DNA from: Nostoc sp. T09
GTDB taxonomy: Bacteria > Cyanobacteriota > Cyanobacteriia > Cyanobacteriales > Nostocaceae
Length of the DNA stretch: 64,000 nt
Assembly: GCF_002154695.1 (NCBI RefSeq)
Contig: NZ_MTAV01000210.1
Span: 7,528 to 71,527, forward strand
Direction: 5' to 3'
Part shown: in pieces, positions 1 through 64,000 of the stretch
How positions within the stretch are numbered: position 1 is the first letter of the stretch
Layout: the number at the start of each line of letters is the position of its first letter
Made by a program: the position numbers and the translations under genes
Notes under the pieces: generated by a model
Seen by the model: only the letters and a program-made list of their open reading frames with translations
What the model was told of the DNA's origin: nothing
The model's database searches: none

Positions 1-475
1 TAAGTATCGTCGTGGTTGTTGCGATCAATTCCATATCTCGTTTTTGAATTTTAGACATAAAAAATACAAATATAGCTTGGACATTTCGCTCGCTTACAAG
101 CATTCCAAAACCTGCTTTGGCTCCAAAAGCTTTAGCAATTTGATTCCGTAAAAAATAGGATTCTGGTTGAGTAGAGACATCGGCAATCCACTCCGAAGTT
201 TGAGTTTCCCAAACTCGTCCAGGCAATCCTTCACCTAAATGCAAGATAAAGTTTTCACTACAATACCGGAACTGCGCCCAGGCAACTTGCCGATTGGTCC
301 TCACTTGTGAGCTAATGTACCAAGCAGGATCTAGCTCCAAAATTGTGTCTGTTTTAGGAAGCCAAACTTCGCCATACTCCCACTCTGTTTCTTCACAAAC
401 TTGTTCGAGCATACTTGTAAATATGGTGGAGTTTGTTGAGGTTTCACTAGTCGCTCTATAAATTGATTCAGTCAT
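1..475 (-). CDS. GAF domain-containing protein, N-terminal part (gene continues beyond window start)
   Basis: Minus-strand ORF starting at ATG (complement of 473-475) and running off the window edge. Translation MTESIYRATSE...LHLGEGLPGRVWETQTSEWIADVSTQPESYF has the GAF signature (G.GLPGRVW...W..DV). Not in the supplied ORF track because it is truncated. Confidence 0.5.
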   Translation of the reverse strand, partial: MTESIYRATSETSTNSTIFTSMLEQVCEETEWEYGEVWLPKTDTILELDPAWYISSQVRTNRQVAWAQFRYCSENFILHLGEGLPGRVWETQTSEWIADVSTQPESYFLRNQIAKAFGAKAGFGMLVSERNVQAIFVFFMSKIQKRDMELIATTTTIL

Positions 476-1255
476 AGAATTATGGTTTAGGAAAGGCAAA
501 GAGGAGGTGAAATTGGTGGAGTTTCTGAATGGCGATCGCATAAAAAGCGTCTCAATAAAATATGCACCGATTCAAAATCAGAGTGAGCCGCGCTGAGATC
601 TCCGGATTGCGATCGCCAGTTTGCAGTTGACACATTTAAACTAATTAATTGAGGAATATTCACCATAATTTAGTATTTTTTTAATTTCTTGATCTCAAAG
701 CCAACACAATATATTTGCATAAGCAAAAAATTTTCTCAGTAGAATTCAGAAGCCAGAATTCTGAATGAAAATAATCTGTATTTATGCTCGCTTTTGAGGC
801 TTAAATTATGTACTCGATCAAATTGAAATTCAAAGTATTAACAAAATGATGTATTTAATTGTTATTAATTGCTAATTAAAGATCCCAAAATGCTCTAGCA
901 ATTATCCTGAACTCATCTTTGCTGGACAATATATAAAGTTAATATGTTGAGCCTAATATTCGTTTGTTATTAATGTAAGAGCATATTTGCTTGATTTCGT
1001 CAATCAATCAATGTAATATCATTGCGCTGCGATCGCGCTGGGGTGAGAAAATATTACTTGCTAGCTACGGGTTCTTGAAAGTTTATCACTCTGGCGGTTG
1101 AACTAGTGCTTCCCTTCCCCGAAACTCCTTGCTGTGTCACTCTTAAGTACATACTAACTAAGCTGTTACCCACAGGATTCGCTCTTGCTCACGAGTCAGA
1201 AACGTTCTAAACGAGCGCCCACATCTGACTGACGCCAACTTTCTTAACATGCAAG

Positions 1256-2065
1256 ATGAGATTAAACATTTTACAGCAAACTCCAACTTTGTTAAGCTTG
1301 AGCCTCAAACCAAGAGGCTTGCTGTATTGGTTTTTTGGGAGCATCTTCATAGCTGGAGGTATTTTTTTGGTAACATCGCTAAGCAGAGCAACTACTCTTA
1401 CTTGTAACCGCTCGACACCTACACAAGGAAGTTGTCAATTAGTTACTAAAGGTTTTTTGAAATCCCAATCTAAAAGTTGGGATATTCAAGACTTACAAGG
1501 TGCAAAGCTAGATACAAAGACTACTGATGCATGGGGTAGTTATCCTTTATTGCTCTTAACAAAGTCTGGCTCATTTTCTATAGATTTGATCAATGCAGAT
1601 AGTACACAAAAGAAAAGATTAGCAGCACAAATAACCACAATTATTCAGGGGTCGCAAGTATCTCAATTGTCTATTCATGAAGATAGCCGTTTATGGACTT
1701 ATCCCCTAGGGCTTTTTTTGATTTTATCTGGGTTTGTCTGTATTATCTATATAGCGATAAATGGCACAATAATTTGTATTTTAGATAAAAAACTGAACAA
1801 AGTTACTATTGAACGTCAAGGAGTATTCAGTAAAGACGTTATGGAAGCTAAACTATCAGAAATCGTAGGACTTGATATCGATACGTTTACAGTTGACAGT
1901 TCCAGCAGTTACAATATCGTTTTCAGGTTGGACTCTGAAAATGACATATATTTAGCTAATGGTCCAATGTTTACTGCTCAAAGCGCAGACCAAACTTTTG
2001 AGGCGATCGCAAATTTTCTTAATCTAGAGGATTCTAATTTATTTACACATAACTCGTTAAGTTAG
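1256..2065 (+). CDS. hypothetical membrane protein (two predicted TM segments)
   Basis: 269-aa ORF with hydrophobic stretches (GLLYWFFGSIFIAGGIFLVTSL; LGLFLILSGFVCIIYIAI). No recognisable catalytic motif. Confidence 0.35.
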   Translation: MRLNILQQTPTLLSLSLKPRGLLYWFFGSIFIAGGIFLVTSLSRATTLTCNRSTPTQGSCQLVTKGFLKSQSKSWDIQDLQGAKLDTKTTDAWGSYPLLLLTKSGSFSIDLINADSTQKKRLAAQITTIIQGSQVSQLSIHEDSRLWTYPLGLFLILSGFVCIIYIAINGTIICILDKKLNKVTIERQGVFSKDVMEAKLSEIVGLDIDTFTVDSSSSYNIVFRLDSENDIYLANGPMFTAQSADQTFEAIANFLNLEDSNLFTHNSLS

Positions 2066-2954
2066 GGTTAATTTTTAATTAAATTTTACTTAAAATTACT
2101 AACTTTATTTATTAACAAGTTTGCCAAAAATATTTTAGAGTTATTTTGTACTATAGATAGAAACTGAAAAGCAGATTTATAGTAATTAACGGCTAACTAA
2201 AAAATAAAATCCCCACATCAATATATGGGGATAAATTCGTGTGAGTCGTTACATAAGTGTCCTACCAAACATGAGTTTAGAATTTGCAGACAGATCGAAT
2301 ATCTACCTAAAGCATTAATTAAAAAGATTTAGAGATTATATTTGCTAACTAGCAAATATAATCTCATAGCCATCTATCGATACCCCAAATTTTTAGTATA
2401 AATACTTGTCGCTATATAACTAATATTGAAATATTTATGTCTTCTGATAGATAACCAAATCTATCCAATGGACGAAACCACACTAGCACCAGCAAATTGA
2501 TAATAATTATCGCTGGTATATTACTTTTTAGCCTGCCCTGAGGTGACTCAGGGTTTTATATTGCCTAAAAGCAATTTGATGTTCTTGTTCCAAAATTAAG
2601 CTAAGTAAGTTTAAAGAAATATTACATAAGCTTACTGAATTTTCCGATACACTCGTAGTGATAATTGAGGTGACTAACACTACTCACATTATAGTGAGGT
2701 GTTTTAAATTATCAATTTTACTGTGTTATTACGGTTAAACTGCCTAAACAAGCTTTGTTAAGACTGCCTGTTATACAAAATTTTACGGTGGCTTAGATAA
2801 ATATCTAACTAGCCTAATTAACTTACCTAAGTAATGACATATGCAACCAGAGCCAGTAGACTATGTTTTCAAAGGATTAGACAACGCCGGAGTTGCTCAC
2901 GTTGTAATACTTCCATCTTCTCACAGCAAGTTAGAGTCAGTTCGCTCAATAAAA

Positions 2955-2981
2955 CCGTAGTCGCCAGCTACGGTTTTTTTT
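2955..2981 (+). terminator. rho-independent terminator-like hairpin (ccgtag...ctacgg + T8) with no annotated upstream gene
   Basis: Stem CCGTAG/CTACGG followed by TTTTTTTT. It lies ~900 bp downstream of the nearest plus-strand ORF, in an AT-rich 1-kb gap. May terminate an unannotated sRNA. Confidence 0.4.
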
Positions 2982-3097
2982 GTGAAAAAACTAAAGGCTA
3001 TTTAAGCATTTAAGTATCAAAATTTTTCTTAACACATACTTTGTTATTTTAAGTAAAATCACGGGAAGAATAGCAGAAGTCTGGGAGAATTATACAT

Positions 3098-3358
3098 GTG
3101 ATTATGCTGTTTTTCCTACTCCAGGCTTGTTACCACTATTTTTGGAGATACCCGATGATAGAAAATTTGATACGCTTAACTAACCAAAACACAGATGCAA
3201 TGGTAGATATAGTGTTTGGGTTTTACTTAGATGGAGATGCTATCGATAGGCAACAAATCGAACGCGAACTAATTGACTTAGGGACGAAACATAAACTGGG
3301 AAGTGGGAAAGAATTAGTCCAAAAATTACGTAAATTAGCGGCAGATAGAGGATTATAA
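3098..3358 (+). CDS. small hypothetical protein
   Basis: 86-aa ORF, no recognisable domain; sits in a long non-coding stretch. Confidence 0.25.
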   Translation: MIMLFFLLQACYHYFWRYPMIENLIRLTNQNTDAMVDIVFGFYLDGDAIDRQQIERELIDLGTKHKLGSGKELVQKLRKLAADRGL

Positions 3359-3914
3359 GTATAAATTAGCTTTTAGGGGTGATTAAGGGAAAAATAATGC
3401 ATTTAGTCAGGATTCTTGTACCCTCTTTGCCCCACTGCTGCTAAAGCGGTTGGTATCCTCTAATATGATTTATGCCAGGAAGCTATTTTATAAGTAAGGT
3501 TTTTACCTTTTTACTTATTTCTAAATTACGCCTTATGTGAATTAGTAACGTTTCTTAAGCTAAGGCGCATTTAAATTGCACATTTTCGCAGTTTCGGTGG
3601 TTAAGATTCAACGGTCAAAAGTTGCTTTGGACTGACAGCCACAATGCATAATCATGCACTTTTAGCGCCTAACAGCTTATCTTACAAAGGTTCTAGACTA
3701 GCCCAAAATCATAATTTTTTGATGAGCAACTAAATTATAATGGTTTCAAGATTTAATTCACATTAAACGTAAATTATTTTTGATTAGTTTCTTCAGAAAG
3801 TATCAATAAACACTAAGCTCTCGCTATAAAAGTGAGGGCTTTTTTATACTTGAAAGCGAGAAAAGCAGCTTGATATTAATCTTCTGTTTTACGGCTACAA
3901 ACAAATACAAAAAC

Positions 3915-4040
3915 ATCTATAGCAATCCGATTTGATTCGGAGAAATCACTCGTAGAGGTAGGAAAAGGGGAAGGGGAACAAGCGAAGTTGAAATATACGG
4001 AATTTGTTCAAAAATCACATAGGAGTCTAATATGATGTAT
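3915..4040. repeat. dispersed Nostoc-type repeat (gatttgattc..gaatcactcgtag + (gggaaca)n + ttgttcaaaaatca core)
   Basis: Near-copy present at 7340-7480 and fragments at 16884-16920, 19730-19770, 41815-41840 and 61420-61460. Confidence 0.6.
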
Positions 4041-4057
4041 TATTTTTAACTAAATTA

Positions 4058-4150
4058 GGACTTACGCAAAATTATGAAAAAACGAACCGCAAAGGGCACG
4101 AAGGACACGAAGGAAAGAGGATTTCAGAGGGTTTTTGCGTAAGTCCTATA
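4058..4150. mobile_element. MITE-like element with terminal inverted repeats (aggacttacgcaaaa ... ttttgcgtaagtcct)
   Basis: Perfect ~15-bp terminal inverted repeat. Related larger copies at 27107-27250 and 34470-34680 share the internal acgaaggacacgaagg / gtagacgcgttcgcggag core. Confidence 0.55.
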
Positions 4151-4342
4151 AATATTTTTCTAAAATACTAATGTCAAAAAGTCAATTTTTATTCAAATTT
4201 TTTTTGTTGAATTCCGCATAAAGATATATTAAAATTCATTGCGACCATATAAAAATAAATACACAGCCTAATTTAGGCACTGCCTAGCCCTAAAACAATT
4301 GATCCAAGTTTCATATAGTAAGCTAATCTTGGCAATTTAATC

Positions 4343-5638
4343 ATGAAAATAGCCTTTGTAGTTGGATATTTTCCCGTGTTGTCAGAAACATTTATTCTTA
4401 ATCAAATTATAGGTGCGATTGACCGGGGTCATGAAGTTGAGATTTACGCCTATCAACCAGCTAATACTTCTAAAGTACATCCAAATGTGAAGAAGTATCA
4501 GTTGATGAATCGGACTTTTTATCAACCACATATACCTCCAAATCACTTTTCACGGCTGTCGAAAGCTATCAAATTACTAATTAATAATTTCCATAAAAAT
4601 CCTTTAGTCTTACTGCGATCGCTTAATTTTTTCAAATATGGCAGATGGGCAGCTTCTTTAAGATTATTTTACTCAGTCATACCTTTATTAGAATCTAAAT
4701 CCTACGATATTATCCATTGTCAGTTTGGTACATTTGCTCGTGAAGCTATGATTTGGCGTGATATCGGCGCTATTAAAGGAAAATTGATTACTTCGTTTCG
4801 AGGCTATGATATTACTTGGTTTGTTCATGAAAATGGGGAACAGATTTATGACGAACTCTTTAAGAAGGGAGATTTCTTCTTAGCAAATTGTAAATACTTT
4901 CAAAAAAAAGCTATTCAACTGGGTTGTGATGAACAAAAAATTGTTGTACATGGTTCAGGAATAGATTGTAGCCAATTTCAATTTAAATTAAGGCTTCCTC
5001 CGGGTGCAAATGAGAAAATTTACGTTACTACAACTTGTCGCCTAATAGAAAAGAAAGGCATAGAATACAGCATTCGTGCTGTTGCTGAGGTAATAAAAAG
5101 TTACCCGAATATCGAATATAACATCATTGGTGATGGTTATTTGCAAGTAGAGTTACAGCAATTAATTGAAAAATTAAATGTTGCTGGTCAAATAAAGCTT
5201 TTGGGATGGAGAAATCAGCCAGAAATTATTGAAATTCTTGATAAATCCCATATTTTTATTGCTCCTAGTGTCACAACTCGTGATGGTAATCAAGATGCTC
5301 CTGTCAACACTTTAAAAGAAGCAATGGCTATGGGTTTACCAGTCATCAGTACGCTACATGGTGGTATTCCTGAACTGGTAGAAAATGGAATTTCTGGTTT
5401 TCTGGTTCCAGAACGGGATGTTGATGCGATCGCCGAAAAATTAACTTATCTAATCAAGCATCCAGAAATGTGGTCAAAGATGGGTCAAGCAGGCCGTGCT
5501 TATGTAGAAGCACACTACGATATTAATAAGCTTAACGATGAATTGATACAAATTTATCAACGAGTAAGTAGTCACAATTTACCGCTACTAGAACCAGCTT
5601 TAGCTGAAACCAGAAGGTTGAATTCTCAAGGATATTAA
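4343..5638 (+). CDS. glycosyltransferase family 1 (GT4-type, GT-B fold)
   Basis: 431 aa. C-terminal region has the GT1 signature (EYNIIGDG...LGW...FIAPS...E..P..LKEAMAMGLPVISTLHGGIPELVENGISGFLVPE). Confidence 0.85.
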   Translation: MKIAFVVGYFPVLSETFILNQIIGAIDRGHEVEIYAYQPANTSKVHPNVKKYQLMNRTFYQPHIPPNHFSRLSKAIKLLINNFHKNPLVLLRSLNFFKYGRWAASLRLFYSVIPLLESKSYDIIHCQFGTFAREAMIWRDIGAIKGKLITSFRGYDITWFVHENGEQIYDELFKKGDFFLANCKYFQKKAIQLGCDEQKIVVHGSGIDCSQFQFKLRLPPGANEKIYVTTTCRLIEKKGIEYSIRAVAEVIKSYPNIEYNIIGDGYLQVELQQLIEKLNVAGQIKLLGWRNQPEIIEILDKSHIFIAPSVTTRDGNQDAPVNTLKEAMAMGLPVISTLHGGIPELVENGISGFLVPERDVDAIAEKLTYLIKHPEMWSKMGQAGRAYVEAHYDINKLNDELIQIYQRVSSHNLPLLEPALAETRRLNSQGY

Positions 5639-5645
5639 TAGAGAG

Positions 5646-6620
5646 ATGAATTTATCAGCGATCGCAGAACCCAAAGTTACAATTGTTGTTGTTCCACGAG
5701 AGCGTTTTAGCTATACCCGCGCATCTTTAGAAAGCATCTACGAGCATACAAATTATCCATTTAATTTAATTTATGTAGATGGCAATTCACCTCCTCACAT
5801 CAGAGATTATTTAACAGAACAAGCAGAACAAAAGCAATTTCAACTGATTCGCAGCGATCGTTACTTGTCTCCAAACTGCGCTAGAAATATAGGACTGCGA
5901 CAAGTTACCAGCCAATATGTTGTTTTCCTAGATAACGACGTAGTTGTAACTCCAGATTGGCTCAAGCCATTGGTAGACTGTACGCAAGCAACAGAAGCAA
6001 CCGTAGTCAGTCCTCTTCTGTGTCAGGGTACACCTCTACATCAAGAAGTACATTGTGCAGGAGGCGAAACCGGAGTTAAGGTAGAAACGCACAGACGGCG
6101 GATTATTGAGAAGATATATTATCAAGGTCGGCGAGTAGCAGATGTGCAACCCCAGCTACAACAGCAGAAAACGGGGTTAGCAGAATTTCACTGTATGTTG
6201 GTACGTACAGAAATATTTCAGCAAATTGGTTTTTTAGATGAAGCGCTGCTTTCCACCAAAGAACATGTCGATTTGTGCATGTTGGTAGCTGAGGCTGGCG
6301 GTACAGTCTACCTCGAACCGAAATCTCTCGTCACTTATGTACCAGGGCCACCACTAGAGTGGACAGACCTACATTACTATATGCTGCGGTGGAGCGATCG
6401 CTGGGAATTGGCAAGTCTCAAACACTTACGCCAAAAGTGGAACCTTACCGAAGATGAATATTTCCAAAACAGATACAAACGCTTGGGATCAAGACGGCAC
6501 ATGACAATTATTCACCCTTTTGCCCGAAAATTGTCTATTGGCAACTTTGGCTTTCGGGTGGTGAGTAAAATCCTGCGTCTGATGGATAGGGTATTCAACG
6601 GTTTGATAACAAGTTGGTGA
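5646..6620 (+). CDS. glycosyltransferase family 2 (GT-A fold)
   Basis: 324 aa. N-terminal VTIVVVPRERF...IYVDGNS...VVFLDNDVVV pattern (DxD) typical of GT2. Starts 8 bp after the upstream GT1, so likely an operon. Confidence 0.8.
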   Translation: MNLSAIAEPKVTIVVVPRERFSYTRASLESIYEHTNYPFNLIYVDGNSPPHIRDYLTEQAEQKQFQLIRSDRYLSPNCARNIGLRQVTSQYVVFLDNDVVVTPDWLKPLVDCTQATEATVVSPLLCQGTPLHQEVHCAGGETGVKVETHRRRIIEKIYYQGRRVADVQPQLQQQKTGLAEFHCMLVRTEIFQQIGFLDEALLSTKEHVDLCMLVAEAGGTVYLEPKSLVTYVPGPPLEWTDLHYYMLRWSDRWELASLKHLRQKWNLTEDEYFQNRYKRLGSRRHMTIIHPFARKLSIGNFGFRVVSKILRLMDRVFNGLITSW

Positions 6621-6653
6621 AATTTGCGATCACAGTATTATCCAGGTAGAAGT

Positions 6654-7265
6654 TTAGTTAGAAATTGGTACATTTTTAAACGCAGCTGTATCTGGTACAA
6701 AAATGTCCAGGTTCTTGACACCATCAGGAACCCTGATCCAGACATAGGCATCTGCTGACGCCTTTGGACGTAGCAGGGGCAAAGAAACACTTCCTGTTGA
6801 GCGATTTAAAGCAATTGCTTTGTAGGTTTCACTGGTTTCAGGATTACGAGCTGTTGTACTAGCAACCGATATAATATCGCCACCACCAACTCCATCTGTA
6901 GCTTGGCGACGGATACGCATCTGCACATTCACCACATCACGGTTTCCGGTTTCTGGATCTTTAATCCTTTTTGCTGAAAGTAACTCAACTTCTGCCTTAT
7001 TTCCAAACGCAGGCTGCACAAATTGACCAGGCTGAAGTACTGAGATAGCGACAGATGCTGGTGTTGTTTTTTCTGGCGATGCTGTGGGTTCTGGAGAAAT
7101 TGATTTTGCGACAGAGGTTGGAACAACAGCAGGACTAACCCCCGTGCTAATGTTGGTGGTATTTAGCGTTTGTCGCAGTGTGAAAACTTCGTAAGCTGCA
7201 TAGCCACCACATATTAAAGCCACAGTAGAGAGGAATACAGCCACACCAGACAGAAATGTACTCAC
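6654..7265 (-). CDS. hypothetical membrane-anchored secreted protein
   Basis: 203 aa with one N-terminal TM/signal anchor (GVAVFLSTVALICGGYAAY) followed by an S/T/P-rich linker. No known domain recognised. Confidence 0.4.
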   Translation of the reverse strand: MSTFLSGVAVFLSTVALICGGYAAYEVFTLRQTLNTTNISTGVSPAVVPTSVAKSISPEPTASPEKTTPASVAISVLQPGQFVQPAFGNKAEVELLSAKRIKDPETGNRDVVNVQMRIRRQATDGVGGGDIISVASTTARNPETSETYKAIALNRSTGSVSLPLLRPKASADAYVWIRVPDGVKNLDIFVPDTAAFKNVPISN

Positions 7266-7339
7266 ACCATTACCTCAATTTCATATTTCTTTTAAATACA
7301 GGTTTGTTCACCTTTGGATTTTATAATGCCATAAATAAT

Positions 7340-7480
7340 GCGTATGTATAGGAATCTGATTTGATTCCTGAATCACTCGTAGGAGAGGGAACAGGGAACA
7401 GGGAACGGGGAACAGAAAACAAGGAATAAAGTTGTACTCAGTTTTGTTCAAAAATCAAATACGAGTCCTGTATTAAATAA
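7340..7480. repeat. dispersed Nostoc-type repeat (copy of the 3915-4040 element)
   Basis: Shares gatttgattcctgaatcactcgtag, the (gggaacag)n tract and ttgttcaaaaatcaaata with the 3915-4040 copy. Confidence 0.6.
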
Positions 7481-7653
7481 GTCATTATCTTTCCTAAACT
7501 AATTTAAACACTGCATTGAATTTGAAGAACGCGGTCAGTTAGACCGTCAGACCCTCAGAACCTATAAACTAGTTGATGCCTACATCTTCAAACTGAAATA
7601 CCCCGTACTTGATATCTATGCTTCGGATCGGTTTTATGTAAGGGTGAGAAATA

Positions 7654-8526
7654 ATGAAGCAGCATCAACGTTTAAATTCTCAGCTACCAGAGGTGATTTA
7701 TACGCCTGAAAGTAAGTTGAGACATCCCATACAATTGGGTAAACAAATGTGGCGAGACTTGCTAGCTTCTCGTGAACTTGCTTGGCGGTTAATGGTACGA
7801 GATATTAGCGCACAGTATCGTCAATCTTTTTTCGGAATAGCTTGGGCTTTTTTACCACCAATTATTATGGCATCGGGATTTACCCTTGCTCATGATGCGA
7901 ATGTCATTAATATTCAAGCTACAGATTTGCCTTATCCAGCTTATGTGATGTTCAGCACTGCATTATGGCAAACATTTGTTGAAGCTTTAAATGGCCCAGT
8001 ACAAGCTGTGACAGTAGCAAAACCGATGTTAGCAAGAGTCAACTTTCCTAGAGAAGCACTGATTTTAGCAAAAATAGGCGAGGTATTTTTTAACTTTGCC
8101 ATCAAGCTAATTTTAATAGTGGGATTTTTCTTCTGGTTTCAGATATCTGTAACTTGGACAGTAATTCTTGCGCCAGTAGCAATAATTAATTTAGTTTTGC
8201 TAGGAGTATTTTTTGGAATTTTATTAGCGCCATTAGGAGTATTATATCAAGATATATCTAGAAGTTTAAGTTTAATTACAGGCTTTTGGCTATTCTTAAC
8301 TCCAGTAGTTTATCCAGTGCCAAAACAGGGAATTTTTGGATTTTTAGTACAGCTTAATCCTGTCACTCCTTTACTAGTAACAGCGCGAGAGTTAGCAACA
8401 ACAGGAGTCATATCAGACCCTTATCGTTTTTGGGTGGTAAGTGCAATTACCTTAGTAGGCTTAATAATCACCTGGGTTACTTTCCGTTTGGCTATGCCTT
8501 TTGTGGTTGAAAGAGTCAGTTCTTAA
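7654..8526 (+). CDS. wzm: ABC-2 type polysaccharide/O-antigen export permease (Wzm-like)
   Basis: 290 aa with 6 predicted TM helices and the ABC-2 N-terminal motif (ELAWRLMVRDISAQYRQSFFGIAWAFLPP). Followed after 2 bp by the ATPase gene. Confidence 0.85.
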   Translation: MKQHQRLNSQLPEVIYTPESKLRHPIQLGKQMWRDLLASRELAWRLMVRDISAQYRQSFFGIAWAFLPPIIMASGFTLAHDANVINIQATDLPYPAYVMFSTALWQTFVEALNGPVQAVTVAKPMLARVNFPREALILAKIGEVFFNFAIKLILIVGFFFWFQISVTWTVILAPVAIINLVLLGVFFGILLAPLGVLYQDISRSLSLITGFWLFLTPVVYPVPKQGIFGFLVQLNPVTPLLVTARELATTGVISDPYRFWVVSAITLVGLIITWVTFRLAMPFVVERVSS

Positions 8527-8528
8527 AG

Positions 8529-9791
8529 ATGATGAATTTCAGAGATGATTCTGAATTATTAATTTCAGTAGACAAAGTTTCTAAGAAGTTTTGTCGAAAC
8601 TTAAAACAGTCTTTATTTTATGGGGTTCAAGACATTTGTAAAGAGCTAATAGGCGGAAATAGAAATAGCGAAACTCTACGTCAACAAGAATTTTGGGCAC
8701 TAAAAGATGTGAGCTTTCAACTACGACGGGGAGAAGCCTTAGGATTAGTGGGAGCAAATGGAGCCGGAAAAAGTACACTGCTACGCATTATTAGTGGACT
8801 GATTAATCCTGATACTGGCTGTGTGAAAGTTAGGGGAAAATTAGCTCCATTAATTGCTTTGGGAGCAGGGTTTAATCCGATTCTTACAGGGCGAGAAAAT
8901 ATCTATGCTAATATGTCAATTCTGGGTTTATCTACTAAAGAAATAGCAGAGAGATTTCAAGATGTCATAGATTTTGCTGGTATTGCAGATGCAATTGATG
9001 CACCTGTACAGACTTATAGTTCTGGTATGGCGGCTAGATTGGGTTTTGCTTGTGCAGTTCACATAGAACCAGATGTTTTATTAATTGATGAAGTGTTAGC
9101 TGTAGGCGATATCAATTTTAGAGTCAAATGTTATCAGAAACTAGCAAAACTTAGAGAAGCTGGTACAGCTTTTATTTTAGTTTCTCATAATCCCCATGTG
9201 GTTTTGAATGTATGTGAAAATTCTCTATATCTTGCCAAAGGCGAATTAATTAAATATGGCGAGACAGAAGTCGTAATTCGTCAATACGAAGAAGATTTAA
9301 GTTTAGCTGGTACAGAAACATCTTTAGGAATGATGTTTTTACCAGAAAAACCGCAGAGTGAAAGTTTAGGTGTAGATATTATTTCTCTAAGTTTTAAAGA
9401 TGAGCAAGGCAATATACTTGCGGCTCCTCTTTGTGGGGAATTAGCTTATTTATGCGTAGAATGTAAAGCCTACAAAAAAGTTGATTATGCAAATTTAGGT
9501 GTATCTATTACTGCTTTATCTGGACAAAATGAGCGAATTTTATATATAACCTCTGCCAGTGATAATGAACCTTTAAATATACTTCCCGGAAGAGTTGAAA
9601 TCCAAATGCAGATGCCTTATTTTTGCTTATTACCCGGTTTATACAGTGCCAAAATATATATAAAAGAAGGTGTATGTTCTTTTGATATAGTCGAATCTTT
9701 TCGATTTACTGTGAAAGCTAGCAAGATTACGAGTCGTTCTTTATTTTATCAACCACGGAAATGGCAAGTTATTAGTAAAGGTAAAATTTAA
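8529..9791 (+). CDS. wzt: ABC transporter ATP-binding protein (Wzt-like) with C-terminal carbohydrate-binding extension
   Basis: Walker A (GANGAGKST), signature (YSSGMAARLGFA) and Walker B (LLIDEVLAVGD). An extra ~160-aa C-terminal domain resembles the glycan-binding domains of Wzt transporters. Confidence 0.85.
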   Translation: MMNFRDDSELLISVDKVSKKFCRNLKQSLFYGVQDICKELIGGNRNSETLRQQEFWALKDVSFQLRRGEALGLVGANGAGKSTLLRIISGLINPDTGCVKVRGKLAPLIALGAGFNPILTGRENIYANMSILGLSTKEIAERFQDVIDFAGIADAIDAPVQTYSSGMAARLGFACAVHIEPDVLLIDEVLAVGDINFRVKCYQKLAKLREAGTAFILVSHNPHVVLNVCENSLYLAKGELIKYGETEVVIRQYEEDLSLAGTETSLGMMFLPEKPQSESLGVDIISLSFKDEQGNILAAPLCGELAYLCVECKAYKKVDYANLGVSITALSGQNERILYITSASDNEPLNILPGRVEIQMQMPYFCLLPGLYSAKIYIKEGVCSFDIVESFRFTVKASKITSRSLFYQPRKWQVISKGKI

Positions 9792-9968
9792 AAAATTAAC
9801 CACAGATACACACAGATAAATTTGGGCTAGTTCCAGAACCAATGATGTAAAACCCTAGTTAAAATAATATGTAAGTAGATGAAATTAATTCAAACTAAAA
9901 CTTACTCTCGCTTCTGTCCTCTTTGTTAGTAATATAAATTTTCTCTTGTATTAGGTTGTTCGGCGTAT

Positions 9969-10724
9969 TTATCCGCCAGACATCGCTTTGAGTTTTGATG
10001 TGAATGATTCGGTGCGATCGCTTTTATCGGGGGTAAATTGCCCAATGGCCCGATGATTGACACCATCTGACAGTAGTTGCTGTGGTTTATTACTGGCTGG
10101 AGAAACTGGAGAATCAGCCTGAAGGCTATTTTCGGTCTTGAGGCTGGGTTGTAGCTCAGAGTCCACTTGAGTTGTGGCAGCATTGATAGCCGTAGGTGTA
10201 GAAGATACTACAACGCCTTCTGTACCTTTACTAGCAAGTTGCATTTCTGCTTCACGCACTACTTTTAACGGGGCAAGTTTTTTTTGGCTATAGTCACGAT
10301 CCACCTTGGTTGGTGATGGATCACTGTTCACAGATGAGGATGCTAAATGATAATTAGTCTTCTCAACAGTGGTGATTTTCTTAGCAGGATATAAAACTGG
10401 TGTTGAAATTGAGGTTAAGCTTTCAGGAAATTTGCTGCAAATCAGGCGTTCAAATTCCATGTTGAAATGATAGGTAGCCTGACCCCGCCGTTGCCAGAAG
10501 TTTAAAATTTGCTGTACGGACACTGCTTTATAGCGACCTTGATACAATGCTTCGATCACTGCAATGTGTATCCACTCAAGTGGGTAATGGTGTTTCCAAC
10601 GTCTAATTAGCTCACTGACACTATAACCACTGAGGTCAAAGCTATAGTGAGTTAATAAGGCAGTCGCCAAGTCATTAGAAGTGTCTGTAACTGGTTTTAA
10701 CATCGAGCTATGAGCTTCAGACAT
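9969..10724 (-). CDS. conserved hypothetical protein
   Basis: 251-aa ORF with a structured N-terminal half and an S/T/P-rich C-terminal half. No motif recognised. Confidence 0.4.
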   Translation of the reverse strand: MSEAHSSMLKPVTDTSNDLATALLTHYSFDLSGYSVSELIRRWKHHYPLEWIHIAVIEALYQGRYKAVSVQQILNFWQRRGQATYHFNMEFERLICSKFPESLTSISTPVLYPAKKITTVEKTNYHLASSSVNSDPSPTKVDRDYSQKKLAPLKVVREAEMQLASKGTEGVVVSSTPTAINAATTQVDSELQPSLKTENSLQADSPVSPASNKPQQLLSDGVNHRAIGQFTPDKSDRTESFTSKLKAMSGG

Positions 10725-10829
10725 AGGTGATATTTTCTACCCATTGCGTATAGGCGAAATAACTTTTAACTACAGGGTTTTAGCCCAAGTATTTTTAAAT
10801 TAATAGGAAATGTTTCTTATTCTACTTGG

Positions 10830-12932
10830 TCAATTGGTTGTGTGCGACACGATATATGGTGATTTAATTGCACTTGTGCGCTGGATAGCAACCAATGCCT
10901 GATAAACCATAGCTGCTACTTCGGCGCGTGTCGCTTCACGAACTGGCACAAGCTGCTTAGGATCGGGATAATTCACTGCTATTTGCTGTTGGGTCGCAGT
11001 GGCTACAGCTTTACGGGCATATTCGGGAATCGCATTGCGATCGCTGTAAACAAGTAAGGTATCATTATCGGCTGCTGGTAAGGCCAGCCCATTGACCAAG
11101 GAGACTATTACTTGTAATCTTTGCACGTTTTGATCTGGGCGGAAGGTGCGATCGCTAAATCCGCTGACAAAGCCACCGCTAGCCGCGATTTGGATTGCCT
11201 TAGCAGCCCAAAAATCCTTGGCTACGTCAGTAAAATCGATGGCTGGACGTTTAGGAGTCGGGTTAAAAGCACCCGCCACTAAAGCCGCATACTGGGCGCG
11301 AGTCATCGGTTTATCTGGCTGATAGCTACCGTCAGCAAAACCTGTAGTTAAGCTCATACTCACTAATGCCCGAATAAATGCTTCTGCCCAATGTCCTTTC
11401 AGGTCGCTAAAGGAAGGAATATCAACATCAGGATTGACAATATAGGACGAAGGAATCGCTTTTTCTTGACCAATAGCTACTAATGCCTGGTAAATTATTG
11501 CCGCTACCTCAGCGCGGTTGATATCCCGCAGTGGTTCTAATTGTTCAGCTTTTGGATAGTTCACTACTAATAGTTTTTGAGTGGCAATTGCCACTGCATT
11601 AGTAGCGTAACTGGGAATTTGGGCGCGATCGCGGTAGACACTCAACACATTTGGGTTTCCCCCACTCCATTTCAAACCATTCACGATAGATACTATTGCC
11701 TGAATTCTGGTTAAGTTTTGTCCCGGCCGAAAAGTCCCATCAGGGAATCCACTGATAAAACCCATGTTGGCAGCACGCAAGATGGCTGATGCCGCCCAAT
11801 AGTCGGGTTTTACGTCCGTAAAATTACTGACTTTGCTACCATTGGGTGGTGGAAAAGTCTTGGCAATTATAGCAGCGTACTGGGCACGAGTGATCGGGGC
11901 ATTTGGGCTGAAGGAACCATCAGGAAAGCCACTGATCAAGTTTTTACTAACCAATGCTTCGACAAAAGCCGCTGCCCAATGTCCACCTAGGTCATAAAAA
12001 CTAGTGCCAACTGATACTTGACTAGCAGATTCTACCGTAGCTGAGAGAAAATCTACTGCTCCTTTTACCTGGATCGGATTCAACTGATTACCGACAGAAA
12101 TCAGCGGCTGTGATGTGACATTTTGTAAATCGAATTCTTTATTATCGCGAAAAACGTTACCAGCAGCGTCTTGAGTGCTACCTAAATCGGGGATCGCATT
12201 ACCATTTACCAACAGACCACCTTGGATATTGTTGGTAATCAGATTTTGCCGCAGTACAGGTCGTGCATCTCTAGAAAGAGCGATCGCGGTTTGGTTTTCT
12301 GATAGTTTATTATTTGCCACCAAAGGAGCAGCAGAGTCACTAATTGCGATCCCCAAGGCATTTTTCTGAAAAACATTCCGCAAGACTTCGCCTTTGCTAT
12401 TACGTGCCATCGTCAACCCACTGGCCGCATTTTGCAAAAATACGTTATCTAAAATTGCAGGTTTAGCTGTGCCTGTCGTAAATATACCTTCCCGCGCACA
12501 GTTAATAAATGTATTGTTAGCTACAGTTGGTGCTGTAGATTCGATCCAGACACCAGTACCTTTAGAAGTGGTATTTGTGACGCTTACGCCCCGGAGACTG
12601 GCGTCTTCCTGTAATAGCAGCGTAATGTTTTGCATACCAAAGCTAGGACTCTGATAAGTGCCATTACCAACGATCGCAATGCCAGCGCCTTTGCTGGCTT
12701 CATTACCTACCACGATCACCCCCGCAGGGATCATTAGTGGAAACACCTCACCAGTAGCAGCGCTATACGTACCAGGCCCCAACTGAATAATTGTAGATTT
12801 TGTAGATGCTTTTAAGGCACGGGTGAGACTTTTAAAGGGACTCAACCGTGAACCAGCGTTAGCATCATTCCCCTGTACAGAGTTGACATAGAGTGTGGTC
12901 ACGAGGGTAGAGTTCACCATTAGTTGTTGCAA
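10830..12932 (-). CDS. DUF1565 / right-handed parallel beta-helix surface protein with four C-terminal SLH domains
   Basis: N-terminus (NSVQGNDANAGSRLSPFKSLTRAL...GTYSAATGEVFPLMIP) and NxF/NNxI beta-helix repeats. C-terminal half has 4 SLH repeats (e.g. FYDLGGHWAAAFVEALVSKNLISGFPDGSFSPNAPITRAQYAAIIAKTF). The track start at 12932 is TTG; the first ATG is at 12920. Confidence 0.8.
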   Translation of the reverse strand: MQQLMVNSTLVTTLYVNSVQGNDANAGSRLSPFKSLTRALKASTKSTIIQLGPGTYSAATGEVFPLMIPAGVIVVGNEASKGAGIAIVGNGTYQSPSFGMQNITLLLQEDASLRGVSVTNTTSKGTGVWIESTAPTVANNTFINCAREGIFTTGTAKPAILDNVFLQNAASGLTMARNSKGEVLRNVFQKNALGIAISDSAAPLVANNKLSENQTAIALSRDARPVLRQNLITNNIQGGLLVNGNAIPDLGSTQDAAGNVFRDNKEFDLQNVTSQPLISVGNQLNPIQVKGAVDFLSATVESASQVSVGTSFYDLGGHWAAAFVEALVSKNLISGFPDGSFSPNAPITRAQYAAIIAKTFPPPNGSKVSNFTDVKPDYWAASAILRAANMGFISGFPDGTFRPGQNLTRIQAIVSIVNGLKWSGGNPNVLSVYRDRAQIPSYATNAVAIATQKLLVVNYPKAEQLEPLRDINRAEVAAIIYQALVAIGQEKAIPSSYIVNPDVDIPSFSDLKGHWAEAFIRALVSMSLTTGFADGSYQPDKPMTRAQYAALVAGAFNPTPKRPAIDFTDVAKDFWAAKAIQIAASGGFVSGFSDRTFRPDQNVQRLQVIVSLVNGLALPAADNDTLLVYSDRNAIPEYARKAVATATQQQIAVNYPDPKQLVPVREATRAEVAAMVYQALVAIQRTSAIKSPYIVSHTTN

Positions 12933-13164
12933 TTCAATTGTTTAAATTATGACAGCGATAAATAATAACCTAGTTATAATCACTCTTATAGAATAAGTAC
13001 ACCTACGTGCAAAATTTATCTGAGTAATTTCATCTGTAGATAGCTATAGCTTACCTACCTGTCTCAGAAAATTAGGGCATGGTAATTACCCCTGCTAGAA
13101 CGATCAAAGCATGGGCGATCGCGAAATCAAATCTATCCAAAGCCCTAGGCAGCAAAGATACAAG

Positions 13165-13202
13165 CTCGTAGTTGCGCTTTAGCGCTAAAGCGCAACTACG
13201 AG
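13165..13202. promoter_or_regulatory. perfect 38-bp palindrome (ctcgtagttgcgctttagcgctaaagcgcaactacgag)
   Basis: Exact inverted symmetry with 19-bp arms, immediately 3' of the cupin gene stop and 230 bp upstream of the SLH-protein start. No T-run follows, so it is not a classical terminator. Confidence 0.5.
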
Positions 13203-13206
13203 CCAG

Positions 13207-13668
13207 CTAACTTTCGTACAAAGTACCGTCTTTACGCGTGAAGATCCAACCGTTAGCAGTAGCTTGAGCCATCAAATCATCGTCTGGGTAGTGACCTTCA
13301 TCATCAGCAGTTCTATCCCCGATTTCCAAATAAACTACCGCCTCTTGGGAACGATTCACCAAGTGGTGTCCATTGGCCTCACCCGCGGGAAAACCTGCCA
13401 TCATTCCCGGCTGGAGAATGTGCGCACCTTCGTTAGTAACTAGAGTAACTTCACCTTCGATGACATAGATAAACTCATCTTGTCGAGTGTGCCAATGTCG
13501 CAAAGCCGAACAACTTCCTGGAGCCAGAGTTACTAAGTTGACACCAAAATTTTTCAATCCGGCTGCATTACCTACAGCTTTTTTAACTCTTCCTAGCACA
13601 AAAGATTTAAATTCTTGAGGATAATTTGTAGTTGTCCGATTGGGTACATTTTCTGGGTTAATAATCAT
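13207..13668 (-). CDS. cupin domain protein
   Basis: 153 aa with the two-motif cupin pattern (HWHTRQDEFIYVIEGEV...GFPAGEANGHHL). Confidence 0.7.
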   Translation of the reverse strand: MIINPENVPNRTTTNYPQEFKSFVLGRVKKAVGNAAGLKNFGVNLVTLAPGSCSALRHWHTRQDEFIYVIEGEVTLVTNEGAHILQPGMMAGFPAGEANGHHLVNRSQEAVVYLEIGDRTADDEGHYPDDDLMAQATANGWIFTRKDGTLYES

Positions 13669-13681
13669 CTGCTTCTAGGGA

Positions 13682-14095
13682 TCATTGCTTGTAACGATAC
13701 ATCAACTGAATTCCGCCTACCTCATTAGTAAAGTCCCAGCGTTGATAAAAGGGGATCATTTCTGGCAAGCAGTAAAGAGCAATTTGCTCAACATCACATA
13801 ATTGGGGATGATTAATCGCTGCATCAATCAACTTAGCACCAAGCCCCATTTTTCTGTGGCTAGGTTTGATGATGACATCGTAAACAGTTGCCCGATAGAT
13901 AAAATCTGTAAGAATACGCGTAAAACCAATTAATTGTTTGCCCTCATCAACTAAGCCAATAATAATATTTGACGCAGCAAGCATCTTGGCAACATCTTGA
14001 TATGTACGTTTTTTACTCCAAAATTCGTTTTTGTACAAATCAACTAATTCCACAATTTGATTGTCCGTCAGATGGTCAACAATTTCATAATTCAT
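13682..14095 (-). CDS. GNAT family N-acetyltransferase
   Basis: 137 aa with acetyl-CoA binding motif (RKMGLGAKLIDAAINH). Confidence 0.75.
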   Translation of the reverse strand: MNYEIVDHLTDNQIVELVDLYKNEFWSKKRTYQDVAKMLAASNIIIGLVDEGKQLIGFTRILTDFIYRATVYDVIIKPSHRKMGLGAKLIDAAINHPQLCDVEQIALYCLPEMIPFYQRWDFTNEVGGIQLMYRYKQ

Positions 14096-14201
14096 GATCG
14101 GTTAAGGAATTGAAAAAGGGAACGAGCAATAAGCAGTAGAATATCGCTCATATCAATCTTGTTATCATGGCAATAAGCCGCTACCAAGAGGAGCTTAAGC
14201 C

Positions 14202-14840
14202 ATGTTTGCCCTTGTCTCCTTAGAAAAAATTCAATTACCCTCTGGATCTGTAGTGCGGTTGCCAGCTACCTGGCAAGAGTATCAAATCCTCTGTCAGCAG
14301 CGAGGAGATGGGTCAATTCCGCGCATCAAATACCGCGATGGAGAAGTATTGCTGATGTCACCTTTACCTGTGCATGGTCGAGATGCTCATTTGATTGCCA
14401 ATATCGTCGTCACTCTTTTGGATCACGATGGACGGGAATACGATGCGTTTACACCCGTGACGATGGAACTGCCCCAAGAAAGCGGCATTGAACCTGACTA
14501 TTGTTTCTACATCGACAATTGGCAAGCGGTTTCTGGCAAAAAGCGGATCGACTGGCAACAAGATCCACCGCCGGATCTCGTCATCGAAATTGATGTGACC
14601 AGTTATTCTGATTTCCAAGACTATCTTCCCTACCGCGTTCCTGAAATTTGGTTATTTAAAAAGCAGCGGTTATTGATTTATCAACTGCAAGGAGAAGATT
14701 ACCAACTGCAAATCCACAGTCGCTATTTTCCAGAGTTTGACTTGCAAAGTGCCATCGCTAGCTGTGTCCAAATTGCTTATGAACGCAATACCAGCGCAGC
14801 CATCCGCTACCTTAAACAGCAGCTAAAGGACAATTCTTAA
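14202..14840 (+). CDS. Uma2 family (DUF820) putative endonuclease
   Basis: 212 aa with the typical Uma2 pattern (YEIL..RGDGSIPRIKYRDGEVLLMSP...H) and conserved D/E residues. The family is highly expanded in cyanobacteria. Confidence 0.7.
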   Translation: MFALVSLEKIQLPSGSVVRLPATWQEYQILCQQRGDGSIPRIKYRDGEVLLMSPLPVHGRDAHLIANIVVTLLDHDGREYDAFTPVTMELPQESGIEPDYCFYIDNWQAVSGKKRIDWQQDPPPDLVIEIDVTSYSDFQDYLPYRVPEIWLFKKQRLLIYQLQGEDYQLQIHSRYFPEFDLQSAIASCVQIAYERNTSAAIRYLKQQLKDNS

Positions 14841-14862
14841 TTACCTTTTAAGATTTTCCTCG

Positions 14863-15756
14863 TTAATAAGTGGATTTAGCCAAAGTATAAAAGTCAAATT
14901 TCTTCAGCATTTCTAAAAATGTGAACACCGCCGGAATATGAAGTCCATTAGATAAGACAGCAACTGCCATAACTCTTTCTAGCGGTATTGGTAAACTATA
15001 TACCTGGACATTGTGTGGAATCGGTACAGCTGCTAAACGAGGAAGAATAGCGGCTCTCAGCCCTTGATTTACTAAGCTGACAACAGTAGAGTCTTCCTGA
15101 ATATTGCTAATAGTATTCATAAAGTTTGCTACATTTTTCAAGTGATTATGCAGAGGGCGTCCACAGGGTAGACAAGATAGCAAAACTGGGGAATATACAC
15201 CTATATCTTCCCAAGTAATTGTCGAACTGCTAACTTTGGCGTTTGGTGGTAGCAGCGCTACATATTCATCCCTAATAATTTCCCACACCTCAAACTCATC
15301 GCTAGTAGGTAAATAGGTAATGCCAATATCGGCACGTCCTTCGCGCAAACACTGTTCTACCTCAATGTAGGAAAGACACTCTATGATTGTCACAGCAACT
15401 TCTGGGAATTGATCGTGAAACTGTGCGATCGCTTTGGGTAATAAATGGGTAGCAACACTGCGAAAAGCTGCAATCCGTACATGACCACCGTGTAAACCTT
15501 TATGCAGATTCGCTTCTTTTTGCATCATCTCTAGATGTTGCAATGACTCACGAGCATGATATAAAATGCGCTCTCCAGCAGGTGTGAGGACAGCACCATG
15601 ACGACCTCTAGCAAATAAAGGCACACCTAATTCTTCTTCTAAAGTGGCGATCGCATGACTAATTGCTGGTTGCGAAAGTTGCAATTCTAAGGCTGCCTCA
15701 CTGAAGTTACCACAATCTGCTACTGCAACTACGGCTCGAAGTTGGGAGAGTTTCAT
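14863..15756 (-). CDS. LysR family transcriptional regulator
   Basis: N-terminal wHTH (MKLSQLRAVVAVADCGNFSEAALELQLSQPAISHAIATLEEELGVPLF) plus a LysR substrate-binding domain. Start moved to the internal Met at 15756 because the track ORF carries a non-homologous 37-aa extension. Confidence 0.85.
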   Translation of the reverse strand: MKLSQLRAVVAVADCGNFSEAALELQLSQPAISHAIATLEEELGVPLFARGRHGAVLTPAGERILYHARESLQHLEMMQKEANLHKGLHGGHVRIAAFRSVATHLLPKAIAQFHDQFPEVAVTIIECLSYIEVEQCLREGRADIGITYLPTSDEFEVWEIIRDEYVALLPPNAKVSSSTITWEDIGVYSPVLLSCLPCGRPLHNHLKNVANFMNTISNIQEDSTVVSLVNQGLRAAILPRLAAVPIPHNVQVYSLPIPLERVMAVAVLSNGLHIPAVFTFLEMLKKFDFYTLAKSTY

Positions 15757-15933
15757 GGTCAATTGCTGAGATAGAGGTAAGAAAATTCCTGATTTAATTG
15801 TCTCAAAAAGATTGTATTCAGGTTTTTTATATCTATAAATGGCATTTATAGAAACTATACAAGCCATGTTTTGATTAATAACTCAGGGGTTGTTACAGTT
15901 CGTATGTAATGAGCATCTATCGGGAATAATGCT

Positions 15934-16206
15934 ATGAGAAATGAAATTAGATGTCTGCAACCCGAAGAGATAGAAATAGCTTCTAGAACCAGAAATATCT
16001 TCACATCTGTCTGCCAAGCCTTGCATGGTTTTTGGCAAAATGCAATTCAAACACTACTAGCACCTGACGAATTACAAGTTATACAAAAGGTTGACCGCCA
16101 AGGTAATATCTATTGGCAAGCTTACGACCCTGTTACAGGAAAGTCCTTCTCTTCCGGTTCGGAAGTTGATGTATCTATGTGGATTGAGCAGCTTTACAAA
16201 CACTAA
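15934..16206 (+). CDS. small hypothetical protein
   Basis: 90-aa ORF divergent from the LysR gene, no motif recognised. Could be the LysR target. Confidence 0.3.
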   Translation: MRNEIRCLQPEEIEIASRTRNIFTSVCQALHGFWQNAIQTLLAPDELQVIQKVDRQGNIYWQAYDPVTGKSFSSGSEVDVSMWIEQLYKH

Positions 16207-16214
16207 AAATCAAC

Positions 16215-16883
16215 ATGACACAACTTACCTTAGTAATTGGTAATAAAAATTATTCATCTTGGTCATTACGTCCTTGGTTAGCTTTGAAGCAATTCGGGGT
16301 GCAATTTGATGAAATTCGTATTCCTCTCTACACCCCAGAAACAACATCAAAACTTCGGCAATATTCGCCCTCAGCAAAAGTACCAGTGCTATTACACAAT
16401 AATCAAACCATCTGGGATTCTCTAGCGATTTGTGAATACTTAGCTGAAGAATTTCCCCATCTGCATTTGTGGTCAGAAGATAAAATAGCTAGAGCATTAG
16501 CTCGTTCTATTAGTGCAGAAATGCACTCAGGATTTCAAAATCTCCGGCAGAATATGCCCATGAATTGCCGAGCTAAATTACCTGGTAAAGGTCTAACACT
16601 TGAGGTGCAAAAGGATATTGACCGTATTACCAGCATTTGGCAAGAATTCCGTCAAAAATTTGCAGCAGATGGCGATATGTTGTTTGGCAAGTTTACAATT
16701 GCTGATGCGATGTTTGCCCCTGTAGTATTACGATTTGTCACTTACGATGTGCAATTAGATAGTATTTCTAGAAAATATGTGGAGACAATTTTAGAACTTC
16801 CTGCAATCCAAGACTGGATACAAGCAGCTAAAAATGAGACAGAAGTTCTTTCTCAATACGAGTTGTATAGCAATCCTATTTGA
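16215..16883 (+). CDS. glutathione S-transferase
   Basis: 222 aa with a thioredoxin-like N-terminal domain (LTLVIGNKNYSSWSLRPWLAL...VPVLL...IWDSLAICEYL) and an alpha-helical C-terminal domain. Confidence 0.8.
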   Translation: MTQLTLVIGNKNYSSWSLRPWLALKQFGVQFDEIRIPLYTPETTSKLRQYSPSAKVPVLLHNNQTIWDSLAICEYLAEEFPHLHLWSEDKIARALARSISAEMHSGFQNLRQNMPMNCRAKLPGKGLTLEVQKDIDRITSIWQEFRQKFAADGDMLFGKFTIADAMFAPVVLRFVTYDVQLDSISRKYVETILELPAIQDWIQAAKNETEVLSQYELYSNPI

Positions 16884-16923
16884 TTCCTGAATCACTTGTA
16901 GATACAGAAAACAGACAAATTAT

Positions 16924-17469
16924 TCATCTGTGTTTATCGGTGTTTATCTGTGGTTGAATTCTCATTAAATCAACTTTCATCTTAAAAGAAATACCGCCAA
17001 CTCGGTTGATTACCTCACTACCATCAACGACTTCCCAACCCAATCGTTGATATAAACGTAAAGCCGGATTTGAGCTTCTAATGCTCAGTGATATAGAAGG
17101 ATAATAGGCTTTCGCTGCTGACAACAAGTGAGTGAGTAACTGCGTACCTATGCCCTGATTTCTATATTCGGGGAGAATGGCGATCGCAAGTTCAGGCGTT
17201 TGGCTATCAACATAACCATACCCGCGATTTTCACCAGTCAGTAACCGCAGCCATGCAGCGCCTACTGGCTGATTACTACTTACCTGGGTAGCAAGGAAGC
17301 CCATATCATCTTTAGTTCCCCAGTTATTAACATATCTAGCTAATTCAGGATGATTCATCGCATCCTGCACCGTCAGATTCCCTTCTTCGGTCATGTGCGC
17401 CGCTTCATATAGCATTTGCCAGAGAAAAGGCTCATCTTTCTGCGTCAGTGGACGAATTGAATAATTCAT
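16924..17469 (-). CDS. GNAT family N-acetyltransferase
   Basis: 181 aa with motif A (ILPEYRNQGIGTQLLTHLLSAAKA). Confidence 0.8.
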   Translation of the reverse strand: MNYSIRPLTQKDEPFLWQMLYEAAHMTEEGNLTVQDAMNHPELARYVNNWGTKDDMGFLATQVSSNQPVGAAWLRLLTGENRGYGYVDSQTPELAIAILPEYRNQGIGTQLLTHLLSAAKAYYPSISLSIRSSNPALRLYQRLGWEVVDGSEVINRVGGISFKMKVDLMRIQPQINTDKHR

Positions 17470-17745
17470 ATTTCAATATTTTGGAAATAGATATCTATTC
17501 AGGCTGCTATGAGAAGCATTTAAGAATAAAAAATCGATATTTACAGCCTTTTTCCTTTATTTGAGCTATCTATCTCTTCATGGCGCAATATTTTAACTGC
17601 ATGGTCTGTAAATATAGGTTTTTCCTAACTTATACCAATTAAACTAATGATTGCAACACATTTTTGCTTCAAGACGCGATTCATCGCGTCTCTACAGATG
17701 GTCTATTTGTCACATTCTTTTTTCAAATTGGTATTATTTAAAAAA

Positions 17746-17967
17746 ATCGCGATGTTATTGATAAACGTCGCAATGTTATCGATGAACGCCTCGATGTTAT
17801 CGATGAACGCCTCGATGTTATCGATGAACGTCGCAATGTTATTGATAAACGTCGCGATGTTATTGATAAACGTCGCGATGTTATCGATGAACGCCGCGAT
17901 GTTATTGATGAACGCCGCGATGTTATTGATGAACGCCACGATGTTATTGATAAACATCGCGATGTTA
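17746..17967. repeat. tandem array of ~10.5 x 21-bp repeats (unit cgcgatgttattgataaacgt and variants)
   Basis: Strict 21-nt period. Units differ at 4-5 fixed positions (pos 3, 12, 16, 21). All six frames are open across the array (e.g. NIATFIN heptads on the minus strand, MLSMNAS on the plus strand). Confidence 0.9.
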
Positions 17968-18021
17968 GTAACTAAATCTCCTTTTTGTCTCTCTTGTCGT
18001 TGATATTCTCCTGATTCTTCC

Positions 18022-18588
18022 TCAACCCCCAGGTAAATTGCTCAGTGGAGTTGGTAAACCATCAATACTGACAAGATTTTTTTGCTGTTGATATTCTCTA
18101 ACTCCCTCTTCGCCTTTTTTGGTTGCCCAATTTACTAAAGTCTGCCGCTGTCCTTGATATTCGTAGATTGGTACGCCAAAGCCACAAGAAGTTTGCACTC
18201 GTTCAATATCAGCTATGATAACTTGACGAGTTCCAGGCAAGGAAGGAAACAGAGACTCAACAGATTTCCAATCTGGAGTACCTGGCAAAATCGTGTATCC
18301 TTGACCGTAGAGGCGCAAAATCCGGGCAGGTTCTTGAAAAGCGCAAAATAAAAAGGTAATCCGCCCATTTTCTTGCAGATGTGCTGAAGTTTCGTTACCA
18401 CTACCTGTTAGATCTAAGTAGCCTACGCGGTTGGGAGAAAGCACGCGAAAACTCTCCATTCCTTTGGGAGATAGGTTAACGTGACCAGTAGGACTCAAAG
18501 GTGCGCTACCTACAAAAAAAAGGTGTTGGGCAGCAATAAATTCTTGTAGTTCCTCAGTGATACAGTCAAAAACTTTAGCCATAACCAA
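18022..18588 (-). CDS. pyridoxamine 5'-phosphate oxidase family (FMN-binding split-barrel) protein
   Basis: 188 aa. Overall pattern matches PNPOx-like proteins (...GHVNLSPKG...RVGYLDLTGSG.ET..HL..NGR.TFLFCAF...). Confidence 0.65.
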   Translation of the reverse strand: MVMAKVFDCITEELQEFIAAQHLFFVGSAPLSPTGHVNLSPKGMESFRVLSPNRVGYLDLTGSGNETSAHLQENGRITFLFCAFQEPARILRLYGQGYTILPGTPDWKSVESLFPSLPGTRQVIIADIERVQTSCGFGVPIYEYQGQRQTLVNWATKKGEEGVREYQQQKNLVSIDGLPTPLSNLPGG

Positions 18589-18772
18589 GTAAATTTAGAA
18601 ATTTTCTATGTTCTCAGCCTATTTCTTAGCTAGGGATTAAGCAAGGGTTGACTTTTACTACCATGCTGTTCAAGCTAAATTAATAGCCACGAATTTGGCG
18701 GTGTCTACGACGAGCTACGGCTATGCGCTGTTGGTTCATCACAATAATTGCATCCCCATTTCTCAATTGTGA

Positions 18773-19717
18773 ATGTCTTCAATTTTTTTGCCTCCTACGA
18801 TACAACCTATCTATAGCGCAATTGCCCAACGATCTGGAGTTGATTTATCTGTACTCCGCCTTGATTGTATGCACCCGTGGGTTAATGGCAATAAGTGGTT
18901 CAAGCTGAAGTACAACCTCTTGGAGGCTAAACAGAAAAATTGCACAACGTTGCTGACCTTTGGTGGTGCTTATTCTAACCATATCTTTGCCACCGCCGCC
19001 GCCGGAAATCTTTTCGGCTTCCGCACTATTGGCATGATTCGGGGAGAGGAGAGATTGCCACTGAACCCGACACTGAGTTTTGCTGTACAACAAGGAATGC
19101 AGCTTTTCTACCTTGACCGCGAGAAATACCGACAACGAAAAACAACAGCATTACATACAGAATTACAGCAACGCTTCGGTGAGGTGTTTATCATTCCTGA
19201 AGGTGGCGGCAATCTCAACGGTGTACGCGGTTGTATGGAAATAGTAAACACGGCAGCATTTGATACTGTATGTGTTGCTTGTGGTACAGGTACTACCTTA
19301 GCCGGAATTATACTGTCGCTGCAAAAAGGTCAGCGCGCCATCGGCTTTCCCGTTCTCAAAAATGGGGCATTTCTCGCGCCGGAAATAGATAGTTGGCTGA
19401 AGAATTACCTCGCCTCTGGTTTCCCAATTGTTAATGAGGCGATGTCTACGACGGGCTACGCCTACGCATCTTGGGAATTAATATGTGATTATCACATGGG
19501 TGGTTATGCCAAGGTGAACGATGAACTATTAATGTTTAGCCAGCAATTCACCCAAGAACACGGCATACCTTTAGATTATGTCTACACTGCCAAAATGTTT
19601 TACGGAGTGATGGATTTGCTCAAGCAGGGATTCTTTCCTGTTGGCGATCGCCTACTGTTGATACACACTGGTGGCTTACAGGGCAATCTCGGCATGGAGA
19701 AGCGGTTGCTTCAGTAA
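18773..19717 (+). CDS. 1-aminocyclopropane-1-carboxylate deaminase / D-cysteine desulfhydrase family PLP enzyme
   Basis: 314 aa. MHPWVNGNKWFKLKYNL matches the PLP-lysine region (..SGNKxRKL), plus TFGGAYSNHIFATAAAG and a C-terminal HTGGLQG motif. Confidence 0.8.
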   Translation: MSSIFLPPTIQPIYSAIAQRSGVDLSVLRLDCMHPWVNGNKWFKLKYNLLEAKQKNCTTLLTFGGAYSNHIFATAAAGNLFGFRTIGMIRGEERLPLNPTLSFAVQQGMQLFYLDREKYRQRKTTALHTELQQRFGEVFIIPEGGGNLNGVRGCMEIVNTAAFDTVCVACGTGTTLAGIILSLQKGQRAIGFPVLKNGAFLAPEIDSWLKNYLASGFPIVNEAMSTTGYAYASWELICDYHMGGYAKVNDELLMFSQQFTQEHGIPLDYVYTAKMFYGVMDLLKQGFFPVGDRLLLIHTGGLQGNLGMEKRLLQ

Positions 19718-19771
19718 TTGAACAGGGTAAGGGCATCTGTTCCCTGTTGCCCGTTCCCTGTTCCCTTTTAA

Positions 19772-21886
19772 TCAATTCAACACTTCAACGATCGCTCTTA
19801 AACCATTGCTATTGAGCGTGTTCATCATGCCTTCAGCATTAGAGCGATTGCTAAAAACTCCCACTTGCATGAAGCTTCGACCCTGGGAGACTGTAGAAAA
19901 AGCACCAGGAGCAAGGTATCGAACTAACTCTTGATCTCTTTCAGTTGCTACTTCTACTAATACGCGGTAACGTGCACCCATCGGACTGATAGCACCATAC
20001 TGCGGTGGATTGCTACCCATCGGAACCGCACCAGGAGGTAATGAATCTGCACTCATCGGAACTGCACCAGGGGGTAATGAGTCAGGTTTTATTGGAGTTG
20101 TACCACCATAGGGCAGTGAACCTGTACCCATCGGAGCTACATTATTCGGCAAAGAACCACCATAATTCCCAGTCGGGTAACCTTCTGGTACTGGTACTTT
20201 TCGCATATTCCGAGTATTGCCCATTGGGATATTGGAATTAGGAACGGGCAAAAGATTTGAGTTACCCGCAGGGGCTGCTTGTCGCCTTTGTGATGGCTGC
20301 TTTTTACTTCTAGCTCTTGTGGCTCGTGGTTTGACTACAGAATTGCTTGGAGGTTGAGGTGGAGCAAACTCAATTGCACTAGTATTAACCTGCACGTAAT
20401 TTAACTGTGGTGTATCAGGCGAATTCCCAGATACAGGAGGCATACTTGCGGTTGGGGAAACTGGGGGATTGAGTGGTGTGTCTCTACCTACCAAGCTGCT
20501 GGGAACCGGAAAGCCGGGAACTGGAGAATTGACTGTAGGGGTGGGTGGTGGATTGAATTTGGGAACAACACGTGATGTGTTAGCTGGTAGCAGTGGCAAA
20601 AGTTGAGGGTTCAATTTGCCAATGGTCAGGTTATTACGAGAATTGCGGTTGTCAGCAGGTACGTTTAGCCTGTTAGGAGTTTCGGAAAGTTCCGGTGCTG
20701 AGAAGATGATTTCACCATTGCTAGGTACGTCTTGAGGCCCACCAGCCGCCGATTGAGCATTCCGAGCTATAAGCGTTGAGGGAACTTTAATATCTACCTT
20801 ACCAGCGGTGCGATTGTTGGTAAGAGTGTTACCAACAGCAGCAATTACTTGTTTAGACGCACTGGCGTTAATGTCGTAGCGACCATTATTGCGAAATTGA
20901 TTACCACCTGGTTCGGAATCATTACCCAAATCTGGCATAGCTTGGGCGATCGCTACCATACCATCTTCTTTATTGCCCTCAATGATGTTGTTGCGCAAAA
21001 CTGGGTGGGCGCTAGCTTGTACCAAAATCCCAGATCTATTGTTTTGAATTTGATTGTTTGAGATTGCTGGAGCAGCATTTTGCGCAATATTAATGCCATA
21101 GCCAGTTTCTTGAAAGAGATTTTCTCGCACTTGAGCTTGGGAATTACCAGCGATCGTGATCCCATTGGCTCCATTACGGTAAAAGTTATTCTGGCTAATA
21201 GTTGGTGTGGCATTGCCAGTAACAAACACCCCATCTTGGGTATTGCCAGTAAATGTGTTTTGTAAAACTACTGGATTACTCGATTCAATGAACAAACCAT
21301 AACCGCGAGGGTTGGGATTTGTTACTGTTACCCCAGTTAAACCTGCTTGGTTTGCCCCGACAATTGTGACGTTCTGACCGCCAAAACTACGGCTGAGGTA
21401 TTCACCACCTCCCTGAATCGTAATTCCTTTACCTTGATTGCCAGCGTCTCCTTGAATTGAAATTCCTTGTCTGAGGATTAAGGGAAATACCTCTCCAGTT
21501 TCGGCACTGTAAATGCCAGGAGTAAGTGTAATCACGCTATTGGGAGTAGCTTTTTTTAACGCTTGGGTAATTGTTTTTAAAGGAGTGCGTTCACCACCAT
21601 TGCCTTCTTTGTCTTCCCCGATCGCAGGGTTGACAAACAGCACATTAACCTGAGAGAGTTGTTTTTCACCCTCAGGTGGTACTTGCGCAATGGCGCTACC
21701 AAAGCTGATCCCCAGTAAAGTCAAAGTCGCTAGACTTATACCAACGCTCAAAGATAATACGGAGGCACGAAAAACTGTATTTAGTCTGAATTCTGGGTGA
21801 GAATATGGGCGATCGCCTTTAGCAACTACCGTTGTTGGCAGAATATCAGACCTACGATCTCTAGGAAACACAATAGGGGAAATCAC
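19772..21886 (-). CDS. DUF1565 / parallel beta-helix surface protein with Pro-rich linker and C-terminal SPOR-like domain
   Basis: The N-terminal 350 aa are paralogous to the 10830-12932 protein (TPGIYSAETGEVFPLIL; NNxI beta-helix repeats). A ~250-aa P/G/S/N-rich low-complexity segment follows (internal repeat DSLPPGAVPM x2). The last ~70 aa (YRVLVEVATERDQ...VGVFSNRSNAEGMMNTLNSNGLRAIVEVLN) resemble a SPOR peptidoglycan-binding domain. Start codon is GTG. Confidence 0.7.
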   Translation of the reverse strand: MISPIVFPRDRRSDILPTTVVAKGDRPYSHPEFRLNTVFRASVLSLSVGISLATLTLLGISFGSAIAQVPPEGEKQLSQVNVLFVNPAIGEDKEGNGGERTPLKTITQALKKATPNSVITLTPGIYSAETGEVFPLILRQGISIQGDAGNQGKGITIQGGGEYLSRSFGGQNVTIVGANQAGLTGVTVTNPNPRGYGLFIESSNPVVLQNTFTGNTQDGVFVTGNATPTISQNNFYRNGANGITIAGNSQAQVRENLFQETGYGINIAQNAAPAISNNQIQNNRSGILVQASAHPVLRNNIIEGNKEDGMVAIAQAMPDLGNDSEPGGNQFRNNGRYDINASASKQVIAAVGNTLTNNRTAGKVDIKVPSTLIARNAQSAAGGPQDVPSNGEIIFSAPELSETPNRLNVPADNRNSRNNLTIGKLNPQLLPLLPANTSRVVPKFNPPPTPTVNSPVPGFPVPSSLVGRDTPLNPPVSPTASMPPVSGNSPDTPQLNYVQVNTSAIEFAPPQPPSNSVVKPRATRARSKKQPSQRRQAAPAGNSNLLPVPNSNIPMGNTRNMRKVPVPEGYPTGNYGGSLPNNVAPMGTGSLPYGGTTPIKPDSLPPGAVPMSADSLPPGAVPMGSNPPQYGAISPMGARYRVLVEVATERDQELVRYLAPGAFSTVSQGRSFMQVGVFSNRSNAEGMMNTLNSNGLRAIVEVLN

Positions 21887-22308
21887 CTTGGCAGCACTCC
21901 TGTGAAGATAGAATAAATTTTTATACTCAGACGAAATACTATGTCGATTATGTTACTCAACATATTGACAGATTGCCTATTGGGAATACACAGTCATGAG
22001 TTAAAAGACTGGTTTTGCGAACTGAAATATAAAGTATTCTTAATCCCCGGTAGATCAGACCTGTCTTCAATGGCTCAGACCTGGTAAATCCTCAAAGAGC
22101 CGAAAAATATAGCTCCTATGGCAGATGCTAACTGTTGCGTTCAAAGCGCTAAGTAGTTCAGAAAAACTGTTAAATTCAGTAGATTTAACATTTTTAAACT
22201 ATATTAACCATATTTGTGCTATGTGTCTTACAAATATGACAAAAGGTTGACGACAAAAAAGCTTGACGCTGGTTGTAAAGAGTCTCTACCCTTTGGGAGA
22301 CTAGCAGC

Positions 22309-22347
22309 GTCCAAAAATAAAAACACAGATAACTGAATATCTGTGTT
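22309..22347 (-). terminator. rho-independent terminator for the GT1 gene (minus strand)
   Basis: Hairpin acacagata-actgaa-tatctgtgt. On the minus strand it is followed by TTTTATTTTTG, 100 bp past the GT1 stop. Confidence 0.45.
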
Positions 22348-22444
22348 GATTAGTTAGGGGGATATTTAATTAGGTAGGAAGCTAATTGCCCTCTAGCTGA
22401 TGTAATAGCTACAGACAATAAAAAGGTGAACCAAAACGATCCAC

Positions 22445-23533
22445 CTAAATACTGCTCTTGCCTAAACCAGCTAAACTACGGGAACGACCATTCTGAGCAA
22501 ATCGCTTTTGCAGAATGTGTCGATAAACTTCTTCATAACTGTCAGTCATCTTTTGAAGGCTAAAGCGGTTTTCAACATGCTGCCGACAAGCGTGGCGGTC
22601 TAACTCTGTTACCTTGTTAATGGCACTGACAAACTCTTCAGTATTTTCGCAGAGGAAGCCTGTTTTTCCGTGGTCAATTACTTCGACTGTAGATCCAAGT
22701 TTCATTGCAATCACTGGCGTACCTGCGGCCATTGATTCAACCATGACTAACCCAAATGGTTCTCGCCAAGTGATGGGGAATAAAGTTGCTACCGCACCTC
22801 CCATGAGGGCATTTTTTTGAGCATGGCCTGCTTCACCCAAGTACTCAATTTGTTTGCCGTCAATTAGCGGTTTGACTTCTTTTTCGTAATATTCTACATC
22901 AACGACATCTACCTTCCCGGCGATTTTTAAATGCCAACCAGCTTGTTTGGCAACAGCGATCGCTATATGTGTTCCTTTTTCTGGAGATATCCGGCCTAAA
23001 AATGCTAGGTAAGGCGGATCGTTTGGCTGGGCATGAAATTTATAAGTGCTAACATCAATCCCGTTATATGCAGTTCCTACATAGTTCAGTCCTAATCTTG
23101 CTTCCCGTTGGGAATTGGAAATACTGATATAAGGTTGATGTTTAGCAAATTTAAACATCTTTTCGTTATCAGGGGTGAAAATACCGTGCAAGGTATGAAC
23201 TGTCGGGGTTTTTACAAGATTCGCATAGGGCAGTGCTGCACAACCCATGTGGGAATGAATAATATCAAACTTTTCTGCCTGCTCGTAAACTAAACCCAAT
23301 TGCAACATCTCATAGATGCCATACTCTTTGATATTAGGATCAAGTCTGAGGGCACGGGGGTGAACTGATTCTAGCTCTGCCAAACTGATAGAATCTCCTG
23401 ATGCAAATAGTGTAACTTCATGTCCACGTCGCACCAGTTCATCGGTCAGCAACCCCACTACTAACTCTATACCTCCATAACCTGGAGGGGGCACTCTTTC
23501 CCATAGTGGGGCTATCTGAGCAATTCGCATCAC
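22445..23533 (-). CDS. glycosyltransferase family 1 (GT4-type)
   Basis: 362 aa. N-terminus MMRIAQIAPLWERVPPPGYGGIELVVGLLTDELVRRGHEVTLFASGDS is typical of GT4 enzymes. The C-terminal EPFGLVMVESMAAGTPVIA motif has the conserved Glu (E-x7-E region). Confidence 0.85.
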   Translation of the reverse strand: MMRIAQIAPLWERVPPPGYGGIELVVGLLTDELVRRGHEVTLFASGDSISLAELESVHPRALRLDPNIKEYGIYEMLQLGLVYEQAEKFDIIHSHMGCAALPYANLVKTPTVHTLHGIFTPDNEKMFKFAKHQPYISISNSQREARLGLNYVGTAYNGIDVSTYKFHAQPNDPPYLAFLGRISPEKGTHIAIAVAKQAGWHLKIAGKVDVVDVEYYEKEVKPLIDGKQIEYLGEAGHAQKNALMGGAVATLFPITWREPFGLVMVESMAAGTPVIAMKLGSTVEVIDHGKTGFLCENTEEFVSAINKVTELDRHACRQHVENRFSLQKMTDSYEEVYRHILQKRFAQNGRSRSLAGLGKSSI

Positions 23534-24037
23534 AAACCTCCTGAAAAGTTAGTCTTGGCTAAGAGATTTCTGCTTTGTGAGCTTCGTATTTAATGAATGA
23601 TTACAAGCAATAAAACCTAAGCCCTAAGCTCTCTTTGAACGCCAAGCAAGTTAAGAATTACTCTATAATCTTATGCTTTCATTTCTCGCTTTATCTTCTA
23701 TCTTTGTAGGGAAATTATCTTCTCCTTAAGAGAGAAAAATTATGTTATTTACTCAAACTGCACCACATCTGTATATTTAGAGTTTTCCACAAATGTTGCT
23801 GAAATTGATTGATTTAGCACTAGGTTTATGGTTTCTAAGGATTATCAAGTATTTGCGCTTACTACCTTTTTGAGAAGACGTGAATCGAGAATTTCAAGCA
23901 GTTGCGGTTGTTATTGCCGATTAGTGAAAAGGCTATCAATGCTAGGTGCGATCGCTTGTGAGCTAGATAGTATTGACTTTTAAAGGTAAGGAGAATATAA
24001 TTATTGGCTGATAAAAATTAATTAAAAAATAACTAAC

Positions 24038-24838
24038 GTGAATATTTCTCCATCCCCAAAAAAACCGCGTGTCGCATGGCAGGCGGTTTTATCAGTAATT
24101 ATATTTATCTTTATGTACCTGCCTATACTGGTTCTTGCCTTTTATAGTTTTAACAAGTCGCCTTACAGTGCAAGTTGGCAAGGATTTACTCTCGATTGGT
24201 ATCGCCAATTGTTCAGTGATGAGCGAATTGTATCGGCTTTGCAGAATAGTTTGATAGTTGCCTTTAGTGCAGTGGCTATTTCAGCGGTGCTAGGAACATT
24301 AATGGCAGTGGGTTTAGCACGTTATCAGTTTCCACTCAAGAAATTATCTCGTGGCATTTCTTATTTACCGTTGATTATTCCCGATATTGCGATCGCAGTA
24401 GCTACCTTAGTTTTTTTAGCAGCATTTGCAATTCCCTTAAGTTTGTGGACAATTATCGCGGCTCATGTAGTATTCTGTCTCGCCTACGTCGGACTTGTGG
24501 TTGCTTCCCGACTCTCGCACTTAAATCCCCATTTAGAGGAAGCAGCTTTAGATTTAGGAGCAACACCACTACAGGCTTTTATCAAAGTATTATTACCTCA
24601 GTTAATGCCTGGTATTGTCGCTGGCTGTCTGCTAGCCTTTGTCCTGAGTTTAGATGATTTTCTGATCGCTAGTTTCACCGCAGGTAGCGGTTCTAACACG
24701 CTCCCAATGGAAATTTTTAGTCGCATCAGAACTGGAGTTAAACCTGATATTAATGCTCTTAGCGTTATCTTAATTTTAGCATCTGCAATTGTCGCGTTTG
24801 TAGCAGAATTAATTCGCGCTTACGGAGATGAAATTTAA
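24038..24838 (+). CDS. ABC transporter permease, spermidine/putrescine type (PotC-like)
   Basis: 266 aa, 6 TM helices, with the EAA-like loop (EEAALDLGATPLQAFIKVLLP). No cognate ATPase or binding protein nearby, so it is an orphan. Confidence 0.75.
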   Translation: MNISPSPKKPRVAWQAVLSVIIFIFMYLPILVLAFYSFNKSPYSASWQGFTLDWYRQLFSDERIVSALQNSLIVAFSAVAISAVLGTLMAVGLARYQFPLKKLSRGISYLPLIIPDIAIAVATLVFLAAFAIPLSLWTIIAAHVVFCLAYVGLVVASRLSHLNPHLEEAALDLGATPLQAFIKVLLPQLMPGIVAGCLLAFVLSLDDFLIASFTAGSGSNTLPMEIFSRIRTGVKPDINALSVILILASAIVAFVAELIRAYGDEI

Positions 24839-25191
24839 ATTTTTTAGTTAATTAAAAAGCCAACGCATTCTCGAAGCGGAACTGCATTTTGCCATATTAA
24901 TTAATAGGCTTTAAAAGTAGCTGTATTCACAAATACAACTATCATCCCCTTGACAAGTCTAGGAAATTACAATTATTATTCTTTCTGTAATGTAAATCAT
25001 TGCGCTCATATATACTCATATTTAAAAAGTTACAAACAGAGATCTAAAAATAAATAAAATGGCTCCATCTGTATTTACTTATCTAAGTATCTACTCAGAT
25101 TAAGTCTGTCCATATTTATTTGTCTATACATCTGTTTTCACTTCGATAATATTGGGGCTAACTTTGGACAAGATGCTATCTTCTCTCCATT

Positions 25192-27036
25192 ATGCAAATC
25201 TGCCAAAATCCCAATTGCTCAAATCCATTCAATCATGACGGCAATAGATTTTGCATAAGTTGTGGACAAAGCAACTTTGGCAAGCTACTCAGAAACCGCT
25301 ACCGTGTATTAAGGCTATTAGGTGAAGGTGGTTTCAGTAGAACTTATGCAGCAGAAGATGTAGATAGACTAGATGCACCTTGTGTAATCAAGCAATTTTT
25401 TCCCCAAGTTCAAGGAACCGGACAACGTACTAAAGCAGCAGAATTCTTTAAAGAGGAAGCATTTCGCTTGTATGAATTGGGAGAAAATCATACGCAAATT
25501 CCCCGCTTACTAGCTTACTTTGAACAAGGTTCAAGCTTATATCTTGTCCAAGAATTTATTCAAGGAAAAACACTTTTACAAGAAGTTCAAGAACAATCCT
25601 TTACTGAAACAGAAATTCGCCAACTTTTAGCTGATTTATTACCAGTTATTGATTTCATTCACTCACATAATGTTATTCATCGGGATATCAAACCAGAAAA
25701 TATTATCCGCCGCGATAGTGATGGTAAACCCGTATTAATTGACTTTGGTGGTGCTAAACAGGTAACCCAAACTAGTTTAGCTAGACAAGCTACAGTAATT
25801 TATACAATAGGTTACGCTCCCACAGAACAAATGGCTGGATTTGCTTGTCACGCCAGTGATTTATATGCTTTGGGTGTAACTTGCGTGCGTCTTTTAACTC
25901 AATGTTTGCCTTTACAAAATACTGATGGACAGATTTATGACAATCTTTATGATGCCATGAATGCTAAGTGGTTATGGCCAGAGCGTTTGCAAGAAAATGG
26001 CATAATCATCAGTGATGGTTTAGGGAAGATTCTCGATAAATTGCTTCAACATTTACCAAAGGATAGATATCAATCCGCAGCAGAAGTTCTTAATGACTTG
26101 AAGTCTACAACCACATCTGAACTAGAAGCGGAGATTTTGGCAATATCTCAACGGATATTACTGCCTATATCACCACCAACAAGACCACAAAAAGCCATAA
26201 AACCCCTACCCTCTTTACAAAGCTTTGAATTTGACGTAGTAACAGTAGATACAGCTGGTAGAGAAGTAAACCGCGATCGCCTTCATAACAAATCCTTTAC
26301 AGAAGAATTGAGTCAAGCGATCGCCCTAGAAATGGTATCGATTCCTGGGGGTACTTTCATGATGGGTTCGCCAGAATTTGAAGGTGATGCTGACGAACGT
26401 CCCCAACGCCTAGTTACAATTGCACCTTTTTTTATGGGTAAATTTCCTGTAACTCAAGCACAGTGGAAAGCCGTAGCCGCTTTACCTAAAGTCAAACAAC
26501 CTTTGAATCCCAACCCATCTAAAAACAAAGGGCCAAATCGACCAGTAGAGAATGTATCCTGGCATGAAGCTGTAGAATTTTGTCTCCGGTTAGCAGAAAA
26601 AACTGGATATGATTATCGTTTACCCAGTGAAGCTGAATGGGAATATGCTTGTCGCGCTGGAACGAAGACATCCTTTCACTTTGGCGAAACCATTACTCCT
26701 GAGTTAGTCAGCTGTAGCAGTAGCGATACTAAACACCGTAAAGAAACCACAAATGTTGGAAGTTTTGAAGTAGCGAACGCCTTTGGATTGTACGACATGC
26801 ACGGGTTAGTGTGGGAATGGTGCGCCGACCCTTGGCACAACAATTATCATGGCGCACCCACCGATGGCGCAGTTTGGGAAGATGGTGGTGATATGCATCG
26901 CCGAGTTCTGCGTGGTGGTTCTTGGAGTTTCGGTGCAGAACTTTGTCGTAGCGCCAGCCGCAGTTGGAATGAGTCAGATGGCGGGTTGAGGATTTGTGGA
27001 TTTCGCGTTGTGTTTTCTGCCGAAGGGACGCTTTAA
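25192..27036 (+). CDS. Ser/Thr protein kinase with N-terminal zinc-ribbon and C-terminal FGE-sulfatase (formylglycine-generating enzyme-like) domain
   Basis: N-terminal CxxC...CxxC (CQNPNCSNPFNHDGNRFCISCGQ). Hanks kinase motifs (LGEGGFSRTY, VIK, HRDIKPENI, DFG, TIGYAPTEQ). C-terminal 250 aa have FGE motifs (GGTFMMGS...NVSWHEAVEFC...WEWCAD...RGGSW). Confidence 0.85.
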   Translation: MQICQNPNCSNPFNHDGNRFCISCGQSNFGKLLRNRYRVLRLLGEGGFSRTYAAEDVDRLDAPCVIKQFFPQVQGTGQRTKAAEFFKEEAFRLYELGENHTQIPRLLAYFEQGSSLYLVQEFIQGKTLLQEVQEQSFTETEIRQLLADLLPVIDFIHSHNVIHRDIKPENIIRRDSDGKPVLIDFGGAKQVTQTSLARQATVIYTIGYAPTEQMAGFACHASDLYALGVTCVRLLTQCLPLQNTDGQIYDNLYDAMNAKWLWPERLQENGIIISDGLGKILDKLLQHLPKDRYQSAAEVLNDLKSTTTSELEAEILAISQRILLPISPPTRPQKAIKPLPSLQSFEFDVVTVDTAGREVNRDRLHNKSFTEELSQAIALEMVSIPGGTFMMGSPEFEGDADERPQRLVTIAPFFMGKFPVTQAQWKAVAALPKVKQPLNPNPSKNKGPNRPVENVSWHEAVEFCLRLAEKTGYDYRLPSEAEWEYACRAGTKTSFHFGETITPELVSCSSSDTKHRKETTNVGSFEVANAFGLYDMHGLVWEWCADPWHNNYHGAPTDGAVWEDGGDMHRRVLRGGSWSFGAELCRSASRSWNESDGGLRICGFRVVFSAEGTL

Positions 27037-27106
27037 AATCAACTTTTGCAACTCATCAACTAGCTTTTGCAACTCGCAAACTGACTTTTGCACCATTCTC
27101 AATTAG

Positions 27107-27250
27107 GGCTTACGCAAGAACCCTCTAAAACCCTCTTTCCTTTGTGTCCTTTGTGTCTTTGCGGTACCCTTCGGGAAGCCGCTAGCCTGCGGCAACGCTC
27201 CGCGAACGCGTCTACGTTTTTTCATAATTTTGCGTAAGTCCTGTCAATAA
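27107..27250. mobile_element. MITE-like element (ttagggcttacgcaag ... ttttgcgtaagtcctg terminal inverted repeats)
   Basis: Same family as 4058-4150 and 34470-34680; shares the gtagacgcgttcgcggagcgttgccgcaggctagcggcttcccgaagggtacc core. Confidence 0.55.
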
Positions 27251-27315
27251 CTGCGGGGAATTCTTAGCCTTAACTTTGGGAACCATAAACCATAAACTCT
27301 GAATCATCCCAAGTT

Positions 27316-27426
27316 ATGCAAATCTGCCAAAATCCCCATTGCTCAAATCCCTTCAACCCTGATGGTAATAAATTTTGCATTAACAATGACACAACATTTG
27401 CGGGGAAAAATGTGATTGACATCTGA
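27316..27426 (+). pseudogene. duplicated 5' fragment of the Ser/Thr kinase gene (zinc-ribbon N-terminus only, 36 codons)
   Basis: atgcaaatctgccaaaatccccattgctcaaatcccttcaaccctgatgg... is ~85% identical to 25192-25270. It translates to MQICQNPHCSNPFNPDGNKFCINNDTTFAGKNVIDI* and lies 65 bp after the MITE-like element. Confidence 0.5.
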
Positions 27427-27547
27427 TCCTAAATTTGCTATACTAAAATCGACAAGGAAGATATATGCTAAATATGCTTATACTGAAACAAAAAACCGCT
27501 TGCTTAACGGCAAGCGGTTTTTATGCTGCTATAGCAGCATGATTTGA

Positions 27548-28528
27548 TTAAACAAGCTTCAAATCAGGATACTCAGCTAACAAATCATCAGAAGTCAGAG
27601 TATCACCTTCAGCTTGAGGAGTCCAAAGCACCTCTATTGCTAAAGTTTGCTCGCTAGGAATGCCACCAATTTGACGCAAAGCTTGACGCAAATCATCAGC
27701 ACTGTTAATCGCCGGAATTGCATACTTGCCTAGAGTTGCCACCAGCAAGGTAACAATAATATATTCTCCAGGGCCAGAGGTTATGAGGTCAGTGGGATTT
27801 TCGGGATTTCCAGCACCAGGTAGAGCTTCTTTAGCTAGTGCGGCTCTCAGTTGGTTGTTGACGTTAGATAGCGTTTCTTCGCTAAATTTGCTGCGTTCTG
27901 CTAGTGATAGACGGTTGAATTGAGCCTCAGCAGAATTTAACTTAGCTTGTTGTGTACCACCACCAACATATACCCAGTACTCTGGATGGCGGAGCAAGGC
28001 TAGGCTAGTTTCTTGCAGAATTTCTGCTCTCCCCTCTGGGGAGTTGGTATCAGCAGTTTCGGCAATGCGGTCGAGTTCGGTTTGCAAGTCACGGGCTTGA
28101 GCTAATAAACCTACTTGCAAACGAGTTACAGACACAGAAGGGTTGCTGCTGTAGCCTTCTTCGTTTGTAGTGTCACCACTGGTAACGCGGCGGAAGGTTT
28201 GGAGTAAGAAATTAGCGATCGCAATAAAAATTAAGATGGTAAACAACCCGCCAAATCCCCCACCAATACCCCAAAAGGGAATCAGGAAAGGAAATCCAAA
28301 ACCACCACCAGGATAAGGAGCGTAATATCCTCCCCCGCCAGGAGGCGCATAGGTACGAGGTGTGTAAGTGCGGCTAGAAGGCGCTCTAAAGGAACCACCG
28401 CCGATTCTACCACCACTACGGGCAGCTAATGCTCCATCGGCGTGACCAAGTGCCAAAGCTAACACCAGGCTCAGGATAAAGAAAGTTTTTAACAGCGGTT
28501 TGATCGCTAGTTGTAGTTTTTTACGCAT
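27548..28528 (-). CDS. DUF1517-family membrane protein (Gly-rich N-terminal region)
   Basis: Signal/TM (MRKKLQLAIKPLLKTFFILSLVLALALG), a G/P/Y-rich segment, a second TM, then a conserved soluble domain (TRLQVGLLAQARDLQTELDRIAE...). Architecture matches cyanobacterial/plastid DUF1517 proteins. Start set to Met at 28528. Confidence 0.6.
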   Translation of the reverse strand: MRKKLQLAIKPLLKTFFILSLVLALALGHADGALAARSGGRIGGGSFRAPSSRTYTPRTYAPPGGGGYYAPYPGGGFGFPFLIPFWGIGGGFGGLFTILIFIAIANFLLQTFRRVTSGDTTNEEGYSSNPSVSVTRLQVGLLAQARDLQTELDRIAETADTNSPEGRAEILQETSLALLRHPEYWVYVGGGTQQAKLNSAEAQFNRLSLAERSKFSEETLSNVNNQLRAALAKEALPGAGNPENPTDLITSGPGEYIIVTLLVATLGKYAIPAINSADDLRQALRQIGGIPSEQTLAIEVLWTPQAEGDTLTSDDLLAEYPDLKLV

Positions 28529-28962
28529 AATACAGTCGCTTGAAAAACGGTATTGGTGATGATGTCTCCCCATGCTCGTAGGAGAGTTGTGCTTGGTCGG
28601 TAACGCCAGCCCGTAGCAAGCAAGCGAGTTTTTGATTGGCAGTAGCTCTCTGTAACATTAGTCTTCATCAGCTACATCTTCAATGTACCGCGTCTTATCT
28701 TGCCTAGACAGCAAGCTTAGGGGGGATTTCTTGAGTAGATAACCGTACCCTAAATCTTTTCTCTATTGTGGGAATTTTGGGATCAATTAATCATTACCCT
28801 GTTTACCATTCCCTATAGGAGTTGTCCTAGTCCTCATCTTGTGTCTGGAGAGAGACTTATCATTTAAACCATAGGGTGAAAAAGCATTTTATGGTTTTTG
28901 CACAGATGCAGCAACCACTAATTTATACCGTTTCTGTTTCTGTATGAAGATGCGTTTCATTA

Positions 28963-29033
28963 GCCCACGTTTGCTCTTGGTGTTCCCGTACTCCACAGTA
29001 GAACCCGCAGGTTAGGGTAGGTGGGCTTTTTTT
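28963..29033 (+). terminator. long stem-loop (gcccac...gtgggc) followed by T7; terminator-like element in a 1.8-kb gene-free region
   Basis: Hairpin closed by GCCCAC/GTGGGC then TTTTTTT. It overlaps a 23-codon ORF (MKMRFISPRLLLVFPYSTVEPAG*) whose stop is inside the stem. Confidence 0.35.
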
Positions 29034-30367
29034 GTGAGCCACTAGCTTTCAGCCTGAGAGCGAATATACTGCTCTATTTGCAGTAACACAGAATCATACT
29101 CATCATTTAGGAAACTTCTGGTAATGATTTTGCATTTTTAAAATTTGTAATCTTAATTACAGTAATTTATATAACTGATTAGAAAAATTGATTTAGCATC
29201 CAAGTAATGTGGTTTACTTTTGCAGATCAGTTAACTACCATAATTAGTTGGGGATATTTTGTTAACTGCATCCTAGCCTATGGGTAAGTAGCCAGTTCTA
29301 ATAAAACAAGTTTCACCGCCAAGTATGAAATTTGACTGGGGACTGGGATTTTAATTCAGCATTCAGTACTCAGCACTTTCAAGTGAGGTGGTATTAAAGC
29401 AAAGTATGTAATGTTTTGTCATAGCCAAGGGTAAAATTTCCTCCATTCTCCTTTACCCATGCCAAAGCAGCTATAGTTATTTAGGCTCATCTACTTATGT
29501 ACTTATATAACTGGAGGTACCTTAGACTTCACAATCAAGAGCTACTTGATATAAGACTCAAAACAAACCTGAGTCTTTTTGGCATTTTGGCAGGATTTTG
29601 AGTTTTTTTCAGGATAGTCTCTTTATAGAAACTAAATTGAGCAATTACCACAATAGTCTATGAACAATTGATTTAGCTGGCAGTACCGATATTCAATGCT
29701 TGTTAATCAGATAGACAAATCTTATGTGGTGAGGAATTGAAATTAAAAATAAAATTAACAACATTAAAAACAAAATATTTCTAGCTACTGTTCTAAAATA
29801 CTGCTGAAATTTGTATAATCCAATCGCTTAAACAAGGATTTAGAATTATGTTTCTACAGCCTATGTATTATAAAGTGATAATTTTTTACAAATCTTCTTG
29901 CTCTTCCTGGGATAAATACTGATGGTAAAAAATAATGTAGATTCCAGGTTTTTGCAGGGTAGCTATTGGCGAAGATAATAAAACAGGAGAAAATTAGATA
30001 CAGATATAGCAAATTCTCAATGGAAATTACAGAAAGAGATTTTTGCTCAAAATCTAGTCTAGGTCGCTCCTCGGGCAAACTGCCCACGCTACTGCTTACC
30101 ACATAGGAGAATCACCGTATAAGGGATTTCCCTGTGTAGCTAAGTTACTCACTTGCTCTCGTAGAATTGAGGTGAGTAAGATGTAACTGACGTCAATAAA
30201 TCATTGTCCTGGTTCATCCTTTAGTTCACACCCAAATTCTCTAGATAAAATTCTAAATTCACCAAAATTACAGCCCAAGGACAGCAGTAAATTGGTGCTA
30301 ATTTCTTCGCCCTATTTGAGAGTAGGAAAAATTAAACATTATAGGCAGTATAGTTAGAAAATTTATT

Positions 30368-31561
30368 ATGGAACATATTTCACAACTGGCGGCAAATGTT
30401 AGAGAAAAAACTGCCTTTCCAGATATTCTAGTTATAACTCGGAGCTTTCTGCCGAAAGAGGCTGTAATTAGTGAATACGTATATAATCGTTGTCTCCAAG
30501 ATCCAGAGCGGGTAATTGTTCTAGCTGCTGGTTGCTCAGGCGATAAAGTATTTGATCAAGCTCAAAAATTTCCCATATACCGTTGGCCAATGACTAGAGA
30601 TTGGAGTTTTTTCAATCCTTTACTCAATCTCATATATTCATTTGTACTAGCAATCAAACTATATTTTCGCTATCACTATCGCTATATTGAATGGGGACAC
30701 GGCTACGACTTTCCATCACTTTTGCTCCTAAGCTTTTTCTTACCTATTCGCTTTTTTATCTATCTTCACGGTAATGATATTCTTTGTGGTTTACGCAATC
30801 CTTTATGGCGATCGCTATTTAAATTGACACTTAAACGAGCTGAAGGGATTATTTGTAACAGTTCCTTTACACAAGATTATCTCAGAGCTAGGTTTCGATT
30901 GGATACCCCTACCCACGTAATTAACCCGATGGTTAGGCCAGAGAAATTTAGCCAAGTAACAAGTCAAGGTAATCTCGGTGATTTACGTGCAAGTGTGCGC
31001 CAAATGTACAACATTCCGGAGACAGCAGTAGTTATTCTCTCGGTGGGACAGCTTGTTAAGCATAAAAGCTTTAACCGTGTAATTGATAATTTGCCTTTAC
31101 TATTGACTGTTGGGGTCGATGTCCACTACATAATCTGTGGACAAGGCCCTTGTGAATCGGAACTTAAATCTCTGGCACATCGCTTGCGGGTTGATCAAAG
31201 AGTACACTTTGCTGGATACGTACCCGATCGCGAATTAGCTGGCTATTATGCAGCCTGCGATATATTTGCCATACTCAATCTCCAGGATACGAAAGCTAGC
31301 AATATAGAGGGTTTTGGCATCGTTTACCTAGAGGCGAGTTACTTTGGTAAACCTGTGATTGCTTCTCGTTTAGGTAGTGTCATAGATGCAATTCAGCACG
31401 AAGAGAACGGCATATTGGTTAACCCTAATTCTGGCTATGAAGTTTTTCAAGCTTTCAATCGCTTGTGTAAAGACCAGTCATTACGCGAACAACTCGGTCG
31501 TAAAGGTAAAGAATTAGCCAAACGCAAAACCTTTCACCGTTCGCTATACAAGTTGGAATGA
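30368..31561 (+). CDS. glycosyltransferase family 1 (GT4-type)
   Basis: 397 aa. C-terminal half has the GT1 signature (ICGQGP...HFAGYV...EGFGIVYLEASYFGKPVIASRLGSVIDAIQHEENGILVNP). Confidence 0.8.
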   Translation: MEHISQLAANVREKTAFPDILVITRSFLPKEAVISEYVYNRCLQDPERVIVLAAGCSGDKVFDQAQKFPIYRWPMTRDWSFFNPLLNLIYSFVLAIKLYFRYHYRYIEWGHGYDFPSLLLLSFFLPIRFFIYLHGNDILCGLRNPLWRSLFKLTLKRAEGIICNSSFTQDYLRARFRLDTPTHVINPMVRPEKFSQVTSQGNLGDLRASVRQMYNIPETAVVILSVGQLVKHKSFNRVIDNLPLLLTVGVDVHYIICGQGPCESELKSLAHRLRVDQRVHFAGYVPDRELAGYYAACDIFAILNLQDTKASNIEGFGIVYLEASYFGKPVIASRLGSVIDAIQHEENGILVNPNSGYEVFQAFNRLCKDQSLREQLGRKGKELAKRKTFHRSLYKLE

Positions 31562-31680
31562 GGGAGTGTGGGGGACAAGGGAGTGTGGGGAGTGTGGGAG
31601 AGGGTGGGGAGAAATAATTAATAAATCTTGCCCATTGCCTTTTGACAAATGACCACTTTTCCCAGTCACGATAAACTGAT
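31562..31680. repeat. G-rich heptamer-like repeats plus a shared ~90-bp dispersed element (gggagtgtgggagagggtggggagaaat...taataaatcttgc...ttaccttttga.aaatgac)
   Basis: Near-copy at 62690-62830 and a related G-rich tract at 38032-38124. All sit in gene-end intergenic spacers. Confidence 0.55.
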
Positions 31681-31893
31681 TTACCCGCCACCAACAATGG
31701 TGACAACTTCTAAGCGATCGCCTTGTTGCACATTTGTTTGAATCCAAAATTGGCGGTGTAAAATCTCGCCATTATACTCCACTGCTACTAAGCGGGGATT
31801 GAAACCAAGTTCTTGGAGTAAGTCTGGTAAAGGAGTTTGGGATGAACAGGTATGGCTCTCCCCATTTACCTGAACTGTAATCTGATTAGACAT
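31681..31893 (-). CDS. thiS: thiamine biosynthesis sulfur-carrier protein ThiS
   Basis: 70 aa ending in the GG carboxy terminus (…RLEVVTIVGGG*), immediately downstream of thiE. Confidence 0.8.
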   Translation of the reverse strand: MSNQITVQVNGESHTCSSQTPLPDLLQELGFNPRLVAVEYNGEILHRQFWIQTNVQQGDRLEVVTIVGGG

Positions 31894-31993
31894 AAGCTGT
31901 CAAAATTCATTAAAAGCAATTGAGAAGATTGAGAAAATTCTGAGCAGCAAAAGCTACTACTCAGAACTTTAGCGATTTTAAATTTTAAATTGT

Positions 31994-33112
31994 TTAAGGC
32001 TCTGGTTTAATGCGATTCAATTGCGAGAGCAAATATTGTGTCACTAAGGTGGGTTGTTCTGCTTGCATGAGCGATCGCACCACTGCTACACGTTCTGCAC
32101 CAGCATCAATCACGTCATTGATATTATTTGCATCTATTCCTCCAATCGCAAACCAGGGAATAGGAGAATTTTTGGCAGCAAAACTGACATATTCTAAGCC
32201 AGCTGCTGGCTTACCTGCCTTTGTTGGCGTTTCATAAACTGGCCCCACACCAATATAATCAGCACCTTGAGCTATTGCTTCTTGCATTTCCTCTAAATTT
32301 GTAGTGGAACGTCCTATGAGGCGATGGGAACCGAGTAATTGTCTGGCGATGTCAATGGGCATATCTTGCTGTCCCAGATGTACGCCATCTGCATCTACTG
32401 CTAAAGCCAGGTCTACACGGTCATTGATAATAAAAAGAGCGCCATAGAGCTGGCATAGCTGTCGCAGTTTTTTAGCTTGTTCTAGACGGACAGCATCATC
32501 AGCAGTTTTGTCACGATATTGTAACAGAGTCAATCCACCTTTGAGTGCAGCTTCAACCGTTGTCAACAGATTTTCTGACGGTGAGGTAACCAGATACAGG
32601 CGCGATCGCCACAGCAGTTGATGACGTTGATAACCTAATAAATTGCTTTCTAGGGTATAAACTTGATACCGCATCTGCTTAAATGCTTTACCCATCTCAG
32701 AATGATGAAGCTTGCCATATTCTTCCAGCACCCGCATTGCTTCTTGCACTCGACAAAAGTTAGCTTGCAATAAGGCTTTAATGCTAGTGCGTTGCTCCTC
32801 TTGTGGATGCGTTAGTTCTGTCCCTGCGTCCCCTGGTGTATCTCGCGCTGCTCTCAGTTCAGCTGTATGCCAGTGAGCTATCTCTTGTCGCAGACGCTTG
32901 CATTCCCCAGTCAACTGAGCATTATTTAATCCAAAGCGACACCATTCCTCGATAATTCGCAAACCCTCACGAGCGCGGTCTAAATTAGCATCTAAAATGC
33001 GGTAAACCACTTGCTGCATCTGCTCTGTTTGGCTGTATGGCTCGACCATTACAACAACCCCATTCCTGCTTTCATCAAAAGACGGAAAATCAATTATTCT
33101 AGTAATTGTCAT
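31994..33112 (-). CDS. thiE: thiamine-phosphate synthase (ThiE) with the cyanobacterial-type N-terminal extension
   Basis: C-terminal TIM-barrel ThiE motifs (FIINDRVDLALAVDADGVHLGQQDMP...ADYIGVGPVYETPTK...PWFAIGGI). The ~150-aa N-terminal domain is as in other cyanobacterial ThiE proteins. Confidence 0.85.
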   Translation of the reverse strand: MTITRIIDFPSFDESRNGVVVMVEPYSQTEQMQQVVYRILDANLDRAREGLRIIEEWCRFGLNNAQLTGECKRLRQEIAHWHTAELRAARDTPGDAGTELTHPQEEQRTSIKALLQANFCRVQEAMRVLEEYGKLHHSEMGKAFKQMRYQVYTLESNLLGYQRHQLLWRSRLYLVTSPSENLLTTVEAALKGGLTLLQYRDKTADDAVRLEQAKKLRQLCQLYGALFIINDRVDLALAVDADGVHLGQQDMPIDIARQLLGSHRLIGRSTTNLEEMQEAIAQGADYIGVGPVYETPTKAGKPAAGLEYVSFAAKNSPIPWFAIGGIDANNINDVIDAGAERVAVVRSLMQAEQPTLVTQYLLSQLNRIKPEP

Positions 33113-33286
33113 TTATTAAATTGCTATTTTTACTAGAAATTTACTATGCACTCAAAACGTAAGAGTAGCAAGGATTCTATCAAATTAGCAGATATACGTG
33201 TCGGTTCAGACAAAGGTAGTTAAAGGCTACAGTTCAGCACTCGCATTAGCCAGCAGTTCTATAGCAAGCGACAAGCGTATAAAGGG

Positions 33287-34412
33287 TTGGGGAGAAGTGA
33301 CACCCCAGAAAATCACCAATGGGCAAATCAAATAGCAGCACGGATACAAGCTGACATTGATCATCCAGATGGCGGTTTCTTTGACCCCACACTAGCTAAG
33401 TATCTGGAAATTAAGCAATTAACCACAATTACCCAGTTACGCAATCTTAAACAACCACCTAAGCTTGGGGAATTATGGCATGAGTTTGTTGGCTGGAAAT
33501 TGCAAACAAAGCAGATCCAAAAAACTACCTACAAAAAAAATTGTATTGTTTATACCAACTTTATTAAGGACTTTTTAGACTATAGCCTAAATCTTGATAC
33601 TGCCAACAACTTAATTAAATATTTATTAGTAAAACAAAGTAACTGTCAACAAATTAAAAAGCTGTTTGGTTTGCTGAGTAATATGTGTCAACGTGCTACA
33701 AGTAATCAGCGATTAACACTAGATTATTTCCAAGAAGGAAAAAAGACTTATACTGTAACGAAAAAGTCTCAACAACTATTGAGAAGATTATAGGGCTTAT
33801 AGCGTCCAAGAAAGAGATTTAATCATTGAATCTTTCAGAAATTCTGAGCAAGCCTCTATCTGACATGGTGTTGATTTAATCGAGTTTCTATTTCTTACTG
33901 GTTGTAGACATGGTGAAGTGTGAGCTTTGAAGTGGAAAAATATTCAATTAGAGCAAGGGTGGATAATTTTTAAAGAATCCTTTGATAGCAGTACTGGAAT
34001 TACTAAAAATGCAAAAAATAATGTGTATAAGCTATTTAAAATGCAAGGAATAAGTAAGCTAATTAATCTATTGAAAAGATTATATAAAAGTAGCAAAAAA
34101 GAAAATTAATTAATTTTTAGAACTATCTTTGGTAAGCAATATTCAAGTAATACACTTACGGATATATGGACAGGTAACACTGTCGAGATTAGAGGTAAAG
34201 TCTACCACTATCCTGGGGTGGTAAAGAAATTAGCACAAGAAAGAAAATTAGAATATTTAAAACCATATTCTACACGTTACACTTTTATCAGCATCCAAGC
34301 TAATAATGAAGTTGACTTAAAGCTACTCGCTAATAGTTGTGGTAATAGCGTAGAGCATATTATTAAACATTACCTACAATTCGATAATAATGCCAGGTTG
34401 AAAGATATCTAA
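33287..34412 (+). pseudogene. decayed tyrosine recombinase / phage-type integrase (three ORF fragments with in-frame stops and frameshifts)
   Basis: Fragment 1 (33287-33793) is an N-terminal SAM-like domain. 33880-33960 encodes IEFLFLTGCRHGEV*ALKW, the box-I TGxRxxE motif with a stop. Fragment 3 (34218-34412) carries the catalytic tail (STRYTFISIQAN...VEHIIKHYLQF, with R and Y). An alternative TTG start is used. Confidence 0.6.
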
Positions 34413-34469
34413 GAAGATTTATTTCTGATGCAGAAAAACTAGATAGGATTCATACTTAATTCTTGAAAT

Positions 34470-34680
34470 ACACGTATGGGAGCCACCAAGTTTGTAGAGG
34501 CCCGTAGACGCGTTCGCGGAGTGTTGCCTCAGGCTAGGACGGCGTCCCGCAGCGTAGCAAGTGGTGAGTCTAGTCCTGTTCAGCGCAGCGTTCCCGTTCA
34601 CCTACGCTTAAGCAAGCTACGCATAGCGTCTCCGCAGGAGAAGGGTTGGTGGAAAACCTGCCATAGGTAACACAACGGCA
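34470..34680. mobile_element. MITE-like element (third copy of the gtagacgcgttcgcggag family)
   Basis: gtagaggcccgtagacgcgttcgcggagtgttgcctcaggctagg...ctacgcatagcgtctccgcagg is an internal long inverted repeat related to the 27107-27250 copy. Confidence 0.5.
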
Positions 34681-35059
34681 TTTTTAAAGGACTGGGCAAC
34701 AAAACTCCAAGCTAGGGCTTCATTAGTACGATTTTTAGCGATCGCTCCCTACAAAGCCAGGAAATTTTACCTAGTACCACCTGTTAGAGAAAAAAGACTC
34801 TTAAAGATCAGCTATTAGCTTGATAGGTTCTTTTTAAAAGCCATGAACCTAATTATGATGATGTGATAAAAATTTAAAAATTCTTTAGCCGAAGTAGTTT
34901 GAATTGCCTAGCAAACTGTTAAAATCACCATATTCTCTATCGAGAATATGCAGTTTTCCTCTTGCCTTTTACCAGGAATACCTGCAATTATCTTATATAC
35001 CATGTATGTATACGGTATTTCTATAGAATAACCGTAGTTTTTATAGAGGAGGATCTGGA

Positions 35060-36202
35060 ATGAGTCTGTGGCCGCGCCCCCTGAAACGATCGCAACTGAG
35101 TATTGAGCGAATAATCACTCGATTCAGGTTAAATTCGCTTAAAGGCTTTGTATCGTTATTTTTGGCAGGGACATTATTGAGTGTGGCCCTTGCCGCCTGC
35201 TCTGGTGGAAATAGTAGTAATTCTGCCAGTGAAACCCCTGCCGCTAGTCCTGTTGCCGCCAACAAACAAAATGTAGAATTAACTCTTGTTTCCTTTGCTG
35301 TCACCAAAGCAGCGCACGAAGCTGTTATTCCTAAATTTGTAGAAAAATGGAAACAAGAACATAACCAAACTGTTAGCTTCAAGCAAAGCTACGGGGGATC
35401 TGGTTCTCAAACTCGTGCTGTGATCGATGGTTTAGAAGCAGACGTTGTTCATTTAGCGCTGGCAGGAGATACAGAAAAAATTCAAAAGGCGGGATTAATT
35501 GAGGCGGGATGGGAGAAGGAAGCCCCTAATAATGCTATTGTTACGAAAACTGTAGCAGCATTAGTAACTCGCCCAGGCAACCCTAAAGGTATCAAAACTT
35601 GGGCTGATTTAGGCAAAGATGGAGTTAAATGGATTACGGCCGATCCTAAAACATCAGGGATTGCTAGGTGGAATTTTCTGGCGCTATGGAATTCTGTGAT
35701 TAAAACTGGTGGGGATGACGCTAAAGCCACGGAATTTGTCACCAAAGCTTACAAAAACGTACCTGTTTTGACAAAAGATGCGCGTGAAGCTACTGATACC
35801 TTTGCCAAGCAAGGTCAGGGAGACGCCTTAATCAACTATGAAAACGAAATTATCTTGGCACAACAAAAAGGTGAAAAGGTTGAGTATGTTGTTCCTGATG
35901 TAAATATCTCCATTGATAATCCCATCGCCATAGTAGATAAGAACGTTGATAAGCACGGTACTCGTGAAGTCGCTGAAGCATTTGTTAAATATCTTTACAC
36001 TCCCGAAGCTCAACAGGAGTTTGTCAAAGTAGGATTCCGTCCTGTAGATGAGACACTAGCCCAAAGTAAGGAAGTTACAGACAAATATACTAAGGTCAAA
36101 ACGCTGGGTACAGCTCAAGACTTGGGAGGTTGGGATGAAATTGATAAGAAATTCTTCGCTGATGGCGGGGTTTTCGATAAAATTCAAGCCCAGAAGAAAT
36201 AA
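35060..36202 (+). CDS. sbpA: sulfate/thiosulfate ABC transporter substrate-binding lipoprotein
   Basis: AGGAGG SD 9 bp upstream. Lipobox (LAACSGG). Family pattern (FAVTKAAHEAV...SYGGSGSQTRAVIDGLEADVVHLALAGD) and genomic context with cysT/cysW. Confidence 0.85.
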   Translation: MSLWPRPLKRSQLSIERIITRFRLNSLKGFVSLFLAGTLLSVALAACSGGNSSNSASETPAASPVAANKQNVELTLVSFAVTKAAHEAVIPKFVEKWKQEHNQTVSFKQSYGGSGSQTRAVIDGLEADVVHLALAGDTEKIQKAGLIEAGWEKEAPNNAIVTKTVAALVTRPGNPKGIKTWADLGKDGVKWITADPKTSGIARWNFLALWNSVIKTGGDDAKATEFVTKAYKNVPVLTKDAREATDTFAKQGQGDALINYENEIILAQQKGEKVEYVVPDVNISIDNPIAIVDKNVDKHGTREVAEAFVKYLYTPEAQQEFVKVGFRPVDETLAQSKEVTDKYTKVKTLGTAQDLGGWDEIDKKFFADGGVFDKIQAQKK

Positions 36203-36213
36203 AAATTAGTTAT

Positions 36214-36296
36214 TTGTCATTGGTCATTGGTCATTGGTCAAATGACAACTGACAACTGACAACTGACAACTGACAACTGACCACTGACTATTGACA
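36214..36296. repeat. STRR-type heptanucleotide tandem repeats arranged as an inverted pair ((cattggt)3-4 then (caactga)5)
   Basis: ttgtcattggtcattggtcattggtcaaatgacaactgacaactgacaactgacaactgaccactgacta. The two heptamer families are reverse complements of one another. Lies between sbpA and cysT. Confidence 0.85.
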
Positions 36297-37166
36297 ATGA
36301 CTCTATCTCCTTCTTTTGAAGCTGACGGTAAAACTCCCGCCTGGAAAGGATTACTGCAAAAGTTGCGTCAAATTCCCTGGACTTGGCGCATTACTTTGGG
36401 ATACCTCACAGTTATGTTGTTCATCCCCATAACAGCGATGTTTCTCAAAGCCAGTACAGAAACGCCAGCCAGATTTTGGGCGATCGCTACTAGTGATGTC
36501 GCCCTTGCGACATACAATGTAACTTTTCTTACTTCATTATCTGCTGCTTTGCTCAATGGGGTATTTGGGACTCTGATTGCTTGGGTATTGGTGCGTTATG
36601 ACTTCCCGTTAAAACGCATCATTGATGCCACCGTAGATTTACCGTTTGCTTTGCCAACATCGGTAGCAGGTTTAACACTAGCAACAGTGTACAGTAATAA
36701 TGGTTGGATTGGTTCACTATTAGCACCACTGGGGATTAAGGTATCTTTCACTCGTTTGGGCGTATGGGTAGCAATGATCTTCATTTCGCTACCGTTTATA
36801 GTGCGGACAGTGCAACCTGTGCTGCAAGAAATGGAACACGAAATTGAAGAAGCCGCCTGGTCTTTAGGTGCTTCCCAATGGCAGACTTTTTGGAAAGTTA
36901 TCTTACCACCTTTATTTCCCACAATTCTGACTGGTGTAGCCTTGGGTTTCTCGCGTGCAGTTGGGGAGTATGGCTCTACTGTAATTATCTCTTCTAATAC
37001 ACCCTACCAAGATTTAATTGCACCTGTATTGATTTTTCAACGGCTAGAACAGTACGACTATTCTGGTGCAACTGTCATTGGCGTAGTTTTATTGGCAATT
37101 TCCTTAGTACTACTTCTAGCAATTAATTTCTTACAAGCCTGGTCAAGAAGATATGACAGTAAATGA
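36297..37166 (+). CDS. cysT: sulfate ABC transporter permease CysT
   Basis: 6-TM permease with EAA loop ([21 protein letters not shown]). Start taken at ATG 36297 because the track ORF begins at TTG 36291. The last 14 nt overlap cysW. Confidence 0.85.
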
Positions 37167-38031
37167 GCCAAGGTTTCACTCATCTACGGCTGCTGATAAA
37201 CCTACAGTCAACCCCAAACAAACTAAAAGTTGGGTACCAACACTTTTAATTGGGATTGCGATCGCCTATTTAGCTTTAGTTCAATATATCCCAGCAATCA
37301 ACGTTTTTATCCAAGCCTTCGGTAAAGGGGTTGGCCCCTTCTTTGCTAACTTATCCAAACCCGCCTTTCTCCATGCAGCTTGGCTGACGCTAATACTAGC
37401 GGTGATAGCTGTGCCGATCAATGCAGTTTTTGGACTTTGTGCAGCTTGGGCGATCGCTCGTCATAATTTTCCTGGTAAGGCTGTAGTCTTAAGTATTATT
37501 GACCTACCCTTTTCGATCTCGCCCGTAGTTGCTGGATTAATGATTGTGTTGCTATATGGGCGAAATGGCTGGTTTGGCCCTTGGCTGCAAGGGCATGATA
37601 TCCAAATTATCTTTGCCTTTCCTGGTATGGTATTGGCTACCGCGTTCGTGAGTATGCCCTTTGTCGCTAGAGAAGTAATTCCTGTTTTAGAAGAGTTTGG
37701 CAAGGATCAAGAAGAAGCAGCAAGAACACTCGGCGCAAACGATTGGCAAACATTTTGGCGCGTCACCCTACCCAGTATTCGCTGGGGTTTACTCTACGGC
37801 TTAATTTTAACCAATGCTAGAGCAATGGGCGAATTTGGCGCGGTTTCAGTAGTATCTGGCAATATTGCTGATAAAACCCAGAGCTTACCACTATTTGTTG
37901 AAGATGCTTACAAACAGTATGAAACTGAAGCTGCATTTTCCGCCGCTGTACTGTTAGCGCTACTAGCAGTAGTCACTTTGGTGTTGAAAGAGATTTTAGA
38001 ACGCAAAACCCGCATTAAGGATGTGGATTGA
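37153..38031 (+). CDS. cysW: sulfate ABC transporter permease CysW
   Basis: Paralogue of CysT with EAA loop ([21 protein letters not shown]); overlaps cysT. Confidence 0.85.
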
Positions 38032-38145
38032 GTTGGGATTGGGAATGAGGAAGTAGGGGGAGTGTGGGGGGACAAGGAAGCAGAGGAAGCAGAGGAAGAA
38101 GAAATGACTGTTGACTATTGACTTTTGACTCTGGATAAATGGCAA

Positions 38146-38400
38146 ATGACAAATCAAATTAAACGAATTAGGGTAAGAATCCCAAAGGACTATCACCAAG
38201 AACCTGTAATTTCTCGCTTAGTTTCTGACTATGGTCTGATTGTTAATATTACTGCGGCTATTTTGGGAGCTAATGCTGTTGGTGATGGTTGGTTTGACCT
38301 GGAATTACAAGGAACAGATGCACAAATTGAAAGCGCATTAAATTATCTCCAGGAGTTATCTTTGCAAATCTGGGATGAGACAAACACAGCTAATTGGTAA
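38146..38400 (+). CDS. NIL-domain protein (small ferredoxin-like domain found with sulfate/methionine ABC transporters)
   Basis: 84 aa (MTNQIKRIRVRIPKDYHQEPVISRLVSDYGLIVNITAAILGANAVGDGWFDLELQGTDAQIESALNYLQEL) has the NIL motif and is the last gene of the sbpA-cysTW operon. The track ORF starts at an upstream TTG. Confidence 0.6.
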   Translation: MTNQIKRIRVRIPKDYHQEPVISRLVSDYGLIVNITAAILGANAVGDGWFDLELQGTDAQIESALNYLQELSLQIWDETNTANW

Positions 38401-38475
38401 GGTTATTTAAGTCTCTTGTGATAGTGATTGTATAGTCTAGCAATCCTCTATAATTTGTGAAAATTCACTCGTTAC

Positions 38476-38508
38476 AGATCCCCGATTTCTTTAAGAAATC
38501 GGGGATCT
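38476..38508. repeat. 33-bp perfect palindrome agatccccgatttctt-t-aagaaatcggggatct (copy 1), followed by aaTTTTTc
   Basis: 16-bp arms. Acts as the likely terminator of the cys operon. A near-identical copy at 42523-42555 differs by one compensatory base pair. Confidence 0.8.
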
Positions 38509-38721
38509 AATTTTTCATGCATGACACCAATTTGATTTCCCGCAATGGTTTCAGTGTCAGGTTTTGGGTTTGGTAAAAATGGATAAACTCGAGCTTAGAA
38601 TTCAGTATGAATTATGTATGATTGGTGTATTAAATAAACTTGGAATATACACATCATTAATGTTGAGGTAAAAGTAGTTTCGTAGTCAGGACTAAAGTGC
38701 TGGCTACGAACTCATCAAAAG

Positions 38722-41346
38722 TTAAGGTGATTGCGTAGGATTAATTGGGCTAATTAAGCCTTGGGCTGTACTAAATAGATTGATCGGACTGCGTCCATCA
38801 GTAATTAAAACACTCTGCAACCCCAAAGCTTGCAATAATCTTGCCTGCATTTCTGGCCCAGCTTGTGCCATTGCAATCAAGGTTTCTGCCCCGATAGCTT
38901 CTACTTTTTGACGGAATTCGGAACTAGTAATTTCCGCCATCCGCTGTGCTTTTTCTATCTCTAAACCAACAAGTGCTTGTTGGTGGGCGAGTTCCGCCAT
39001 CTGCCGGGCGCGTAATTGCTCTAATTCAGCTTCGGCTCGAACCCTGGCGGCTTCTGCTTCTTGTTGTGCCAAATTTACTGCTAATTCGCCTTGAATTCTC
39101 GCGGCTTCTGCTTTAGCTCTGGCTTCAGCGGTAGCATGACCTGTGGCTTCAATTGCGGCATTTTCTGCTTCTAATTCCAATAGGTTTTTCCGCTCACTTG
39201 CAGCTGCACTTTTATCGACAATTGCTTGTCTTTCTAACCTAGCTTTTGCTTCTTGTTCGATACGTTCAGCATCATGACGGGCTGCGGCTTCTTGAGCATC
39301 GGTGGTAATTTGAATCGCAATTTGCACCGATTTTTGCAGACTGTCTAAGGTACGTTCGTCAACAGGTTCGACTGATTGAATATCAACATTAAATATCACC
39401 AAGTTATTGGTTCTAAAACGGAATTCTTCGCGGATATGTCCGGCTTCATCTGTACCAAATACGGCAACGCGAATAATACGGGCAGAATTGCGATGAAATT
39501 CATCAAATTTGACGCCTGCTACTGCACCACGCACCCGCGATGCGATCGCTTTACATGCAGTATCGACAAAATCCGGTACTTGAAACAGTTTGGCGGCTGC
39601 TTGTTCGTCGTGGCGGTCTACGTCAAAATACCAGTTATAAGATAACCGCAGCTGTAGGCGTGCATGGTCGGAAGTTTCGACGGTAAATAAATCCGTCATA
39701 AAATCTGGCCCCAGTAATAACGCCAGTGACTTAATCCGATGCATTTGTTTGGGTACGCCACCAGACAAACTCAACACGCTAAAGGCTTCATCTGGGCCTA
39801 ACATCACCAAGTCGGGGCCAAAGACAGTGCGGGCTGTTCTTTCTTTATAATCATGGATTTGGACGGCGGCGTTTTGAGGAACGTGAAAGACAACCGCCTT
39901 AGTGCGATCGCGTTTTTGTGGTTGAGGTAAATTTGTTTGATCTCGGTGATGCTGTCCCCTGTCAGCAATAGGATCAAATTTATTTGCTAGTAGTTCTTCA
40001 ACGACGGTTGGTAGTTCTTTTTGCCAAAGTTCTTCATAGGGTGTGAGCATATATGCTTGAGGGCCACCCACTAGCTTGAGTTCGCCTGTTTGAATATCGC
40101 GGACGTAGATTCCTTCATTCTTATCTAGGGGGATAGCTTGGCGTTTTTCTACTACTTCCACTTCCACCCGGGGAATATAATCTCTCGGCCCAGCAATCAT
40201 CCACATATCCCCAGGTTGGCGTTGAATCAAAGTTGCGCCTTCACCTTCGCTAAAAGCTTCTCTCGCCCGCAGTAACAATGCTTCTTGCTCACCTAAAACA
40301 TAAACTTTTTCGATACCCTTTTCTAAAGATTCACCAGGATGCAAGAAAAATGAAGTTCTACCTTGACGTACTTCGCGCATTCCTAATTGCGGTTTACCTG
40401 CATCATCAATGGGGTTAACAACAATACACCATTCTCTGTCACCCAAAACGGTAATTTTAACTTCCCCTACCACTACTTCATAAACATCAGGAATGTGGAT
40501 TTCTGCATCTTCAAAAGTTACTAACCATTCATCTCCAGCTTTGCGCTGACGACCAAAAACATCATTAAATGTGCGTTGCGCCCGCAGATGTAAAGCTTTC
40601 TTTTCTGTTAACACATAGGCATTAATCATGCCTACAACTTCTTCATCAACCCCTGGTAAATAGGCTCCTTCTTCTCTAACTAACCATTCTTCACCAGATC
40701 GACGCTGATTACCTAAGCGATCGCTACAATTTTGTCGCGCCAGTAAGCGCAATGCTTGGTTGGGCTTAATTATCTGCGCTGTCACCGTTTCCATGACTTC
40801 TACTTCTACACGAGGAACATAGGTTCCCGGCCCTTCAAACAGCCACTCATCCCCCGCTAACCGATTGATATTCCTAGTTTGAATTTGCCCGTCAACGGTA
40901 ACGGTAATCGTATCAGTGAAATCTCTCAGCGATCGCAGACGCAGTGCTTGATTAGTCTCAACCACTTGCAAGCGCTTGATTTCTCCCTCTAACTCTTCGC
41001 CGGGATAAAGTGGAAATGGTTCTTGCGCAAAGCGGATTTCTTCGTCACCATACCGCAGTTTCACCTGACCAAAGTCATCAGCGATCGGTTGATTTTCCTC
41101 ATTCCGTTGCACTGGATTAGCAACAATACAATAGTGGCGAGGTGGAACCACAATCATTGGCTCAGGTTTTAATATCAACCGTTCGTGGTCGCGCAGCGTA
41201 ATGGTTTGCGGCCCAACTTCCAAGCGGGTAACACCAGTATTGTTGTCTAAAACATGAATAAATTGCTGGGGTTTGAGGCGAATGACACCGCTAGAAGTTC
41301 CCGGAGCATCGCTTTTAGTTTCAATTTTACGTTCGCTTGCATTCAT
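38722..41346 (-). CDS. mvp: major vault protein (MVP) homologue, full length
   Basis: 874 aa. Repeated ~55-aa MVP repeats (…[11 protein letters not shown]…, …[24 protein letters not shown]…, …ALRLLARQN…, …[12 protein letters not shown]…[24 protein letters not shown]…). Followed by the shoulder domain, a long Ala/Glu/Arg-rich cap helix, and a cap-ring tail ([29 protein letters not shown]), collinear with vertebrate MVP over the whole length. Confidence 0.85.
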
Positions 41347-41551
41347 AATTTTATAGATGTTTTTTACTTGTAAAATATTTTTTCAAAAGGAAATATAACT
41401 TCTACTATTTTCTGTTATTCCTGTCAGAATAAATTCCGCTTCATCCTAACCGATTTGTTAACTAATGTCTTAATCACAGAGTAAAAATGCGTATTTCCTC
41501 TGACAAGCAGCCATAGTTCGGAAATGCGATGCCTAGGTTGGGCTGCGCCTA

Positions 41552-41783
41552 CGCAATTGCCATTTTTGATACTACAATTGCCATTTCGGAGACTACAATT
41601 GCCATTTTCGATACTACAATTGCCATTTCTGAGACTACAATTGCCATTTCTGAGACTACAATTGCCGTTTCGGAGACTACAATTGCCATTTTCGATACTA
41701 CAATTGCCATTTTTGAGACTACAATTGCCATTTTTGAGACTACAATTGCTATTTCGGAGACTACAATTGCCGTTTCGGAGACT
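41552..41783. repeat. tandem array of ~11 x 21-bp repeats (unit actacaattgccatttcggag and variants), 200 bp upstream of the MVP start codon
   Basis: Strict 21-nt period. 16 conserved nt (actacaattgccattt, containing palindromic caattg) plus a 5-nt variable tail (cggag / tcgat / ctgag / ttgag). All frames are open (TTIAISE heptads on plus, MAIVVSK on minus). Confidence 0.9.
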
Positions 41784-41899
41784 TTAATTCATAAAAATTC
41801 TTACCTTCCTTCTGCCTGTCGGGAACAGGGAACAGAAAAATTCCACTTTCATGCTTGACTATGAAACTTGTTTCATCGGGACTGCCTTCTGCCTTATTT

Positions 41900-42391
41900 T
41901 CAAACTAAATCTAATTTTTTACTCATTTTTGTAACTGGAACAATTATCCCTTTCTTTAACTGATGCGGTGCCCTGGCGATAAAAGTAAAACCCAGCCGTG
42001 AATAAAATCCTTCAGCATACAGGCTAGCATTTGTAAGTACTTTATCTATACCTTGCTCGCTGGCTTGATAGCAAAAATGATTAACTAAAACTCGCCCTAT
42101 GCCTTTTCTTTGGTATTTGGGATGCACATATAAAGCTATGAGTTCATCCACAATATAACTAGCAAACCCCACAAGCACATCATCTTCGACAGCTACCCAG
42201 AAATGTTCTGCTTTCAGACTCTTCATGATATTTGAACCATCAGGCTGATCACGATAATTTCGCCAAGCTAACAGTTCTTTCTGAGAATAGAAGGTTGCTG
42301 GTAGTGCTTTTATGGCAGCAATATGAATTGCACTAATATCCCATGCATCTGTTTCTTGTGCAGGTCGAAGAACTATTTCGTTAGCGCTCAT
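41900..42391 (-). CDS. GNAT family N-acetyltransferase
   Basis: 163 aa with motif A (VHPKYQRKGIGRVLVNHFCYQASEQG). Confidence 0.75.
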   Translation of the reverse strand: MSANEIVLRPAQETDAWDISAIHIAAIKALPATFYSQKELLAWRNYRDQPDGSNIMKSLKAEHFWVAVEDDVLVGFASYIVDELIALYVHPKYQRKGIGRVLVNHFCYQASEQGIDKVLTNASLYAEGFYSRLGFTFIARAPHQLKKGIIVPVTKMSKKLDLV

Positions 42392-42522
42392 ATTTTTAGG
42401 GCTGGCATCAAAATTATATGCCTTGTGGACTTTATTTTTACAAAGATATCAAGTTTTTTATCAGGAACATAAGTTGCGATCGCAATATGTAAAAAAGCTC
42501 AATTCTTAACTGTCTACAGCCC

Positions 42523-42555
42523 AGATCCCCGACTTCTTAAAGAAGTCGGGGATCT
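42523..42555. repeat. 33-bp perfect palindrome agatccccgacttctt-a-aagaagtcggggatct (copy 2)
   Basis: Same element as 38476-38508 with a T>C / A>G compensatory pair in the stem. Here it lies in a divergent promoter region between the GNAT and the antiporter gene, with no T-run. Confidence 0.8.
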
Positions 42556-42627
42556 AACAAGTTATTGGTTGACTCTTGCCTTAAGATTGCTATACTACCT
42601 CTCCCCATTTCATCTAAGGGAAATAAA

Positions 42628-43917
42628 ATGTCAAATTTTGAGCTAGTACTCAAGCTGTTGCTGCAAATAACGGTAATTTTGATAACTTGTCGGGTTGTGA
42701 CTATTGTTGGGAAACGATATCTGGGACAAACCGATGTTGTTTGTGAAATGATTGCTGGTGTGATGTTAGGCCCATCTTTGCTGGGTTTAATCAATCCAGA
42801 CATACAGCAATGGCTATTTCCAAAAGCACCAATCTTGTTAGCGACGGGAGCAAAAATCCCCAATCCTTCAATGTCAATTCTCTTCGCTGTTAGTCAGATT
42901 GGACTAGTAATTTATATGTTTTTGATCGGTTTAGAGTTTAATACCGATCTGATTAAGCAGCGCCTCAAAAGTGCAGGTTTGGTGTCTGGTGCTGGGATAA
43001 TTGCGCCTTTTTGTTTGGGTGCAGTTGCAGCTTTTTTCTTGTATGGTAAAGGCGATCTATTCAAACCAGGGGTTACTCCTTGGGCTGCGGCTTTATATCT
43101 GGGTGCTTCTATGTCGATTACGGCATTTCCCATGTTAGCCCGGATGCTCTACGAACGCGGCATTGCCAAAACTACCTTTGGGACTTTAGCACTAGCAGCT
43201 GGTTCCATAGATGATGCGACTGCATGGTGTTTACTAGCTATTGTCCTAGCGAGTCTGAATGCCAATACAAGTATTGCCGCCTTTGCGATTGGTGGTGGGA
43301 TTGGCTACGTACTATTAACAATTTTTATTGGCAAACCAGCATTGAAAATCTTTGCTCGAATTGCAGACAAAGATGGTGGTGTGACAATTCAGACTTTAAC
43401 TTTAGTGCTGATGGTTTTGATGTTCTGTGCATGGTTTACTGATGCCATAGGCATCTATGCAGTATTTGGCGCTTTTATTTTAGGTACAGCAATGCCACGC
43501 GGTGAATTTGCCGAACAAGTACGCGATCGCACAGAATATTTGACTACAGGGTTTTTACTCCCAATATTTTTTGTCTTCTCTGGACTCAACACTCAAATAG
43601 GGCTAGTAAATACACCTACGTTGTGGGGAATTACGCTGTTAATTGTGGCGATCGCTATTTTGGGTAAAGGTATTGCTTGTATGCTAGCAGCAAAATTCGC
43701 TGGAGAAACTTGGCGTGAATCGGCAACTATTGGTGCTCTGATGAATGCTCGTGGTTTGATGGAGTTAATTATCCTCAATATTGGGCTAGAGCAAGGAGTA
43801 ATTACCCCAACTTTATTTACTATCATGGTTATTATGGCAATTGTGACAACATTGATGGCATCGCCACTAGTTGCCTTTTTATTACAAGGTACAATTTACG
43901 AAAAATTTCCAGCTTAA
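42628..43917 (+). CDS. cation:proton antiporter (CPA2 family, NapA/KefB-like)
   Basis: 12-TM Na_H_Exchanger architecture (MLGPSLLGLI..., ...LGLEFN...). Start moved to ATG 42628 (MSNFELV) because the 21-aa upstream extension is non-homologous. Confidence 0.85.
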   Translation: MSNFELVLKLLLQITVILITCRVVTIVGKRYLGQTDVVCEMIAGVMLGPSLLGLINPDIQQWLFPKAPILLATGAKIPNPSMSILFAVSQIGLVIYMFLIGLEFNTDLIKQRLKSAGLVSGAGIIAPFCLGAVAAFFLYGKGDLFKPGVTPWAAALYLGASMSITAFPMLARMLYERGIAKTTFGTLALAAGSIDDATAWCLLAIVLASLNANTSIAAFAIGGGIGYVLLTIFIGKPALKIFARIADKDGGVTIQTLTLVLMVLMFCAWFTDAIGIYAVFGAFILGTAMPRGEFAEQVRDRTEYLTTGFLLPIFFVFSGLNTQIGLVNTPTLWGITLLIVAIAILGKGIACMLAAKFAGETWRESATIGALMNARGLMELIILNIGLEQGVITPTLFTIMVIMAIVTTLMASPLVAFLLQGTIYEKFPA

Positions 43918-44324
43918 TAATAGTATTAATTGCCTATTTTTAAATAGGCTACGAGGCCAGAGGTGAAGCAGTGCAGTCTTGGAGAGCAACTGCTTCACGC
44001 GAAGGCTTTAGTTATGGAAGATTGCCTGTGATTGACTAGCTTGAAAATAGAGACTAAGAGCTAGAAAATAGGGATGTAAGCAATATATTTGAGGTAATAA
44101 TTCCTGCAAATATTGACGATTGACCATTGACTATTGACTGTCAACTAATCACTTAGGTATTAAATTAACCACAATTCATTGCTAATTACCAACCCAGTGT
44201 CGTAACAACAATTAACATCATAACCTGGCAGGATTGAAGCTGGGTTGTGTATAAAAAGGTTGACATTTTCTATTGATTTAAAGAATTATCTTAGGGAAAC
44301 CTGATAGCCACTTTCGAGGAAACT

Positions 44325-46499
44325 ATGCACACAGTAATACTCGTTCTCTTTGAGGTGCTGATTGTTATTGGACTGTCACGGCTAGTTGGACTGGCATTTA
44401 AGTCAGTTAAGCAACCGCTGGTAATTGGTGAGATTGTTGCCGGGATTATGCTCGGACCTTCTCTATTTGGTCTGATTGCACCATCAGCAGCAGCTACTGT
44501 GTTCCCACCTGAAGCAGTTCCATTTTTGAATGTGTTGTCTCAGGTGGGACTGATATTTTTCATGTTTCTTATTGGTTTGGAACTCAATCCAAAATACCTC
44601 AGCGGTCAGTTAGAAACAGCAGTTTTGACTTCTCATGTCAGCATTTTGGTGCCCTTTTCTTTAGGCACACTATTAGCAGTGTTGCTGTATCCTCTGGTTT
44701 CCAATGCTAGTGTTTCCTTTACCGCCTTTGCCCTATTTTTGGGGGCGGCGATGTCGATTACAGCTTTTCCTGTATTGGCGCGAATTATTACAGAGAACAA
44801 CTTACAAGGAACGCGCTTAGGAACATTGGCGTTAACTTGCGCTGCTGTGGATGATGTGACGGCTTGGTGTTTATTAGCAGTAGCGATCGCGGTAGCGAGA
44901 GAAGGTAGCATTGCTAGTGCATTCCCGACAATTATCGCCAGCTTACTCTACATCGGTTTCATGGTGACAGTGGGACGTTGGTTTCTCAAACGCCTTGCTA
45001 GCCACTACCAACGCACCAGACGCCTGAGCCAATTGGTAGTAGCGTCGATTTATATGGGAGTCGTGGCTTCTGCTCTGATCACCGAACTAATTGGCATTCA
45101 CCTGATTTTTGGGGCCTTTTTACTGGGTGCAGCCATGCCCAAGAATGCAGATCTAGTCAGGGAACTGGCAGAAAAAACCGAAGATTTTGTATTGGTATTT
45201 CTGCTACCAGTGTTCTTTGCCTTTAGTGGTTTGCGGACGCAAGTAGGCTTGCTCAACCGTCCGGAGTTGTGGTTACTGTGTGCATTGGTATTAGCAGTGG
45301 CGATCGCAGGCAAGTATATTGGTACTTATGTCGCAGCTCGCGTCAGTGGCATTAATAAGCGGGAAGCATCGGCCCTTGGTTGGTTAATGAATACTCGCGG
45401 CTTGACCGAGTTAATCGTGCTCAATATTGGTCTGGATTTAGGCGTGATTTCCCCTGTACTCTTTACCATGCTAGTGATTATGGCATTGGTAACGACATTT
45501 ATGACCTCACCACTACTGGAATGGACATATCCGAAAAAGCTGATCAAGTTAGATCGCTTAGAGCCAGAATTGGAAGCAGCCGAGAAGGAAACTACTGTTA
45601 GTAGCGAGTACCGAATTTTAGTACCAGTAGCTAATCCCAGTACCCAAAAAGGCTTATTGCAGTTAGCAGTAGCCATCGCCCTTAATTATCGCCAACCTGC
45701 TGTAGTTCATCCCCTCAGCTTGATTGAATTTGAAGAAGACTATGCCTTCGAGAGCACACCAGTTGAGGCTAACCGATTAATTGAGCAACGCCACCAACAG
45801 CTAGAAGAATTAATTAATACTTTAGAACCACCAACCTCACGTTCTTATGTACAGCCTATCATCCGCCTATCGAGCAATGTTGCTAGAGAAACAGCAGATA
45901 TTGCCAGAATTGAGCAACCTAATCTGATTTTAGTAGGTTGGCACCGTCCGGCTTTTAGTAACAATCGCTTAGGTGGCAGAGTTGGTCAAATTCTGACTAC
46001 TGCACCTGTGGATGTAGCAGTTTTTATTGACCGAGGAGGGGAGCGATTAGAAAGCTTGTTAGTTCCTTACTCTGCAAATATCCATGATGATTTGGCGCTA
46101 ATACTGGCCTTGAGATTGCTCATCAACCGCGATACTTGTACATTGCAGATTTTACAAGTAGTTTCAGAAAATCAAGTCAACAACGAATTGAGTTACGAGC
46201 TACACACGATGATGGGACAAATGCCAGAAAGTGTACGCGATCGCATTGAAATCAAGACGATTGAGTCGCCAGAGCCAATGCAAGCAGTAGTCGCAGCTTC
46301 CGAAGCAGTTGACCTAACGATTGCTGGTACTAGCCGCGCATGGGGTATCGAACGCCAAACTCTAGGAAGATATACAGATCAACTAGCGATTCAATGTCGT
46401 TCCTCGTTGCTAATTACCCGCCGCTATAGTCAGGTCACATCTCATTTATCCTCAGTGCTGTCTGAGGTTACTAGTCAGGAATCGGTCGCTAAGAGCTGA
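44325..46499 (+). CDS. cation:proton antiporter (CPA family) fused to a C-terminal cytoplasmic regulatory domain (USP-like, tandem)
   Basis: N-terminal 400 aa are paralogous to the upstream antiporter (MLGPSLFGLI...LIGLELN). The C-terminal ~320 aa are soluble and resemble two universal-stress-protein-like modules (YRILVPVANPSTQKGLLQLAVAIA...; ...VDVAVFIDRGG...). Confidence 0.75.
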   Translation: MHTVILVLFEVLIVIGLSRLVGLAFKSVKQPLVIGEIVAGIMLGPSLFGLIAPSAAATVFPPEAVPFLNVLSQVGLIFFMFLIGLELNPKYLSGQLETAVLTSHVSILVPFSLGTLLAVLLYPLVSNASVSFTAFALFLGAAMSITAFPVLARIITENNLQGTRLGTLALTCAAVDDVTAWCLLAVAIAVAREGSIASAFPTIIASLLYIGFMVTVGRWFLKRLASHYQRTRRLSQLVVASIYMGVVASALITELIGIHLIFGAFLLGAAMPKNADLVRELAEKTEDFVLVFLLPVFFAFSGLRTQVGLLNRPELWLLCALVLAVAIAGKYIGTYVAARVSGINKREASALGWLMNTRGLTELIVLNIGLDLGVISPVLFTMLVIMALVTTFMTSPLLEWTYPKKLIKLDRLEPELEAAEKETTVSSEYRILVPVANPSTQKGLLQLAVAIALNYRQPAVVHPLSLIEFEEDYAFESTPVEANRLIEQRHQQLEELINTLEPPTSRSYVQPIIRLSSNVARETADIARIEQPNLILVGWHRPAFSNNRLGGRVGQILTTAPVDVAVFIDRGGERLESLLVPYSANIHDDLALILALRLLINRDTCTLQILQVVSENQVNNELSYELHTMMGQMPESVRDRIEIKTIESPEPMQAVVAASEAVDLTIAGTSRAWGIERQTLGRYTDQLAIQCRSSLLITRRYSQVTSHLSSVLSEVTSQESVAKS

Positions 46500-46503
46500 A
46501 ACA

Positions 46504-47025
46504 ATGAATCATTTTAATTTAAAATCCTTAGCCTTTTATGGCATAGCCATCGGTTCAGTTCTCCTGCTGTTTAAAACTGTCAGCGCTTATGGGGAAACTA
46601 ATCTTAAAGCTCCCCCTGCAATTAACAATCGCTATCGTCTGACTTTGGCGGACGATATACCTAACTGTGAAAAACCAGATGCTTTGATACTCAACCTTCA
46701 ACAATCAGGTATTTACTTCAATGCCTCTTTCTTACCAGCAAATACTGATGCTGAAATTGCCACTAGCAATCCCAAAAATGATTCTCTTTCAGGCATATTG
46801 AGAAATAAAGAATTGAGTTTATCTGGCAAAATTGACAGATCCCTTCTGTGTAATATTGCTTCTACTCAAAATGCACTCGTTCACTTAGCTACAATGCAAA
46901 TGCAATTGGTAGAACAAGGAAATTTTACTGGTCAATTGACTTTAAGAGGTAGCACTAGAAATTTTAGATTTACAGCTGTACCACAAAAAGCTCAAGAAAA
47001 ATCTCAACAGCTTAAAAAGCATTAA
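46504..47025 (+). CDS. hypothetical secreted protein
   Basis: 173 aa with N-terminal signal peptide (LAFYGIAIGSVLLLFKTVSAYG). Begins 2 bp after the antiporter stop. Confidence 0.4.
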   Translation: MNHFNLKSLAFYGIAIGSVLLLFKTVSAYGETNLKAPPAINNRYRLTLADDIPNCEKPDALILNLQQSGIYFNASFLPANTDAEIATSNPKNDSLSGILRNKELSLSGKIDRSLLCNIASTQNALVHLATMQMQLVEQGNFTGQLTLRGSTRNFRFTAVPQKAQEKSQQLKKH

Positions 47026-47069
47026 AAGAACAGCAGCAATGAAAAATAGAAAATTATTAGATAAAAATT

Positions 47070-48020
47070 ATGGACCAAGGTTTAAGAACTCAGCAATTTT
47101 TAAAATTTTGCCAGCAGCTATTTGGTATTAGCTTGTTTGGTGTCTACATAACAATTACTCTACAAGCTGGTAGCAGTAGTGCCAAACCAGTTGCGAAGCC
47201 GCCACAAGCACCCAATTATCCCAATGTACCACTTGTGTCCACTCCATTAGCCAGGCTGGATAATTGGCGTTTTTCTCCAGAGGTTTTACAACTAGAATTT
47301 GCTCTTTCAGCAGGTACAACACCTCATCACTTCTATCTTGCACAACCTCCACGTATTGTTGTAGATTTACCCAATACCAAATTGGGATATGTTCCTACAC
47401 AACAAAATTATTCTGGAGCTATCCAAAGAGTTCGCGTTTCCCAATTGAACACAGGCGTAACTCGGATTGTTTTAGATTTAGCACCAGGGAATTTTTTCGA
47501 TCCTAATCAGATGAAATTGCAACCTTTATCTAAAAAAAACCCTACGCGCTGGGTTTTACGTCCTTTCAGCCCTGGTTATCGAAACTCTGCAAAACCAGGA
47601 AACTATCCGCAATTGCCTGGAAACGTCCCGTTAAATCCTTATAACTACCCACAACAACCTAGCAACTTACCGCAATTCCCATATAACTATCCACAACAAC
47701 CTATTAGCCAACCACCAACTACTAACCAACAATTACCCTTTTTTACTTTACCGCCACCATCTAACAACTTGCCTGCAATACCTATTAACCAACAACAACC
47801 TTTTGTCGTTGTACCGCCCCTTACACCTAACAACCAATCTCAACTACCCAGTTCTACACTTCCTCCACCTATTTTCTCAAATCAACCTGGTAACTTTAAC
47901 AACCCTGCTGCTATTGCTAAACCTGATTTTCCCATCCCTACAGTTCCTCAATATCCACCTAATGTTCCCGAAACAACGGTGATTGAGTTTGGTCAACCTA
48001 TTCCCAAAACAAGAAATTAA
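47070..48020 (+). CDS. AMIN-domain protein with proline-rich C-terminal region
   Basis: Residues ~60-150 (LDNWRFSPEVLQLEFALSAGTTPHHFYLAQPPRIVVDLPNTKLGYVP...IQRVRVSQLNTGVTRIVLDLAPG) match the AMIN beta-sandwich. This is followed by ~150 aa of P/N/Q-rich low complexity. Confidence 0.55.
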   Translation: MDQGLRTQQFLKFCQQLFGISLFGVYITITLQAGSSSAKPVAKPPQAPNYPNVPLVSTPLARLDNWRFSPEVLQLEFALSAGTTPHHFYLAQPPRIVVDLPNTKLGYVPTQQNYSGAIQRVRVSQLNTGVTRIVLDLAPGNFFDPNQMKLQPLSKKNPTRWVLRPFSPGYRNSAKPGNYPQLPGNVPLNPYNYPQQPSNLPQFPYNYPQQPISQPPTTNQQLPFFTLPPPSNNLPAIPINQQQPFVVVPPLTPNNQSQLPSSTLPPPIFSNQPGNFNNPAAIAKPDFPIPTVPQYPPNVPETTVIEFGQPIPKTRN

Positions 48021-48135
48021 TGGCGATAAAAAGAAGCGAGGAGCTAGAGAGGTGAGAATGAATTATAAATTAATTTTTCGCTAGCTTCCCCTACTTTTTT
48101 ATCTTCTTTAAATCTCAAGTTTCGTTGCCAAGCTA

Positions 48136-48702
48136 TTAAAATCTATCCGTTTCTTGCGTTGGCGCAACTGCTCCTGGTTGAGACATGAAAAAGTTTTGAG
48201 CCGACTCATTCTGGTAAATACATCTAATATCAGGTTTGTCAGTGTCCAAGTTACCTGTGAAACCAAAAGTGTTCAGGCGGTTCTTACATTCTCTTACCTG
48301 GTCAGATGTTACTAGCTTTCGCTGCTCTAAAAGTGCCCAGTTATTTTGGCGGAGAACGCATCCAGGGCGCATACTAGGTTGAGCAACGTAGACATTGAAA
48401 GGGTTGAGAGTTACAAAAAGTCTGGCGTCCATCACCATAGCGCTGGCTCCGTATTGCACGCAAATCTCAGGGTTTGGTGCTTTAGTATCAATAAATTCAC
48501 GGGAAGCCACATTTGATGGGGACAAAGTGGTTGTAGAGCTAAAAGCAATGCCAATTCCAATCCCTAACACAAGGACGCCCCCCAAAATCGCTATGGTGGT
48601 GAAGTTAAATATAGGAGATTGGAATGCAGAAGATTTAGAACTATTAGCCGATCTACTAGTGGTTGTACGTCTCATTGTCGCTGGTTTACCTTCACGCCTC
48701 AA
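48136..48702 (-). CDS. conserved hypothetical membrane protein (single TM, Cys-containing extracytoplasmic domain; DUF3172-like)
   Basis: 188 aa. Basic N-terminus, then a TM (IFNFTTIAILGGVLVLGIGIGIAF), then a C-terminal domain with 4 Cys. The family assignment is from memory and tentative. Confidence 0.4.
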   Translation of the reverse strand: MRREGKPATMRRTTTSRSANSSKSSAFQSPIFNFTTIAILGGVLVLGIGIGIAFSSTTTLSPSNVASREFIDTKAPNPEICVQYGASAMVMDARLFVTLNPFNVYVAQPSMRPGCVLRQNNWALLEQRKLVTSDQVRECKNRLNTFGFTGNLDTDKPDIRCIYQNESAQNFFMSQPGAVAPTQETDRF

Positions 48703-48862
48703 ATAGCAGGGAGTTGTCTAAAATGCTCTCCCTCTTTAAGTATGCCGAGAATTGAGGAGAATTGCCCGCAAGTTTCTAGATTTTTGTTTAAAAACAAAAA
48801 TAGCAAATTTTTTAGCTATTTGAGAAGCATAGCAATCAGCCCCATTTTACGATGCTGTGTAT

Positions 48863-49552
48863 TTAAGTTGCTGTTAATGATTTTTCCCATACAACTGAGT
48901 ATCGCCAGAACAAATGCTTTCTGATTTTTGCTTCGGTTAACGACTTCAGATATATTTGTTTTGCTTGCGATCGCGTGAGATATTTGTCTGTGCGACCATG
49001 CTCTTGCCATACTGCAATCGCTTCTGGTGTCGGTCTGAGGCGTTTGTTTTTTAACAGTTGCAATGTCAAATGTAAGGGAACAGCGATCGCATCGCTCAGT
49101 ATATCTTGTATCCCTTCTGATTTAACCAAGTCTAGAATTAAAAACTTACCACCAGGTTTGAGAGCCGCCTGAATTTTGGGCAATAATACTTCCAAGGGTA
49201 AATGATGAACTGTGGCAATCGACGCTATAGCATCAAAATACTCAACAGGAAATTGCCATTGCAATATATCAGCTACTTGGAAATCTATATTTGGATAACT
49301 TTGAGATTGTTCCTGCGCGACTTCGATCATTTTTGGAGATAAATCTACCGCAGTAACTTGATCGGCCCGTTGAGCTAACAGACGAGAAAAAACACCAGTG
49401 CCACAGCCGATATCTAAAATCTTCTCACAATGGGGTGGTAATTGCTTGAGTAAAAAACTATGGTAATGATTGTTATGGTTCCATTGTACAGGTTGAAGTA
49501 AGGCAATTCTATCAAAATCCTGTTGAATTTTTTGTGTCAGTTGGTCACTCAT
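48863..49552 (-). CDS. class I SAM-dependent methyltransferase
   Basis: Motif I ILDIGCGTGVFS and post-I acidic residue (AVDLSPKMI); 229 aa. Confidence 0.8.
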   Translation of the reverse strand: MSDQLTQKIQQDFDRIALLQPVQWNHNNHYHSFLLKQLPPHCEKILDIGCGTGVFSRLLAQRADQVTAVDLSPKMIEVAQEQSQSYPNIDFQVADILQWQFPVEYFDAIASIATVHHLPLEVLLPKIQAALKPGGKFLILDLVKSEGIQDILSDAIAVPLHLTLQLLKNKRLRPTPEAIAVWQEHGRTDKYLTRSQAKQIYLKSLTEAKIRKHLFWRYSVVWEKSLTAT

Positions 49553-49577
49553 ATTGCCTAATCTTTGAGCGTCAATA

Positions 49578-50402
49578 TTAAACCAAAGCGATCGCTGTTA
49601 CTTCGGGAGGACAATACCAGCGTCCAGGCGGAAAAGTTCCCAAACCACGATTAACATAAAGCTTGTTTGTACCTACCCAATGTAAACCTTGGCTCCATTG
49701 CCAATTCTTCACAACTTTCGGCCATTTTCCTTTTAAAAAGGGTATCCAAGGCCAAAGGAATTCGGGAATTTTATGACGAGATGAATAAATCCAGTGAGGT
49801 ACAGAACCAACTCCTGGAATCACTATTTGACCCCCGTGAGTATGTCCTGAAAGTTGTAAATCCACGCGCCATTTTTTTAATGCTTCGGCGCTATCTGGAT
49901 TGTGAGATAACACGATCCGAGGCGTGTTGACATCTATTTGCCGCATTACAGATGCAGGGTTAAACTCAGGTGACCAATAATCAGGAAGTCCTACTAATGC
50001 TAACTCAGGGCCTAGAGGATAGGCTACTTGATTCCAAAGAACTTGAATTCCCACAGCAGTTAAAGCACTAGTTATTTCTGCTTTAGAGGTAGGTAAATAT
50101 AGGTCATGATTTCCTAAAACTGCATAAATACCAGCGCGACTTTCTAAGCTTTTCAACCGTTTTACTAGTTGATGTATTGGTTTGGGGCTATGAGTAACAA
50201 AGTCACCTGTAAGTACCACTAAATCAGGCTGAAGTTGATTGCTTGTATTAATTGCTTGTGCTAAAAGTTCTTCAGATAACAGCAGTCCATCATAATGTAA
50301 ATCTGACATTTGTACTATCTTAGAATTCCGTAATGACTTAGATAGTCCCGAAATTTCTATATTTAAATACTCGGTGCTTAAAGGCTCTGAAAGTAATTTC
50401 AT
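49578..50402 (-). CDS. metallophosphoesterase (calcineurin-like)
   Basis: Motifs SDLHYDG, VLTGDFVTH, VLGNHD, GHTHGGQ. Confidence 0.8.
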   Translation of the reverse strand: MKLLSEPLSTEYLNIEISGLSKSLRNSKIVQMSDLHYDGLLLSEELLAQAINTSNQLQPDLVVLTGDFVTHSPKPIHQLVKRLKSLESRAGIYAVLGNHDLYLPTSKAEITSALTAVGIQVLWNQVAYPLGPELALVGLPDYWSPEFNPASVMRQIDVNTPRIVLSHNPDSAEALKKWRVDLQLSGHTHGGQIVIPGVGSVPHWIYSSRHKIPEFLWPWIPFLKGKWPKVVKNWQWSQGLHWVGTNKLYVNRGLGTFPPGRWYCPPEVTAIALV

Positions 50403-50439
50403 TTTTTAAGTATCTGCGTAAAAATAAAAGTTAAATTGT

Positions 50440-50570
50440 GTATTTGTCATTTGTCATTGGTCATTTGTCATTGGTCATTGGTCATTTGTCATTTGTCATT
50501 GGTCATTGGTCAAAGGCCAAGCATTTCTTCCCCCTTGTCTCCCTTGTCCCCCTTGTCTCCCTTGTCCCCG
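50440..50570. repeat. STRR-type heptanucleotide tandem repeats ((tttgtca/ttggtca)n followed by (cccttgt)n)
   Basis: atttgtcatttgtcattggtcatttgtcattggtcattggtcatttgtcatttgtcattggtcattggtca then ccccttgtctcccttgtcccccttgtctcccttgtcc. Lies between convergent gene ends. Confidence 0.85.
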
Positions 50571-50613
50571 TTCCCTGCTTACCTCAACAGATAAATTCTC
50601 TGAACCAAACGAG

Positions 50614-51909
50614 TTATAGCTGCCAACGGAAGAAAAGAGTTAGCCAACCTAACACTCGCTGCCAAATAGGTCTAGCTTTCCATTCTGTTATAGTTATGCG
50701 ATCGCTTCTGCTAATTCCATAAGCAAAGAATTGCTCAACTAATTGCGCTAATTCTGACTCAGATAAGGAAAGCTGAAGCTCATCATTGTGGAAAAGGCTG
50801 CGAGGGTCTAAGTTGGTACTACCTGTACTGACAAAATTGTCATCGATCAACAATACTTTGGCGTGCATCATACTAGGCTGGTGCTCATAAATTTCGATTC
50901 CAGCTGCTAGTAATTTGGCGTACCCTTCACGTACTGCATAGTAGATTAATTTTTTGTCGTTGTGGAATCCCATAGTTAAAATACGTACATCTATGCCTCT
51001 TTTCTTTGCTGCCAACAGCGCTTGACGAGCATTATGATCTGGCAGAAAGTAAGGGCTAGCCAGCCAAATCCGCTGTGTTGCTGCCAAAAAAGTAGTGTAA
51101 AAAAGGGCACAAACAGTAGAACTGGCAGCCGGAGAGCTACTTGGTGTGACTAGGACAGTTGCACCACCCATCACAGGTGATTTGAATAGTTTTGGCCTAA
51201 GACTAGCTACTCCTCCCTCGTAAAGCCAGTGTTGCATGAAGATCCCTTCTAGGGTAACGACGATTTGCCCAGTGAAGCAAACCTCCAAATCGAGCCAGGG
51301 ATCTGTAACTTCCTTTTTTTGGACACCATCCCAGTGATCGGAAACTCCCATACCCCCGACAAATGCAACTTCCCCATCTATTAGTAACAATTTACGGTGG
51401 GTGCGGATGTTATAAGCGAGGGGAGCTTTCCAAGTAAACTCATGAAAGAAGCGCACAGCAACACCCGCAGCTTTGAGTTTTTGCCAGTAATCTTGAGATA
51501 TTGTTGTTACCCCTAAGCTATCAGCGATAAATAGTACCTCAACTCCAGCCTGGGATCGCTCCGCCAACGCCGCTGCAAATTCGTCAGCGCGACGACCAGG
51601 TGTCATAAAAAATGTTTCAAAGTGAATTGTACTTTGGGCACGCTGAATTGCTTCTAACCTAGCTGTATAAATATCCTCAATCTCAAACCAAAAGTTTGTA
51701 AACTCCCCTTGAGTAATCAATGAGTTAGATACACTCATCATCGCCACAGGAAAGTCAGGTTCAGTTAATCCTGGAACATCTGTTATTCGATAGTTGATTT
51801 TTTTATGAAAAGCTCCAGTCAAGTAAAGAATAAATAAAAGTATAAAAATTAATACTAGTAGCAACTCACTACTTAGCCAGGTTAAGCCACGCAAAAATTC
51901 TATATTCAA
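50614..51909 (-). CDS. cls: cardiolipin synthase (phospholipase D superfamily, two HKD motifs)
   Basis: N-terminal TM pair, then HKD-1 (HRKLLLIDGEVAFVGGMGVSDHW) and HKD-2 (HAKVLLIDDNFVSTGSTNLDPRS). Confidence 0.85.
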   Translation of the reverse strand: MNIEFLRGLTWLSSELLLVLIFILLFILYLTGAFHKKINYRITDVPGLTEPDFPVAMMSVSNSLITQGEFTNFWFEIEDIYTARLEAIQRAQSTIHFETFFMTPGRRADEFAAALAERSQAGVEVLFIADSLGVTTISQDYWQKLKAAGVAVRFFHEFTWKAPLAYNIRTHRKLLLIDGEVAFVGGMGVSDHWDGVQKKEVTDPWLDLEVCFTGQIVVTLEGIFMQHWLYEGGVASLRPKLFKSPVMGGATVLVTPSSSPAASSTVCALFYTTFLAATQRIWLASPYFLPDHNARQALLAAKKRGIDVRILTMGFHNDKKLIYYAVREGYAKLLAAGIEIYEHQPSMMHAKVLLIDDNFVSTGSTNLDPRSLFHNDELQLSLSESELAQLVEQFFAYGISRSDRITITEWKARPIWQRVLGWLTLFFRWQL

Positions 51910-52508
51910 GATTTAAATTCAAAATTCAACTCATATCAATTCTACGTAAAGTTGTATACCTTAATCCTGGTTTTTTCGCTAATAGCTTTAGTGAAAGGCT
52001 GCTGTCTAAAAAATGTTTAAGAAATAAATAAAATCATTCCTTAGATAGATACATACCTTTTAGAATTTCCGTCTATTAGGTAGATCGCGGGAAGTTGCTA
52101 GAGTTTGGGAAGCTAATTAGACAGAAAAAGTAATAGCAACCTCAGTACTCAAAACTAAAAGAAATTATCGCTTATGCTTGGTAATAGCATCATCGAAACA
52201 ACAATTGTGAGGTTAATAAGCATATATTTACAGTATAATTAATATTATTATATCTGTATTTAAAGCTACATAAAATATTTATAAATTTAATTTGTTTATA
52301 ATAATACAAATTTATTTAATAATTTTCCTGTTCTTTAGATAGAGCCTTGCATATCTTTAGATAGAAGACATCGAAAAACAATTACGATAAATTTTGGAAA
52401 TCTTTTCTCGTAAATTTAAAAATCACATTTTGGAGATTTGAAAATCGTCATATCAAGTCATGTTTAAATGTTTATAAATTAAGTTTCCAAAACCAAGATA
52501 TAAAATTT

Positions 52509-53801
52509 ATGAGGAGTGTCAAAGTAGCTACTGTTATTGTTACTTGGAACAAGCTACATCATATCTGCTTGCTAATTGAAGACATTAATAAACTGAATTC
52601 AGAACATTTCCAACTAGATATTTATGTTGTAGATAACGGTTCAACGGATAGTACTCAAAATTACTTAGAGCAGAACTATTCTTCTTTGCTCAAAGTTTTG
52701 CAAACAGGTAGCAATTTAGGGGGTTCTGGTGGATTTTCTTACGGGTTACAATTTGTTAGCCAGCTTGAATATGATTACATCTGGCTACTTGATAATGATG
52801 TTCGTCTAGATCCGCTAGCTCTAGAAGCCCTAGTTCAAACTTTACAAAACCATCCCGAAGTAGGATTGGTTGGTTCTCAAATTCGGAAGCTACAGGAACC
52901 AAATACGATTCAAGAATTAGGCAGCTTTATTAACACCGCAAAAGCACACCTAAAAACCAACTTCGGTAACTATAGTAACATTTCAAATGAGGAAATCCTC
53001 AATGGCAAAGCTTACATTAATGTAGATGTTTGCGCAGCAGCATCGTTATTAGTGCGTAAACAAATTGTCCAGCAAATAGGATTGTTTGAAGATTACTTTT
53101 TACATTTTGATGATGTAGAGTGGTGCTTGCGAGCCAAGCAAGCTGGTTGGATTGTGGCAGTAAATCCAGATTCAATTGTTTGGCATCATTCACCTGATTT
53201 TAAATGTAGACCCTGGGTTAACTATTACGATGAGCGCAATCTTTGCTACTGTTGGCAAAAACATCGACCTGGCTTGGTATTAAAAAGAGTTGTTGTGAGT
53301 TTGCCACGTCTAGTTTACTACGCTGCAACAGGACGGTACTTTCTAGCTGAAGTTTCCATAAGAGGTTTTCAAGACTTTCTTGCAGGTATTCGGGGGAAGA
53401 TGCCAAGAACACTAAACTATACTGAGTGTTCTTTAGAGGAAATTATTAATCAGCCAGCTAAAGTTTTTGTACAATCTAACATTTATCAAGATGATCTACA
53501 AAGCCAAGTTTTAAACAAGATGCAGGTAGAGCAAAAACTTACTTTGTGGCATCCACCTCAACAATTAGCTGAGTATCTTTGGCTATGGCTACTCGCATTT
53601 TTTAAGAAGCCAATAGATATAGCTCTCATTAGCTGTCAACAACCCAAACTTTACGTTCTTAATTTGGCAAAGCAAGTTTACTATTTCACAGGTAATGGTT
53701 ACGTACCTGTGGCAATTAATCTTTTAGGTTTTATCCAGGCAGTTACTCAAACTATCAGCCAAATGTGGCAGATATACTGGCAAGTTCGCAAACTTACTTA
53801 A
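52509..53801 (+). CDS. glycosyltransferase family 2 (rhamnosyltransferase-like)
   Basis: VATVIVTWNKLHH...IYVVDNGSTDST...GSNLGGSGGFSYG...YIWLLDNDVRLDP (DxD) and DDVEWCLRAKQAGW. The GC content is markedly lower than the neighbouring genome. Confidence 0.8.
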   Translation: MRSVKVATVIVTWNKLHHICLLIEDINKLNSEHFQLDIYVVDNGSTDSTQNYLEQNYSSLLKVLQTGSNLGGSGGFSYGLQFVSQLEYDYIWLLDNDVRLDPLALEALVQTLQNHPEVGLVGSQIRKLQEPNTIQELGSFINTAKAHLKTNFGNYSNISNEEILNGKAYINVDVCAAASLLVRKQIVQQIGLFEDYFLHFDDVEWCLRAKQAGWIVAVNPDSIVWHHSPDFKCRPWVNYYDERNLCYCWQKHRPGLVLKRVVVSLPRLVYYAATGRYFLAEVSIRGFQDFLAGIRGKMPRTLNYTECSLEEIINQPAKVFVQSNIYQDDLQSQVLNKMQVEQKLTLWHPPQQLAEYLWLWLLAFFKKPIDIALISCQQPKLYVLNLAKQVYYFTGNGYVPVAINLLGFIQAVTQTISQMWQIYWQVRKLT

Positions 53802-53811
53802 GTTATCACAA

Positions 53812-54813
53812 ATGCCGAACATAGCACCTAATTTAGCATTTCCCTTAGTTTCAATTATAATTTGTACGAGCGATCGCCATGATTTTTTAGCGAAAGCGCT
53901 TAAATCACTTGAACTCTTAAGCTACCCAGATTTTGAAGTCATTGTGATTGACTCTTCATCAACAACACAGACAAGTGAAATAGTCCATAGCGTAACTAGC
54001 AACAATAGCTTAACAGTAAAGTTATTGAAAGTTGAGCCTCGCAATATTAGTTACTCCCGTAATAGGGGAATCAAGTTAGCATCAGGCTCAATTATTGCTT
54101 TTTTTGATGATGATGCCATTCCGCCGTCAGAATGGTTAGAGAAATTGCTATTTAGCTATACCATACATGGAGACAATTGTGCTGCGGTTGGAGGTGCAGT
54201 TCGAGATTTAACTCGTCCCGGTCATCCTCTACAGTTTTGTCGGGGTATTACCAATCTTTTCAGCGAAACAATTGCAATTCGTCCAGCTGATGCTGTGGAT
54301 TATAACCAAGCAAACGGCTTTTGGTTTAACGGTTTAATGGGTACAAATTCATCTTTTAGAAAAGATTTACTGGAGAAAATTAATGGCTATGATGAATTTT
54401 TTGATTACTTTCTCGATGAAACTGATGTTTGTTTACGTCTAATTCAGGCTGGGTATGAAGTTCATTATGCTGATGTTACTGTAAATCACTATCCTCAACC
54501 TAGCCATAATCGCATCGACCAAAAGCATCTTACTTGTTGGTATTCTCTAGCAAAAAATACAACTTACTTTGCTTTTAAGCATGGCTTTAAAAAATTTCCT
54601 TTTGTAATGTTTGTGGCTCGTTTGATATTACTTATAACCCATCGTTGTCTATTGAGGATACTGCGTTTAAAATTTACACATCATCTTCCAAATTCAACTT
54701 TATTAAAGTACATTCAGCAAACTTTTTACGGAATTCGTGTTGGCTGGAATGCTGGAATAAAGCTGCATAAAGGTAATTTAAATAAAGTCAATTTTAGTGA
54801 AGAGACCTGTTAG
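53812..54813 (+). CDS. glycosyltransferase family 2
   Basis: VSIIICTSDR...EVIVIDSSS...AFFDDDAIP (DxD) and ETDVCLRLIQAGY. Starts 10 bp after the previous GT2. Confidence 0.8.
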   Translation: MPNIAPNLAFPLVSIIICTSDRHDFLAKALKSLELLSYPDFEVIVIDSSSTTQTSEIVHSVTSNNSLTVKLLKVEPRNISYSRNRGIKLASGSIIAFFDDDAIPPSEWLEKLLFSYTIHGDNCAAVGGAVRDLTRPGHPLQFCRGITNLFSETIAIRPADAVDYNQANGFWFNGLMGTNSSFRKDLLEKINGYDEFFDYFLDETDVCLRLIQAGYEVHYADVTVNHYPQPSHNRIDQKHLTCWYSLAKNTTYFAFKHGFKKFPFVMFVARLILLITHRCLLRILRLKFTHHLPNSTLLKYIQQTFYGIRVGWNAGIKLHKGNLNKVNFSEETC

Positions 54814-54961
54814 CTTTCCTAAAATTCTACTGGGTAATTTGGTTGGACAAAGGAAAGGTAAAGTTAATTGGGAACGCCAATGAAGTTGTTGAAGCCTACC
54901 TAAAAACTACGGTAAACATCTAAATTTATACTATTCTTCTTTAATATTTAGCATTTTTAAG

Positions 54962-56848
54962 ATGGAGAAAATAAAAATGACCGAGGTTATTGTCAACCTA
55001 AAACTAGAATCGAAAAACACTATAACTGCCGTTAAGCTGCAAAATATTGTCTTGCCAAATACAGATATTTGTACTACAGAAGAACTTTTTTTAAGAAGAA
55101 ACTCTAAGTGTTTGTTGAATTATGAGCAAAATAGAGTTGAGCTTAAACAAGGTGGAATTATAAAATTTGATAGTTATTTTAATAGTTTTTCTGCGCATAA
55201 ATGGCAAGAATATACAAATGTAAAAACAATCAACCTTAACTTAAGCTTGCAAGGAAAGTTTCAAATTAAGCTTTTGCAAGTTGATTACTTTTCAAAAACG
55301 GTCAACTTAGTTAATCAGACAGTAATTACTAGCGATAATTTAGATGACGTTGTTGTATTTCATGATATAGAAATTCAAGCATATAAAGGATTGCTCTATC
55401 TTGAAATTGAGGCTTTAGCAGATAATTGTATATTTACAGGTGGTTACTTTAATGCCAAAGTTAATAACTTACCGGAAATAAATGAGAAAATTGCTATTGT
55501 TATATGTACATATAAAAGAGAAGCCTACATTTATAAAAATATTCAATTATTAGAAAAATATTTATTTATTAATCCAGATCTAGTAAACAGATTTGAAATA
55601 TTTGTGATTGATAATGGTAAAACATTAAATAATTTTGTGAATCCTAAAGTTCATTTAATACCTAATAAAAATACAGGGGGCAGTGGTGGTTATACTAGAG
55701 GAATTTTAGAAGTTTTAGAACATAAAACAGATTTTTCTCACATTATATTTATGGATGACGATGTTGTTATAGCTCCGGAGGCTTTTGAGAGAATTTATAA
55801 CTTTCAAAGAGTTATTAATGACAAAAGCTTATGTATTGGAGGCAGCATGTTAAAGCTGGACAATAAATATGTTCAGCATGAAAATGGAGCAATCTGGGAT
55901 GATGAAATTGTTAGAATCAAGCCCGATATTGATCTTAGAGTTTTAAAAAACGTTTTATTCAATGAGGTTGAGGAGCATATTAATTATAATGGCTGGTGGT
56001 TATTTTGCTTTCCTACAAAAGTTATAGATAATTTTAATCTGCCATATCCATTTTTTGTAAGAGGTGATGATATAGAACTAGCAATCAGATTACAGCAAAG
56101 AATTGTGACTCTAAATGGTATATGTGTATGGCATGAATCATTTGAAAATAAATCTTCCCCTGCATCACAGCATTACTATTCTATAAAGAATGAAATGATT
56201 TTAAGTATTATTTACTCTGATAAGTTCAGTAGAATTAGTGCAATTAAGAAGATTTTAAAATTTAGTCTCAAGGAAGCTTTTTGTTATAAATATAAAACTG
56301 CAAATTTAATTCTACAGGCAGCCTCAGATCTTTTAAATGGTCCTTACTACATAAAAACAATCAACCCTGAAGATAAAAATTTAGAAGTTTTACGTATGAC
56401 AGAGAAATCTGTTAAAAAACCAGAGCTACCTTTTGTTTATGGTAAGTATGAAAAAAGCATTGAGGAAAGAGAAAATAGTTTGCATCGTTTGATAAGGTTA
56501 ATCACATTAAACGGTCATCTTTTGCCTAATTTTTTATTTCATAAGCAGAATAGATTATCTGAAAAAGGATATACAATTGTTCCAACCTATGGGTATAGAC
56601 CTATTAATTTTTTTAGAGCTAGGAAAGGTTTGTACTATAACATAAATAACCATGAAGGTTTTGTAGTAATAATCTCTCGATTAGAATTTTTTAGAATTTT
56701 TGTTAAAACAATAATTATCTGTTTACAAATGGCAGTTAAATTTTCTCGATTGAAACAACTTTATAGAGAGACATTACCTGAACTTACTAATAAAACTTTT
56801 TGGGAAAACTATTTAGAGATTAATAAATCTTCTGGCGATAATTGTTAG
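54962..56848 (+). CDS. large glycosyltransferase family 2 protein with ~170-aa N-terminal extension (GlfT2-like architecture)
   Basis: 628 aa. The central GT-A region has IAIVICTYKRE...IFVIDNGKT...GGSGGYTRG...IIFMDDDVV and a GWWLFCFP...RGDDIELAIRL motif. The N- and C-terminal extra domains are like those of polymerising galactofuranosyl/rhamnosyl transferases. Confidence 0.65.
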   Translation: MEKIKMTEVIVNLKLESKNTITAVKLQNIVLPNTDICTTEELFLRRNSKCLLNYEQNRVELKQGGIIKFDSYFNSFSAHKWQEYTNVKTINLNLSLQGKFQIKLLQVDYFSKTVNLVNQTVITSDNLDDVVVFHDIEIQAYKGLLYLEIEALADNCIFTGGYFNAKVNNLPEINEKIAIVICTYKREAYIYKNIQLLEKYLFINPDLVNRFEIFVIDNGKTLNNFVNPKVHLIPNKNTGGSGGYTRGILEVLEHKTDFSHIIFMDDDVVIAPEAFERIYNFQRVINDKSLCIGGSMLKLDNKYVQHENGAIWDDEIVRIKPDIDLRVLKNVLFNEVEEHINYNGWWLFCFPTKVIDNFNLPYPFFVRGDDIELAIRLQQRIVTLNGICVWHESFENKSSPASQHYYSIKNEMILSIIYSDKFSRISAIKKILKFSLKEAFCYKYKTANLILQAASDLLNGPYYIKTINPEDKNLEVLRMTEKSVKKPELPFVYGKYEKSIEERENSLHRLIRLITLNGHLLPNFLFHKQNRLSEKGYTIVPTYGYRPINFFRARKGLYYNINNHEGFVVIISRLEFFRIFVKTIIICLQMAVKFSRLKQLYRETLPELTNKTFWENYLEINKSSGDNC

Positions 56849-57311
56849 TTTTGTTTTTAGCTAATCCAAGTATCACATTAATTTTGTAACACTTTTTCAA
56901 GTAAAGAACTCCTATTTAATTTTTGAAAAAGGCTACGAAACAACAGGGGAAGGTGAACAAGCCTAATAGGAACGATCAGCCCGAATTTACTAACTGGCAC
57001 ATTTCCAATGGGAGTATGTCGGTAATAGTCAAAAGAGGAAATAGCATTACATTGCTCTCCAAACTTGAATATTTTATAGCTCTGTGTCTATGAGGTGTAT
57101 GAGCTAGAGAAAGTTTTGCCAGTCAAGATTATTGGCAAATCACTGCGTTGAAATCGAAACAGGAAAGATAAGAGTATTCCTCATTAATTATATATAATTA
57201 GTGTCATTAAATTTGAAGAGATTTAAGTGGATATATGTGGGAACAATGGTTTGGAAATCGTGGTCTTGCAGTACTTAATGAGGTTAAACTCTCTCTGTAT
57301 AAAAAATATTT

Positions 57312-58559
57312 ATGAATATTTCTAACTCTCAAATACAACCCTATAGCTATCAGCCTCATATTGTTAAATTGCTTGACTTTTGTAAAGGATTAGCCATTAT
57401 TGGAGTATTTTTAATACACTATCCCCCATCTGAGTTTACAATTTCCTTTGGCTGGCAAGGAGTACATATTTTTATTGTTTTAAGTGCTTTTGGGTTAACC
57501 TACTCTAGATTGAATAAACATAAAACCAATTCTTGGAGACAATGGTATATTAAACGAGCAGAAAGAATATTTCCTAGTTACTGGTTAATAGTTTTACTGG
57601 GATTTTTTCTATTATTTATCAATAGTATTTTCGACTATATATTTAAGCAGGGAAATTTAATACATTCTTTGCTAGAACCAACAGCTACAACAATTATAGA
57701 TATTTTACTTTTAAGAAATTTTTTTGCTAATACTGAGTCTGGTTATCCTAATCCCGCGTTATGGTTTGTCCCTTTTATCATTAGTTTTTATTTAATCTTT
57801 CCTTGGTTACATAAAAAAGTTGTCAAATCTAGGAAAGCTAAGGATTATATATTAGTACTCTTAGTAGCAGCATTTGTTGAGTTTATCTACCGAGGTGTAT
57901 CTATCTACTGGCTTCATAGCAGTCCGATTGCATATGGGCTTCATTTCCTAAAAACTTTACCTAAATCAGAATTTATAATTAGTAATCAAATACCTTTTGG
58001 ATTTTTTCCTTCTAGAATTGCTGAGTTTGTATTAGGGATAGTTGGAGCAATTCTTTTTATGAAGAATCAAAAAAAATTCGAGAAATTGATTCTAAATAAT
58101 TTGGTAGGAGTGCTAGGATTATTTATCTGGATAGCTGGTAATATTTTGCTATCTGTAGGGTTATGGGGATGGGTGTTCTCTGATTTTGTTATTGCTCTAG
58201 GCTTAATTTTATTTGTTATAAATCTAGCTTTTCTTATCCAAAAGAGATTATCACCCTTATTTTCAATTTTAAGTAAATTAGGTATTTTATCTTATTACAT
58301 TTATCTATCTCACTATCTTGTCTTAGTATTTTTTACTACAGAAATAAATAAGCTAGCTACAAAGGCTAATTTACTTAACTCTTTAATTATTAAAGTATTG
58401 ATATTAGGATTTACAATCATTGTAACAGGTATTGCAAGTTGGATGTTAATGCGGTTTGATCGCTCAAAATTTGCAAAAGAGATAGTTCAAAAACTGATTG
58501 CATGGCTCCCTTCACTTCTAAAATTTGGGCTAAATGGTCGAAATTCAACAAAAAAGTAG
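57312..58559 (+). CDS. acyltransferase family 3 (membrane O-acyltransferase, OatA/WecH-like)
   Basis: 415 aa, ~10 TM helices. N-terminal LDFCKGLAIIGVFLIHY...GVHIFIVLSAFGL with conserved His, and R-x10-YW motifs. Confidence 0.8.
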   Translation: MNISNSQIQPYSYQPHIVKLLDFCKGLAIIGVFLIHYPPSEFTISFGWQGVHIFIVLSAFGLTYSRLNKHKTNSWRQWYIKRAERIFPSYWLIVLLGFFLLFINSIFDYIFKQGNLIHSLLEPTATTIIDILLLRNFFANTESGYPNPALWFVPFIISFYLIFPWLHKKVVKSRKAKDYILVLLVAAFVEFIYRGVSIYWLHSSPIAYGLHFLKTLPKSEFIISNQIPFGFFPSRIAEFVLGIVGAILFMKNQKKFEKLILNNLVGVLGLFIWIAGNILLSVGLWGWVFSDFVIALGLILFVINLAFLIQKRLSPLFSILSKLGILSYYIYLSHYLVLVFFTTEINKLATKANLLNSLIIKVLILGFTIIVTGIASWMLMRFDRSKFAKEIVQKLIAWLPSLLKFGLNGRNSTKK

Positions 58560-58853
58560 AAAGGCAGATTCAACATAAAACCCTCTTTAGGCATAATTCT
58601 AGAGAGAAGGCGCAATTTAAAAAATACAAAATTAAACTTATAATTAATTATAAATTTATCTAATATTTAATTAGTAATTAAGAAATTTTTATCAGTATCT
58701 GTTTTTCATTTAAATACCTCCTAGATAATAATGAATTCGTACTTTAGATAGGTACATTTTTGAAAATGTCGCTCCATTAGTAAGAGGGCAGAAAGCTTTG
58801 AGCTTTTTAAAATCGGGTCAGAAGAGAAAAATACTGGCAGTAACTTTTTACTC

Positions 58854-59525
58854 ATGCTATTCCAAGACCGAAGTTTGGCAGGTCAGTTGTTAGCTCAAGA
58901 TTTGGCACTTTATGCTAACCGCCCAGATGTGCTGGTACTAGCCTTACCAAGAGGTGGCGTACCAATTGCCTTTGAAATTGCCAAAGTATTAAATGTTGTA
59001 TTGGATGTTTGGCTAGTACGCAAACTAGGCGTACCCAATCAACAAGAGTTGGCAATGGGAGCGATCGCTTCTGGTGATGTTCAAATAGTCAATCAAGATA
59101 TTGTTCGCGATTTCAATCTCTCGGAGCGAACAATTGCCAAAGTAGCGGCGCAAGAATACCAAGAACTAAAGCGACGAGAACAGCTTTATCGCGGGAATCG
59201 TCCTTTCCCAAAACTACAAGGAAAGACGGTGATTTTGGTAGATGACGGTTTAGCAACAGGTGCAACCATGTTGGCTGCAATTATCGCAGTCCAAAAACAG
59301 CAACCTGCTCGGATTGTAGTTGCAGTCCCCGTTGCTGCATCACCTGCCTACCAACAATTGGCAGACAAAGTAGACGAAATGGTTTGTCTATCGACACCCA
59401 CACCTTTCTACAGCGTTGGTCAGTGGTATCAACGCTTTCCGCAAACTACAGATGATGAAGTCCGCGATTTGTTAAGAAAAGCTGCGAATCGCCATGAGCC
59501 GCTATCCCTTGGTACTCCTAGCTAA
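58854..59525 (+). CDS. phosphoribosyltransferase-domain protein (type I PRT)
   Basis: PRPP-binding loop VILVDDGLATGATM and upstream LALPRGGVPIA; 223 aa. Confidence 0.75.
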   Translation: MLFQDRSLAGQLLAQDLALYANRPDVLVLALPRGGVPIAFEIAKVLNVVLDVWLVRKLGVPNQQELAMGAIASGDVQIVNQDIVRDFNLSERTIAKVAAQEYQELKRREQLYRGNRPFPKLQGKTVILVDDGLATGATMLAAIIAVQKQQPARIVVAVPVAASPAYQQLADKVDEMVCLSTPTPFYSVGQWYQRFPQTTDDEVRDLLRKAANRHEPLSLGTPS

Positions 59526-59579
59526 ATAACAGTCCTGAGTCCTGAGTCCTGAGAATTGTTGATGGTGCGTTGCTACTAG

Positions 59580-60998
59580 CTAAATACTCTCACTTGCATC
59601 AGCTATTTGGCAGATTAATTCCCAAGCTTGCTGCACATGCAACTTCTCAGTAGTGGCTTGCCCAATTGACATTCGTAAAGTAACTTTTTGGTCAAGCTTG
59701 GTGGAAATCAGGTAACTTTTACCAGAAGAGTTGAGATTGTTGACGATCGCTTGATTGATCTTGTCACCGCCTTTGTGCCGAAAACATACCAAATTTAGCG
59801 GCGGATTGACAGCCAACTCAAAGCGCACATCTGATTTTACCCATTCAGCAAACTCTTGGGCTAAGGCTATGTGCTTACGGACATAGTGCTGTAAGCCTTC
59901 AATCCCGTAATGGCGAATCACAAACCAAAGCTTGAGGCTGCGGAATCTTCGCCCTAAGGGAATTTGCCAGTCTCGATAGTCAATTACCGCGCCTGATTCG
60001 CTAGCTTGATTTTTCAGGTATTCCGGCATGATGGATAGAGACTGAATCAGCTTGGCGCGATCGCGCACGTAAAAGCAAGTGCAGTCAAAGTTAGTCATCA
60101 TCCATTTATGAGGGTTGAAGCAATAGCTATCAGCTAACTCCAACCCCTGATGAATCCATCGAAACTCAGGACATAAAGCGGCTGTGCCACTCATTGCCCC
60201 ATCAACATGAAACCAGATATTGTATTTTTGCGCGATCGCTCCTAATTGCGGTAGAGGATCAATCGCATTCGATGAAGTTGTCCCGACAGTCGCAGCCAAA
60301 TAAAAAGGAGTTAACCCAGCCTGAATATCTTTTTCTATGCACTGCTGTAGTGCTTCTGGATTCATCGCATAATCTGCATCAACTTCTATGTAACGCAAAT
60401 TTTCCTTGCTGATTCCGGCAATCTTTGCTCCCTTCTCAACTGAAGAATGCGCCTGCGTAGAAGTGTAAGCAACCAGTTTACTAATATCTGCTTTTGCTTG
60501 TTCCCTGGCTGCTACCAAAGCCACAAGAGTTGCACTGCTAGCTGAATCTTGAATTACTCCTCCTCCTGTTTGAGTAGATTTGAAATGCAAGGGTAACTCC
60601 AGCATATCTATCAGCCAATCGAGAACATGAGTTTCTAATTCAGTACAAGCTGGGGAAGTAGCCCACAACATTCCCTGCACACCCATTCCTGCACTTAATA
60701 ATTCTCCCAAAATTGAGGGTGCAGAAATTCCAGAAGGAAAGAAAGCAAAGAAGTTAGGAGACTGCCAATTTGTTAATCCTGGGACGATGATGTCATCAAT
60801 ATCTTTTAAAATCGCTGCAAAAGATTCGCCCTGTTGAGGAGCAGTATTTGGTAACTTTGCTTTGGTATCGCCAGGTTCAACTTGCGAAAGAACAGGCAGT
60901 TTTTCAACGTTCTCTAAATAATCGGCTATCCAATCAATGGTTTTATATCCCCAATGGCGAAATTCTTCTGGAGACATATGGTAGTTCTGCTGTTCCAT
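59580..60998 (-). CDS. pyridoxal-dependent aromatic-L-amino-acid / tyrosine decarboxylase (group II decarboxylase)
   Basis: 472 aa. N-terminal MSPEEFRHWGYKTIDWIADYLENVEKLPV...SPNFFAFFPSG and PLP-lysine region (DSYCFNPHKWMMTNFDCTCFYV) typical of DDC/TDC enzymes. Confidence 0.85.
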   Translation of the reverse strand: MEQQNYHMSPEEFRHWGYKTIDWIADYLENVEKLPVLSQVEPGDTKAKLPNTAPQQGESFAAILKDIDDIIVPGLTNWQSPNFFAFFPSGISAPSILGELLSAGMGVQGMLWATSPACTELETHVLDWLIDMLELPLHFKSTQTGGGVIQDSASSATLVALVAAREQAKADISKLVAYTSTQAHSSVEKGAKIAGISKENLRYIEVDADYAMNPEALQQCIEKDIQAGLTPFYLAATVGTTSSNAIDPLPQLGAIAQKYNIWFHVDGAMSGTAALCPEFRWIHQGLELADSYCFNPHKWMMTNFDCTCFYVRDRAKLIQSLSIMPEYLKNQASESGAVIDYRDWQIPLGRRFRSLKLWFVIRHYGIEGLQHYVRKHIALAQEFAEWVKSDVRFELAVNPPLNLVCFRHKGGDKINQAIVNNLNSSGKSYLISTKLDQKVTLRMSIGQATTEKLHVQQAWELICQIADASESI

Positions 60999-61079
60999 AC
61001 TTTTTATCGCAATCCTATTTGAATTATGAGATTTTTCATGTTCGCGCAGCGTCTCCGATAGGAGAATGTCAGAAAAACC

Positions 61080-61328
61080 TTATTCAGACTCCCCAATTAG
61101 TGTAAAGGCTGCCCAAGCGATGGGATTTGGATACTTGGTCAACATTGCTTGCCGCAATGCCTGTGCTTTATCTGGATTTGCTTTCAGGTGTTGATAAAAT
61201 GCCATCATTAAATCTGCTGTGGGGACATCTGGTACAGACCAGAGTGAGACAATCACACTTGGTACTCCGGCAGAAATTAGCGATCGCGATCGTCCAATCA
61301 CGCTATCTCCTGTGACTCGCCCTTGCCC
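61080..61328 (-). pseudogene. C-terminal remnant of a CHAT-domain protein
   Basis: The ~83 translatable codons (…GQGRVTGDSVIGRSRSLISAGVPSVIVSLWSVPDVPTADLMMAFYQHLKANPDKAQALRQAMLTKYPNPIAWAAFTLIGESE*) are the last conserved block of a CHAT protease domain. An in-frame stop lies immediately upstream, so there is no protease core. Confidence 0.5.
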
Positions 61329-61546
61329 GGTGATGATGACGCGGGGACACGGAAACGGGGAGACGCGGAGATTTGTGTGTAGCTAGATTTTAGAGAAAGA
61401 GTATAAGAAATTGGGAACTGTTGCTGATTGCCCGTTCCCTATTCCCTTGTTTCCCAACTTTAAAACTTGTACAATGCCCAGCAAAACCCGGATATGGTGG
61501 GCATTGCTCTAAGTTTTATTTCAAAAATCAAATAGGAATTCTATAT

Positions 61547-62560
61547 TTAGATATCATTCCTACCCCATAAACCTACAAATGCAGCAATACCCAAGGCAGC
61601 AAATGCTAACGCACCCCATTTTAGCGGTGGATTTTTATCTAAATTATCTAAGAAACTTGGTATGGACAAGTTTCTAAAGTCTCCTTCAACTTTGTCATAG
61701 CCTTCAATCGGCTCAAAAACGTTGTTCGGCGCGTCTTCTGATTTTGGTTCATTGGTGCGCTGTGCTTTAAAGGCGATCGCCAGCAACAGAGAATCAGCTA
61801 AGGAAGGTGAGATGCGTTGCACAAAATCTAATATTTTGCCCGCATCCCCAACAACAAAATCACGGGTGGGATGTTCAGCTGCGTAGAGAATAGCATCGGC
61901 AACAAGATCGGGTTGGTAATATGGGGGTACTCCTGTAGGCTTAACTCCTAGTTTGGTGCGAACTTTATTGTAATAGGGAGTGTTGATCGTCGCAGGCAGG
62001 ATTGAGGTAACACTGATCGGCCATTTTTCGTGTTGTAACTCAACGCGCAAGGCATCAAGGAATCCTTCTAAACCATGCTTGGCTGTAGAGTAAGGGCTTT
62101 GTAGGGGCAAACTGCGCCTACCTTCCATTGAAGAAATATGAATTAACGCCCCCCGTCCTTCTTGTTTGAGATAAGGTAATGCTGCCATTGCACCATATAC
62201 CTGTCCCATCAAGGTAACATCAACAACTCTGGCAAACTCCTCTGGTGTAATTTTCTCGAAAGGCCCAATTACACCCGTAGCGGCAGTATGAACCCAAGTA
62301 TCAAGTCGTCCGTATTCTGCTACAGTCTTATCCGCGATCGCCTTTACTTGCTGAAAATCACTGACATCTGCAACTACATAAGTTGCTGTACCGCCCAAAT
62401 TCCGAATCTCATCTACCAAAGACTTAAGCCCTGATTCGCTACGGGCAGCAACTACAACCTTTGCACCACGTTCGGCAAACTTCACGGCTGTTTCACGCCC
62501 GATCCCACTGGAAGCCCCGACGATGGCTACCACTTGCTGATTAATTGGTTTTAATTGCAT
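61547..62560 (-). CDS. SDR family oxidoreductase with C-terminal membrane anchor
   Basis: TGASSGIGRE Rossmann motif, a YxxxK active site (YSTAKHG) and a C-terminal hydrophobic helix (WGALAFAALGIAAFVGLW). Confidence 0.85.
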   Translation of the reverse strand: MQLKPINQQVVAIVGASSGIGRETAVKFAERGAKVVVAARSESGLKSLVDEIRNLGGTATYVVADVSDFQQVKAIADKTVAEYGRLDTWVHTAATGVIGPFEKITPEEFARVVDVTLMGQVYGAMAALPYLKQEGRGALIHISSMEGRRSLPLQSPYSTAKHGLEGFLDALRVELQHEKWPISVTSILPATINTPYYNKVRTKLGVKPTGVPPYYQPDLVADAILYAAEHPTRDFVVGDAGKILDFVQRISPSLADSLLLAIAFKAQRTNEPKSEDAPNNVFEPIEGYDKVEGDFRNLSIPSFLDNLDKNPPLKWGALAFAALGIAAFVGLWGRNDI

Positions 62561-62689
62561 GGTTAATCATTCTTAATCCTTCTCTTCGATCAATAGGTTT
62601 GATTTATGCTTGCTGCATCCGTCGCCAGACTTACGCCAGTTGTAAAAACAACCAGCCTAAATGAAACAAGTTTCACCGCCATGTATCAG

Positions 62690-62830
62690 AAAGGGACAAG
62701 GGAGTGTGGGAGAGGGCGGGAAAGGGTGGGGAGACAAGGAGGACAAGGGAGTGTGGGAGAGGGTGGGGAGAAATGGGACAAGGGAGAAGTAACTAATAAA
62801 TCTTGCTGATTACCTTTTGAGAAATGACTA
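62690..62830. repeat. G-rich heptamer-like repeats plus the shared ~90-bp dispersed element (copy of 31562-31680)
   Basis: gggacaagggagtgtgggagagggtggggagaaat...taataaatcttgctgattaccttttgagaaatgac. Confidence 0.55.
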
Positions 62831-63535
62831 ATTTCGCCACAAAGCAATACCACCTAATAAACCAGTGATGTTAGGGATGAGTTTCACATTTAAGGGTAGC
62901 TGGAGATTTACCTTGACAGCTTCGCCGCCCCCAATGTAGAGGCAATCATAATTGAATAGATGTTGCAAAGATGCGATCGCCTTTTCTAAACGCCTATTCC
63001 ATTTTTTATCACCAATTTTTTCTAAAGCCGCCCGTCCCAGCTGTTCTTCGTAAGTCTCACCTTTGCGGAACTGATGATGACCCATTTCCATATTCGGCAC
63101 CAGCTTACCATCGATAAATAAAGCTGAACCAAATCCTGTACCCAAGGTAATCACTAATTCCAAACCTTTACCTGCGATCGCCCCAAGCCCCTGCATATCT
63201 GCATCATTAATTACTCGTACAGGCTTGTTTAACTGCTTTGATAAGGCTGTTTGTAAATCAAAACCGATCCAATCCCGGTCTAAGTTTACCGCCGTCTCCG
63301 TCACTCCATACCGCACTACACCCGGAAAACCTACCGAAACACGATGAAATTCACCTTGAGAAGCAGCTAATACGACAATCGCATTGATCACTGTGTCTGG
63401 TTTAGCAGGTTGGGGTGTCTCTAAACGTGCCCTTTCTGTTAAAGGATGCCCTGTAACATCCAATACCATAGTTTTGACACCGCTACCACCAATATCAACT
63501 GCTAGAGTGCGAATTGAGCCATTATCTTCAACCAT
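62828..63535 (-). CDS. ROK family sugar kinase, short form (polyphosphate-glucokinase-like)
   Basis: 235 aa. N-terminal LAVDIGGSGVKTMVLD (ATP-binding) and the ...VINDADMQGLGA... / GTGFGSALF pattern. The size matches the short cyanobacterial PPGK-type ROK proteins. Confidence 0.7.
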   Translation of the reverse strand: MVEDNGSIRTLAVDIGGSGVKTMVLDVTGHPLTERARLETPQPAKPDTVINAIVVLAASQGEFHRVSVGFPGVVRYGVTETAVNLDRDWIGFDLQTALSKQLNKPVRVINDADMQGLGAIAGKGLELVITLGTGFGSALFIDGKLVPNMEMGHHQFRKGETYEEQLGRAALEKIGDKKWNRRLEKAIASLQHLFNYDCLYIGGGEAVKVNLQLPLNVKLIPNITGLLGGIALWRN

Positions 63536-63734
63536 TTCTTTTTTTCCTCGCCATTGTGTACTACTTGGTTATTATGCTCTGCCGCATCAGCTTCGAGTAC
63601 AGATGTTTTGAGAGTCTTCACAAGTTCAAAAATTCTTGGTGACGAGTAACCCACTATAGCTATTTTAAATTGCTGAGAAGACAAGGTTTTTCAAGAGAGC
63701 ACAAAAATTATCCCTACAATGCGATGATGGTGCG

Positions 63735-63975
63735 GCATTAAAGTTAAAGACTCGTTGGCGAGTATTAAAGACTCGTTAATGGAGTTATTAACCTCATTCG
63801 CGAGTATTAAAGACTCGTTGACGAGTATTAAAGACTCGCTCACGAGTATTAAAGACTCGTCGCCGAGTATCAAAGACTCATTCACGAGTATCAAAGACTC
63901 GTCGGCGAGTATCAAAGACTCATTCGCGAGTATTAAAGACTCGTTAATGGAGTTATTAGCCTCATTCACGAGGAG
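63735..63975. repeat. tandem array of ~11 x 21-bp repeats (unit gagtat[t/c]aaagactc + 6-nt variable tail), ~200 bp upstream of the ROK gene
   Basis: 15-nt conserved core forming a 4-bp mini-hairpin (gagt...actc), followed by variable hexamers (gttgac / attcac / gctcac / gtcggc / attcgc / gttaat). The array is bounded at both ends by the same diverged unit (ggagttatta[a/g]cctcattc). Confidence 0.9.
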
Positions 63976-64000
63976 GATAGTCTTTTGCCTTCAAGAATAA

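Follow-up and report, generated by a model that had tools for sequence, protein, structure and literature searches.

The window analyzed here, a stretch of 64,000 nucleotides from Nostoc sp. T09, contains two almost identical 33-bp palindromes on either side of a gene for a major vault protein (MVP) homologue, between a sulfate-type ABC-transporter cluster and a Na+/H+ antiporter gene. The features of the region are the following:

35060-36202, solute-binding protein of the sulfate-type ABC-transporter cluster
36291-38031, permeases of the same cluster
38146-38400, plus strand, NIL-domain gene (84 aa, assigned with Pfam), last gene of the cluster; the same 84-aa gene is present in Calothrix NIES-2098
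38476-38508, no strand, copy 1 of the 33-bp palindromic element, AGATCCCCGATTTCTT-T-AAGAAATCGGGGATCT, with the rare T..A variant at arm position 11 and centre base T
38509-38518, plus strand, T-rich tail, AATTTTTCAT, directly 3' of copy 1 and with it resembling a canonical intrinsic terminator of the ABC-transporter operon
38722-41346, minus strand, MVP homologue (874 aa) with Vault and MVP_shoulder domains, a 100% match to Nostoc sp. T09
41554-41783, array of eleven 21-bp units
41900-42391, minus strand, GNAT acetyltransferase gene, context only, syntenic with the antiporter gene with or without MVP
42466-42493, minus strand, predicted GNAT promoter (TTTACA-16-TATGTT, 9/12, a consensus match only), its -35 element 30 nt from copy 2
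42523-42555, no strand, copy 2 of the element, AGATCCCCGACTTCTT-A-AAGAAGTCGGGGATCT, with the family consensus C..G at arm position 11 and centre base A
42569-42596, plus strand, predicted antiporter promoter (TTGACT-16-TATACT, 10/12), its -35 element beginning 14 nt past copy 2
42628-43917, plus strand, Na+/H+ antiporter gene (429 aa, true start ATG 42628), used as synteny anchor

In agreement with a preliminary description of this DNA, the block between the two copies holds MVP and GNAT, both on the minus strand, together with the 21-bp array, and both palindromes are perfect and read exactly as previously written. In each copy, two arms of 16 nt, 100% complementary to one another, enclose a single nucleotide, and the copies differ solely at arm position 11 (T..A versus C..G, complementary in each) and at the centre base (T versus A). 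When up to two mismatches were allowed, the half-site matched solely these four arms across the 64 kb (0.12 expected by chance; four or more matches in 0 of 100 shuffles), and no further convincing copy was found within the window with up to four mismatches. As RNA, copy 1 is predicted to fold into a hairpin of -24.5 kcal/mol on the plus and -25.3 kcal/mol on the minus strand (z of -7.5 and -6.2), and copy 2 into hairpins of -27.0 and -30.7 kcal/mol.

A genome scan with the consensus AGATCCCCGACTTCTT-N-AAGAAGTCGGGGATCT located the palindrome at 120 places or more, all of them cyanobacterial among the matches listed, with hosts from several filamentous orders that include Nostoc, Calothrix, Scytonema, Fischerella, Microcoleus, Coleofasciculus, Chamaesiphon, Stenomitos, Nodosilinea and Symploca, among others; Kovacikia also carries copies. 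Beyond the terminal AGAT/ATCT the flanks are unconserved, and A, C, G and T are about equally frequent at the centre. Plasmid records gave five matches, all cyanobacterial, with one to three copies per plasmid of 0.15-1.2 Mb, and neither phage records nor IMG/VR gave any, which makes a phage or plasmid vehicle unlikely.

Based on crude ORF calling, 123 copies were assigned to their gene contexts: 66 lie between tandem, 36 between convergent and 8 between divergent genes, 5 lie within an ORF and 8 at locus edges. About 90% of the copies are intergenic by this count, most of them 5-50 nt past the stop codon of the upstream gene. They occur on either strand, and successive intergenic regions often hold one apiece. 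Most copies are single, with tandem direct pairs in two loci (L012 and L093), and loci that have a copy at their centre contain additional ones at ~15 per Mb. All-against-all clustering of the ORFs within 2.5 kb of the 123 copies revealed no gene family specifically linked to them; the recurrent neighbours belong to large cyanobacterial paralogue families (histidine kinases, TPR/Ser-Thr kinases, Uma2 endonucleases, ABC ATPases and haemagglutinin-like proteins).

In two orthologous pairs, with identities computed by hand, the palindrome is 94-97% identical between flanks of 82-83% identity, and in a further pair from almost identical genomes (L057/L066, flanks 99.6% identical) the centre base flips between T and A. 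Decayed copies include solo arms, about half of the matches in the solo-arm metagenome scan being chance 16-mers in high-GC coding DNA. Unrelated housekeeping genes make up the ORFs that adjoin solo arms or lie between paired copies, and no transposase or RAYT gene was found within 2.5 kb of the 123 short-form copies, or beside the solo arms or between the paired copies of the metagenome loci. Likewise, no direct repeats surround the copies, and neither a target-site duplication nor a clean junction between filled and empty sites was obtained.

The compensated change between the two T09 copies had been taken as a sign of selection on the hairpin, and a constraint on arm pairing or symmetry is borne out by the family. 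Among 125 copies, all five stem pairs left free by the search pattern covary, with 29 double changes as compared to 2.5 ± 1.6 in shuffles, a value reached in none of 500, and the covariation collapses in slid controls. Mismatch counts are symmetric between the arms, with 81 copies at (0,0), 21 at (1,1) and 5 at (2,2). Two-sided changes greatly outnumber chance; the arms are held complementary. Watson-Crick pairing amounts to 90-98% at positions -4 to -1 and drops to chance level from -5 outward, so that the stem ends sharply at 16 bp.

The same arms of 15-16 bp also occur around a loop of 31-47 nt, in a long form of 61-78 bp with ~40 distinct examples that fall into lineage-specific sub-families. 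With respect to the flanking genes, this asymmetric form points either way, which rules out a strand-specific small RNA gene. T-rich tails (at least 5 T in 8) accompany 18% of strand-sides, independently of gene orientation; given this low proportion and the lack of orientation dependence, termination is not the general role of the family, and a family of canonical terminators is ruled out. No gathering-level Rfam match was obtained in the window, and both the short and the long form give only generic hairpin matches far below threshold. No description of the palindrome was found in the literature searched, where CCCCGACTTCTT and GTCGGGGATC match only unrelated primer or guide sequences.

Copy 1 itself is positioned as a terminator would be. 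It lies 75 nt past the stop codon of the NIL-domain gene and is followed on the plus strand by AATTTTTC, and its 15 pairs preceding AATTTTTCAT constitute the sole strong terminator-like match between 38000 and 43000. With a G+C-rich stem and a T tract downstream of the sulfate-type ABC-transporter genes, a combination that the family as a whole does not display, copy 1 looks like the hairpin of the intrinsic terminator of this operon, as the preliminary description had proposed. At the equivalent position, Calothrix NIES-2098 has the same AATTTTT tail preceded by a shorter and unrelated hairpin, ATCCTCCTCA-ATTA-TGAGGGGGAT, and copy 1 may have been put to use as a terminator stem by exploiting a T tail already in place. 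Since the alignment of the NIL-MVP spacers between T09 and NIES-2098 breaks down ~30 nt past the stop codon, insertion and replacement at copy 1 are indistinguishable.

Copy 2 occupies the spacer of the divergent GNAT and antiporter genes and has no T-run beside it on either strand, in keeping with the earlier statement that it is no terminator. As the predicted -35 element of GNAT lies 30 nt away, copy 2 falls outside both predicted transcription units. At the antiporter promoter, the block CTCTTGCCTTAAGATTGCTATACT is conserved in five relatives. The palindrome at this site is perfect in two lineages, T09 and a metagenome contig (L248), despite diverged flanks; it is decayed in Aulosira, where the right arm was lost through a deletion flanked by TCT..TCT and the left arm carries three substitutions, and it is absent in NIES-2098, where the difference between T09 and the 'empty' site amounts to ~55 bp rather than 33 and may stem from a deletion. 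Copy 2 may represent a tolerated insertion in an untranscribed spacer, possibly acting at the DNA level.

Taken together, these results lead us to a model, to which we assign a probability of roughly 80%, in which each of the two palindromes belongs independently to a family of dispersed extragenic hairpin repeats, found only in cyanobacteria. A dispersed, REP-like element was one of the two options raised in the preliminary description, and it is the one that agrees with the occurrence at no fewer than 120 cyanobacterial loci, ~90% intergenic and in unrelated contexts. The family would behave like a REP- or MITE-like selfish or semi-domesticated element, whose copies would be gained, decay and be lost at orthologous sites; its mobility is a property that we infer from its distribution. 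The element may be propagated or maintained via an intermediate folded as a single strand or extruded as a cruciform; alternatively, selection may act on the hairpin in transcripts. Some copies may since have been put to use. The higher conservation of the palindrome than of its flanks, and the persistence of a perfect copy 2 amid diverged flanks, are more readily explained by purifying selection for a host function than by selfishness alone.

The latter considerations also speak for an alternative in which the palindrome is a host-selected functional RNA hairpin with little or no spread as mobile DNA, serving from either strand as a terminator or as a 3'-end stabilizer against exonucleases, with its sequence conserved through recognition by a specific RNA-binding protein or RNase. 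The strong 3'-end placement, with 36 convergent versus 8 divergent contexts, the very stable hairpins (-24 to -31 kcal/mol), the arm covariation, the conservation above the flanks at orthologous sites and the fact that copy 1 takes the place of the NIES-2098 terminator stem ahead of the same T tail are all consistent with such a role. However, identical 16-bp arms after hundreds of unrelated genes in several orders are hard to explain without copying, T tails are missing from most copies and show no orientation bias, and the long form occurs in both orientations. Moreover, copy 2 and 7% of all copies lie in divergent promoter spacers that may be untranscribed, copies decay, as seen in Aulosira and in the solo arms, and no Rfam family matches. 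We therefore regard this alternative as unlikely.

Appreciably less probable still is a site acting at the DNA level, either as a cruciform or as a binding site for a conserved cyanobacterial protein (gyrase, a nucleoid protein or a structure-specific nuclease), with effects on supercoiling or on insulation between transcription units. BIMEs of E. coli are sites of gyrase or nucleoid proteins, and the perfect symmetry with a free centre base, the presence in non-transcribed spacers such as that of copy 2, the punctuation of successive intergenic regions and the T/A flips of the centre base in L057/L066, as expected from inversion of an extruded palindrome, would agree with a comparable role. 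On the other hand, compensated changes in the two arms are not expected of a site for a dimeric protein, and the binding protein is purely putative. Of 120 copies, 10 do have a gene for a Uma2-family PD-(D/E)xK endonuclease at a distance of up to 2.5 kb, but Uma2 is a very large paralogue family, for which such an association would probably arise by chance.

The preliminary description had also suggested that the palindromes mark the ends of an inserted segment, and the comparison with relatives bears directly on this suggestion. NIES-2098 has the identical gene order and an MVP of 94.3% identity with neither palindrome. Aulosira ZfuVER01 has MVP (94.2% identity) next to a different left flank and an extra SNF2 helicase gene, with no palindrome copy on the MVP side and only the decayed half of copy 2. 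In Calothrix FACHB-156 the GNAT gene adjoins the antiporter gene, and no MVP is present within 10 kb. The segment between the palindromes is thus not present or absent as a unit, and MVP is kept without them, an outcome that the preliminary description itself had counted against its proposal. Given that MVP and the flanking antiporter have diverged to the same level, MVP has been vertically inherited within the clade; it predates the split between T09, NIES-2098 and Aulosira, and the palindrome pair is unrelated to its arrival. The occurrence of copy 2 in L248 and, decayed, in Aulosira identifies it as a feature of the GNAT-antiporter spacer. Bracketing by two copies is also common elsewhere: the loci examined contain 31 adjacent copy pairs 0.3-4.5 kb apart around ordinary, unrelated housekeeping genes, some metagenome contigs, such as L242, hold four copies within 4 kb, and the same palindrome recurs at 120 or more loci in ~100 cyanobacterial genomes in unrelated contexts, which is at odds with segment-specific boundaries. 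Although copies stand at both ends of the block, MVP is patchily distributed (outside its own 90% cluster, the best homologues are ~84% identical and come from Oscillatoriales-type cyanobacteria) and, with one to three copies per 0.15-1.2 Mb of cyanobacterial plasmid, a pair 4 kb apart is not the default expectation, the view that MVP, the 21-bp array and GNAT form a 4-kb segment, mobile or horizontally inserted, with the palindromes as its terminal repeats or recombination scars, is rejected by synteny and hardly tenable.

The MVP gene is context for the repeat element and no part of it. This removes a tempting but wrong inference, namely that the gene for this bacterial vault protein came in as a cassette marked by palindromes, and leaves MVP as a gene inherited vertically within a small clade of Nostocales.

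Within the preferred reading of a dispersed repeat family, a more far-reaching version can be put forward tentatively, with the odds against it. The element would be a previously undescribed mobile hairpin shared across cyanobacteria, whose 16-bp arms would be kept identical across orders by fold-back single-strand copying or repair through a putative host-encoded enzyme that is neither a RAYT nor a classical transposase, and the 33-bp form would be the 61-78 bp element reduced to its arms. The expanded Uma2 PD-(D/E)xK nucleases are candidates for such an enzyme. If true, the family would represent a novel type of non-autonomous element of very small size, which would in addition punctuate transcription units.

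In practical terms, the analysis defines a compact and easily searchable repeat family, with a 33-bp short form, a 61-78 bp long form, invariant arms of 15-16 bp and clear arm covariation. Its copies are landmarks for annotation, both of operon ends and of false 'island boundaries', and a source of terminators and of genome instability, palindrome-stimulated deletion being visible in Aulosira.

Among known systems, the DNA uptake sequences of Neisseria are similar in that inverted pairs of a conserved sequence also serve as terminator hairpins behind genes, but they measure 10-12 nt, occur in thousands of copies per genome and have a known receptor, ComP, whereas the cyanobacterial element has no known link to transformation. 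The small dispersed repeats (SDRs) of heterocystous cyanobacteria are likewise very small (21-27 nt), dispersed and apparently mobile; SDR1-8 of Nostoc punctiforme reportedly occur in hairpin-forming contexts with no known transposase. SDR5 inserts within HIP1 (GCG|ATCGC), and SDRs were not found outside Nostocaceae (PMC4390886, PMC5861425). Judged from these descriptions, the present element, which may still prove to be one of the SDR families, differs in its length of 33 bp, its location outside HIP1 and its occurrence in Microcoleus, Coleofasciculus, Chamaesiphon, Stenomitos, Nodosilinea and Kovacikia.

The long form resembles MITEs (Nezha in cyanobacteria, Correia/NEMIS, RUP and ERIC) in that terminal inverted repeats of 15-16 bp enclose a short non-coding core, and also in intergenic insertion in either orientation, folding into a long hairpin and lineage-specific sub-families. 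It differs in being far smaller than typical MITEs (100-400 bp), with the 33-bp form consisting of arms only, and in showing no target-site duplication; no direct repeats flank the copies, and the surroundings of solo arms and pairs revealed neither a transposase nor an insertion sequence whose terminal repeats match.

REP, BIME and REPIN sequences of proteobacteria are repetitive extragenic palindromes mobilized by RAYT tyrosine transposases (PMC3116915, PMC3733652), and the cyanobacterial REPs so far described are the GTAG-tagged families GTAG-12, -15 and -16 (PMC3733652). In contrast to these, the present element has no unpaired GTAG or CGTC tag and is symmetric and paired to its last base (AGAT/ATCT) between unconserved flanks; it is usually single, whereas REPINs are inverted doublets; no RAYT was seen in the flanks, sampled to 2.5 kb, beyond which a single-copy RAYT may lie; judging from the loci and plasmids sampled, it apparently numbers tens and not hundreds per genome in most genomes sampled; and its arm sequence is common to several cyanobacterial orders, whereas REP families are usually specific to a species or genus. 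Like REPs and BIMEs, with their extragenic palindromes of 20-40 bp, it is a short, dispersed extragenic palindrome enriched at gene 3' ends, lying chiefly after genes and between convergent genes, sometimes in tandem or clustered, with possible roles as terminator or stabilizer hairpin and with gain and loss between related genomes. The family offers a tractable case for studying the spread and the lasting uniformity of REP-like repeats in a phylum in which only GTAG-tagged REPs have been described.

The two palindromes of the preliminary description are present exactly as reported, copy 1 reading AGATCCCCGATTTCTT-T-AAGAAATCGGGGATCT (38476-38508) and copy 2 AGATCCCCGACTTCTT-A-AAGAAGTCGGGGATCT (42523-42555). 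Both are composed of 16-nt arms with 100% complementarity and 1 base between them, and they differ from each other at the centre base and at arm position 11, where both arms are changed complementarily. Using the half-site at up to 2 mismatches, the sole matches in the 64 kb were the four arms of these two copies (0.12 matches expected by chance; four reached in 0/100 shuffles), and no further convincing copy was seen in the 64-kb window at up to 4 mismatches. As RNA the two hairpins have folding energies of -24.5 to -30.7 kcal/mol (z-scores -6.2 to -7.5), and as DNA of -16 to -17 kcal/mol. The source strain was confirmed as Nostoc sp. T09 by a major vault protein (MVP) homologue 100% identical to the T09 protein, and the HIP1 octamers and STRR heptamer arrays of the window are consistent with a heterocystous cyanobacterium.

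Features of the locus around the two palindromes
35060-36202, + strand: solute-binding protein of a sulfate-type ABC transporter
36291-38031, + strand: two permeases of the sulfate-type ABC transporter
ending at 38400, + strand: NIL-domain protein, 84 aa, last of the ABC-transporter cluster
38476-38508: copy 1, between the NIL gene and MVP
38722-41346, - strand: MVP homologue
41554-41783: tandem array, 21 bp x 11, between MVP and GNAT
41900-42391, - strand: GNAT acetyltransferase
42493-42466, - strand: predicted GNAT promoter, weaker
42523-42555: copy 2, between GNAT and the antiporter
42569-42596, + strand: predicted antiporter promoter, TTGACT-16-TATACT, part of a block conserved across five relatives
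42628, + strand: true start (ATG) of the Na+/H+ antiporter

Copy 1 is directly followed on its 3' side by AATTTTTCAT and is the sole strong terminator-like site within 38000-43000, in agreement with the proposal that it can terminate the operon by means of its T-run. Copy 2 was likewise correctly described as devoid of such a run and situated in a divergent promoter region: a T tail is absent on both strands, and since the copy lies between the two predicted divergent promoters it would, if these predictions are right, fall outside both transcription units.

Several further features of the locus were recorded. The MVP homologue is full-length, with Vault repeats and shoulder domain, is labelled 'colicin uptake protein' in the sources, and shows 94% identity across three Nostocales genomes (the window; L124, Calothrix NIES-2098, 5951-8578; L122, Aulosira, 2228-4852), the nearest further relatives (~84% identity) being found in Oscillatoriales-type cyanobacteria. 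Three separate 21-bp tandem arrays of ~10-11 copies each, with differing unit sequences, are located at 41554-41783, 17734-17967 and 63744-63972; the MVP-GNAT array (unit CAATTGCCATTTCTGAGACTA) is conserved at this place in Calothrix NIES-2098 (L124, about 8780-9010) and has hence long been part of the locus. STRR-type heptamer arrays (ATTGGTC, CAACTGA) occur at 36212-36301 and 50442-50512, one of them in the short spacer between the solute-binding protein and first permease genes of the ABC-transporter operon. A 40-bp perfect palindrome without spacer at 13164-13203 (GCTCGTAGTTGCGCTTTAGC/GCTAAAGCGCAACTACGAGC), unrelated in sequence to the 33-bp element, carries GTAG near each end and may be a member of the GTAG-tagged cyanobacterial REP families (PMC3733652).

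As the preliminary description had suggested in its second alternative, the palindrome belongs to a dispersed, REP-like extragenic family. When one genome from each of 185,579 species was scanned for CCCCGANTTCTTNAAGAANTCGGGG, at least 120 stretches were obtained in unrelated contexts, all of them cyanobacterial among the matches listed. The genera among the matches listed include Nostoc, Anabaena/Dolichospermum, Nodularia, Calothrix, Scytonema, Tolypothrix and Fischerella as well as Microcoleus, Coleofasciculus, Symploca, Chamaesiphon, Stenomitos, Nodosilinea, Floridaenema and others. The consensus of 123 copies among these matches is AGAT-CCCCGACTTCTT-N-AAGAAGTCGGGG-ATCT, with A, C, G and T about equally frequent at the centre and no family-wide conservation outside AGAT/ATCT; some short-form sub-families (Microcoleus; several Nostocales) have ~40 nt of flank in common. 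The C..G pair at arm position 11 of copy 2 is the consensus state (105/123 copies among the matches listed), and copy 1, with T..A, represents a rare variant. The plasmid collection yielded five matching records, each from a cyanobacterium and holding 1-3 copies per 0.15-1.2 Mb, and no matches were found in phage records or IMG/VR.

Placement of the 123 copies relative to genes (crude ORF calling)
Tandem-gene spacer: 66 copies
Convergent-gene spacer: 36 copies
Divergent-gene spacer: 8 copies
Within an ORF: 5 copies
Locus edge: 8 copies

In tandem contexts the copy mostly lies 5-50 nt past the upstream gene's stop codon, a placement typical of REP elements and terminators; the divergent spacer that holds copy 2 is a context shared by a 7% minority of copies. 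The family is not, as such, a set of canonical terminators, since only 18% of strand-sides bear a tail rich in T (5 or more T in 8), and a strand on which a gene ends bears one no more often. Local clusters of four copies were encountered within 1.1 kb in Fischerella muscicola (L039, 5982-7076) and within 4 kb on a contig where they punctuate successive genes (L242, 3424-7523), and direct tandem pairs lie 42-52 nt apart at two loci (L012, L093).

The preliminary description had also read the palindromes as possible ends of an inserted MVP, array and GNAT block. Loci of relatives, fetched with the antiporter as anchor, were arranged as follows.

Gene order and palindromes in relatives of T09
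Calothrix sp. NIES-2098: transporter, NIL, MVP, array, GNAT, antiporter, as in T09; neither palindrome, also with 3 mismatches per arm allowed
Aulosira sp. ZfuVER01: two aldo-keto reductase genes, MVP, SNF2 helicase gene, GNAT, antiporter; MVP side without a copy, copy-2 site with only a decayed left arm
Calothrix sp. FACHB-156: GNAT adjoins the antiporter, MVP absent within 10 kb; no palindromes
Nostoc sp. UHCC 0702: neither GNAT nor MVP; no palindromes

Between T09 and NIES-2098 or Aulosira, MVP (94.3% and 94.2% identity, respectively) has diverged to the same degree as the antiporter (94.4% and 96.3%); the common ancestor of the three strains therefore already had MVP, which has been passed on vertically. 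The SNF2/helicase gene between MVP and GNAT in Aulosira encodes 1101 aa. Bracketing of genes by the element is commonplace: 31 adjacent family pairs 0.3-4.5 kb apart were found in the loci sampled, enclosing unrelated housekeeping genes (e.g. CobW and Obg GTPases, ParA, an ABC exporter pair, a glycosyltransferase). Given that NIES-2098 retains MVP in the same gene order without either palindrome, that Aulosira has MVP among other neighbours, and that the element is dispersed (copies being counted outside T09 itself), the island-boundary inference at the MVP locus is wrong; a generic dispersed element together with syntenic genomes retaining MVP in its absence is what the preliminary description had itself named as refuting it. 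The palindrome pair is real.

The copies themselves are gained, decayed and lost at orthologous sites with no link to MVP. At the copy-2 site, T09 carries a perfect copy with centre A and the metagenome contig L248 (antiporter 94% identical) a perfect copy with centre C and an unalignable right flank; Aulosira has kept AGATACCTGACTTCT, the centre and right arm having gone in an 18-nt deletion flanked by TCT..TCT, a type of deletion that palindromes provoke. In NIES-2098 the whole stretch of ~55 bp is absent, and FACHB-156 shows a different sequence. Copy 2, present in T09, L248 and, decayed, Aulosira, is thus older than the split of these lineages, having stayed intact in two of them and decayed in one.

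At the copy-1 site, the NIL-MVP spacers of T09 and NIES-2098 do not align. About 30 nt past the NIL stop, NIES-2098 carries a different hairpin with a 10-bp stem, ATCCTCCTCA-ATTA-TGAGGGGGAT (L124, 5753-5786), followed by the same AATTTTT tail, so that in T09 copy 1 takes the place of the stem in a terminator that was already there. The two hairpins have the outer ATCC..GGGGAT bases and this tail in common, and that of NIES-2098 may be a remnant of, or a target for, the element; copy 1 may have arrived by insertion, replacement or conversion. In the orthologous pairs L094/L117 and L075/L081 the flanks are 82-83% identical and the palindrome 94-97%. Between two nearly identical Anabaena genomes (flanks 99.6% identical; L057, 2677-2709; L066, 2810-2842), the palindrome shows a T<->A exchange at its centre and one arm substitution. 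Inversion of a palindrome yields such a complementary centre flip, and the differences suggest inversion together with locally raised mutability.

With 11 of the 16 stem pairs fixed by the search pattern and hence uninformative, covariation was assessed at the remaining five, which are the outermost four and position 11. In the alignment of 125 copies all five free pairs covary, with double-sided changes in 29 cells compared to 2.5 +/- 1.6 in shuffles (reached by 0/500), and the signal is lost when the partner is slid by one column. Pairing amounts to 90-98% at positions -4 to -1 and is at chance level from -5 outward; the stem is sharply bounded at 16 bp and the element is therefore exactly 33 bp long. 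Scanning ~1 Mb of loci at up to 3 mismatches per arm revealed symmetric mismatch counts, (0,0) 81, (1,1) 21 and (2,2) 5, and compensated variants such as CTTTTT/AAAAAG. The earlier reasoning from a single compensatory change was sound and generalises to all five free pairs. A symmetric protein-binding site does not predict such covariation. As to the earlier claim of selection on the hairpin, the arms are indeed kept complementary, but copying through a fold-back intermediate would predict covariation just as selection on an RNA or DNA hairpin would.

A long form of the element was recovered by scanning metagenomes for the left arm without an adjoining right arm, a search in which many matches are chance 16-mers in high-GC coding DNA. 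The ~40 distinct low-GC, HIP1-containing examples (L133, L194 at 670-734, L247, L145, L181, L132 and ~35 other metagenome loci) are 61-78 bp long and carry the same 15-16 bp arms around a 31-47 nt loop, which is semi-conserved and falls into at least two classes, AT-rich TTTTAATCTTGTCAATAAATTATCAATTAATGT and G+C-richer GGTTGAAACCTTGAT...GGATTC. Its asymmetry makes orientation relative to the flanking genes scorable (++ 9, -- 12, +- 6, -+ 2). Occurrence in either orientation disfavours a strand-specific RNA gene and favours a DNA-level, MITE-like unit, of which the 33-bp form would then be the arms-only version. Neither form matched an Rfam family.

Taken together, we consider with moderate confidence that the family propagates, or is made uniform, at the DNA level through a hairpin intermediate, much like REP elements or MITEs, that it would be tolerated mainly at the 3' ends of genes, and that single copies may be co-opted, copy 1 probably serving as the stem of an intrinsic terminator. 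A RAYT, transposase or other specific neighbour was not found among the genes near copies, near solo arms or between pairs. Uma2-family (PD-(D/E)xK, DUF820) endonuclease genes, the only recurrent nuclease-like neighbour, lie within 2.5 kb of the element at 10/120 genome loci (L057, 1828-2667; L009, 3654-4613; L110, 5679-6533 and 7101-7955; L202, 11785-12594; others), some abutting a copy directly or standing between two copies; this proximity probably reflects the mere abundance of the paralogue family. That the element represents a novel type of minimal mobile hairpin, moved by an enzyme that is neither a RAYT nor a classical transposase, seems unlikely.

Among the papers searched, we found no published or catalogued description of this palindrome family, which may nonetheless have been described before; by the descriptions in later papers, the Nostoc 'small dispersed repeats' differ from the element in length, host range and context (PMC4390886, PMC5861425). 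In its behaviour the element resembles a REP element or a small MITE, yet it lacks defining features of both: it is devoid of the GTAG or CGTC tag carried by all cyanobacterial REP families described to date (PMC3733652), no RAYT was found near its copies, and it has neither the target-site duplication nor the parent insertion sequence of a MITE. The palindromes are an extragenic palindromic repeat, an ordinary kind of thing, in a family that is tidy and unusually widely conserved.

Follow-up and report, generated by a model that had tools for sequence, protein, structure and literature searches.

The vault's shell, made of major vault protein (MVP), forms a 78-mer barrel with a D39 body and capped ends. 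To our knowledge, the function of the vault has been without an answer since 1986, no protein but MVP has the nine-repeat barrel wall, and closing the cage is the only known role of the cap helix and cap ring. Vault-like particles arise in E. coli from human MVP by itself (PMC9778704). Parts of the vault literature, PMC9778704 for example, still call vaults absent from prokaryotes. The residues of human MVP that form the waist and the NAD+/ADP-ribose pocket have been listed (PMC12280208), and the shoulder has an SPFH-type fold, MVP and the SPFH/band-7 proteins both building large domed homo-oligomers (PMC3762200, PMC12280208).

Bacterial MVPs were treated in silico in 2013 (PMC3762200), 2019 (bioRxiv 10.1101/872010) and 2023 (bioRxiv 10.1101/2023.11.10.566534). 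Those previously reported from cyanobacteria belong to Moorena (Lyngbya) producens (F4Y3B4), Oscillatoria acuminata (K9TKX8) and Allocoleopsis (Microcoleus) PCC 7113 (K9WB38) (PMC3762200, 10.1101/872010). More distant MVP-like proteins occur in Myxococcota, Saprospira/Microscilla and gut Caudoviricetes (10.1101/872010, 10.1101/2023.11.10.566534); they share only some 16-25% identity with the MVP of cyanobacteria and eukaryotes (Daly et al., PMC3762200) and carry a recognisable band-7 domain (Sokolskyi, 10.1101/872010). In the literature searched we found no experimental characterisation of any bacterial MVP, nor a particle, transcript or protein detected for one, consistent with the preliminary description of the DNA studied here, which had called the bacterial homologues uncharacterised.

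We analysed a 64-kb stretch of Nostoc sp. T09 DNA (the window), in which that description had placed a full-length MVP gene. The minus-strand open reading frame was found exactly as described, both peptides quoted from it are present in the translation, and the features of the locus are collected in Table 1.

Table 1. Features of the Nostoc sp. T09 MVP locus, in positions of the window
Feature	Position	Strand	Remarks
MVP coding sequence	38722..41346	-	874 aa, ATG start; from the ORF list and translation
Presence/absence segment, 3.5 kb	38409..41909		From comparison with the MVP-less Nostoc sp. RF31YmG
Palindrome 1, 33 bp, perfect	38476..38508	+	16-nt arms, then AATTTTT on the + strand; within the variable segment
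Palindrome 2, 33 bp	42523..42555		In the divergent GNAT/antiporter promoter region
Tandem array, 11 copies of a 21-bp unit	41554..41784		GNAT-MVP spacer; TRF score 341
Putative -10-like element, GGTTAGGAT	41443..41451	-	97-105 nt upstream of the ATG; shared with other cyanobacterial MVP loci
Imperfect hairpin, then ACUACUUUUAC	38679..38710	-	11 nt past the MVP stop; from the minimum-free-energy fold of 38401-38721 (-)

A phmmer search of PDB sequences aligned residues 17-866 of the Nostoc protein with residues 3-850 of rat MVP in a single stretch (E = 3.6e-300), and such one-stretch alignments were seen for six distinct full-length MVP chains, and for rat and human structures with E ~1e-300. 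Identity to rat MVP is 57% overall, 54-56% in the repeats, 65.5% in the shoulder, 51% in the cap helix and 67% in the cap ring, the most identical region. From the N to the C terminus the protein consists of MVP repeats, an SPFH-like shoulder, an Ala/Glu/Arg-rich cap helix of about 130 residues and a cap-ring tail. Eight stretches of the repeats were found by four Pfam models, Vault (four stretches, 223 bits), Vault_2 (two stretches), Vault_3 and Vault_4, all far above cut-off, and phmmer showed residues 17-545 to be collinear with rat R1-R9. MVP_shoulder (PF11978) matched residues 546-663 with 177 bits over profile positions 1-118 of 118, and no gap interrupts the alignment of the cap helix and cap ring with rat 647-850, residues 689-818 being composed of 25% Ala, 18% Glu and 10% Arg. 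An AlphaFold2 monomer, computed from an alignment of 36 sequences with homologues 75-84% identical, was of low confidence (mean pLDDT 44.8, pTM 0.23), residues 689-818 being helical in it; since this model is uninformative, the claim about the fold rests on sequence alignment to solved structures.

The preliminary description had taken the product to be collinear with vertebrate MVP and neither a fragment nor a single domain, and had proposed a check against the Pfam vault families. All vault models passed, and the similarity runs end to end instead of being a local one of the SPFH/band-7 or coiled-coil kind. An SPFH/band-7 membrane scaffold was rejected as a candidate, there being no Band_7 match (PF01145) at E <= 0.1 and no hydrophobic segment. 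No introns or frame disruptions were present in the reading frame. Judged by these alignments, the ORF is a full-length, end-to-end MVP orthologue, genuine and intact.

The residues at the sites of assembly and ligand binding were compared with those of human MVP. At the waist, R9, N22, D39 and R42 are kept as R23, N36, D53 and R56, which vary little or not at all in 25 bacterial sequences; I7 is changed to V and I36 to T50, position 6 is Gly, and T is the commonest residue at waist position 36 in eukaryote-like representatives. In the pocket, nine of the 13 human residues are identical (human R437, K506, H509, L517, D521, F522, W545, P565 and K573; Nostoc R463, K533, H536, L544, D548, F549, W572, P591 and K599). 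K533, D548, F549, W572, P591 and K599 are invariant in the bacterial clade, R463 is kept in 22 of the 25 sequences and L544 is L in 19, and the position of H536 is occupied by N in 13. In the keyhole loop R504 is replaced by V, R507 by Q, P508 by M and R511 by I, with R537 and K539 adjacent, and the PARP4-binding (MINT) contact D214 is G239 in the Nostoc protein. These differences at interface and pocket leave room for another symmetry, for half-vaults or for weaker binding of nucleotides.

We consider it very probable that the gene is at once a genuine MVP orthologue, a single-gene accessory locus and the source of a putative vault-like cage that has no partners. The Nostoc protein would be soluble and cytoplasmic, and most likely self-assembles into a hollow vault-like cage in the manner of eukaryotic MVP expressed alone; the waist would be the meeting place of the N-termini, the cap helices would form a bundle and the caps would be closed by the C-terminal ring, with TEP1, PARP4 and vault RNA playing no part. 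It is improbable, in our estimate, that a true MVP homologue fails here to build closed vaults and works instead in monomeric or small oligomeric form, as an open half-dome or as a scaffold, perhaps together with lineage-specific partners whose genes lie elsewhere. Such a protein could account for the several waist and keyhole-loop residues that differ from mammalian MVP, for the 14-residue N-terminal extension and small insertion in repeat 3 that set the Nostoc protein apart, and for the Ser/Thr-kinase-WD40 gene beside a few of the loci, and the lack of experimental work in the literature searched leaves room for it; but every shell module is kept over 850 residues at a dN/dS of about 0.06, the cap helix and the highly identical cap ring among them, and in heterologous hosts, E. 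coli among them, assembly requires no more than MVP (PMC9778704).

With regard to what a self-assembled Nostoc cage might do, the shoulder pocket is largely retained, and a cage that binds or sequesters nucleotides is thus the most concrete functional guess. A bolder proposal would see these as true prokaryotic vaults without TEP1, PARP4 and vault RNA, the naked shell being an NAD+/ADP-ribose-binding compartment and this the core vault function, which we regard as rather doubtful. If it were true, the patchy spread in large filamentous bacteria would reflect a role open to selection, such as one in stress or in an anti-phage economy of nucleotides, and the role of a partner-less vault would be open to genetic dissection in bacteria.

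The exact protein is already in NCBI as "colicin uptake protein [Nostoc sp. T09]", and the name used by NCBI and UniProt is that of a TolA-like protein of the cell envelope, whose domain II the Ala/Glu/Arg-rich cap helix resembles in composition (PMC3762200, 10.1101/872010). That identity is refuted and has practically no chance of being correct, since neither TolA nor Band_7 was found among Pfam matches at E <= 0.1, where the vault families stood alone, no NCBIfam model matched, no transmembrane segment was present (maximum 19-residue hydropathy 1.16), sulfate transporter, GNAT and antiporter genes take the place of tol-pal neighbours, and the match to MVP spans the whole protein, beyond the coiled coil.

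Contamination by eukaryotic DNA, an assembly chimera or the decaying relic of a recent transfer could be suspected from an identity to rat MVP that is unusually high for a bacterial protein, and Daly et al. raised contamination for the first cyanobacterial sequences in 2013 (PMC3762200). For the Nostoc gene this too is refuted, to the point of near certainty. HIP1 octamers number 57 in the window against 0.33 expected, and four of these sites lie within the MVP gene; its GC3, for which the preliminary description had proposed a comparison with the neighbours, is host-like (0.353, neighbours 0.27-0.42). The identical reading frame, uninterrupted, is found again in an independent Logan assembly of SRR7276604, so that the ORF is not broken in the true assembly, and synteny at the locus extends to Calothrix sp. 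NIES-2100 (9.9-Mb genome record AP018178.1) and to the metagenome-assembled genome of Aulosira ZfuVER01, where the same chromosomal position is filled. The dN/dS ratios of MVP in three comparisons were 0.071, 0.063 and 0.059, and its dS against NIES-2100 was 0.34, with 0.28-0.68 for the flanking genes. MVP is under strong purifying selection and has descended along with its flanks in sister strains, and its frame is unbroken by introns or disruptions, all of which stands against a contaminant or a relic.

On one side of MVP lie the sulfate ABC transporter genes Sbp, CysT and CysW with a NIL-domain ORF, and on the other a GNAT gene and two CPA2 antiporters, as had been described beforehand. A close relative, Nostoc sp. 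RF31YmG, has the same neighbourhood without the variable segment, the flanks being 86-93% identical in nucleotide sequence and the empty site holding only some 178 unrelated bp between GNAT and NIL. The segment fills the whole GNAT-NIL intergenic space and contains the tandem array, MVP, the MVP 3' region and one palindrome. It is present as a whole in Calothrix sp. NIES-2100, while in Aulosira ZfuVER01 MVP is present with other genes inserted on both sides. MVP is a single-gene accessory locus in the Nostoc sp. T09 chromosome, between the GNAT and NIL/sulfate-transporter genes.

The neighbouring ORFs of 68 MVP loci and of the window were clustered, and no gene family was found to recur beside MVP in these loci, which bears out the view that MVP stands alone as a gene. 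The commonest neighbour families, both abundant in cyanobacteria, were response regulators, scattered in position over 16 loci, and pentapeptide-repeat proteins, in eight loci. In a few loci a Ser/Thr-kinase-WD40 gene lies directly upstream of MVP. GNAT was rejected as a co-transferred partner; its orthologues are found throughout the Nostocales, usually without MVP alongside. The search for a mobile vector of MVP gave neither a plasmid match nor a match in IMG/VR, and the sole phage-database match to the Nostoc protein had 24% identity over 42% of the length, to two 735-kb uncultured phage records. Among ORFs of at least 90 aa in the window we found no TROVE, PARP, vWA, NACHT or WD40 domains and none of the TEP1- and PARP4-type domains, including VIT and MINT. 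The complete vault ribonucleoprotein of MVP, TEP1, PARP4 and vault RNA is thus not encoded within the window, where, as the preliminary description had stated, TEP1, vPARP and vault RNA are not evident, neither as domains nor as Rfam matches.

The preliminary description had also noted nearly identical 33-bp palindromes on either side of a segment of about 4 kb. Both palindromes are real, 4,014 nt apart and the sole copies in the window (0.12 expected), but they do not bracket a mobile unit, and mobile-element ends were rejected as their role: palindrome 1 lies inside the indel, whereas palindrome 2 lies 614 bp outside it and is kept in the MVP-less RF31YmG at 100% identity. No target-site duplication was evident at the variable segment, and an Rfam match to IS605-orfB-II at 42521-42600 is at chance level (20.5 bits against a gathering score of 88 bits, E 3.5). 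A relative of palindrome 2 occurs in the unrelated Caldora sp., which makes it a dispersed cyanobacterial palindrome, and it belongs outside the MVP unit. Palindrome 1 was called as a plus-strand site by a terminator scan and would be terminator-like for the convergent NIL/sulfate-transporter genes; a diverged copy is found at the homologous place in NIES-2100, and none in RF31YmG.

The 21-bp tandem array, reported beforehand in the 5' region of MVP, is likewise real (11 matches, 0 expected by chance), but it lies 208-438 nt upstream of the ATG and not in the 5' part of the coding region. NIES-2100 has the same array at the same position, with about 11 copies and a 42-bp super-period; beyond these two strains it was found in none of 49 loci with enough upstream sequence, and it is absent from Aulosira. 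Closer to the gene, nine of 49 loci have the motif GGTTA[ACG][AG]AT in the 250 nt upstream of MVP, where the background frequency is 0.008 per 250 nt, and GGTTAGGAT is its putative promoter-element counterpart in Nostoc. In six Oscillatoriales loci TGTAG-N5-ATTACA stands at a fixed 39 nt before this motif. An NtcA site was rejected: the spacing is GTA-N7-TAC and not the canonical N8, and the motif is absent in Nostoc. Downstream, the hairpin followed by ACUACUUUUAC is a candidate MVP terminator, which was not called by a strict terminator scan and is not conserved in NIES-2100 or Aulosira.

The intergenic intervals 38401-38721 and 41347-41899 had been put forward as sites of a small RNA, a suggestion that found no support. 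Rfam searches at the gathering threshold gave no small RNA in the window or in eight other MVP loci, vault RNA and Y RNA included, and none at an E-value threshold in 38350-42600; no tRNA or tmRNA was found in the window. In an all-against-all BLAST of the flanks of 49-52 loci, flank conservation was confined to close relatives, for the T09 flanks the sister strains. The 5' spacer had a fold z-score of -1.67, and the perfect 33-bp palindrome, together with the hairpin just past the stop codon, seems to be the main source of the fold z-score of the 3' flank.

The family proved larger than the "handful" of bacterial homologues initially assumed. A protein search returned 2,579 matches at E <= 1e-10, with at least 120 clusters at 75% identity or more among the matches listed, and a scan of species-representative genomes found 68 MVP loci in Cyanobacteria, Beggiatoaceae and Chloroflexota; with three earlier papers on the subject, Nostoc MVP is a further member of a family known in silico since 2013 and now common in databases. 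In neighbour-joining (NJ) analysis 25 bacterial sequences grouped in 100 of 100 bootstraps, with at least 70% identity within the clade and 35-57% identity between Nostoc MVP and eukaryote-like representatives, many of the latter being metagenomic proteins. The bacterial clade had no stable sister group, P0261 taking this place in 50% of replicates and Anaeramoeba in 25%. The loci of Beggiatoaceae and Chloroflexota have no HIP1 and a different GC, and are thus not mis-binned cyanobacterial DNA. The bacterial family is one shallow clade, patchy over three bacterial phyla of large filamentous organisms, a distribution which points to horizontal spread among bacteria following a single exchange, in either direction, with eukaryotes; the NJ tree is unrooted.

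The value of the locus is its testability and not its discovery, the exact protein being already deposited under a misleading name. With 57% identity to the mammalian protein, strong purifying selection and no eukaryotic partners at its locus, this bacterial MVP offers a minimal system for the shell's own role, with T09 and NIES-2100, which have MVP, and RF31YmG, which has none, as natural comparison pairs. The retained NAD+/ADP-ribose pocket ties Nostoc MVP to the findings of 2025-2026 on NAD+ binding by MVP and on the NADase activity of TEP1.

Compared with the known systems, Nostoc MVP stands apart from HflK/C, flotillin and stomatin, having neither a membrane anchor nor a Band_7 Pfam match. 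With the distant bacterial and phage MVP-like proteins it shares vault repeats and shoulder but, unlike them, it belongs to the eukaryote-like, high-identity clade. With the eukaryotic MVPs of rat and human (PDB 4V60/4HL8 and 7PKZ, among others) it shares length, collinear domain order and end-to-end identity, and it conserves the polar residues R9, N22, D39 and R42 of the waist as well as cap helix, cap ring and most of the NAD+/ADP-ribose pocket. In contrast to them, the Nostoc gene is bacterial and intron-free and has no TEP1, PARP4 or vault RNA gene nearby, and its product lacks the D214 MINT contact, has four basic or proline keyhole-loop residues replaced and carries the N-terminal extension. 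The MVPs of Moorena, Oscillatoria and Allocoleopsis are members of the same tight clade, with 78-83% identity to the Nostoc protein; they are alike in architecture and likewise mis-annotated as "colicin uptake protein". Unlike these Oscillatoriales proteins, the Nostoc copy resides in heterocystous Nostocales (Nostoc sp. T09, Calothrix sp. NIES-2100 and Aulosira ZfuVER01), and the presence/absence polymorphism of Nostoc MVP and its exact insertion interval, as defined here, go beyond the earlier cyanobacterial reports.

The ORF reported in the preliminary description as a full-length major vault protein (MVP) gene was recovered exactly as placed there, with an ATG start and 874 codons, and both peptide strings quoted from its product were found in the translation. 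Pfam searches of the protein returned vault families only, all far beyond gathering scores, with TolA and Band_7 absent even at E <= 0.1, while NCBIfam gave no model matches. Among the sequences of all solved structures, six full-length MVP chains of rat or human matched the Nostoc protein in one unbroken stretch each (query 17-866 against chain 3-850, E ~1e-300), an end-to-end alignment rather than the purely local similarity that the preliminary description had held would speak against its reading. Over 826 trimmed alignment columns, identity to rat MVP was 57%. The repeats matched at 54-56% and the cap helix at 51%, the shoulder at 65.5% and the cap ring, which is the best-conserved region, at 67%. 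An AlphaFold2 model from a shallow alignment reached a mean pLDDT of only 44.8, and the predicted fold is that given by sequence alignment to solved structures. The full-length MVP is thus real, and the core of the original reading was correct.

Principal features of the MVP locus and protein, and MVP loci outside the cyanobacteria (window coordinates; L-numbers denote loci from the species-representative genome scan)
Feature	Location	Remark
MVP gene	38722-41346 (-)	874 aa
Vault (Pfam)	four stretches in MVP protein	223 bits
Vault_2 (Pfam)	two stretches in MVP protein	129 bits
Vault_3, Vault_4 (Pfam)	MVP protein	far beyond gathering scores
MVP_shoulder (Pfam)	MVP protein	177 bits; whole profile length covered
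Putative promoter box GGTTAGGAT	41443-41451	97-105 nt upstream of MVP ATG
Hairpin, candidate MVP terminator	38679-38710	just past stop codon
Segment present in T09, missing in RF31YmG	38409-41909	tandem array, MVP gene, its 3' region, one palindrome
Palindrome	38476-38508	inside variable segment; T-run after it on + strand
Palindrome, second copy	42523-42555	614 bp outside variable segment; divergent GNAT/antiporter promoter region
21-bp tandem array, 11 copies	41554-41784	208-438 nt upstream of MVP ATG
Beggiatoaceae MVP loci	L035, L040, L045, L060	
Chloroflexota MVP loci	L038, L039, L043, L055, L062, L063	

The ORF is a genuine bacterial gene. The identical protein is already public at NCBI under the misleading name "colicin uptake protein [Nostoc sp. 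T09]". The HIP1 octamer GCGATCGC, typical of cyanobacterial genomes, occurs 57 times in the window against 0.33 expected, with four copies within the MVP gene, and the GC comparison that had been proposed placed the GC3 of MVP (0.353) inside the range of neighbouring genes (0.27-0.42). The concern that the ORF might be interrupted in the true assembly was allayed by an independent Logan assembly of run SRR7276604, in which an identical ORF adjoins the same NIL and permease genes. Syntenic MVP loci were present in the 9.9-Mb genome record of Calothrix sp. NIES-2100 (95% amino acid identity), in the order antiporters, GNAT, tandem array, MVP, palindrome, sulfate transporter and thiamine genes, and in the MAG of Aulosira sp. 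ZfuVER01 (94%). MVP is under strong purifying selection, with Nei-Gojobori dN/dS values of 0.071, 0.063 and 0.059 in comparisons with NIES-2100, Aulosira and Aerosakkonema, respectively. Its dS between T09 and NIES-2100 (0.34) lies within the range of the flanking genes (0.28-0.68), and MVP has therefore diverged together with its surroundings.

Bacterial homologues had been described as a mere handful, but the close relatives now in databases number well over a hundred. A protein search with the Nostoc MVP gave 2,579 hits at E <= 1e-10, and among the matches listed there were at least 120 clusters at 75% identity or more, the named ones being nearly all filamentous cyanobacteria (for example Aerosakkonema, Microseira, Allocoleopsis, Planktothricoides, Oxynema, Symploca and Moorena). 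A scan of species-representative genomes yielded 68 MVP loci. Proteins 69-72% identical to the Nostoc MVP were found in Thiomargarita, Parabeggiatoa and other Thiotrichaceae, and proteins 67-77% identical in Anaerolineae, Chloroflexaceae, Oscillochloris and Thermoflexales. The nine Beggiatoaceae and Chloroflexota contigs checked (L035, L038, L039, L040, L043, L045, L055, L060 and L062) carried one HIP1 site at most and ranged in GC from 0.39 to 0.66, and are therefore not mis-binned cyanobacterial DNA. Large filamentous bacteria of at least three phyla thus carry MVPs of the eukaryote-like clade. A contig labelled Actinomycetota MAG69 (L048, JBLNEP010000122.1), with 14 HIP1 octamers in 18.7 kb and an MVP 82-85% identical to that of Nostoc, is probably a cyanobacterial contig in the wrong bin.

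At E <= 1e-3, an exhaustive search of cluster representatives retrieved 3,775, of which the best match was just 54% identical and those with names were eukaryotic (sponge, Anaeramoeba, diplonemid, ciliate and orthonectid). An unrooted, distance-based neighbour-joining tree was built from 64 sequences. The 25 of bacterial origin formed a single clade in 100 of 100 bootstraps, with very short internal branches and at least 70% identity within the clade, for which the tree recovered no stable sister group. Identity between the Nostoc MVP and eukaryote-like representatives was 35-57%. So shallow a clade, scattered across three phyla, implies horizontal spread among bacteria. Searches of PLSDB plasmids and IMG/VR gave no MVP copies, and the sole phage match was partial and 24% identical. 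A cyanobacterial origin of all eukaryotic MVPs has been put forward (Sokolskyi 2019, 10.1101/872010), but, as far as an unrooted tree allows, the shallow clade would be easier to reconcile with one eukaryote-to-bacterium transfer, the view of Daly et al. 2013 (PMC3762200).

As originally described, MVP lies between sulfate-transporter genes and GNAT/antiporter genes: NCBIfam and Pfam identified a sulfate-binding protein, CysT, CysW and a small NIL-domain ORF on one side, and a GNAT acetyltransferase with two CPA2 antiporters on the other. The remaining window holds ordinary chromosomal genes such as glycosyltransferases, SLH/beta-helix proteins, an ABC transporter and regulators. The absence of eukaryotic vault partners was borne out among window ORFs of 90 aa or more, none of which carried TROVE, PARP, VIT/vWA, NACHT or WD40 domains. 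Clustering of ORFs from the 68 related loci plus the window revealed no recurrent neighbour family; the commonest were response regulators, found at scattered positions in 16 loci, and pentapeptide-repeat proteins, found in 8, both plentiful in cyanobacteria. In one subclade MVP is directly preceded on the same strand by a gene for a protein of about 840 aa (L036 5374-7890, L042 609-3128, L064 5298-7835), which recurs 1.2 kb upstream in Okeania (L057 4428-6809). The sequence of this protein suggests a hydrophobic segment together with an N-terminal part like a Ser/Thr kinase and 42-residue WD40-like repeats. WD40 repeats are also carried by TEP1, but because WD40 proteins are very common in cyanobacteria this proximity may be due to chance. 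Elsewhere in the window, an AT-rich stretch upstream of the sulfate-binding-protein gene (33500-34500; GC 0.31 versus 0.40 for the whole window) has no ORF of 90 aa or more, and the sulfate-transporter spacers contain heptamer arrays (ATTGGTC x4, CAACTGA x9 and TGACTAT x3.7, at 36212-36301 and 38075-38130), which we take to resemble the STRR short tandem repeats of heterocystous cyanobacteria.

GNAT orthologues occur throughout Nostocales, and Nostoc sp. RF31YmG, an MVP-less relative, keeps the entire neighbourhood from the PLD gene to the thiamine genes, with about 178 bp of unrelated sequence between GNAT and the NIL gene. Synonymous divergence of T09 on the GNAT/antiporter side is lower against RF31YmG (dS 0.20-0.33) than against NIES-2100 (0.50-0.62), whereas for cysT it is lower against NIES-2100 (0.28) than against RF31YmG (0.63); the MVP gene of T09 is likewise close to that of NIES-2100 (0.34). 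This mosaic suggests either loss of the segment in RF31YmG or allelic exchange by homologous recombination among related strains. In Aulosira, GNAT and MVP are separated by an inserted gene for an SNF2-type helicase of 1,101 aa (L003 4063-7368), and two aldo-keto reductase, TMEM175-like, SDR, ADH, cupin and AraC genes lie between MVP and NIL (L003 10695-17092); this makes the GNAT-NIL interval a variable region and a hotspot for accessory genes. A second presence/absence difference lies a few kb from the MVP site, where RF31YmG has, between sbp and the thiamine genes, a further solute-binding-protein paralogue as well as a gene of the phage-integrase family (L070 12569-15095), both missing from the window at about 34430-34780.

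The palindromes and array noted in the preliminary description exist, but the palindromes do not flank a mobile 4-kb unit. They were rejected as mobile-unit ends, since one lies inside the variable segment and the other outside it, the latter kept at 100% identity in RF31YmG, and copies occur elsewhere: diverged ones at both homologous positions in NIES-2100 and a related one in an unrelated Caldora contig. Both are dispersed cyanobacterial palindromes, and the terminator scan picked out the inner one as resembling a terminator of the convergent NIL/sulfate-transporter genes. Across 49 loci scanned upstream of MVP, the 21-bp array of T09 recurs only in NIES-2100, at the same position and in about 11 copies, with a 42-bp super-period. 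In both strains it is stop-free in several frames, for which Pfam gave no matches; one such ORF (41529-41858, +) would encode 109 aa with the heptad TTIAISE.

Upstream of MVP, the motif GGTTA[ACG][AG]AT was found in 9 of 49 loci (background 0.008 per 250 nt). In six Oscillatoriales loci (L004, L006, L008, L046, L048 and L056) an imperfect palindrome, TGTAG-N5-ATTACA, precedes a GGTTAGRAT box at a fixed 39 nt, 100-200 nt upstream of MVP, while Nostocales loci keep the box alone. The box is putatively MVP's own promoter, which would fit a monocistronic unit travelling with its regulatory region. The palindrome was excluded as a canonical NtcA site on its spacing (GTA-N7-TAC), and may be the binding site of some regulator of MVP. 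The hairpin after the stop codon was not conserved in sister strains. The flanks had been named as candidates for a small RNA, but this found no support: Rfam at gathering score gave no families, and no tRNA was found, in the window; Rfam gave nothing around MVP at permissive thresholds, nor anything in eight diverse loci at gathering score; and flank conservation was limited to close relatives. The fold z-score of the 5' spacer was unremarkable (-1.67), and that of the 3' flank (-5.16) was not taken as evidence for a small RNA because its main structures are the perfect 33-bp palindrome and the post-stop hairpin.

Bacterial MVPs are not new in kind, cyanobacterial examples having been reported in 2013 (PMC3762200) and discussed again in 2019 (10.1101/872010) and 2023 (10.1101/2023.11.10.566534). 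Consistent with the preliminary description, our literature search turned up no bacterial MVP that had been characterised experimentally. Compared with the earlier papers, what appears to be new is the reach of the family into a heterocystous Nostocales lineage, the exact presence/absence interval with a natural MVP-less comparator, the stand-alone status of MVP across 68 loci with a promoter-like motif common to part of the clade, the high-identity clade in Beggiatoaceae and Chloroflexota, and the predicted conservation of the shoulder nucleotide pocket. The value of the Nostoc MVP lies in testability rather than discovery.

MVP alone builds vault shells in heterologous hosts, E. coli included (PMC9778704). 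The Nostoc protein retains every shell module and has no hydrophobic segment, and the human waist polar residues R9, N22, D39 and R42 correspond to Nostoc R23, N36, D53 and R56, invariant or nearly so across the bacterial clade. Because of these features we consider it probable that it would form a soluble cytoplasmic vault-type cage, assembled without minor vault proteins. In human MVP, thirteen residues form the lining of the NAD+/ADP/ADP-ribose pocket (PMC12280208), and nine are identical in Nostoc MVP; of these, K533, D548, F549, W572, P591 and K599 (Nostoc numbering) are invariant in the bacterial clade and R463 nearly so, while four keyhole-loop residues are replaced. Taken with recent work reporting NADase activity of TEP1 and ADP-ribose in the shoulder pocket of native vaults (10.64898/2026.05.01.722283), this conservation points to nucleotide binding by the shell itself, via the retained pocket, as the most concrete testable, if putative, function. 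Where human MVP has D214, the salt-bridge residue for PARP4 (MINT), the Nostoc protein has G239, a loss that fits the absence of a PARP4 partner.

Follow-up and report, generated by a model that had tools for sequence, protein, structure and literature searches.

Bacterial minisatellites, or VNTRs, such as the MIRU-VNTR of Mycobacterium and the loci used in MLVA, consist of intergenic units, some tens of base pairs long, that are repeated head to tail. Related strains differ in copy number or in having an array at all, homogenisation acts on the units of each array, and edge units are degenerate. Classical VNTR sets comprise many unit lengths. Direct repeats of about 20 bp, placed at about two helical turns and comprising 4-11 units with a conserved core, are also found in iterons and par centromeres, as exemplified by the seven 22-bp iterons of R6K and by parC of R1 and pSK41. 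CRISPR arrays consist of 24-48 bp repeats with unique spacers, usually with cas genes nearby, and in arrays of the NsiR1 type each repeat has a promoter and a terminator and yields a ~60-nt transcript. The heterocyst-forming cyanobacteria harbor intergenic STRR heptamer arrays of 30-70 bp, and a modulation of promoter activity by heptamer arrays lying near promoters has been reported for Nostoc PCC 7120 (bioRxiv 10.1101/2022.06.06.494920).

Here we describe a 21-bp tandem array (A1) in Nostoc sp. T09, located in a 64-kb window, by which we mean the whole stretch of DNA that was analysed. A1 displays the VNTR characteristics listed above, but deviates from known VNTRs in two respects: in the Nostocaceae DNA sampled, unrelated units share a length of 21 bp, the only other period of at least 10 bp being that of one 14-bp array, and the A1 family of units turns up again at unlinked loci of different genera. 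With the STRR heptamers it shares the host organisms, the intergenic habitat and the window itself, and 21 is three times seven. The 21-nt unit, however, has no internal 7-nt periodicity, the arrays reach 200-340 bp, and in the other cyanobacterial loci that were sampled heptamer arrays, but not 21-bp arrays, are common. The promoter-modulating heptamer arrays are the closest functional precedent. Full-text literature searches yielded no account of cyanobacterial 21-bp arrays, although an earlier description may exist. In our judgement A1 is probably a non-coding minisatellite of the VNTR type, belonging to a lineage-specific, fast-evolving, strictly 21-bp intergenic class in Nostoc sp. T09 and related Nostocaceae.

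Results

Structure of the array and its sister arrays

The initial annotation of a tandem array of 21-bp units at 41552-41783 proved correct, as Tandem Repeats Finder reports A1 at 41554-41783 with a period of 21, 11.0 copies, 89% matches, 0% indels and a score of 341 (codon register and neighboring features in Table 1). The units are contiguous, and their variants form an ordered, non-periodic pattern with unique sequence on either side. Ten copies of the core motif ACAATTGCNNTTT exist in the window, all within A1, against 0.17 expected by chance. The core had been described as 16 invariant nucleotides, but substitutions are present in three full units out of ten (two with GCCGTTT, one with GCTATTT), and CGCAATTG takes its place in the first unit. 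Embedded in the core is the palindrome CAATTG, with G10 and C11 invariant across 83 units, and a variable segment follows. Since B-DNA has ~10.5 bp per turn, 21 bp correspond to two helical turns rather than the three first proposed, and every unit consequently faces the same side of the helix.

Table 1. Coordinates of A1, its sister arrays and neighboring features in the 64-kb window.
Feature	Position	Strand	Remarks
A2, second 21-bp minisatellite, ~10.5 units, TCGCGATGTTATTGATAAACG	17747..17967	no strand	between PNPOx-like and GNAT genes
A4, 2.5-unit 21-bp array	27041..27092	no strand	directly after Ser/Thr-kinase gene; short allele of its locus
Major vault protein (MVP) homologue, 874 aa	38722..41346	-	Pfam Vault, Vault_2/3/4, MVP_shoulder; start codon 206 bp from A1
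MVP-proximal upstream block	41347..41480	-	common to T09, Calothrix NIES-2100 and array-less Aulosira ZfuVER01 (three-way alignment)
Small dispersed repeat, GCGATGCCTA-N5-GGCTGCGCCTACGC	41526..41554	+	abuts A1 left edge; supplies ATG of two plus-strand ORFs
Candidate ORF, 109 aa, TTIAISE frame	41529..41858	+	judged most likely not translated
A1, 21-bp minisatellite	41550..41797	no strand	degenerate first unit, ten full units, decayed terminal unit
A1 degenerate first unit, TACGCAATTGCCATTTTTGAT	41550-41570		codon register
A1 ten full units, consensus ACTACAATTGCCATTTCGGAG	41571-41780		codon register
A1 decayed edge unit, ACTTTAATTCAT...	41781-41797		codon register
GNAT acetyltransferase gene	41900..42391	-	Pfam Acetyltransf_10, _7, _1; stop codon 117 bp from A1's other edge
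A3, third 21-bp minisatellite, ~10.9 units, AAAGACTCGTTGGCGAGTATT	63744..63972	no strand	two 42-bp composite units; 209 bp upstream of ROK-family gene

The distinction from CRISPR drawn at the outset holds, as there are no spacers between the units and no cas-like ORF around A1. The same is true of the distinction from STRR heptamers: the period is 21, and in cyclic self-matches of the 21-mers lag 7 scores no higher than other lags. An origin from triple STRR heptamers was rejected in view of this absence of lag-7 self-similarity.

As was also noted initially, the same architecture appears at two further sites, A2 and A3, and A1 belongs with them. The three arrays lie 206 (A1), 278 (A2) and 209 bp (A3) upstream of minus-strand genes, in agreement with the 200-280 bp first proposed. 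Neither this distance nor the proposed array length of ~230 bp extends to related loci, where 2.5-16 copies are found 5-360 bp from the gene. When the units were compared with each other, only A3 versus array L080a (13/21, p about 0.02; sampled loci carry L numbers) and the links within families stood out. Common ancestry of the A1, A2 and A3 units was rejected, as their best cyclic alignments were not significant after multiple testing.

Genomic surroundings of A1

The initial description put the array into the MVP 5' region. This is correct positionally, but A1 lies beyond the ~135 bp block that is conserved with an array-less relative: in the three-way alignment, upstream conservation extends ~135 nt from the ATG and ends well before A1. 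The conserved block is likely to comprise the promoter and 5' leader of MVP. Because A1 is situated outside this promoter-proximal block and is absent from Aulosira, we infer that it is not required for MVP expression. No sign of A1 acting as a dedicated regulator of the MVP gene was found, and its position upstream of MVP appears to be incidental. The same two observations deprive the suggested phase-variable promoter spacer of support.

The MVP encoded in the window shows 100% identity to the protein of Nostoc sp. T09. The GNAT neighbor of A1 is also present at the Calothrix loci L001 and L085. A second copy of the small dispersed repeat at the left edge of A1 resides at 19439-19467, inside a PALP ORF (0 expected by chance), and a flank resembling this repeat adjoins the arrays in L072 and L085.

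Copy number and unit variants across strains

Copy-number polymorphism between strains, proposed initially as a check, was found at A1 as well as at A2. The orthologue of A1 in Calothrix sp. NIES-2100, whose MVP is 95% identical to that of T09, is located between the GNAT and MVP genes (L001 3524-3771) and contains 11.3-11.8 units with a 42-bp super-period, and the orthologue in Calothrix sp. NIES-2098 (L085 9589-9789) has ~9.6 units. Aulosira sp. ZfuVER01 (MVP 94% identical) has no array at the MVP locus and a different upstream neighbor, with ~135 nt upstream of the ATG kept. The four relatives thus carry 11, ~11.5, ~9.6 and 0 units. The left flank of A1 is conserved in NIES-2100 and NIES-2098, and the right edge is conserved across orthologues, reading GAGACTTTAATTCATAAA in T09 and NIES-2100. 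In the interior, different unit variants have been fixed in each lineage.

The A2 orthologue in Nostoc sp. 106C, flanked by a PNPOx gene product with 97% identity, has 5.5-6 units compared to ~10.5 in T09, and the same count was obtained from an independent assembly. Aulosira and N. linckia FACHB-104, in which the PNPOx-GNAT spacer is 50 nt, lack A2. At the A4 locus, beside orthologous kinase genes, the 2.5 units of T09 compare with 9.2 in Nostoc sp. 106C and 9.5 in N. linckia FACHB-104; A4 and orthologous-locus units are alike at 15-16 of 21 positions (p <= 0.001).

Unit identity in A1 is 0.90 within the array versus 0.80-0.81 between orthologous arrays, and the corresponding values at the A4 locus are 0.89-0.90 and 0.64-0.70. 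That units resemble each other more within arrays than between orthologous arrays indicates concerted evolution. All three hallmarks of a VNTR, i.e. head-to-tail units of ~10-100 bp, strain-variable copy number and concerted evolution, are therefore present.

The unit family at unlinked loci and the 21-bp class

Each unit type was initially considered private to its array. Within the window this is the case, but arrays of ACTACAATTGCYRTTTYNGAK units, i.e. of the A1 family, are found at unlinked loci in other Nostocales. In three sequences an A1-type array lies between a small membrane-protein gene and a gene of 142-149 aa beside a ParE/ParD pair (Nostoc carneum NIES-2107, 11.3 units; Calothrix FACHB-156, 9.4 units; a metagenome-derived contig, 10.4 units). 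The A1-type array in L071 has about 12 units, some of them inverted, and is adjacent to a gene which we take to be rsmE-like from its sequence; that in L072 is fused to a related array of the KAISANS type. Family members at unlinked loci in different genera are 0.82-0.84 identical to the T09 units, as close as the orthologous arrays are, and seven of eight A1-family arrays have 9.4-12.4 units. The similarity between unlinked loci would imply that the unit sequence is constrained, or else that units were recently dispersed or converted; taken together with the narrow range of unit numbers, it hints at constraint on both sequence and length.

In 193 kb of Nostocaceae sequence, a set partly chosen for containing arrays, arrays of at least 4 copies had periods of 7 (n=20), 9 (n=3), 14 (n=1) and 21 (n=14), and those with periods of at least 10 were accordingly confined to 21 and 14. 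Other cyanobacteria and bacteria (586 kb) yielded periods of 7, 8, 9, 10, 15, 29, 38, 43, 66, 72, 126 and 132, and no array of period 21. The unselected 21-bp arrays of Nostocaceae (L080 1172-1364, L084 729-927 and L084 16364-16699) correspond to roughly one per 20-50 kb.

A possible platform for DNA-binding proteins

The arrays could be putative platforms for sequence-specific DNA-binding proteins, resembling iterons or centromeres, in which each unit would offer one site on the same helix face and a cooperative filament would regulate or insulate promoters. We regard this as unlikely. The organization of the unit, a palindromic core with two invariant positions and then a variable segment, is what such a platform might look like, as is a period of exactly two helical turns. 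However, no candidate gene for a binding protein lies beside any array, the neighbors being GNAT, MVP, PNPOx, ROK and kinase genes, and three different proteins would be required for the three unrelated units of the 64-kb window. The recurrence of the A1 family at unlinked loci in several genera, at ~82% identity and with 9-12 copies kept, speaks for a platform, and in both independent loci where this can be assessed, a divergently transcribed gene lies opposite the array at a distance of 200-360 bp. Against it stand copy numbers from 2.5 to 16, presence or absence between close relatives and the inverted units in L071.

The iteron-like role suggested initially in particular lacks support. Domain annotation of the neighbors revealed no rep, par or cas genes near any array, and there are no DnaA boxes or AT-rich unwinding regions near the 21-bp arrays. 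Unlike iterons and par centromeres, the arrays are chromosomal and ~20 kb apart, differ in sequence and are unstable in copy number between strains; none of them was found beside a cognate Rep or Par gene or within an origin.

Curvature was estimated as the ratio of end-to-end to contour length in a dinucleotide-wedge model. In this model ratios were 0.07-0.30 for A1-family arrays, 0.62 for the NIES-2098 orthologue of A1, 0.24 for A3, 0.94 for A2, 0.76 for L084a and 0.79 for L084b, with a window background of 0.89. Strong planar curvature is thus predicted for A1-family arrays, and A3 is predicted to be curved as well. Intrinsic curvature as a property common to all arrays was rejected, as A2, L084a and L084b are predicted not to be curved.

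A possible heptad-repeat protein

Alternatively, A1 could encode a heptad-repeat protein of ~90-140 aa, in which plus-strand TTIAI[S/F][E/D] repeats would form a long amphipathic helix, with analogous peptides from the other arrays. Among the frames, that of TTIAISE alone is open in all eight A1-family arrays, each other frame being broken in at least one. However, random 21-mers from the window leave on average 3.96 of six frames open when tandemly repeated, and the open frames of the array are thus at chance level. The statement that all six frames are open was not confirmed, as 4/6 are open in A1, 4/6 in A2 and 2/6 in A3.

A start codon is found in this frame in six of the eight arrays (ATG in T09, NIES-2098, NIES-2100 and L072, TTG in L069 and L070), but L071 and L073 lack a canonical start. 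The ATG in T09 and NIES-2098 belongs to the dispersed repeat; in NIES-2100 it has been lost and a different ATG is used. No convincing Shine-Dalgarno sequence was seen, and the C-terminal residues after the array are unrelated between A1 orthologues.

The pattern of substitutions also speaks against a protein. The Ala codon does vary between GCC, GCT and GCG without non-synonymous change, but entropy by codon position in the TTIAISE frame is 3.3, 4.4 and 6.1 bits, with position 2 exceeding position 1, and the wobble excess has P = 0.08. The dN/dS-style check proposed for a heptad peptide gave a crude ratio of 3.6 in this one always-open frame. In the other arrays there was no consistent codon-phase bias in variation and, by dN/dS-like and phase tests, no frame with consistent constraint; at the A4 locus, the orthologous arrays of two genomes translate as IASLKVT and RVSFAFA, respectively.

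Annotators have called the frame as a gene in three genomes, and its only close homologues are three "hypothetical" ORFs, all on A1-type arrays. No Pfam or NCBIfam model matched the array ORF at the curated cut-off, and a phmmer search against 1.84 billion representative proteins returned 290 matches, which were heterogeneous low-complexity heptad ORFs of many sources and uninformative. AF2 predicted one long helix in its best model (pLDDT 81), but the five models span 81 to 28, with a pTM of 0.41. A heptad-coding gene does exist among the loci sampled, namely a Uma2-family gene in L070 with C-terminal AERQRAE repeats, which has in common with A1 the 21-nt period (seven codons) and an open frame through the array. 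The Uma2 repeats, however, belong to a Pfam-supported gene, whereas the intergenic arrays have no conserved starts, stops or tails and no purifying selection.

The array ORF thus lacked conserved start, stop and flanks, purifying selection and membership in a known family, and the coiled-coil peptide envisaged initially is not supported. A1 is most likely not translated, judging from its sequence, and we consider a protein product of the array quite improbable. A heptad of the form h-A-x-h-x-p-p common to the arrays (IAIFDTT in A1, IATFINN on the minus strand of A2, LASIKDS in A3) was rejected, as the strands differ between arrays, other arrays read SPSELES or RVSFAFA, and there is no selection signal.

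Possible transcription into a functional RNA

The array might also be transcribed and act as RNA, either as a repeat sRNA or sponge or as part of the GNAT 3' UTR or MVP 5' leader, presenting 11 motif copies; we find this very unlikely. The plus-strand RNA of A1 is more stably folded than its shuffled counterparts (z = -4.8), an excess that follows trivially from the self-complementary CAATTG in every unit. Each A3 unit forms a 5-bp hairpin with a variable loop, yet TCG-to-TCA changes in A3 break the stem and are uncompensated. The three arrays have no common structural theme, and orthologues vary freely in sequence and length. A promoter-like sequence on the plus strand, including an extended -10 element, lies directly upstream of A2; over the window, promoter and terminator scans gave counts that were not informatively above shuffle expectation, and no terminator was predicted for the arrays. 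Compared to NsiR1-type sRNA arrays, the A1 unit is only 21 nt and has no predicted terminators. No Rfam match reached the gathering score anywhere in the window, which also contains no tRNAs. The structured-RNA role raised initially is accordingly without support.

Possible assembly artefact or mobile origin

An artefact of assembly, either in the array itself or in its copy number, is extremely improbable. Logan short-read contigs of the T09 sample end inside A1, A2 and A3, and the T09 unit count is thus assembly-derived; such breaks are the expected behavior of real tandem repeats in unitig assemblies, the contig edges match the window exactly, two near-complete genomes that were sequenced independently (AP018178, AP018172) carry homologous arrays with the same edges at this locus, and the A1 unit family, with its ordered variants between unique flanks, recurs in further genomes. 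The units of A1, A2 and A3 had no match in IMG/VR that would indicate a viral origin, and no match in PLSDB indicative of a plasmid origin (blastn with A1-A3 units; tblastn with A1).

Discussion

The reading we prefer is a non-coding minisatellite of a strictly 21-bp class. Our comparisons show that the array is passed on at one chromosomal position and keeps its edges, that the number of units changes between strains, and that the interior is homogenised separately in each lineage. Replication slippage and unequal recombination or gene conversion are expected to produce such a pattern of concerted evolution. Any effect of A1 would most likely be architectural, because the 21-bp spacing puts the units on one face of the helix, and is less likely to be exerted via a coded product. 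The predicted curvature of the A1 family may provide a one-face platform on which nucleoid or regulatory proteins could modulate divergent or adjacent promoters.

Two of our results, the single shared period and the ~82% identity of the A1 family across unlinked loci, are not predicted by neutral slippage. It is conceivable, although we are doubtful, that Nostocaceae possess a genome-wide system of two-turn-phased arrays of ~10 units each, with unit families that are selected and reused across genera. If the sampled density of one array per 20-50 kb holds, such a system would comprise on the order of at least 100 loci per genome. It would call for dedicated architectural or regulatory proteins that bind the arrays, or for translated heptad peptides, and would represent an undescribed layer of chromosome organization or a new family of micro-proteins.

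The 21-bp arrays also have practical consequences. They give rise to spurious "hypothetical protein" calls, three of which are found in public databases, and they break short-read assemblies. For strain typing they constitute ready-made MLVA markers for Nostoc and Calothrix. A mechanism or function behind the 21-bp period, if there is one, would bear on the abundance of 7-nt-based repeats in heterocyst-forming cyanobacteria. STRR heptamer arrays are themselves abundant in the window, for instance at 36212-36301 and 50442-50512.

Coding and annotated 21-bp arrays in other genomes

A 21-bp array that is truly coding was found in the Uma2-family gene of comparison locus L070, and it contrasts usefully with the intergenic 21-bp arrays (see the table). 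In N. linckia FACHB-104 (L084), super-periods of 42 and 84 bp are superimposed on the array. This array overlaps the beginning of an LplA-like gene and has itself been annotated as a gene of 108 aa; its sole open plus frame reads SPSELES. At L076, the one of the two arrays that we examined lies within a small ORF (ETSLAFK x 10) with a hydrophobic segment at its N-terminus. 45- and 130-bp arrays are found close by, and none of the called genes on this contig had a Pfam match.

Features of the window and of comparison loci (L-handles)
Feature	Location	Strand	Remarks
MVP homologue, full-length	window 38722-41346	minus	homologues at loci L001-L068
21-bp array, ~16 units	L084 16364-16699		N. linckia FACHB-104; unit TTCGCCTTCTGAACTCGAAAG
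21-bp array, coding	L070 1269-1377		C-terminal extension of Uma2-family gene; AERQRAE heptads
Two arrays, one common 21-bp unit	L076 4197-4409 and 4887-5057		2.17-Mb contig
Conserved small-gene neighbourhood, second A1-type locus	L069 5197-7487; L073 8037-10056		
Tn7-like transposition module	L082 1-5116		Aulosira sp. ZfuVER01; TnsA-like/rve, TniB, two TniQ genes

Gene neighbourhoods of the arrays

The MVP homologue, usually annotated as a "colicin uptake protein", is widespread in filamentous cyanobacteria. It also occurs, with identities of 67-84%, in MAGs that carry the labels Thiotrichaceae/Thiomargarita, Beggiatoa-like, Anaerolineae and Chloroflexaceae. At the second locus with an array of the A1 unit family, which is unlinked to MVP, the order in both L069 and L073 is a 130-154-aa protein with a C-terminal membrane anchor, the array, a 142-149-aa protein without any Pfam match, and a ParE/ParD-like pair. 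Two small proteins of this neighbourhood have the motif ...EEIIDEIY... in common. In Aulosira sp. ZfuVER01 the PNPOx locus lies a few kb from the Tn7-like transposition module.

Dispersed and other tandem repeats

A small dispersed repeat, GCGATG(C/T)CTA-N5-GGCT(G/A)CGCCTACGC, occurs in the window at 41526-41554, where it directly adjoins the A1 array, and at 19439-19467, where it forms an in-frame insertion in a PALP (cysteine-synthase-like) ORF, translated as ...EAMSTTGYAYA.... A flank resembling this repeat also stands before the array at L072. Beside A2, the second 21-bp array of the window, we observed a REP-like hairpin with a perfect 9-bp stem (AGACGCGAT-TC-ATCGCGTCT, 17672-17691), 55 bp from the array.

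Heptamer arrays of the STRR type are numerous in the window (7386-7426, 19737-19766, 36212-36301, 44111-44139, 50442-50512 and 59531-59553), with units listed as AGGGAAC, CTGTTCC, ATTGGTC, CAACTGA, TATTGAC and AGTCCTG, and the array at 50442 was scored as a 21-bp higher-order repeat too. Finally, a G-rich imperfect direct repeat (62718-62786; period ~37, 1.9 copies, unit GGGAAAGGGTGGGGAGAAAGGGGACAAGGGAGTGT) is located between the SDR-family and ROK genes.

Follow-up and report, generated by a model that had tools for sequence, protein, structure and literature searches.

Three glycosyltransferase genes and an acyltransferase gene in the most AT-rich part of the analysed window, i.e., of the whole stretch of 64,000 nucleotides, raise the question which product they serve and how long they have resided at their present locus. 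The host, Nostoc sp. T09, is a cycad-root Nostoc. A preliminary description had taken positions 51910-58700 for a horizontally acquired glycan-modification module. We arrive at a different answer and assign a probability of roughly 0.7 to it: what lies here is a cyanobacterial cassette for galactofuranan assembly of the ABC-transporter type, present in reduced form and resident for a long time.

The four open reading frames and the glycan-related gene content given in the preliminary description were confirmed by Pfam. All are located on the forward strand and encode GT2a (52509-53801, GT2), GT2b, a generic family-2 glycosyltransferase with a DDD motif (53812-54813, GT2), a GlfT2-like three-domain processive glycosyltransferase (54962-56848, Glft2_N, GT2 and GlfT2_domain3) and an AT3-family integral-membrane O-acyltransferase without SGNH domain (57312-58559, Acyl_transf_3, PF01757, 94.7 bits). 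The same holds true for the flanking genes. On the left, a cls-like PLD-family gene (50614..51909, reverse strand) encodes two HKD/PLDc_2 domains (Pfam PLDc_2, twice) and reaches 238 bits with the NCBIfam cardiolipin synthase model, under the cut-off of 290. It is an ancestral neighbour of the metallophosphoesterase gene, an adjacency kept in three metagenome contigs; in Calothrix sp. NIES-2098 cls is not at the locus. The STRR-type array (50442..50569, no strand assigned; TRF, repeat family D1/D2) exists as described and consists of ten heptamers ATTGGTC (50442-50512) and a 9-nt repeat (50529-50569). The array follows the 3' end of cls, with the metallophosphoesterase gene on its other side, and therefore does not abut the island; it is missing from the sister strain Nostoc sp. 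106C and is mentioned here as context outside the cassette. On the right follows a type I phosphoribosyltransferase (PRTase) of the TT1426 family (58854..59525, forward strand, Pfam Pribosyltran) that matches PDB entry 1wd5 (E 6e-39), while a PDB sequence search yielded no match to glycan ribofuranosyltransferases. The PRTase is not demonstrably a member of the glycan system.

The GC content of 51910-58700 (0.317) is the lowest of any 6.8-kb stretch in the window (mean 0.402, sd 0.027); in a window scan, the next-lowest stretch outside it (0.363) fell on the other polysaccharide cluster at 1-6.8 kb. The drop noted earlier is therefore real, but the value of roughly 30% across 52509-58559 conceals two tiers. 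Relative to 42 other ORFs (mean 0.421, sd 0.035), GT2a (0.377) and GT2b (0.362) deviate by -1.3 and -1.7 sd, the GlfT2-like gene (0.285) and AT3 (0.300) by -3.9 and -3.5 sd. The 600-bp leader has a GC content of 0.259.

The GlfT2-like ORF comprises 628 amino acids as called; the start is likely at position 54977, giving 623 residues. The protein can be aligned over its full length with GlfT2 from M. tuberculosis and Nocardia (PDB 4fix, 9dtp; E 1e-34), and its AF2 model (pLDDT 89.7) matches 4fiy/9dtp across the whole length with Foldseek TM scores of 0.80-0.82 vs. 0.3 or less for other GT-A enzymes. Residues D260-D262, D364-D365 and H386 do not vary among 37 homologues, and the two aspartate motifs are equivalent to Asp256-258 and Asp371-372 of GlfT2 (PMC7168186). 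The protein is a full-length GlfT2 homologue, in agreement with the earlier call of a GlfT2-type polymerase, and its predicted role is that of a galactofuranan polymerase. For GT2a (430 aa), the top PDB sequence match is the GlfT2 catalytic domain (E 4e-15). It aligns with residues 171-592 of the 623-residue GlfT2-like protein (23% identity), with which it has GGSGG, DxD, DD and WH motifs in common. It is paralogous to the catalytic and C-terminal part of that protein and lacks the N-terminal beta-sandwich. GT2a may serve as priming galactofuranosyltransferase and GT2b as adaptor-sugar transferase. Scores with the NCBIfam equivalog models for GlfT1 and rhamnosyltransferase were far under the cut-offs (GT2a vs. 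GlfT1: 41 bits, cut-off 330). In most relatives, namely five other genomes, GT2a and GT2b form a single fusion protein, with 767 residues in NIES-2098 (N-terminal half 85% identical to GT2a, C-terminal half 80% to GT2b) and 757-783 residues in Mojavia, Nodularia, Anabaena and Coleofasciculaceae. T09, 106C and Gloeotrichia have them split, as two separate ORFs.

Orthologous cassettes in other cyanobacteria are more complete. Nodularia sp. CChRGM 3473 and Anabaena GCA_963920895.1 contain the order GT2ab-Wzm-Wzt-GlfT2 followed by Glf, a Coleofasciculaceae MAG contains GT2ab-Wzm-Wzt-GlfT2, and in Gloeotrichia a Glf coding region is located directly 3' of the cassette. The T09 proteins are orthologous to those of the full cassettes from Nodularia, Anabaena and Coleofasciculaceae (60-74% identity), and gene order and low GC are the same, whereas the T09 cassette differs by the GT2a/GT2b split, the loss of the transporter genes, the absence of an adjacent glf, the gain of AT3 and a different 5' leader. 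In the interval that separates GT2b from the GlfT2-like gene, tblastn revealed a 90-nt relic from the 3' end of cassette-type wzt (54834..54923, forward strand; VIWLDKGKVKLIGNANEVVEAYLKTTVNI*) with 75% identity to residues 218-245 of Nodularia Wzt (E 5e-11). In T09, wzm has been deleted, and so has about 85% of wzt, of which these 90 nt are all that is left. A wzm relic is also found in NIES-2098 (30 bits vs. a shuffle maximum of 18.5), and partial wzm and wzt persist in Mojavia.

No glf, transporter or initiating phosphoglycosyltransferase gene was found inside or beside the T09 cassette. An annotated Glf of 811 amino acids, a Glf-GT4 fusion protein, is encoded on another T09 contig from the same sequencing sample. 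The window itself contains, 43 kb upstream and on the forward strand, a Wzm-like permease (7654-8526) and a Wzt (8529-9791). Of this pair, which had been noted before, Wzt is backed by Pfam (ABC_tran and Wzt_C, the C-terminal carbohydrate-binding domain), while Wzm has no Pfam match. The pair is of the CBD type and, with 37% (Wzt) and 20% (Wzm) identity to the Nodularia cassette proteins, no orthologue of the cassette transporter. It is the sole candidate exporter in the window and may act in trans on the cassette product. An ABC-transporter route is plausible because the orthologous cassettes have their own Wzm/Wzt.

The AT3 gene has a history of its own. It is identical (100%) to Nostoc sp. 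T09 BV372_32065; its homologues are cyanobacterial throughout, the next best showing 73% and 71% identity. O-acetyltransferases that consist of AT3 only and act on O-antigens or exopolysaccharides are exemplified by Shigella phage Oac and Rhizobium ExoZ/NodX. The T09 protein resembles them in that PF01757 covers its whole length, in its hydrophobic segments (at least 9, about 10), in the lack of SGNH, in a TM1 histidine (H36) and an R-x-x-R motif (R82, R85), and in being a single gene that varies between strains and borders a glycan locus; it differs from them by the absence of a phage or mobile-element context and by close relatives that are not linked to glycan clusters. According to blastn breakpoints, the segment 57052..58705 (forward strand) with the AT3 gene cannot be aligned with strain 106C. 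There, the slot is occupied by a different AT3 (22% amino-acid identity), beside which a 51-nt remnant of the 5' end of the T09-type gene is found. Among close strains only the AT3 gene differs, and it behaves like a recently exchanged cassette. It could be a roaming single gene in a permissive intergenic spot, unrelated to the glycosyltransferases and acting on another substrate. The closest relatives (71% and 60%) stand alone in unrelated contexts, no AT3 gene is present beside the cassette in NIES-2098, Gloeotrichia or Mojavia, and 463 nt separate AT3 from the GlfT2-like gene; given the lone relatives and the lack of AT3 in NIES-2098, the putative coupling of AT3 to the polymer is deduced from adjacency. 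Two non-orthologous AT3 genes in one slot and on the same strand in T09 and 106C are, on the other hand, the pattern expected if selection favours an O-acyl variant of the product made locally, and a hexapeptide-family acyltransferase adjoins the Anabaena cassette, so that we regard an unrelated AT3 as rather unlikely.

Among known systems, the arabinogalactan galactan machinery of mycobacteria and Nocardia (GlfT1, GlfT2 and Glf with Wzm/Wzt-type ABC export) shares with the Nostoc cassette the three-domain GlfT2 architecture and fold, the conserved aspartate motifs and a smaller GlfT-like GT2 accompanying the polymerase, and in cyanobacterial relatives also Glf and Wzm/Wzt in the same cluster. 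Differences lie in the position of transporter and Glf outside the T09 cluster and in GT2a, which carries a GlfT2-like C-terminal domain, fails the GlfT1 model and is normally fused to a second GT2. An arabinogalactan core is excluded as the product, since the cyanobacterial host is of the Gram-negative type. For the Salmonella T1-antigen, a GlfT2 orthologue, the Galf-polysaccharide polymerase STM0724, works with Wzm/Wzt (STM0722/0723), polymerizing Galf on an adaptor built by separate glycosyltransferases, and the gene for the initiating WecA has another genomic location (PMC11294581). The parallel concerns a Gram-negative pathway that depends on an ABC transporter and combines a GlfT2 orthologue with an adaptor made by separate enzymes. 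Unlike the Nostoc cassette, the T1 system employs WbbO/WbbN as adaptor glycosyltransferases, its locus also makes ribofuranan via a gPRT/PRP enzyme, to which family the Nostoc PRTase has no similarity, and it is phase-variable through a recombinase, which is absent at the Nostoc cassette.

Identity to biochemically characterized GlfT2 is just ~21%, and the donor specificity of the Nostoc enzyme is therefore deduced from analogy and from gene neighbourhood in relatives. A GlfT2 fold reused for a donor other than galactofuranose would be consistent with this value, with the absence of glf from the window and with the size of the family (1,454 clusters at 50% identity, E<=1e-30), most of which is uncharacterized. 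It is nevertheless improbable, as glf adjoins the orthologous gene in Nodularia, Anabaena and Gloeotrichia, T09 possesses Glf, and the GlfT2 orthologues characterized so far (23-38% identity) all make Galf polymers in Galf-homopolymer systems (PMC11294581).

A recent insertion of the whole 6.8 kb in one piece, between cls and the PRTase gene, decorating an existing O-antigen, S-layer glycan or exopolysaccharide, had been suggested by the low GC. It would also agree with the patchy occurrence of GlfT2-like homologues in cyanobacteria (one named Nostoc cluster vs. more than 60 Nostoc clusters for Glf), with different cassette loci in Gloeotrichia, Mojavia, Nodularia, Anabaena and Coleofasciculaceae, with PRTase loci lacking the cassette in N. 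carneum and C. membranacea, and with an imperfect direct repeat of ~118 nt bracketing the cassette. In related strains AT3 is variable, while the three glycosyltransferase genes occupy the same locus in the same order in 106C and NIES-2098. Their dN/dS values (0.14-0.24) are similar to those of flanking housekeeping genes, amino-acid identities fall within the range seen for the flanks, and so does dS in either comparison with the exception of the GlfT2-like gene vs. NIES-2098 (0.81, flanks 0.37-0.61). The three genes are low in GC in all six hosts examined, at whatever locus, and equally so in every orthologue down to 60% identity, which is not the signature of an un-ameliorated donor. Integrase, transposase or tRNA genes were not found for the cassette, nor were close homologues on plasmids. 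Shared locus, divergence in step with the flanks, dN/dS and low GC in each host argue against recent import, as do the mixed histories of an old glycosyltransferase core and a swapped AT3, and a set of primer and polymerase speaks against mere decoration. Recent arrival as a unit is consequently quite improbable. The glycosyltransferase core has been at the locus since before the split from 106C and NIES-2098, and low GC is a persistent property of the family. Since this family is accessory and patchy in cyanobacteria, it has probably spread laterally in earlier times.

The right member of the bracketing repeat is the conserved 5' leader of the PRTase gene (58728..58853, forward strand) with the dyad TACT..ACAT-N9-ATGT..AGTA. 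It is ~80% conserved in five genomes, two of which have the PRTase in a different context, and is probably a promoter/operator; an RNA structure is unsupported (-3 kcal/mol), and Rfam gave no match. The left member (52032..52149, forward strand) is a diverged, full-length relic of this leader, detected by nhmmer with an HMM from the five PRTase leaders (E 1.2e-6, model positions 11-129 of 130; 106C copy, E 4e-9), and stops where the PRTase ATG would come next. The glycosyltransferase operon has a conserved leader of its own (52226..52507, forward strand, ~280 nt) that features two CTTTAGATAGA motifs and a ATTTTGGA(A/G)AT repeat, without convincing RNA structure. It is ~80% identical in NIES-2098 and occurs in Mojavia at a different genomic locus (E 2e-16); it travels along with the cassette. 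The motif YTTAGATAGR occurs four times in the 64 kb (0.7 expected), exclusively in the intergenic regions on either side of the cassette.

That the cassette is a decaying, non-functional remnant with glycosyltransferase genes on their way to pseudogenes, as the wzt/wzm relics in three genomes, the missing adjacent glf and the split GT2ab might suggest, is hardly probable in view of ORFs intact in three strains under the purifying selection described, intact catalytic motifs, a conserved 280-nt leader, a Glf encoded elsewhere and transporter loss that occurred independently in several lineages with retention of the glycosyltransferases, a recurrence that argues for an exporter in trans.

For the galactofuranan assembly cassette, we infer sugar identity, order of glycosyltransferase action, exporter and AT3 acceptor as follows. 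A phosphoglycosyltransferase encoded elsewhere would provide a polyprenyl-diphosphate-linked sugar at the cytoplasmic membrane face, on which GT2b and GT2a would build a short adaptor/primer. The 623-residue GlfT2-like enzyme would extend this primer processively with galactofuranose, the UDP-Galf donor being supplied by the Glf-GT4 fusion protein. Because the cassette's own wzm-wzt have been deleted, the finished chain would have to be exported by Wzm/Wzt in trans, and the polymer may be O-acylated by the adjacent AT3. Glycan modification, as proposed in the preliminary description, understates such a gene set, which would make a polymer backbone. The galactofuranan cassette represents an uncharacterized yet recognizable kind of system that is related to the mycobacterial galactan machinery.

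With a GC content of 0.317, the region 51910-58700 is lower than any other 6.8-kb stretch of the window, for which the mean is 0.402 (sd 0.027); the second-lowest, at 0.363, is another polysaccharide cluster at the left end. In full agreement with the preliminary description, four plus-strand open reading frames occupy exactly the positions reported there and Pfam bears out the gene calls: two GT2 glycosyltransferases, GT2a (52509-53801, 430 aa) and GT2b (53812-54813, 333 aa), a 628-aa protein combining Glft2_N, GT2 and GlfT2_domain3 (54962-56848, GlfT2-like) and an Acyl_transf_3 protein of 415 aa (57312-58559, AT3). By the same method the flanking genes encode a PLD/cardiolipin-synthase-like protein (cls, 50614-51909, minus strand) on one side and a type I phosphoribosyltransferase (PRTase, 58854-59525, plus strand) on the other. 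The sharp drop in GC content is real for the region but not uniform, since GT2a (0.377) and GT2b (0.362) are only mildly low relative to the remaining 42 ORFs, which average 0.421 (sd 0.035), while no other genes of the window deviate as strongly as the GlfT2-like gene (0.285) and AT3 (0.300). An STRR heptamer array also exists, at 50442-50569, with cls between it and the cassette. Together with an adjoining 9-nt repeat (50442-50569) it is inserted in comparison with Nostoc sp. 106C, whose metallophosphoesterase gene and cls are separated by 25 nt.

The second low-GC polysaccharide cluster (1-12932) contains genes for a GT4 (4343-5638, GC 0.353), a GT2 (5646-6620), a Wzm-like protein (7654-8526) and a Wzt with a carbohydrate-binding domain (8529-9791, GC 0.350). 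Two DUF1565/beta-helix proteins are encoded near it, at 10830-12932 (with four SLH domains) and 19772-21886, and further GT4 genes occur at 22445-23533 and 30368-31561.

Enzymes of the GlfT2 class are homotetramers that transfer galactofuranose (Galf) processively in defined beta-linkages. Their three-domain architecture, i.e., an N-terminal beta-sandwich, a GT-A catalytic domain and a C-terminal helical domain, was found by Pfam over the full length of the GlfT2-like protein, which probably starts at 54977 and then comprises 623 aa, as in the gene call on a contig from run SRR7276604. The 628-aa form aligns end to end with GlfT2 from M. tuberculosis and Nocardia (E 1e-34), a phmmer comparison with 4fix and 9dtp covering residues 23-620 (E 1e-34). 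An AlphaFold2 model built from 37 homologues (pLDDT 89.7) matched GlfT2 structures over the whole length with TM scores of 0.80-0.82 (4fiy_A 0.81/0.80, 9nj1 0.82) vs. 0.3 or below for every other glycosyltransferase. The MDDD and GDDIE stretches line up with the GlfT2 motifs, and D260-262, D364-365 and H386 are unchanged across the 37 cyanobacterial and Firmicute homologues. In GlfT2, the metal-binding DXD residues Asp256-258 as well as Asp371-Asp372, which act in catalysis, are required (PMC7168186), and the DDD and DD motifs are their counterparts. The family is large, comprising 1,454 clusters (50% identity, E<=1e-30). Exact-sequence look-ups of the 628-aa form and of P0042 gave no match, and PLSDB holds no close homologue on plasmids, the only matches (25-28%) stemming from Roseobacter-group and actinobacterial plasmids.

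Among solved structures, GT2a matches the catalytic domain of GlfT2 best (E 4e-15), and the protein aligns to residues 171-592 of the GlfT2-like protein, that is, to the catalytic and C-terminal domains without the N-terminal sandwich. This best PDB match and the paralogy to the GlfT2-like protein speak against an ordinary GT2. GT2a scored below the cut-offs of both the NCBIfam GlfT1 equivalog NF050113 (41.4 bits, cut-off 330) and the rhamnosyltransferase model TIGR01556 (64.8 bits, cut-off 200). Because both equivalog models are missed by a wide margin, we term it GlfT-like rather than GlfT1. GT2b is a generic GT2. Both genes precede the GlfT2-like gene in all genomic contexts retrieved, and in five genomes they are fused into one protein of 757-783 aa (GT2ab); GT2a of strain T09 shares 85% identity with its half of the fusion in Calothrix NIES-2098, and GT2b shares 80% with the other half.

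Homologues of the GlfT2-like protein with 45-91% identity occur exclusively and patchily in cyanobacteria, including Nostoc sp. 106C (91%), Calothrix NIES-2098 (77%), Mojavia (70%), Hydrococcus (68%), Gloeotrichia (64%), Nodularia (62%), Anabaena (60%) and Leptolyngbya (54%); the next matches are from Clostridia (~35%). Several relatives carry fuller cassettes. The gene order is GT2ab-Wzm(268 aa)-Wzt(253 aa)-GlfT2-Glf in Nodularia and Anabaena, Glf being UDP-galactopyranose mutase, while a Coleofasciculaceae MAG has GT2ab, three additional genes and Wzm-Wzt-GlfT2. In Gloeotrichia, a coding region for Glf (81% identical to that of Nodularia) is located 3' of the GlfT2-like gene. Each GlfT2 orthologue examined is part of a system that makes a Galf polymer; one such polymer is the T1 antigen of Salmonella, which depends on Wzm/Wzt (PMC11294581). 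On the basis of the GT2ab/Wzm/Wzt/GlfT2/Glf neighborhood in relatives, we assign the system to a putative ABC-transporter-type pathway for a galactofuranose polymer. In the full cassettes (L010 11974-13770; L016 11925-13697) Glf comprises 590-598 aa, with an N-terminal extension of ~230 residues that has no Pfam match.

A gene for Glf thus adjoins GlfT2-like orthologues in Nodularia, Anabaena and Gloeotrichia and is absent from the window itself; a glf relic sought 3' of the GlfT2-like gene was not found in strains T09, 106C, NIES-2098 and Mojavia, Gloeotrichia being the one genome of this search to yield Glf. A source of the donor UDP-Galf was found outside the window, namely the Glf-GT4 fusion P0145, which is annotated for Nostoc sp. 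T09, is encoded on another contig of this strain (L015 1459-3894, 811 aa) and is present in sample SRR7276604, as is the contig of the window. Fusions of 811 aa of this type were seen in dozens of Nostoc, Tolypothrix, Calothrix, Scytonema and Anabaena genomes, and therefore Galf-containing glycans may be a general, unstudied feature of the Nostocales.

Dedicated genes for Wzm and Wzt reside beside the glycosyltransferase genes in Nodularia, Anabaena and Coleofasciculaceae, while strain T09 retains a 90-nt wzt relic only. The 148 nt that separate GT2b from the GlfT2-like gene encode VIWLDKGKVKLIGNANEVVEAYLKTTVNI* (54834-54923). These are the final ~29 codons of a Wzt of the cassette type (75% identity to residues 218-245 of Nodularia Wzt, E 5e-11). 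Strain NIES-2098 carries a wzm relic that corresponds to residues 24-65 and is interrupted by stops and a frameshift (L007 9848-9972; 30 bits vs. a maximum of 18.5 among 200 shuffles), and Mojavia carries the C-terminal part of Wzm (residues 192-268) and a Wzt with an internal deletion (L009 9285-9969). The three-gene arrangement in strain T09 is therefore a reduced derivative of the full cassette, and the independent relics in NIES-2098 and Mojavia indicate repeated loss of the dedicated transporter with the glycosyltransferases kept. The latter are retained under purifying selection, with dN/dS values of 0.14-0.18 against 106C and 0.15-0.24 against NIES-2098 (flanking genes 0.04-0.21). Since the own transporter is lost, the glycosyltransferases are under purifying selection and the donor is available, export of the galactofuranan would have to be mediated by Wzm/Wzt supplied in trans. 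The sole exporter candidate within the window is the Wzm/Wzt pair 43 kb upstream with its carbohydrate-binding Wzt, which may act here as the preliminary description suggested; orthology of this pair to the cassette transporter is ruled out by identities of 37% for Wzt and 20% for Wzm. The window has 46 non-overlapping ORFs with a length of 110 aa or more; Pfam covered 37 of them, all except nine shorter ones at 13.2-18.6 kb, 33.3 kb and 41.9 kb, and detected no initiating phosphoglycosyltransferase of the WecA/WbaP type among these 37. The Wzm/Wzt-dependent Galf polymer of Salmonella T1 has its initiating enzyme encoded elsewhere, and by analogy the same may hold for the cassette in strain T09.

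The preliminary description had proposed a likely horizontally acquired glycan-modification island, a view that drew on the deviant base composition. Low GC content is typical of many polysaccharide loci, and here it is found in all six hosts at whatever locus and down to 60% protein identity (0.28-0.31 for the GlfT2-like gene, 0.34-0.37 for GT2ab). Because orthologues deviate likewise in every host, the deviation is not diagnostic of recent transfer and is a stable property of the gene family that gives no sign of recent arrival. Furthermore, 106C and NIES-2098 carry the glycosyltransferase core at this very locus, and the genes to either side of it are conserved. Values of dS for the glycosyltransferase genes were 0.16-0.28 between T09 and 106C (flanks 0.07-0.44) and 0.43-0.81 between T09 and NIES-2098 (flanks 0.37-0.61), the only value outside the range of the flanks being that of the GlfT2-like gene against NIES-2098 (0.81). 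The presence at the same locus in close relatives, together with dS values that all but once fall within the flank range, is at odds with a recently acquired island, and the core is older than the divergence of the three strains. Neither tRNA genes in the whole window (ARAGORN) nor integrases or transposases near the cassette (Pfam on ORFs) were detected. Patchiness of the family and differing loci in other genera indicate older mobility. Absence from the locus in relatives combined with discordance to the flanks applies to the AT3 segment 57052-58705 alone. In place of a recent island, synteny, dS, family-wide low GC content and the exchange of AT3 point to a reduced GlfT2-type cassette of long standing, probably for a galactofuranan, whose acyltransferase can be exchanged.

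Membership of AT3 in its family is documented by PF01757 (94.7 bits vs. a gathering threshold of 31, residues 21-374); the protein has at least nine hydrophobic segments, lacks an SGNH domain and is 100% identical to BV372_32065 from Nostoc sp. T09, and the same gene arrangement occurs on the contig from run SRR7276604. The sequences of strains T09 and 106C match at 93% between cls and a point 204 nt beyond the stop codon of the GlfT2-like gene and can be aligned again from 58705 onward, while the segment 57052-58705 that holds AT3 cannot be aligned between them. In 106C, this slot contains another Pfam AT3 gene, whose product is 22% identical to that of T09, plus 51 nt left over from the 5' end of a gene of the T09 type. 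Because of this remnant, we regard the T09-type gene as the older one that was replaced in 106C. NIES-2098 has no AT3 gene at the locus. The closest relatives of T09 AT3 (73, 71 and 60%) are cyanobacterial and, where the context is known, encoded by lone genes beside unrelated genes. Position is the basis for coupling AT3 to the glycosyltransferases, as two non-orthologous genes occupy the same slot in T09 and 106C, and such a swap suggests selection for an O-acyl variant of a putative local product.

The cassette is bounded by two leaders. That of the PRTase gene (~120 nt, 58728-58853, plus strand) is ~80% conserved in five Nostocales genomes whatever the context, including two in which the gene is located elsewhere without a cassette, and features the dyad TACT..ACAT-N9-ATGT..AGTA. 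An HMM of this leader recovers a diverged full-length copy by cls at 52032-52149 (plus strand, E 1.2e-6; 4e-9 for the copy in 106C), such that an imperfect 118-nt direct repeat brackets the cassette. The repeat may have arisen when the cassette entered a cls<-leader->PRTase junction or, alternatively, by local duplication; an empty cls-leader-PRTase junction was not found in any genome. As the adjacency of cls and the metallophosphoesterase gene is kept in three metagenomic contigs, cls is ancestral and was lost in NIES-2098. The second leader, that of the glycosyltransferase operon (280 nt, 52226-52507, plus strand), is present in 106C, in NIES-2098 and, at another locus, in Mojavia, and thus moves with the cassette in this subgroup. 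It contains two CTTTAGATAGA sites and a repeated ATTTTGGA(A/G)AT element. The sequence YTTAGATAGR occurs four times in 64 kb (0.7 expected), exclusively in the two bounding intergenic regions, and CTTTAGATAG(A/G) sites are putative binding sites for a regulator. In other cassettes, TTAGATAG yielded scattered 8-mer matches at chance level.

A structured RNA or riboswitch in the leaders is rejected on RNAalifold energies of -3 (PRTase) and -10 kcal/mol (glycosyltransferase operon) with almost no covariation; Rfam gave no match in the whole window at gathering threshold and chance matches only for both leaders at E<=10. We therefore favor promoter/operator DNA for both, the PRTase leader, devoid of RNA structure and Rfam match, probably being an operator for some regulator. 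A promoter/terminator scan gave counts not above those for shuffled sequence and accordingly says nothing about operon structure. A role of the PRTase as a glycan phosphoribosyltransferase like the Ribf-transferase of Salmonella T1 is dismissed, as its best PDB match is TT1426 (1wd5), an entry without assigned function, 7shg-type enzymes are not matched and the gene is present elsewhere without the cassette.

Other genes of the window also deserve mention. An 874-aa homologue of the Major Vault Protein, a eukaryotic protein and unusual in a bacterium, is encoded at 38722-41346 (minus strand; four Vault repeats, Vault_2/3/4 and the MVP shoulder domain, E down to 2e-67), and a 614-aa fusion of a Ser/Thr protein kinase and an FGE-sulfatase (formylglycine-generating-enzyme-like) domain at 25192-27036 (plus strand). 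Between decarboxylase and SDR genes, 106C has an ORF of 1390 aa (L002 12411-16583) of which T09 retains only a short remnant (~61036-61544), called as a 73-aa CHAT-domain fragment on L001.

Our literature search found no paper characterizing a cyanobacterial galactofuranose polymer pathway and, on Galf in polysaccharide from Nostoc, nothing beyond compositional reports. The locus and its fuller relatives provide a concrete gene set (GT2ab, Wzm/Wzt, GlfT2-like polymerase and Glf), an uncharacterized example of a recognized system type whose mechanism involves no unprecedented element. As a caution, low GC content in this polysaccharide locus is a stable family trait and no evidence of recent transfer. 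Three related strains with one polymerase and AT3 of type A, type B or none constitute a natural experiment, and several lineages independently lack a dedicated exporter with glycosyltransferases under purifying selection. Strains T09 and 106C are endophytes of the coralloid roots of Dioon cycads (PMC6350856), a habitat in which surface glycans are plausibly important. A joint reading, to which we assign as a whole a chance of about one in four, would be that cycad-symbiotic Nostoc and, as the Glf-GT4 fusion is nearly universal there, perhaps many Nostocales make a mycobacterial-type galactofuranan with an orphaned GlfT1/GlfT2-like set whose own Wzm/Wzt was lost on repeated occasions and which relies on a heterologous exporter, that the bracketing PRTase-leader and TTAGATAG elements place cassette and PRTase under a single regulator, and that non-orthologous AT3 swaps in one slot create serotype-like surface variants. 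If true, these variants would matter for host or phage recognition.
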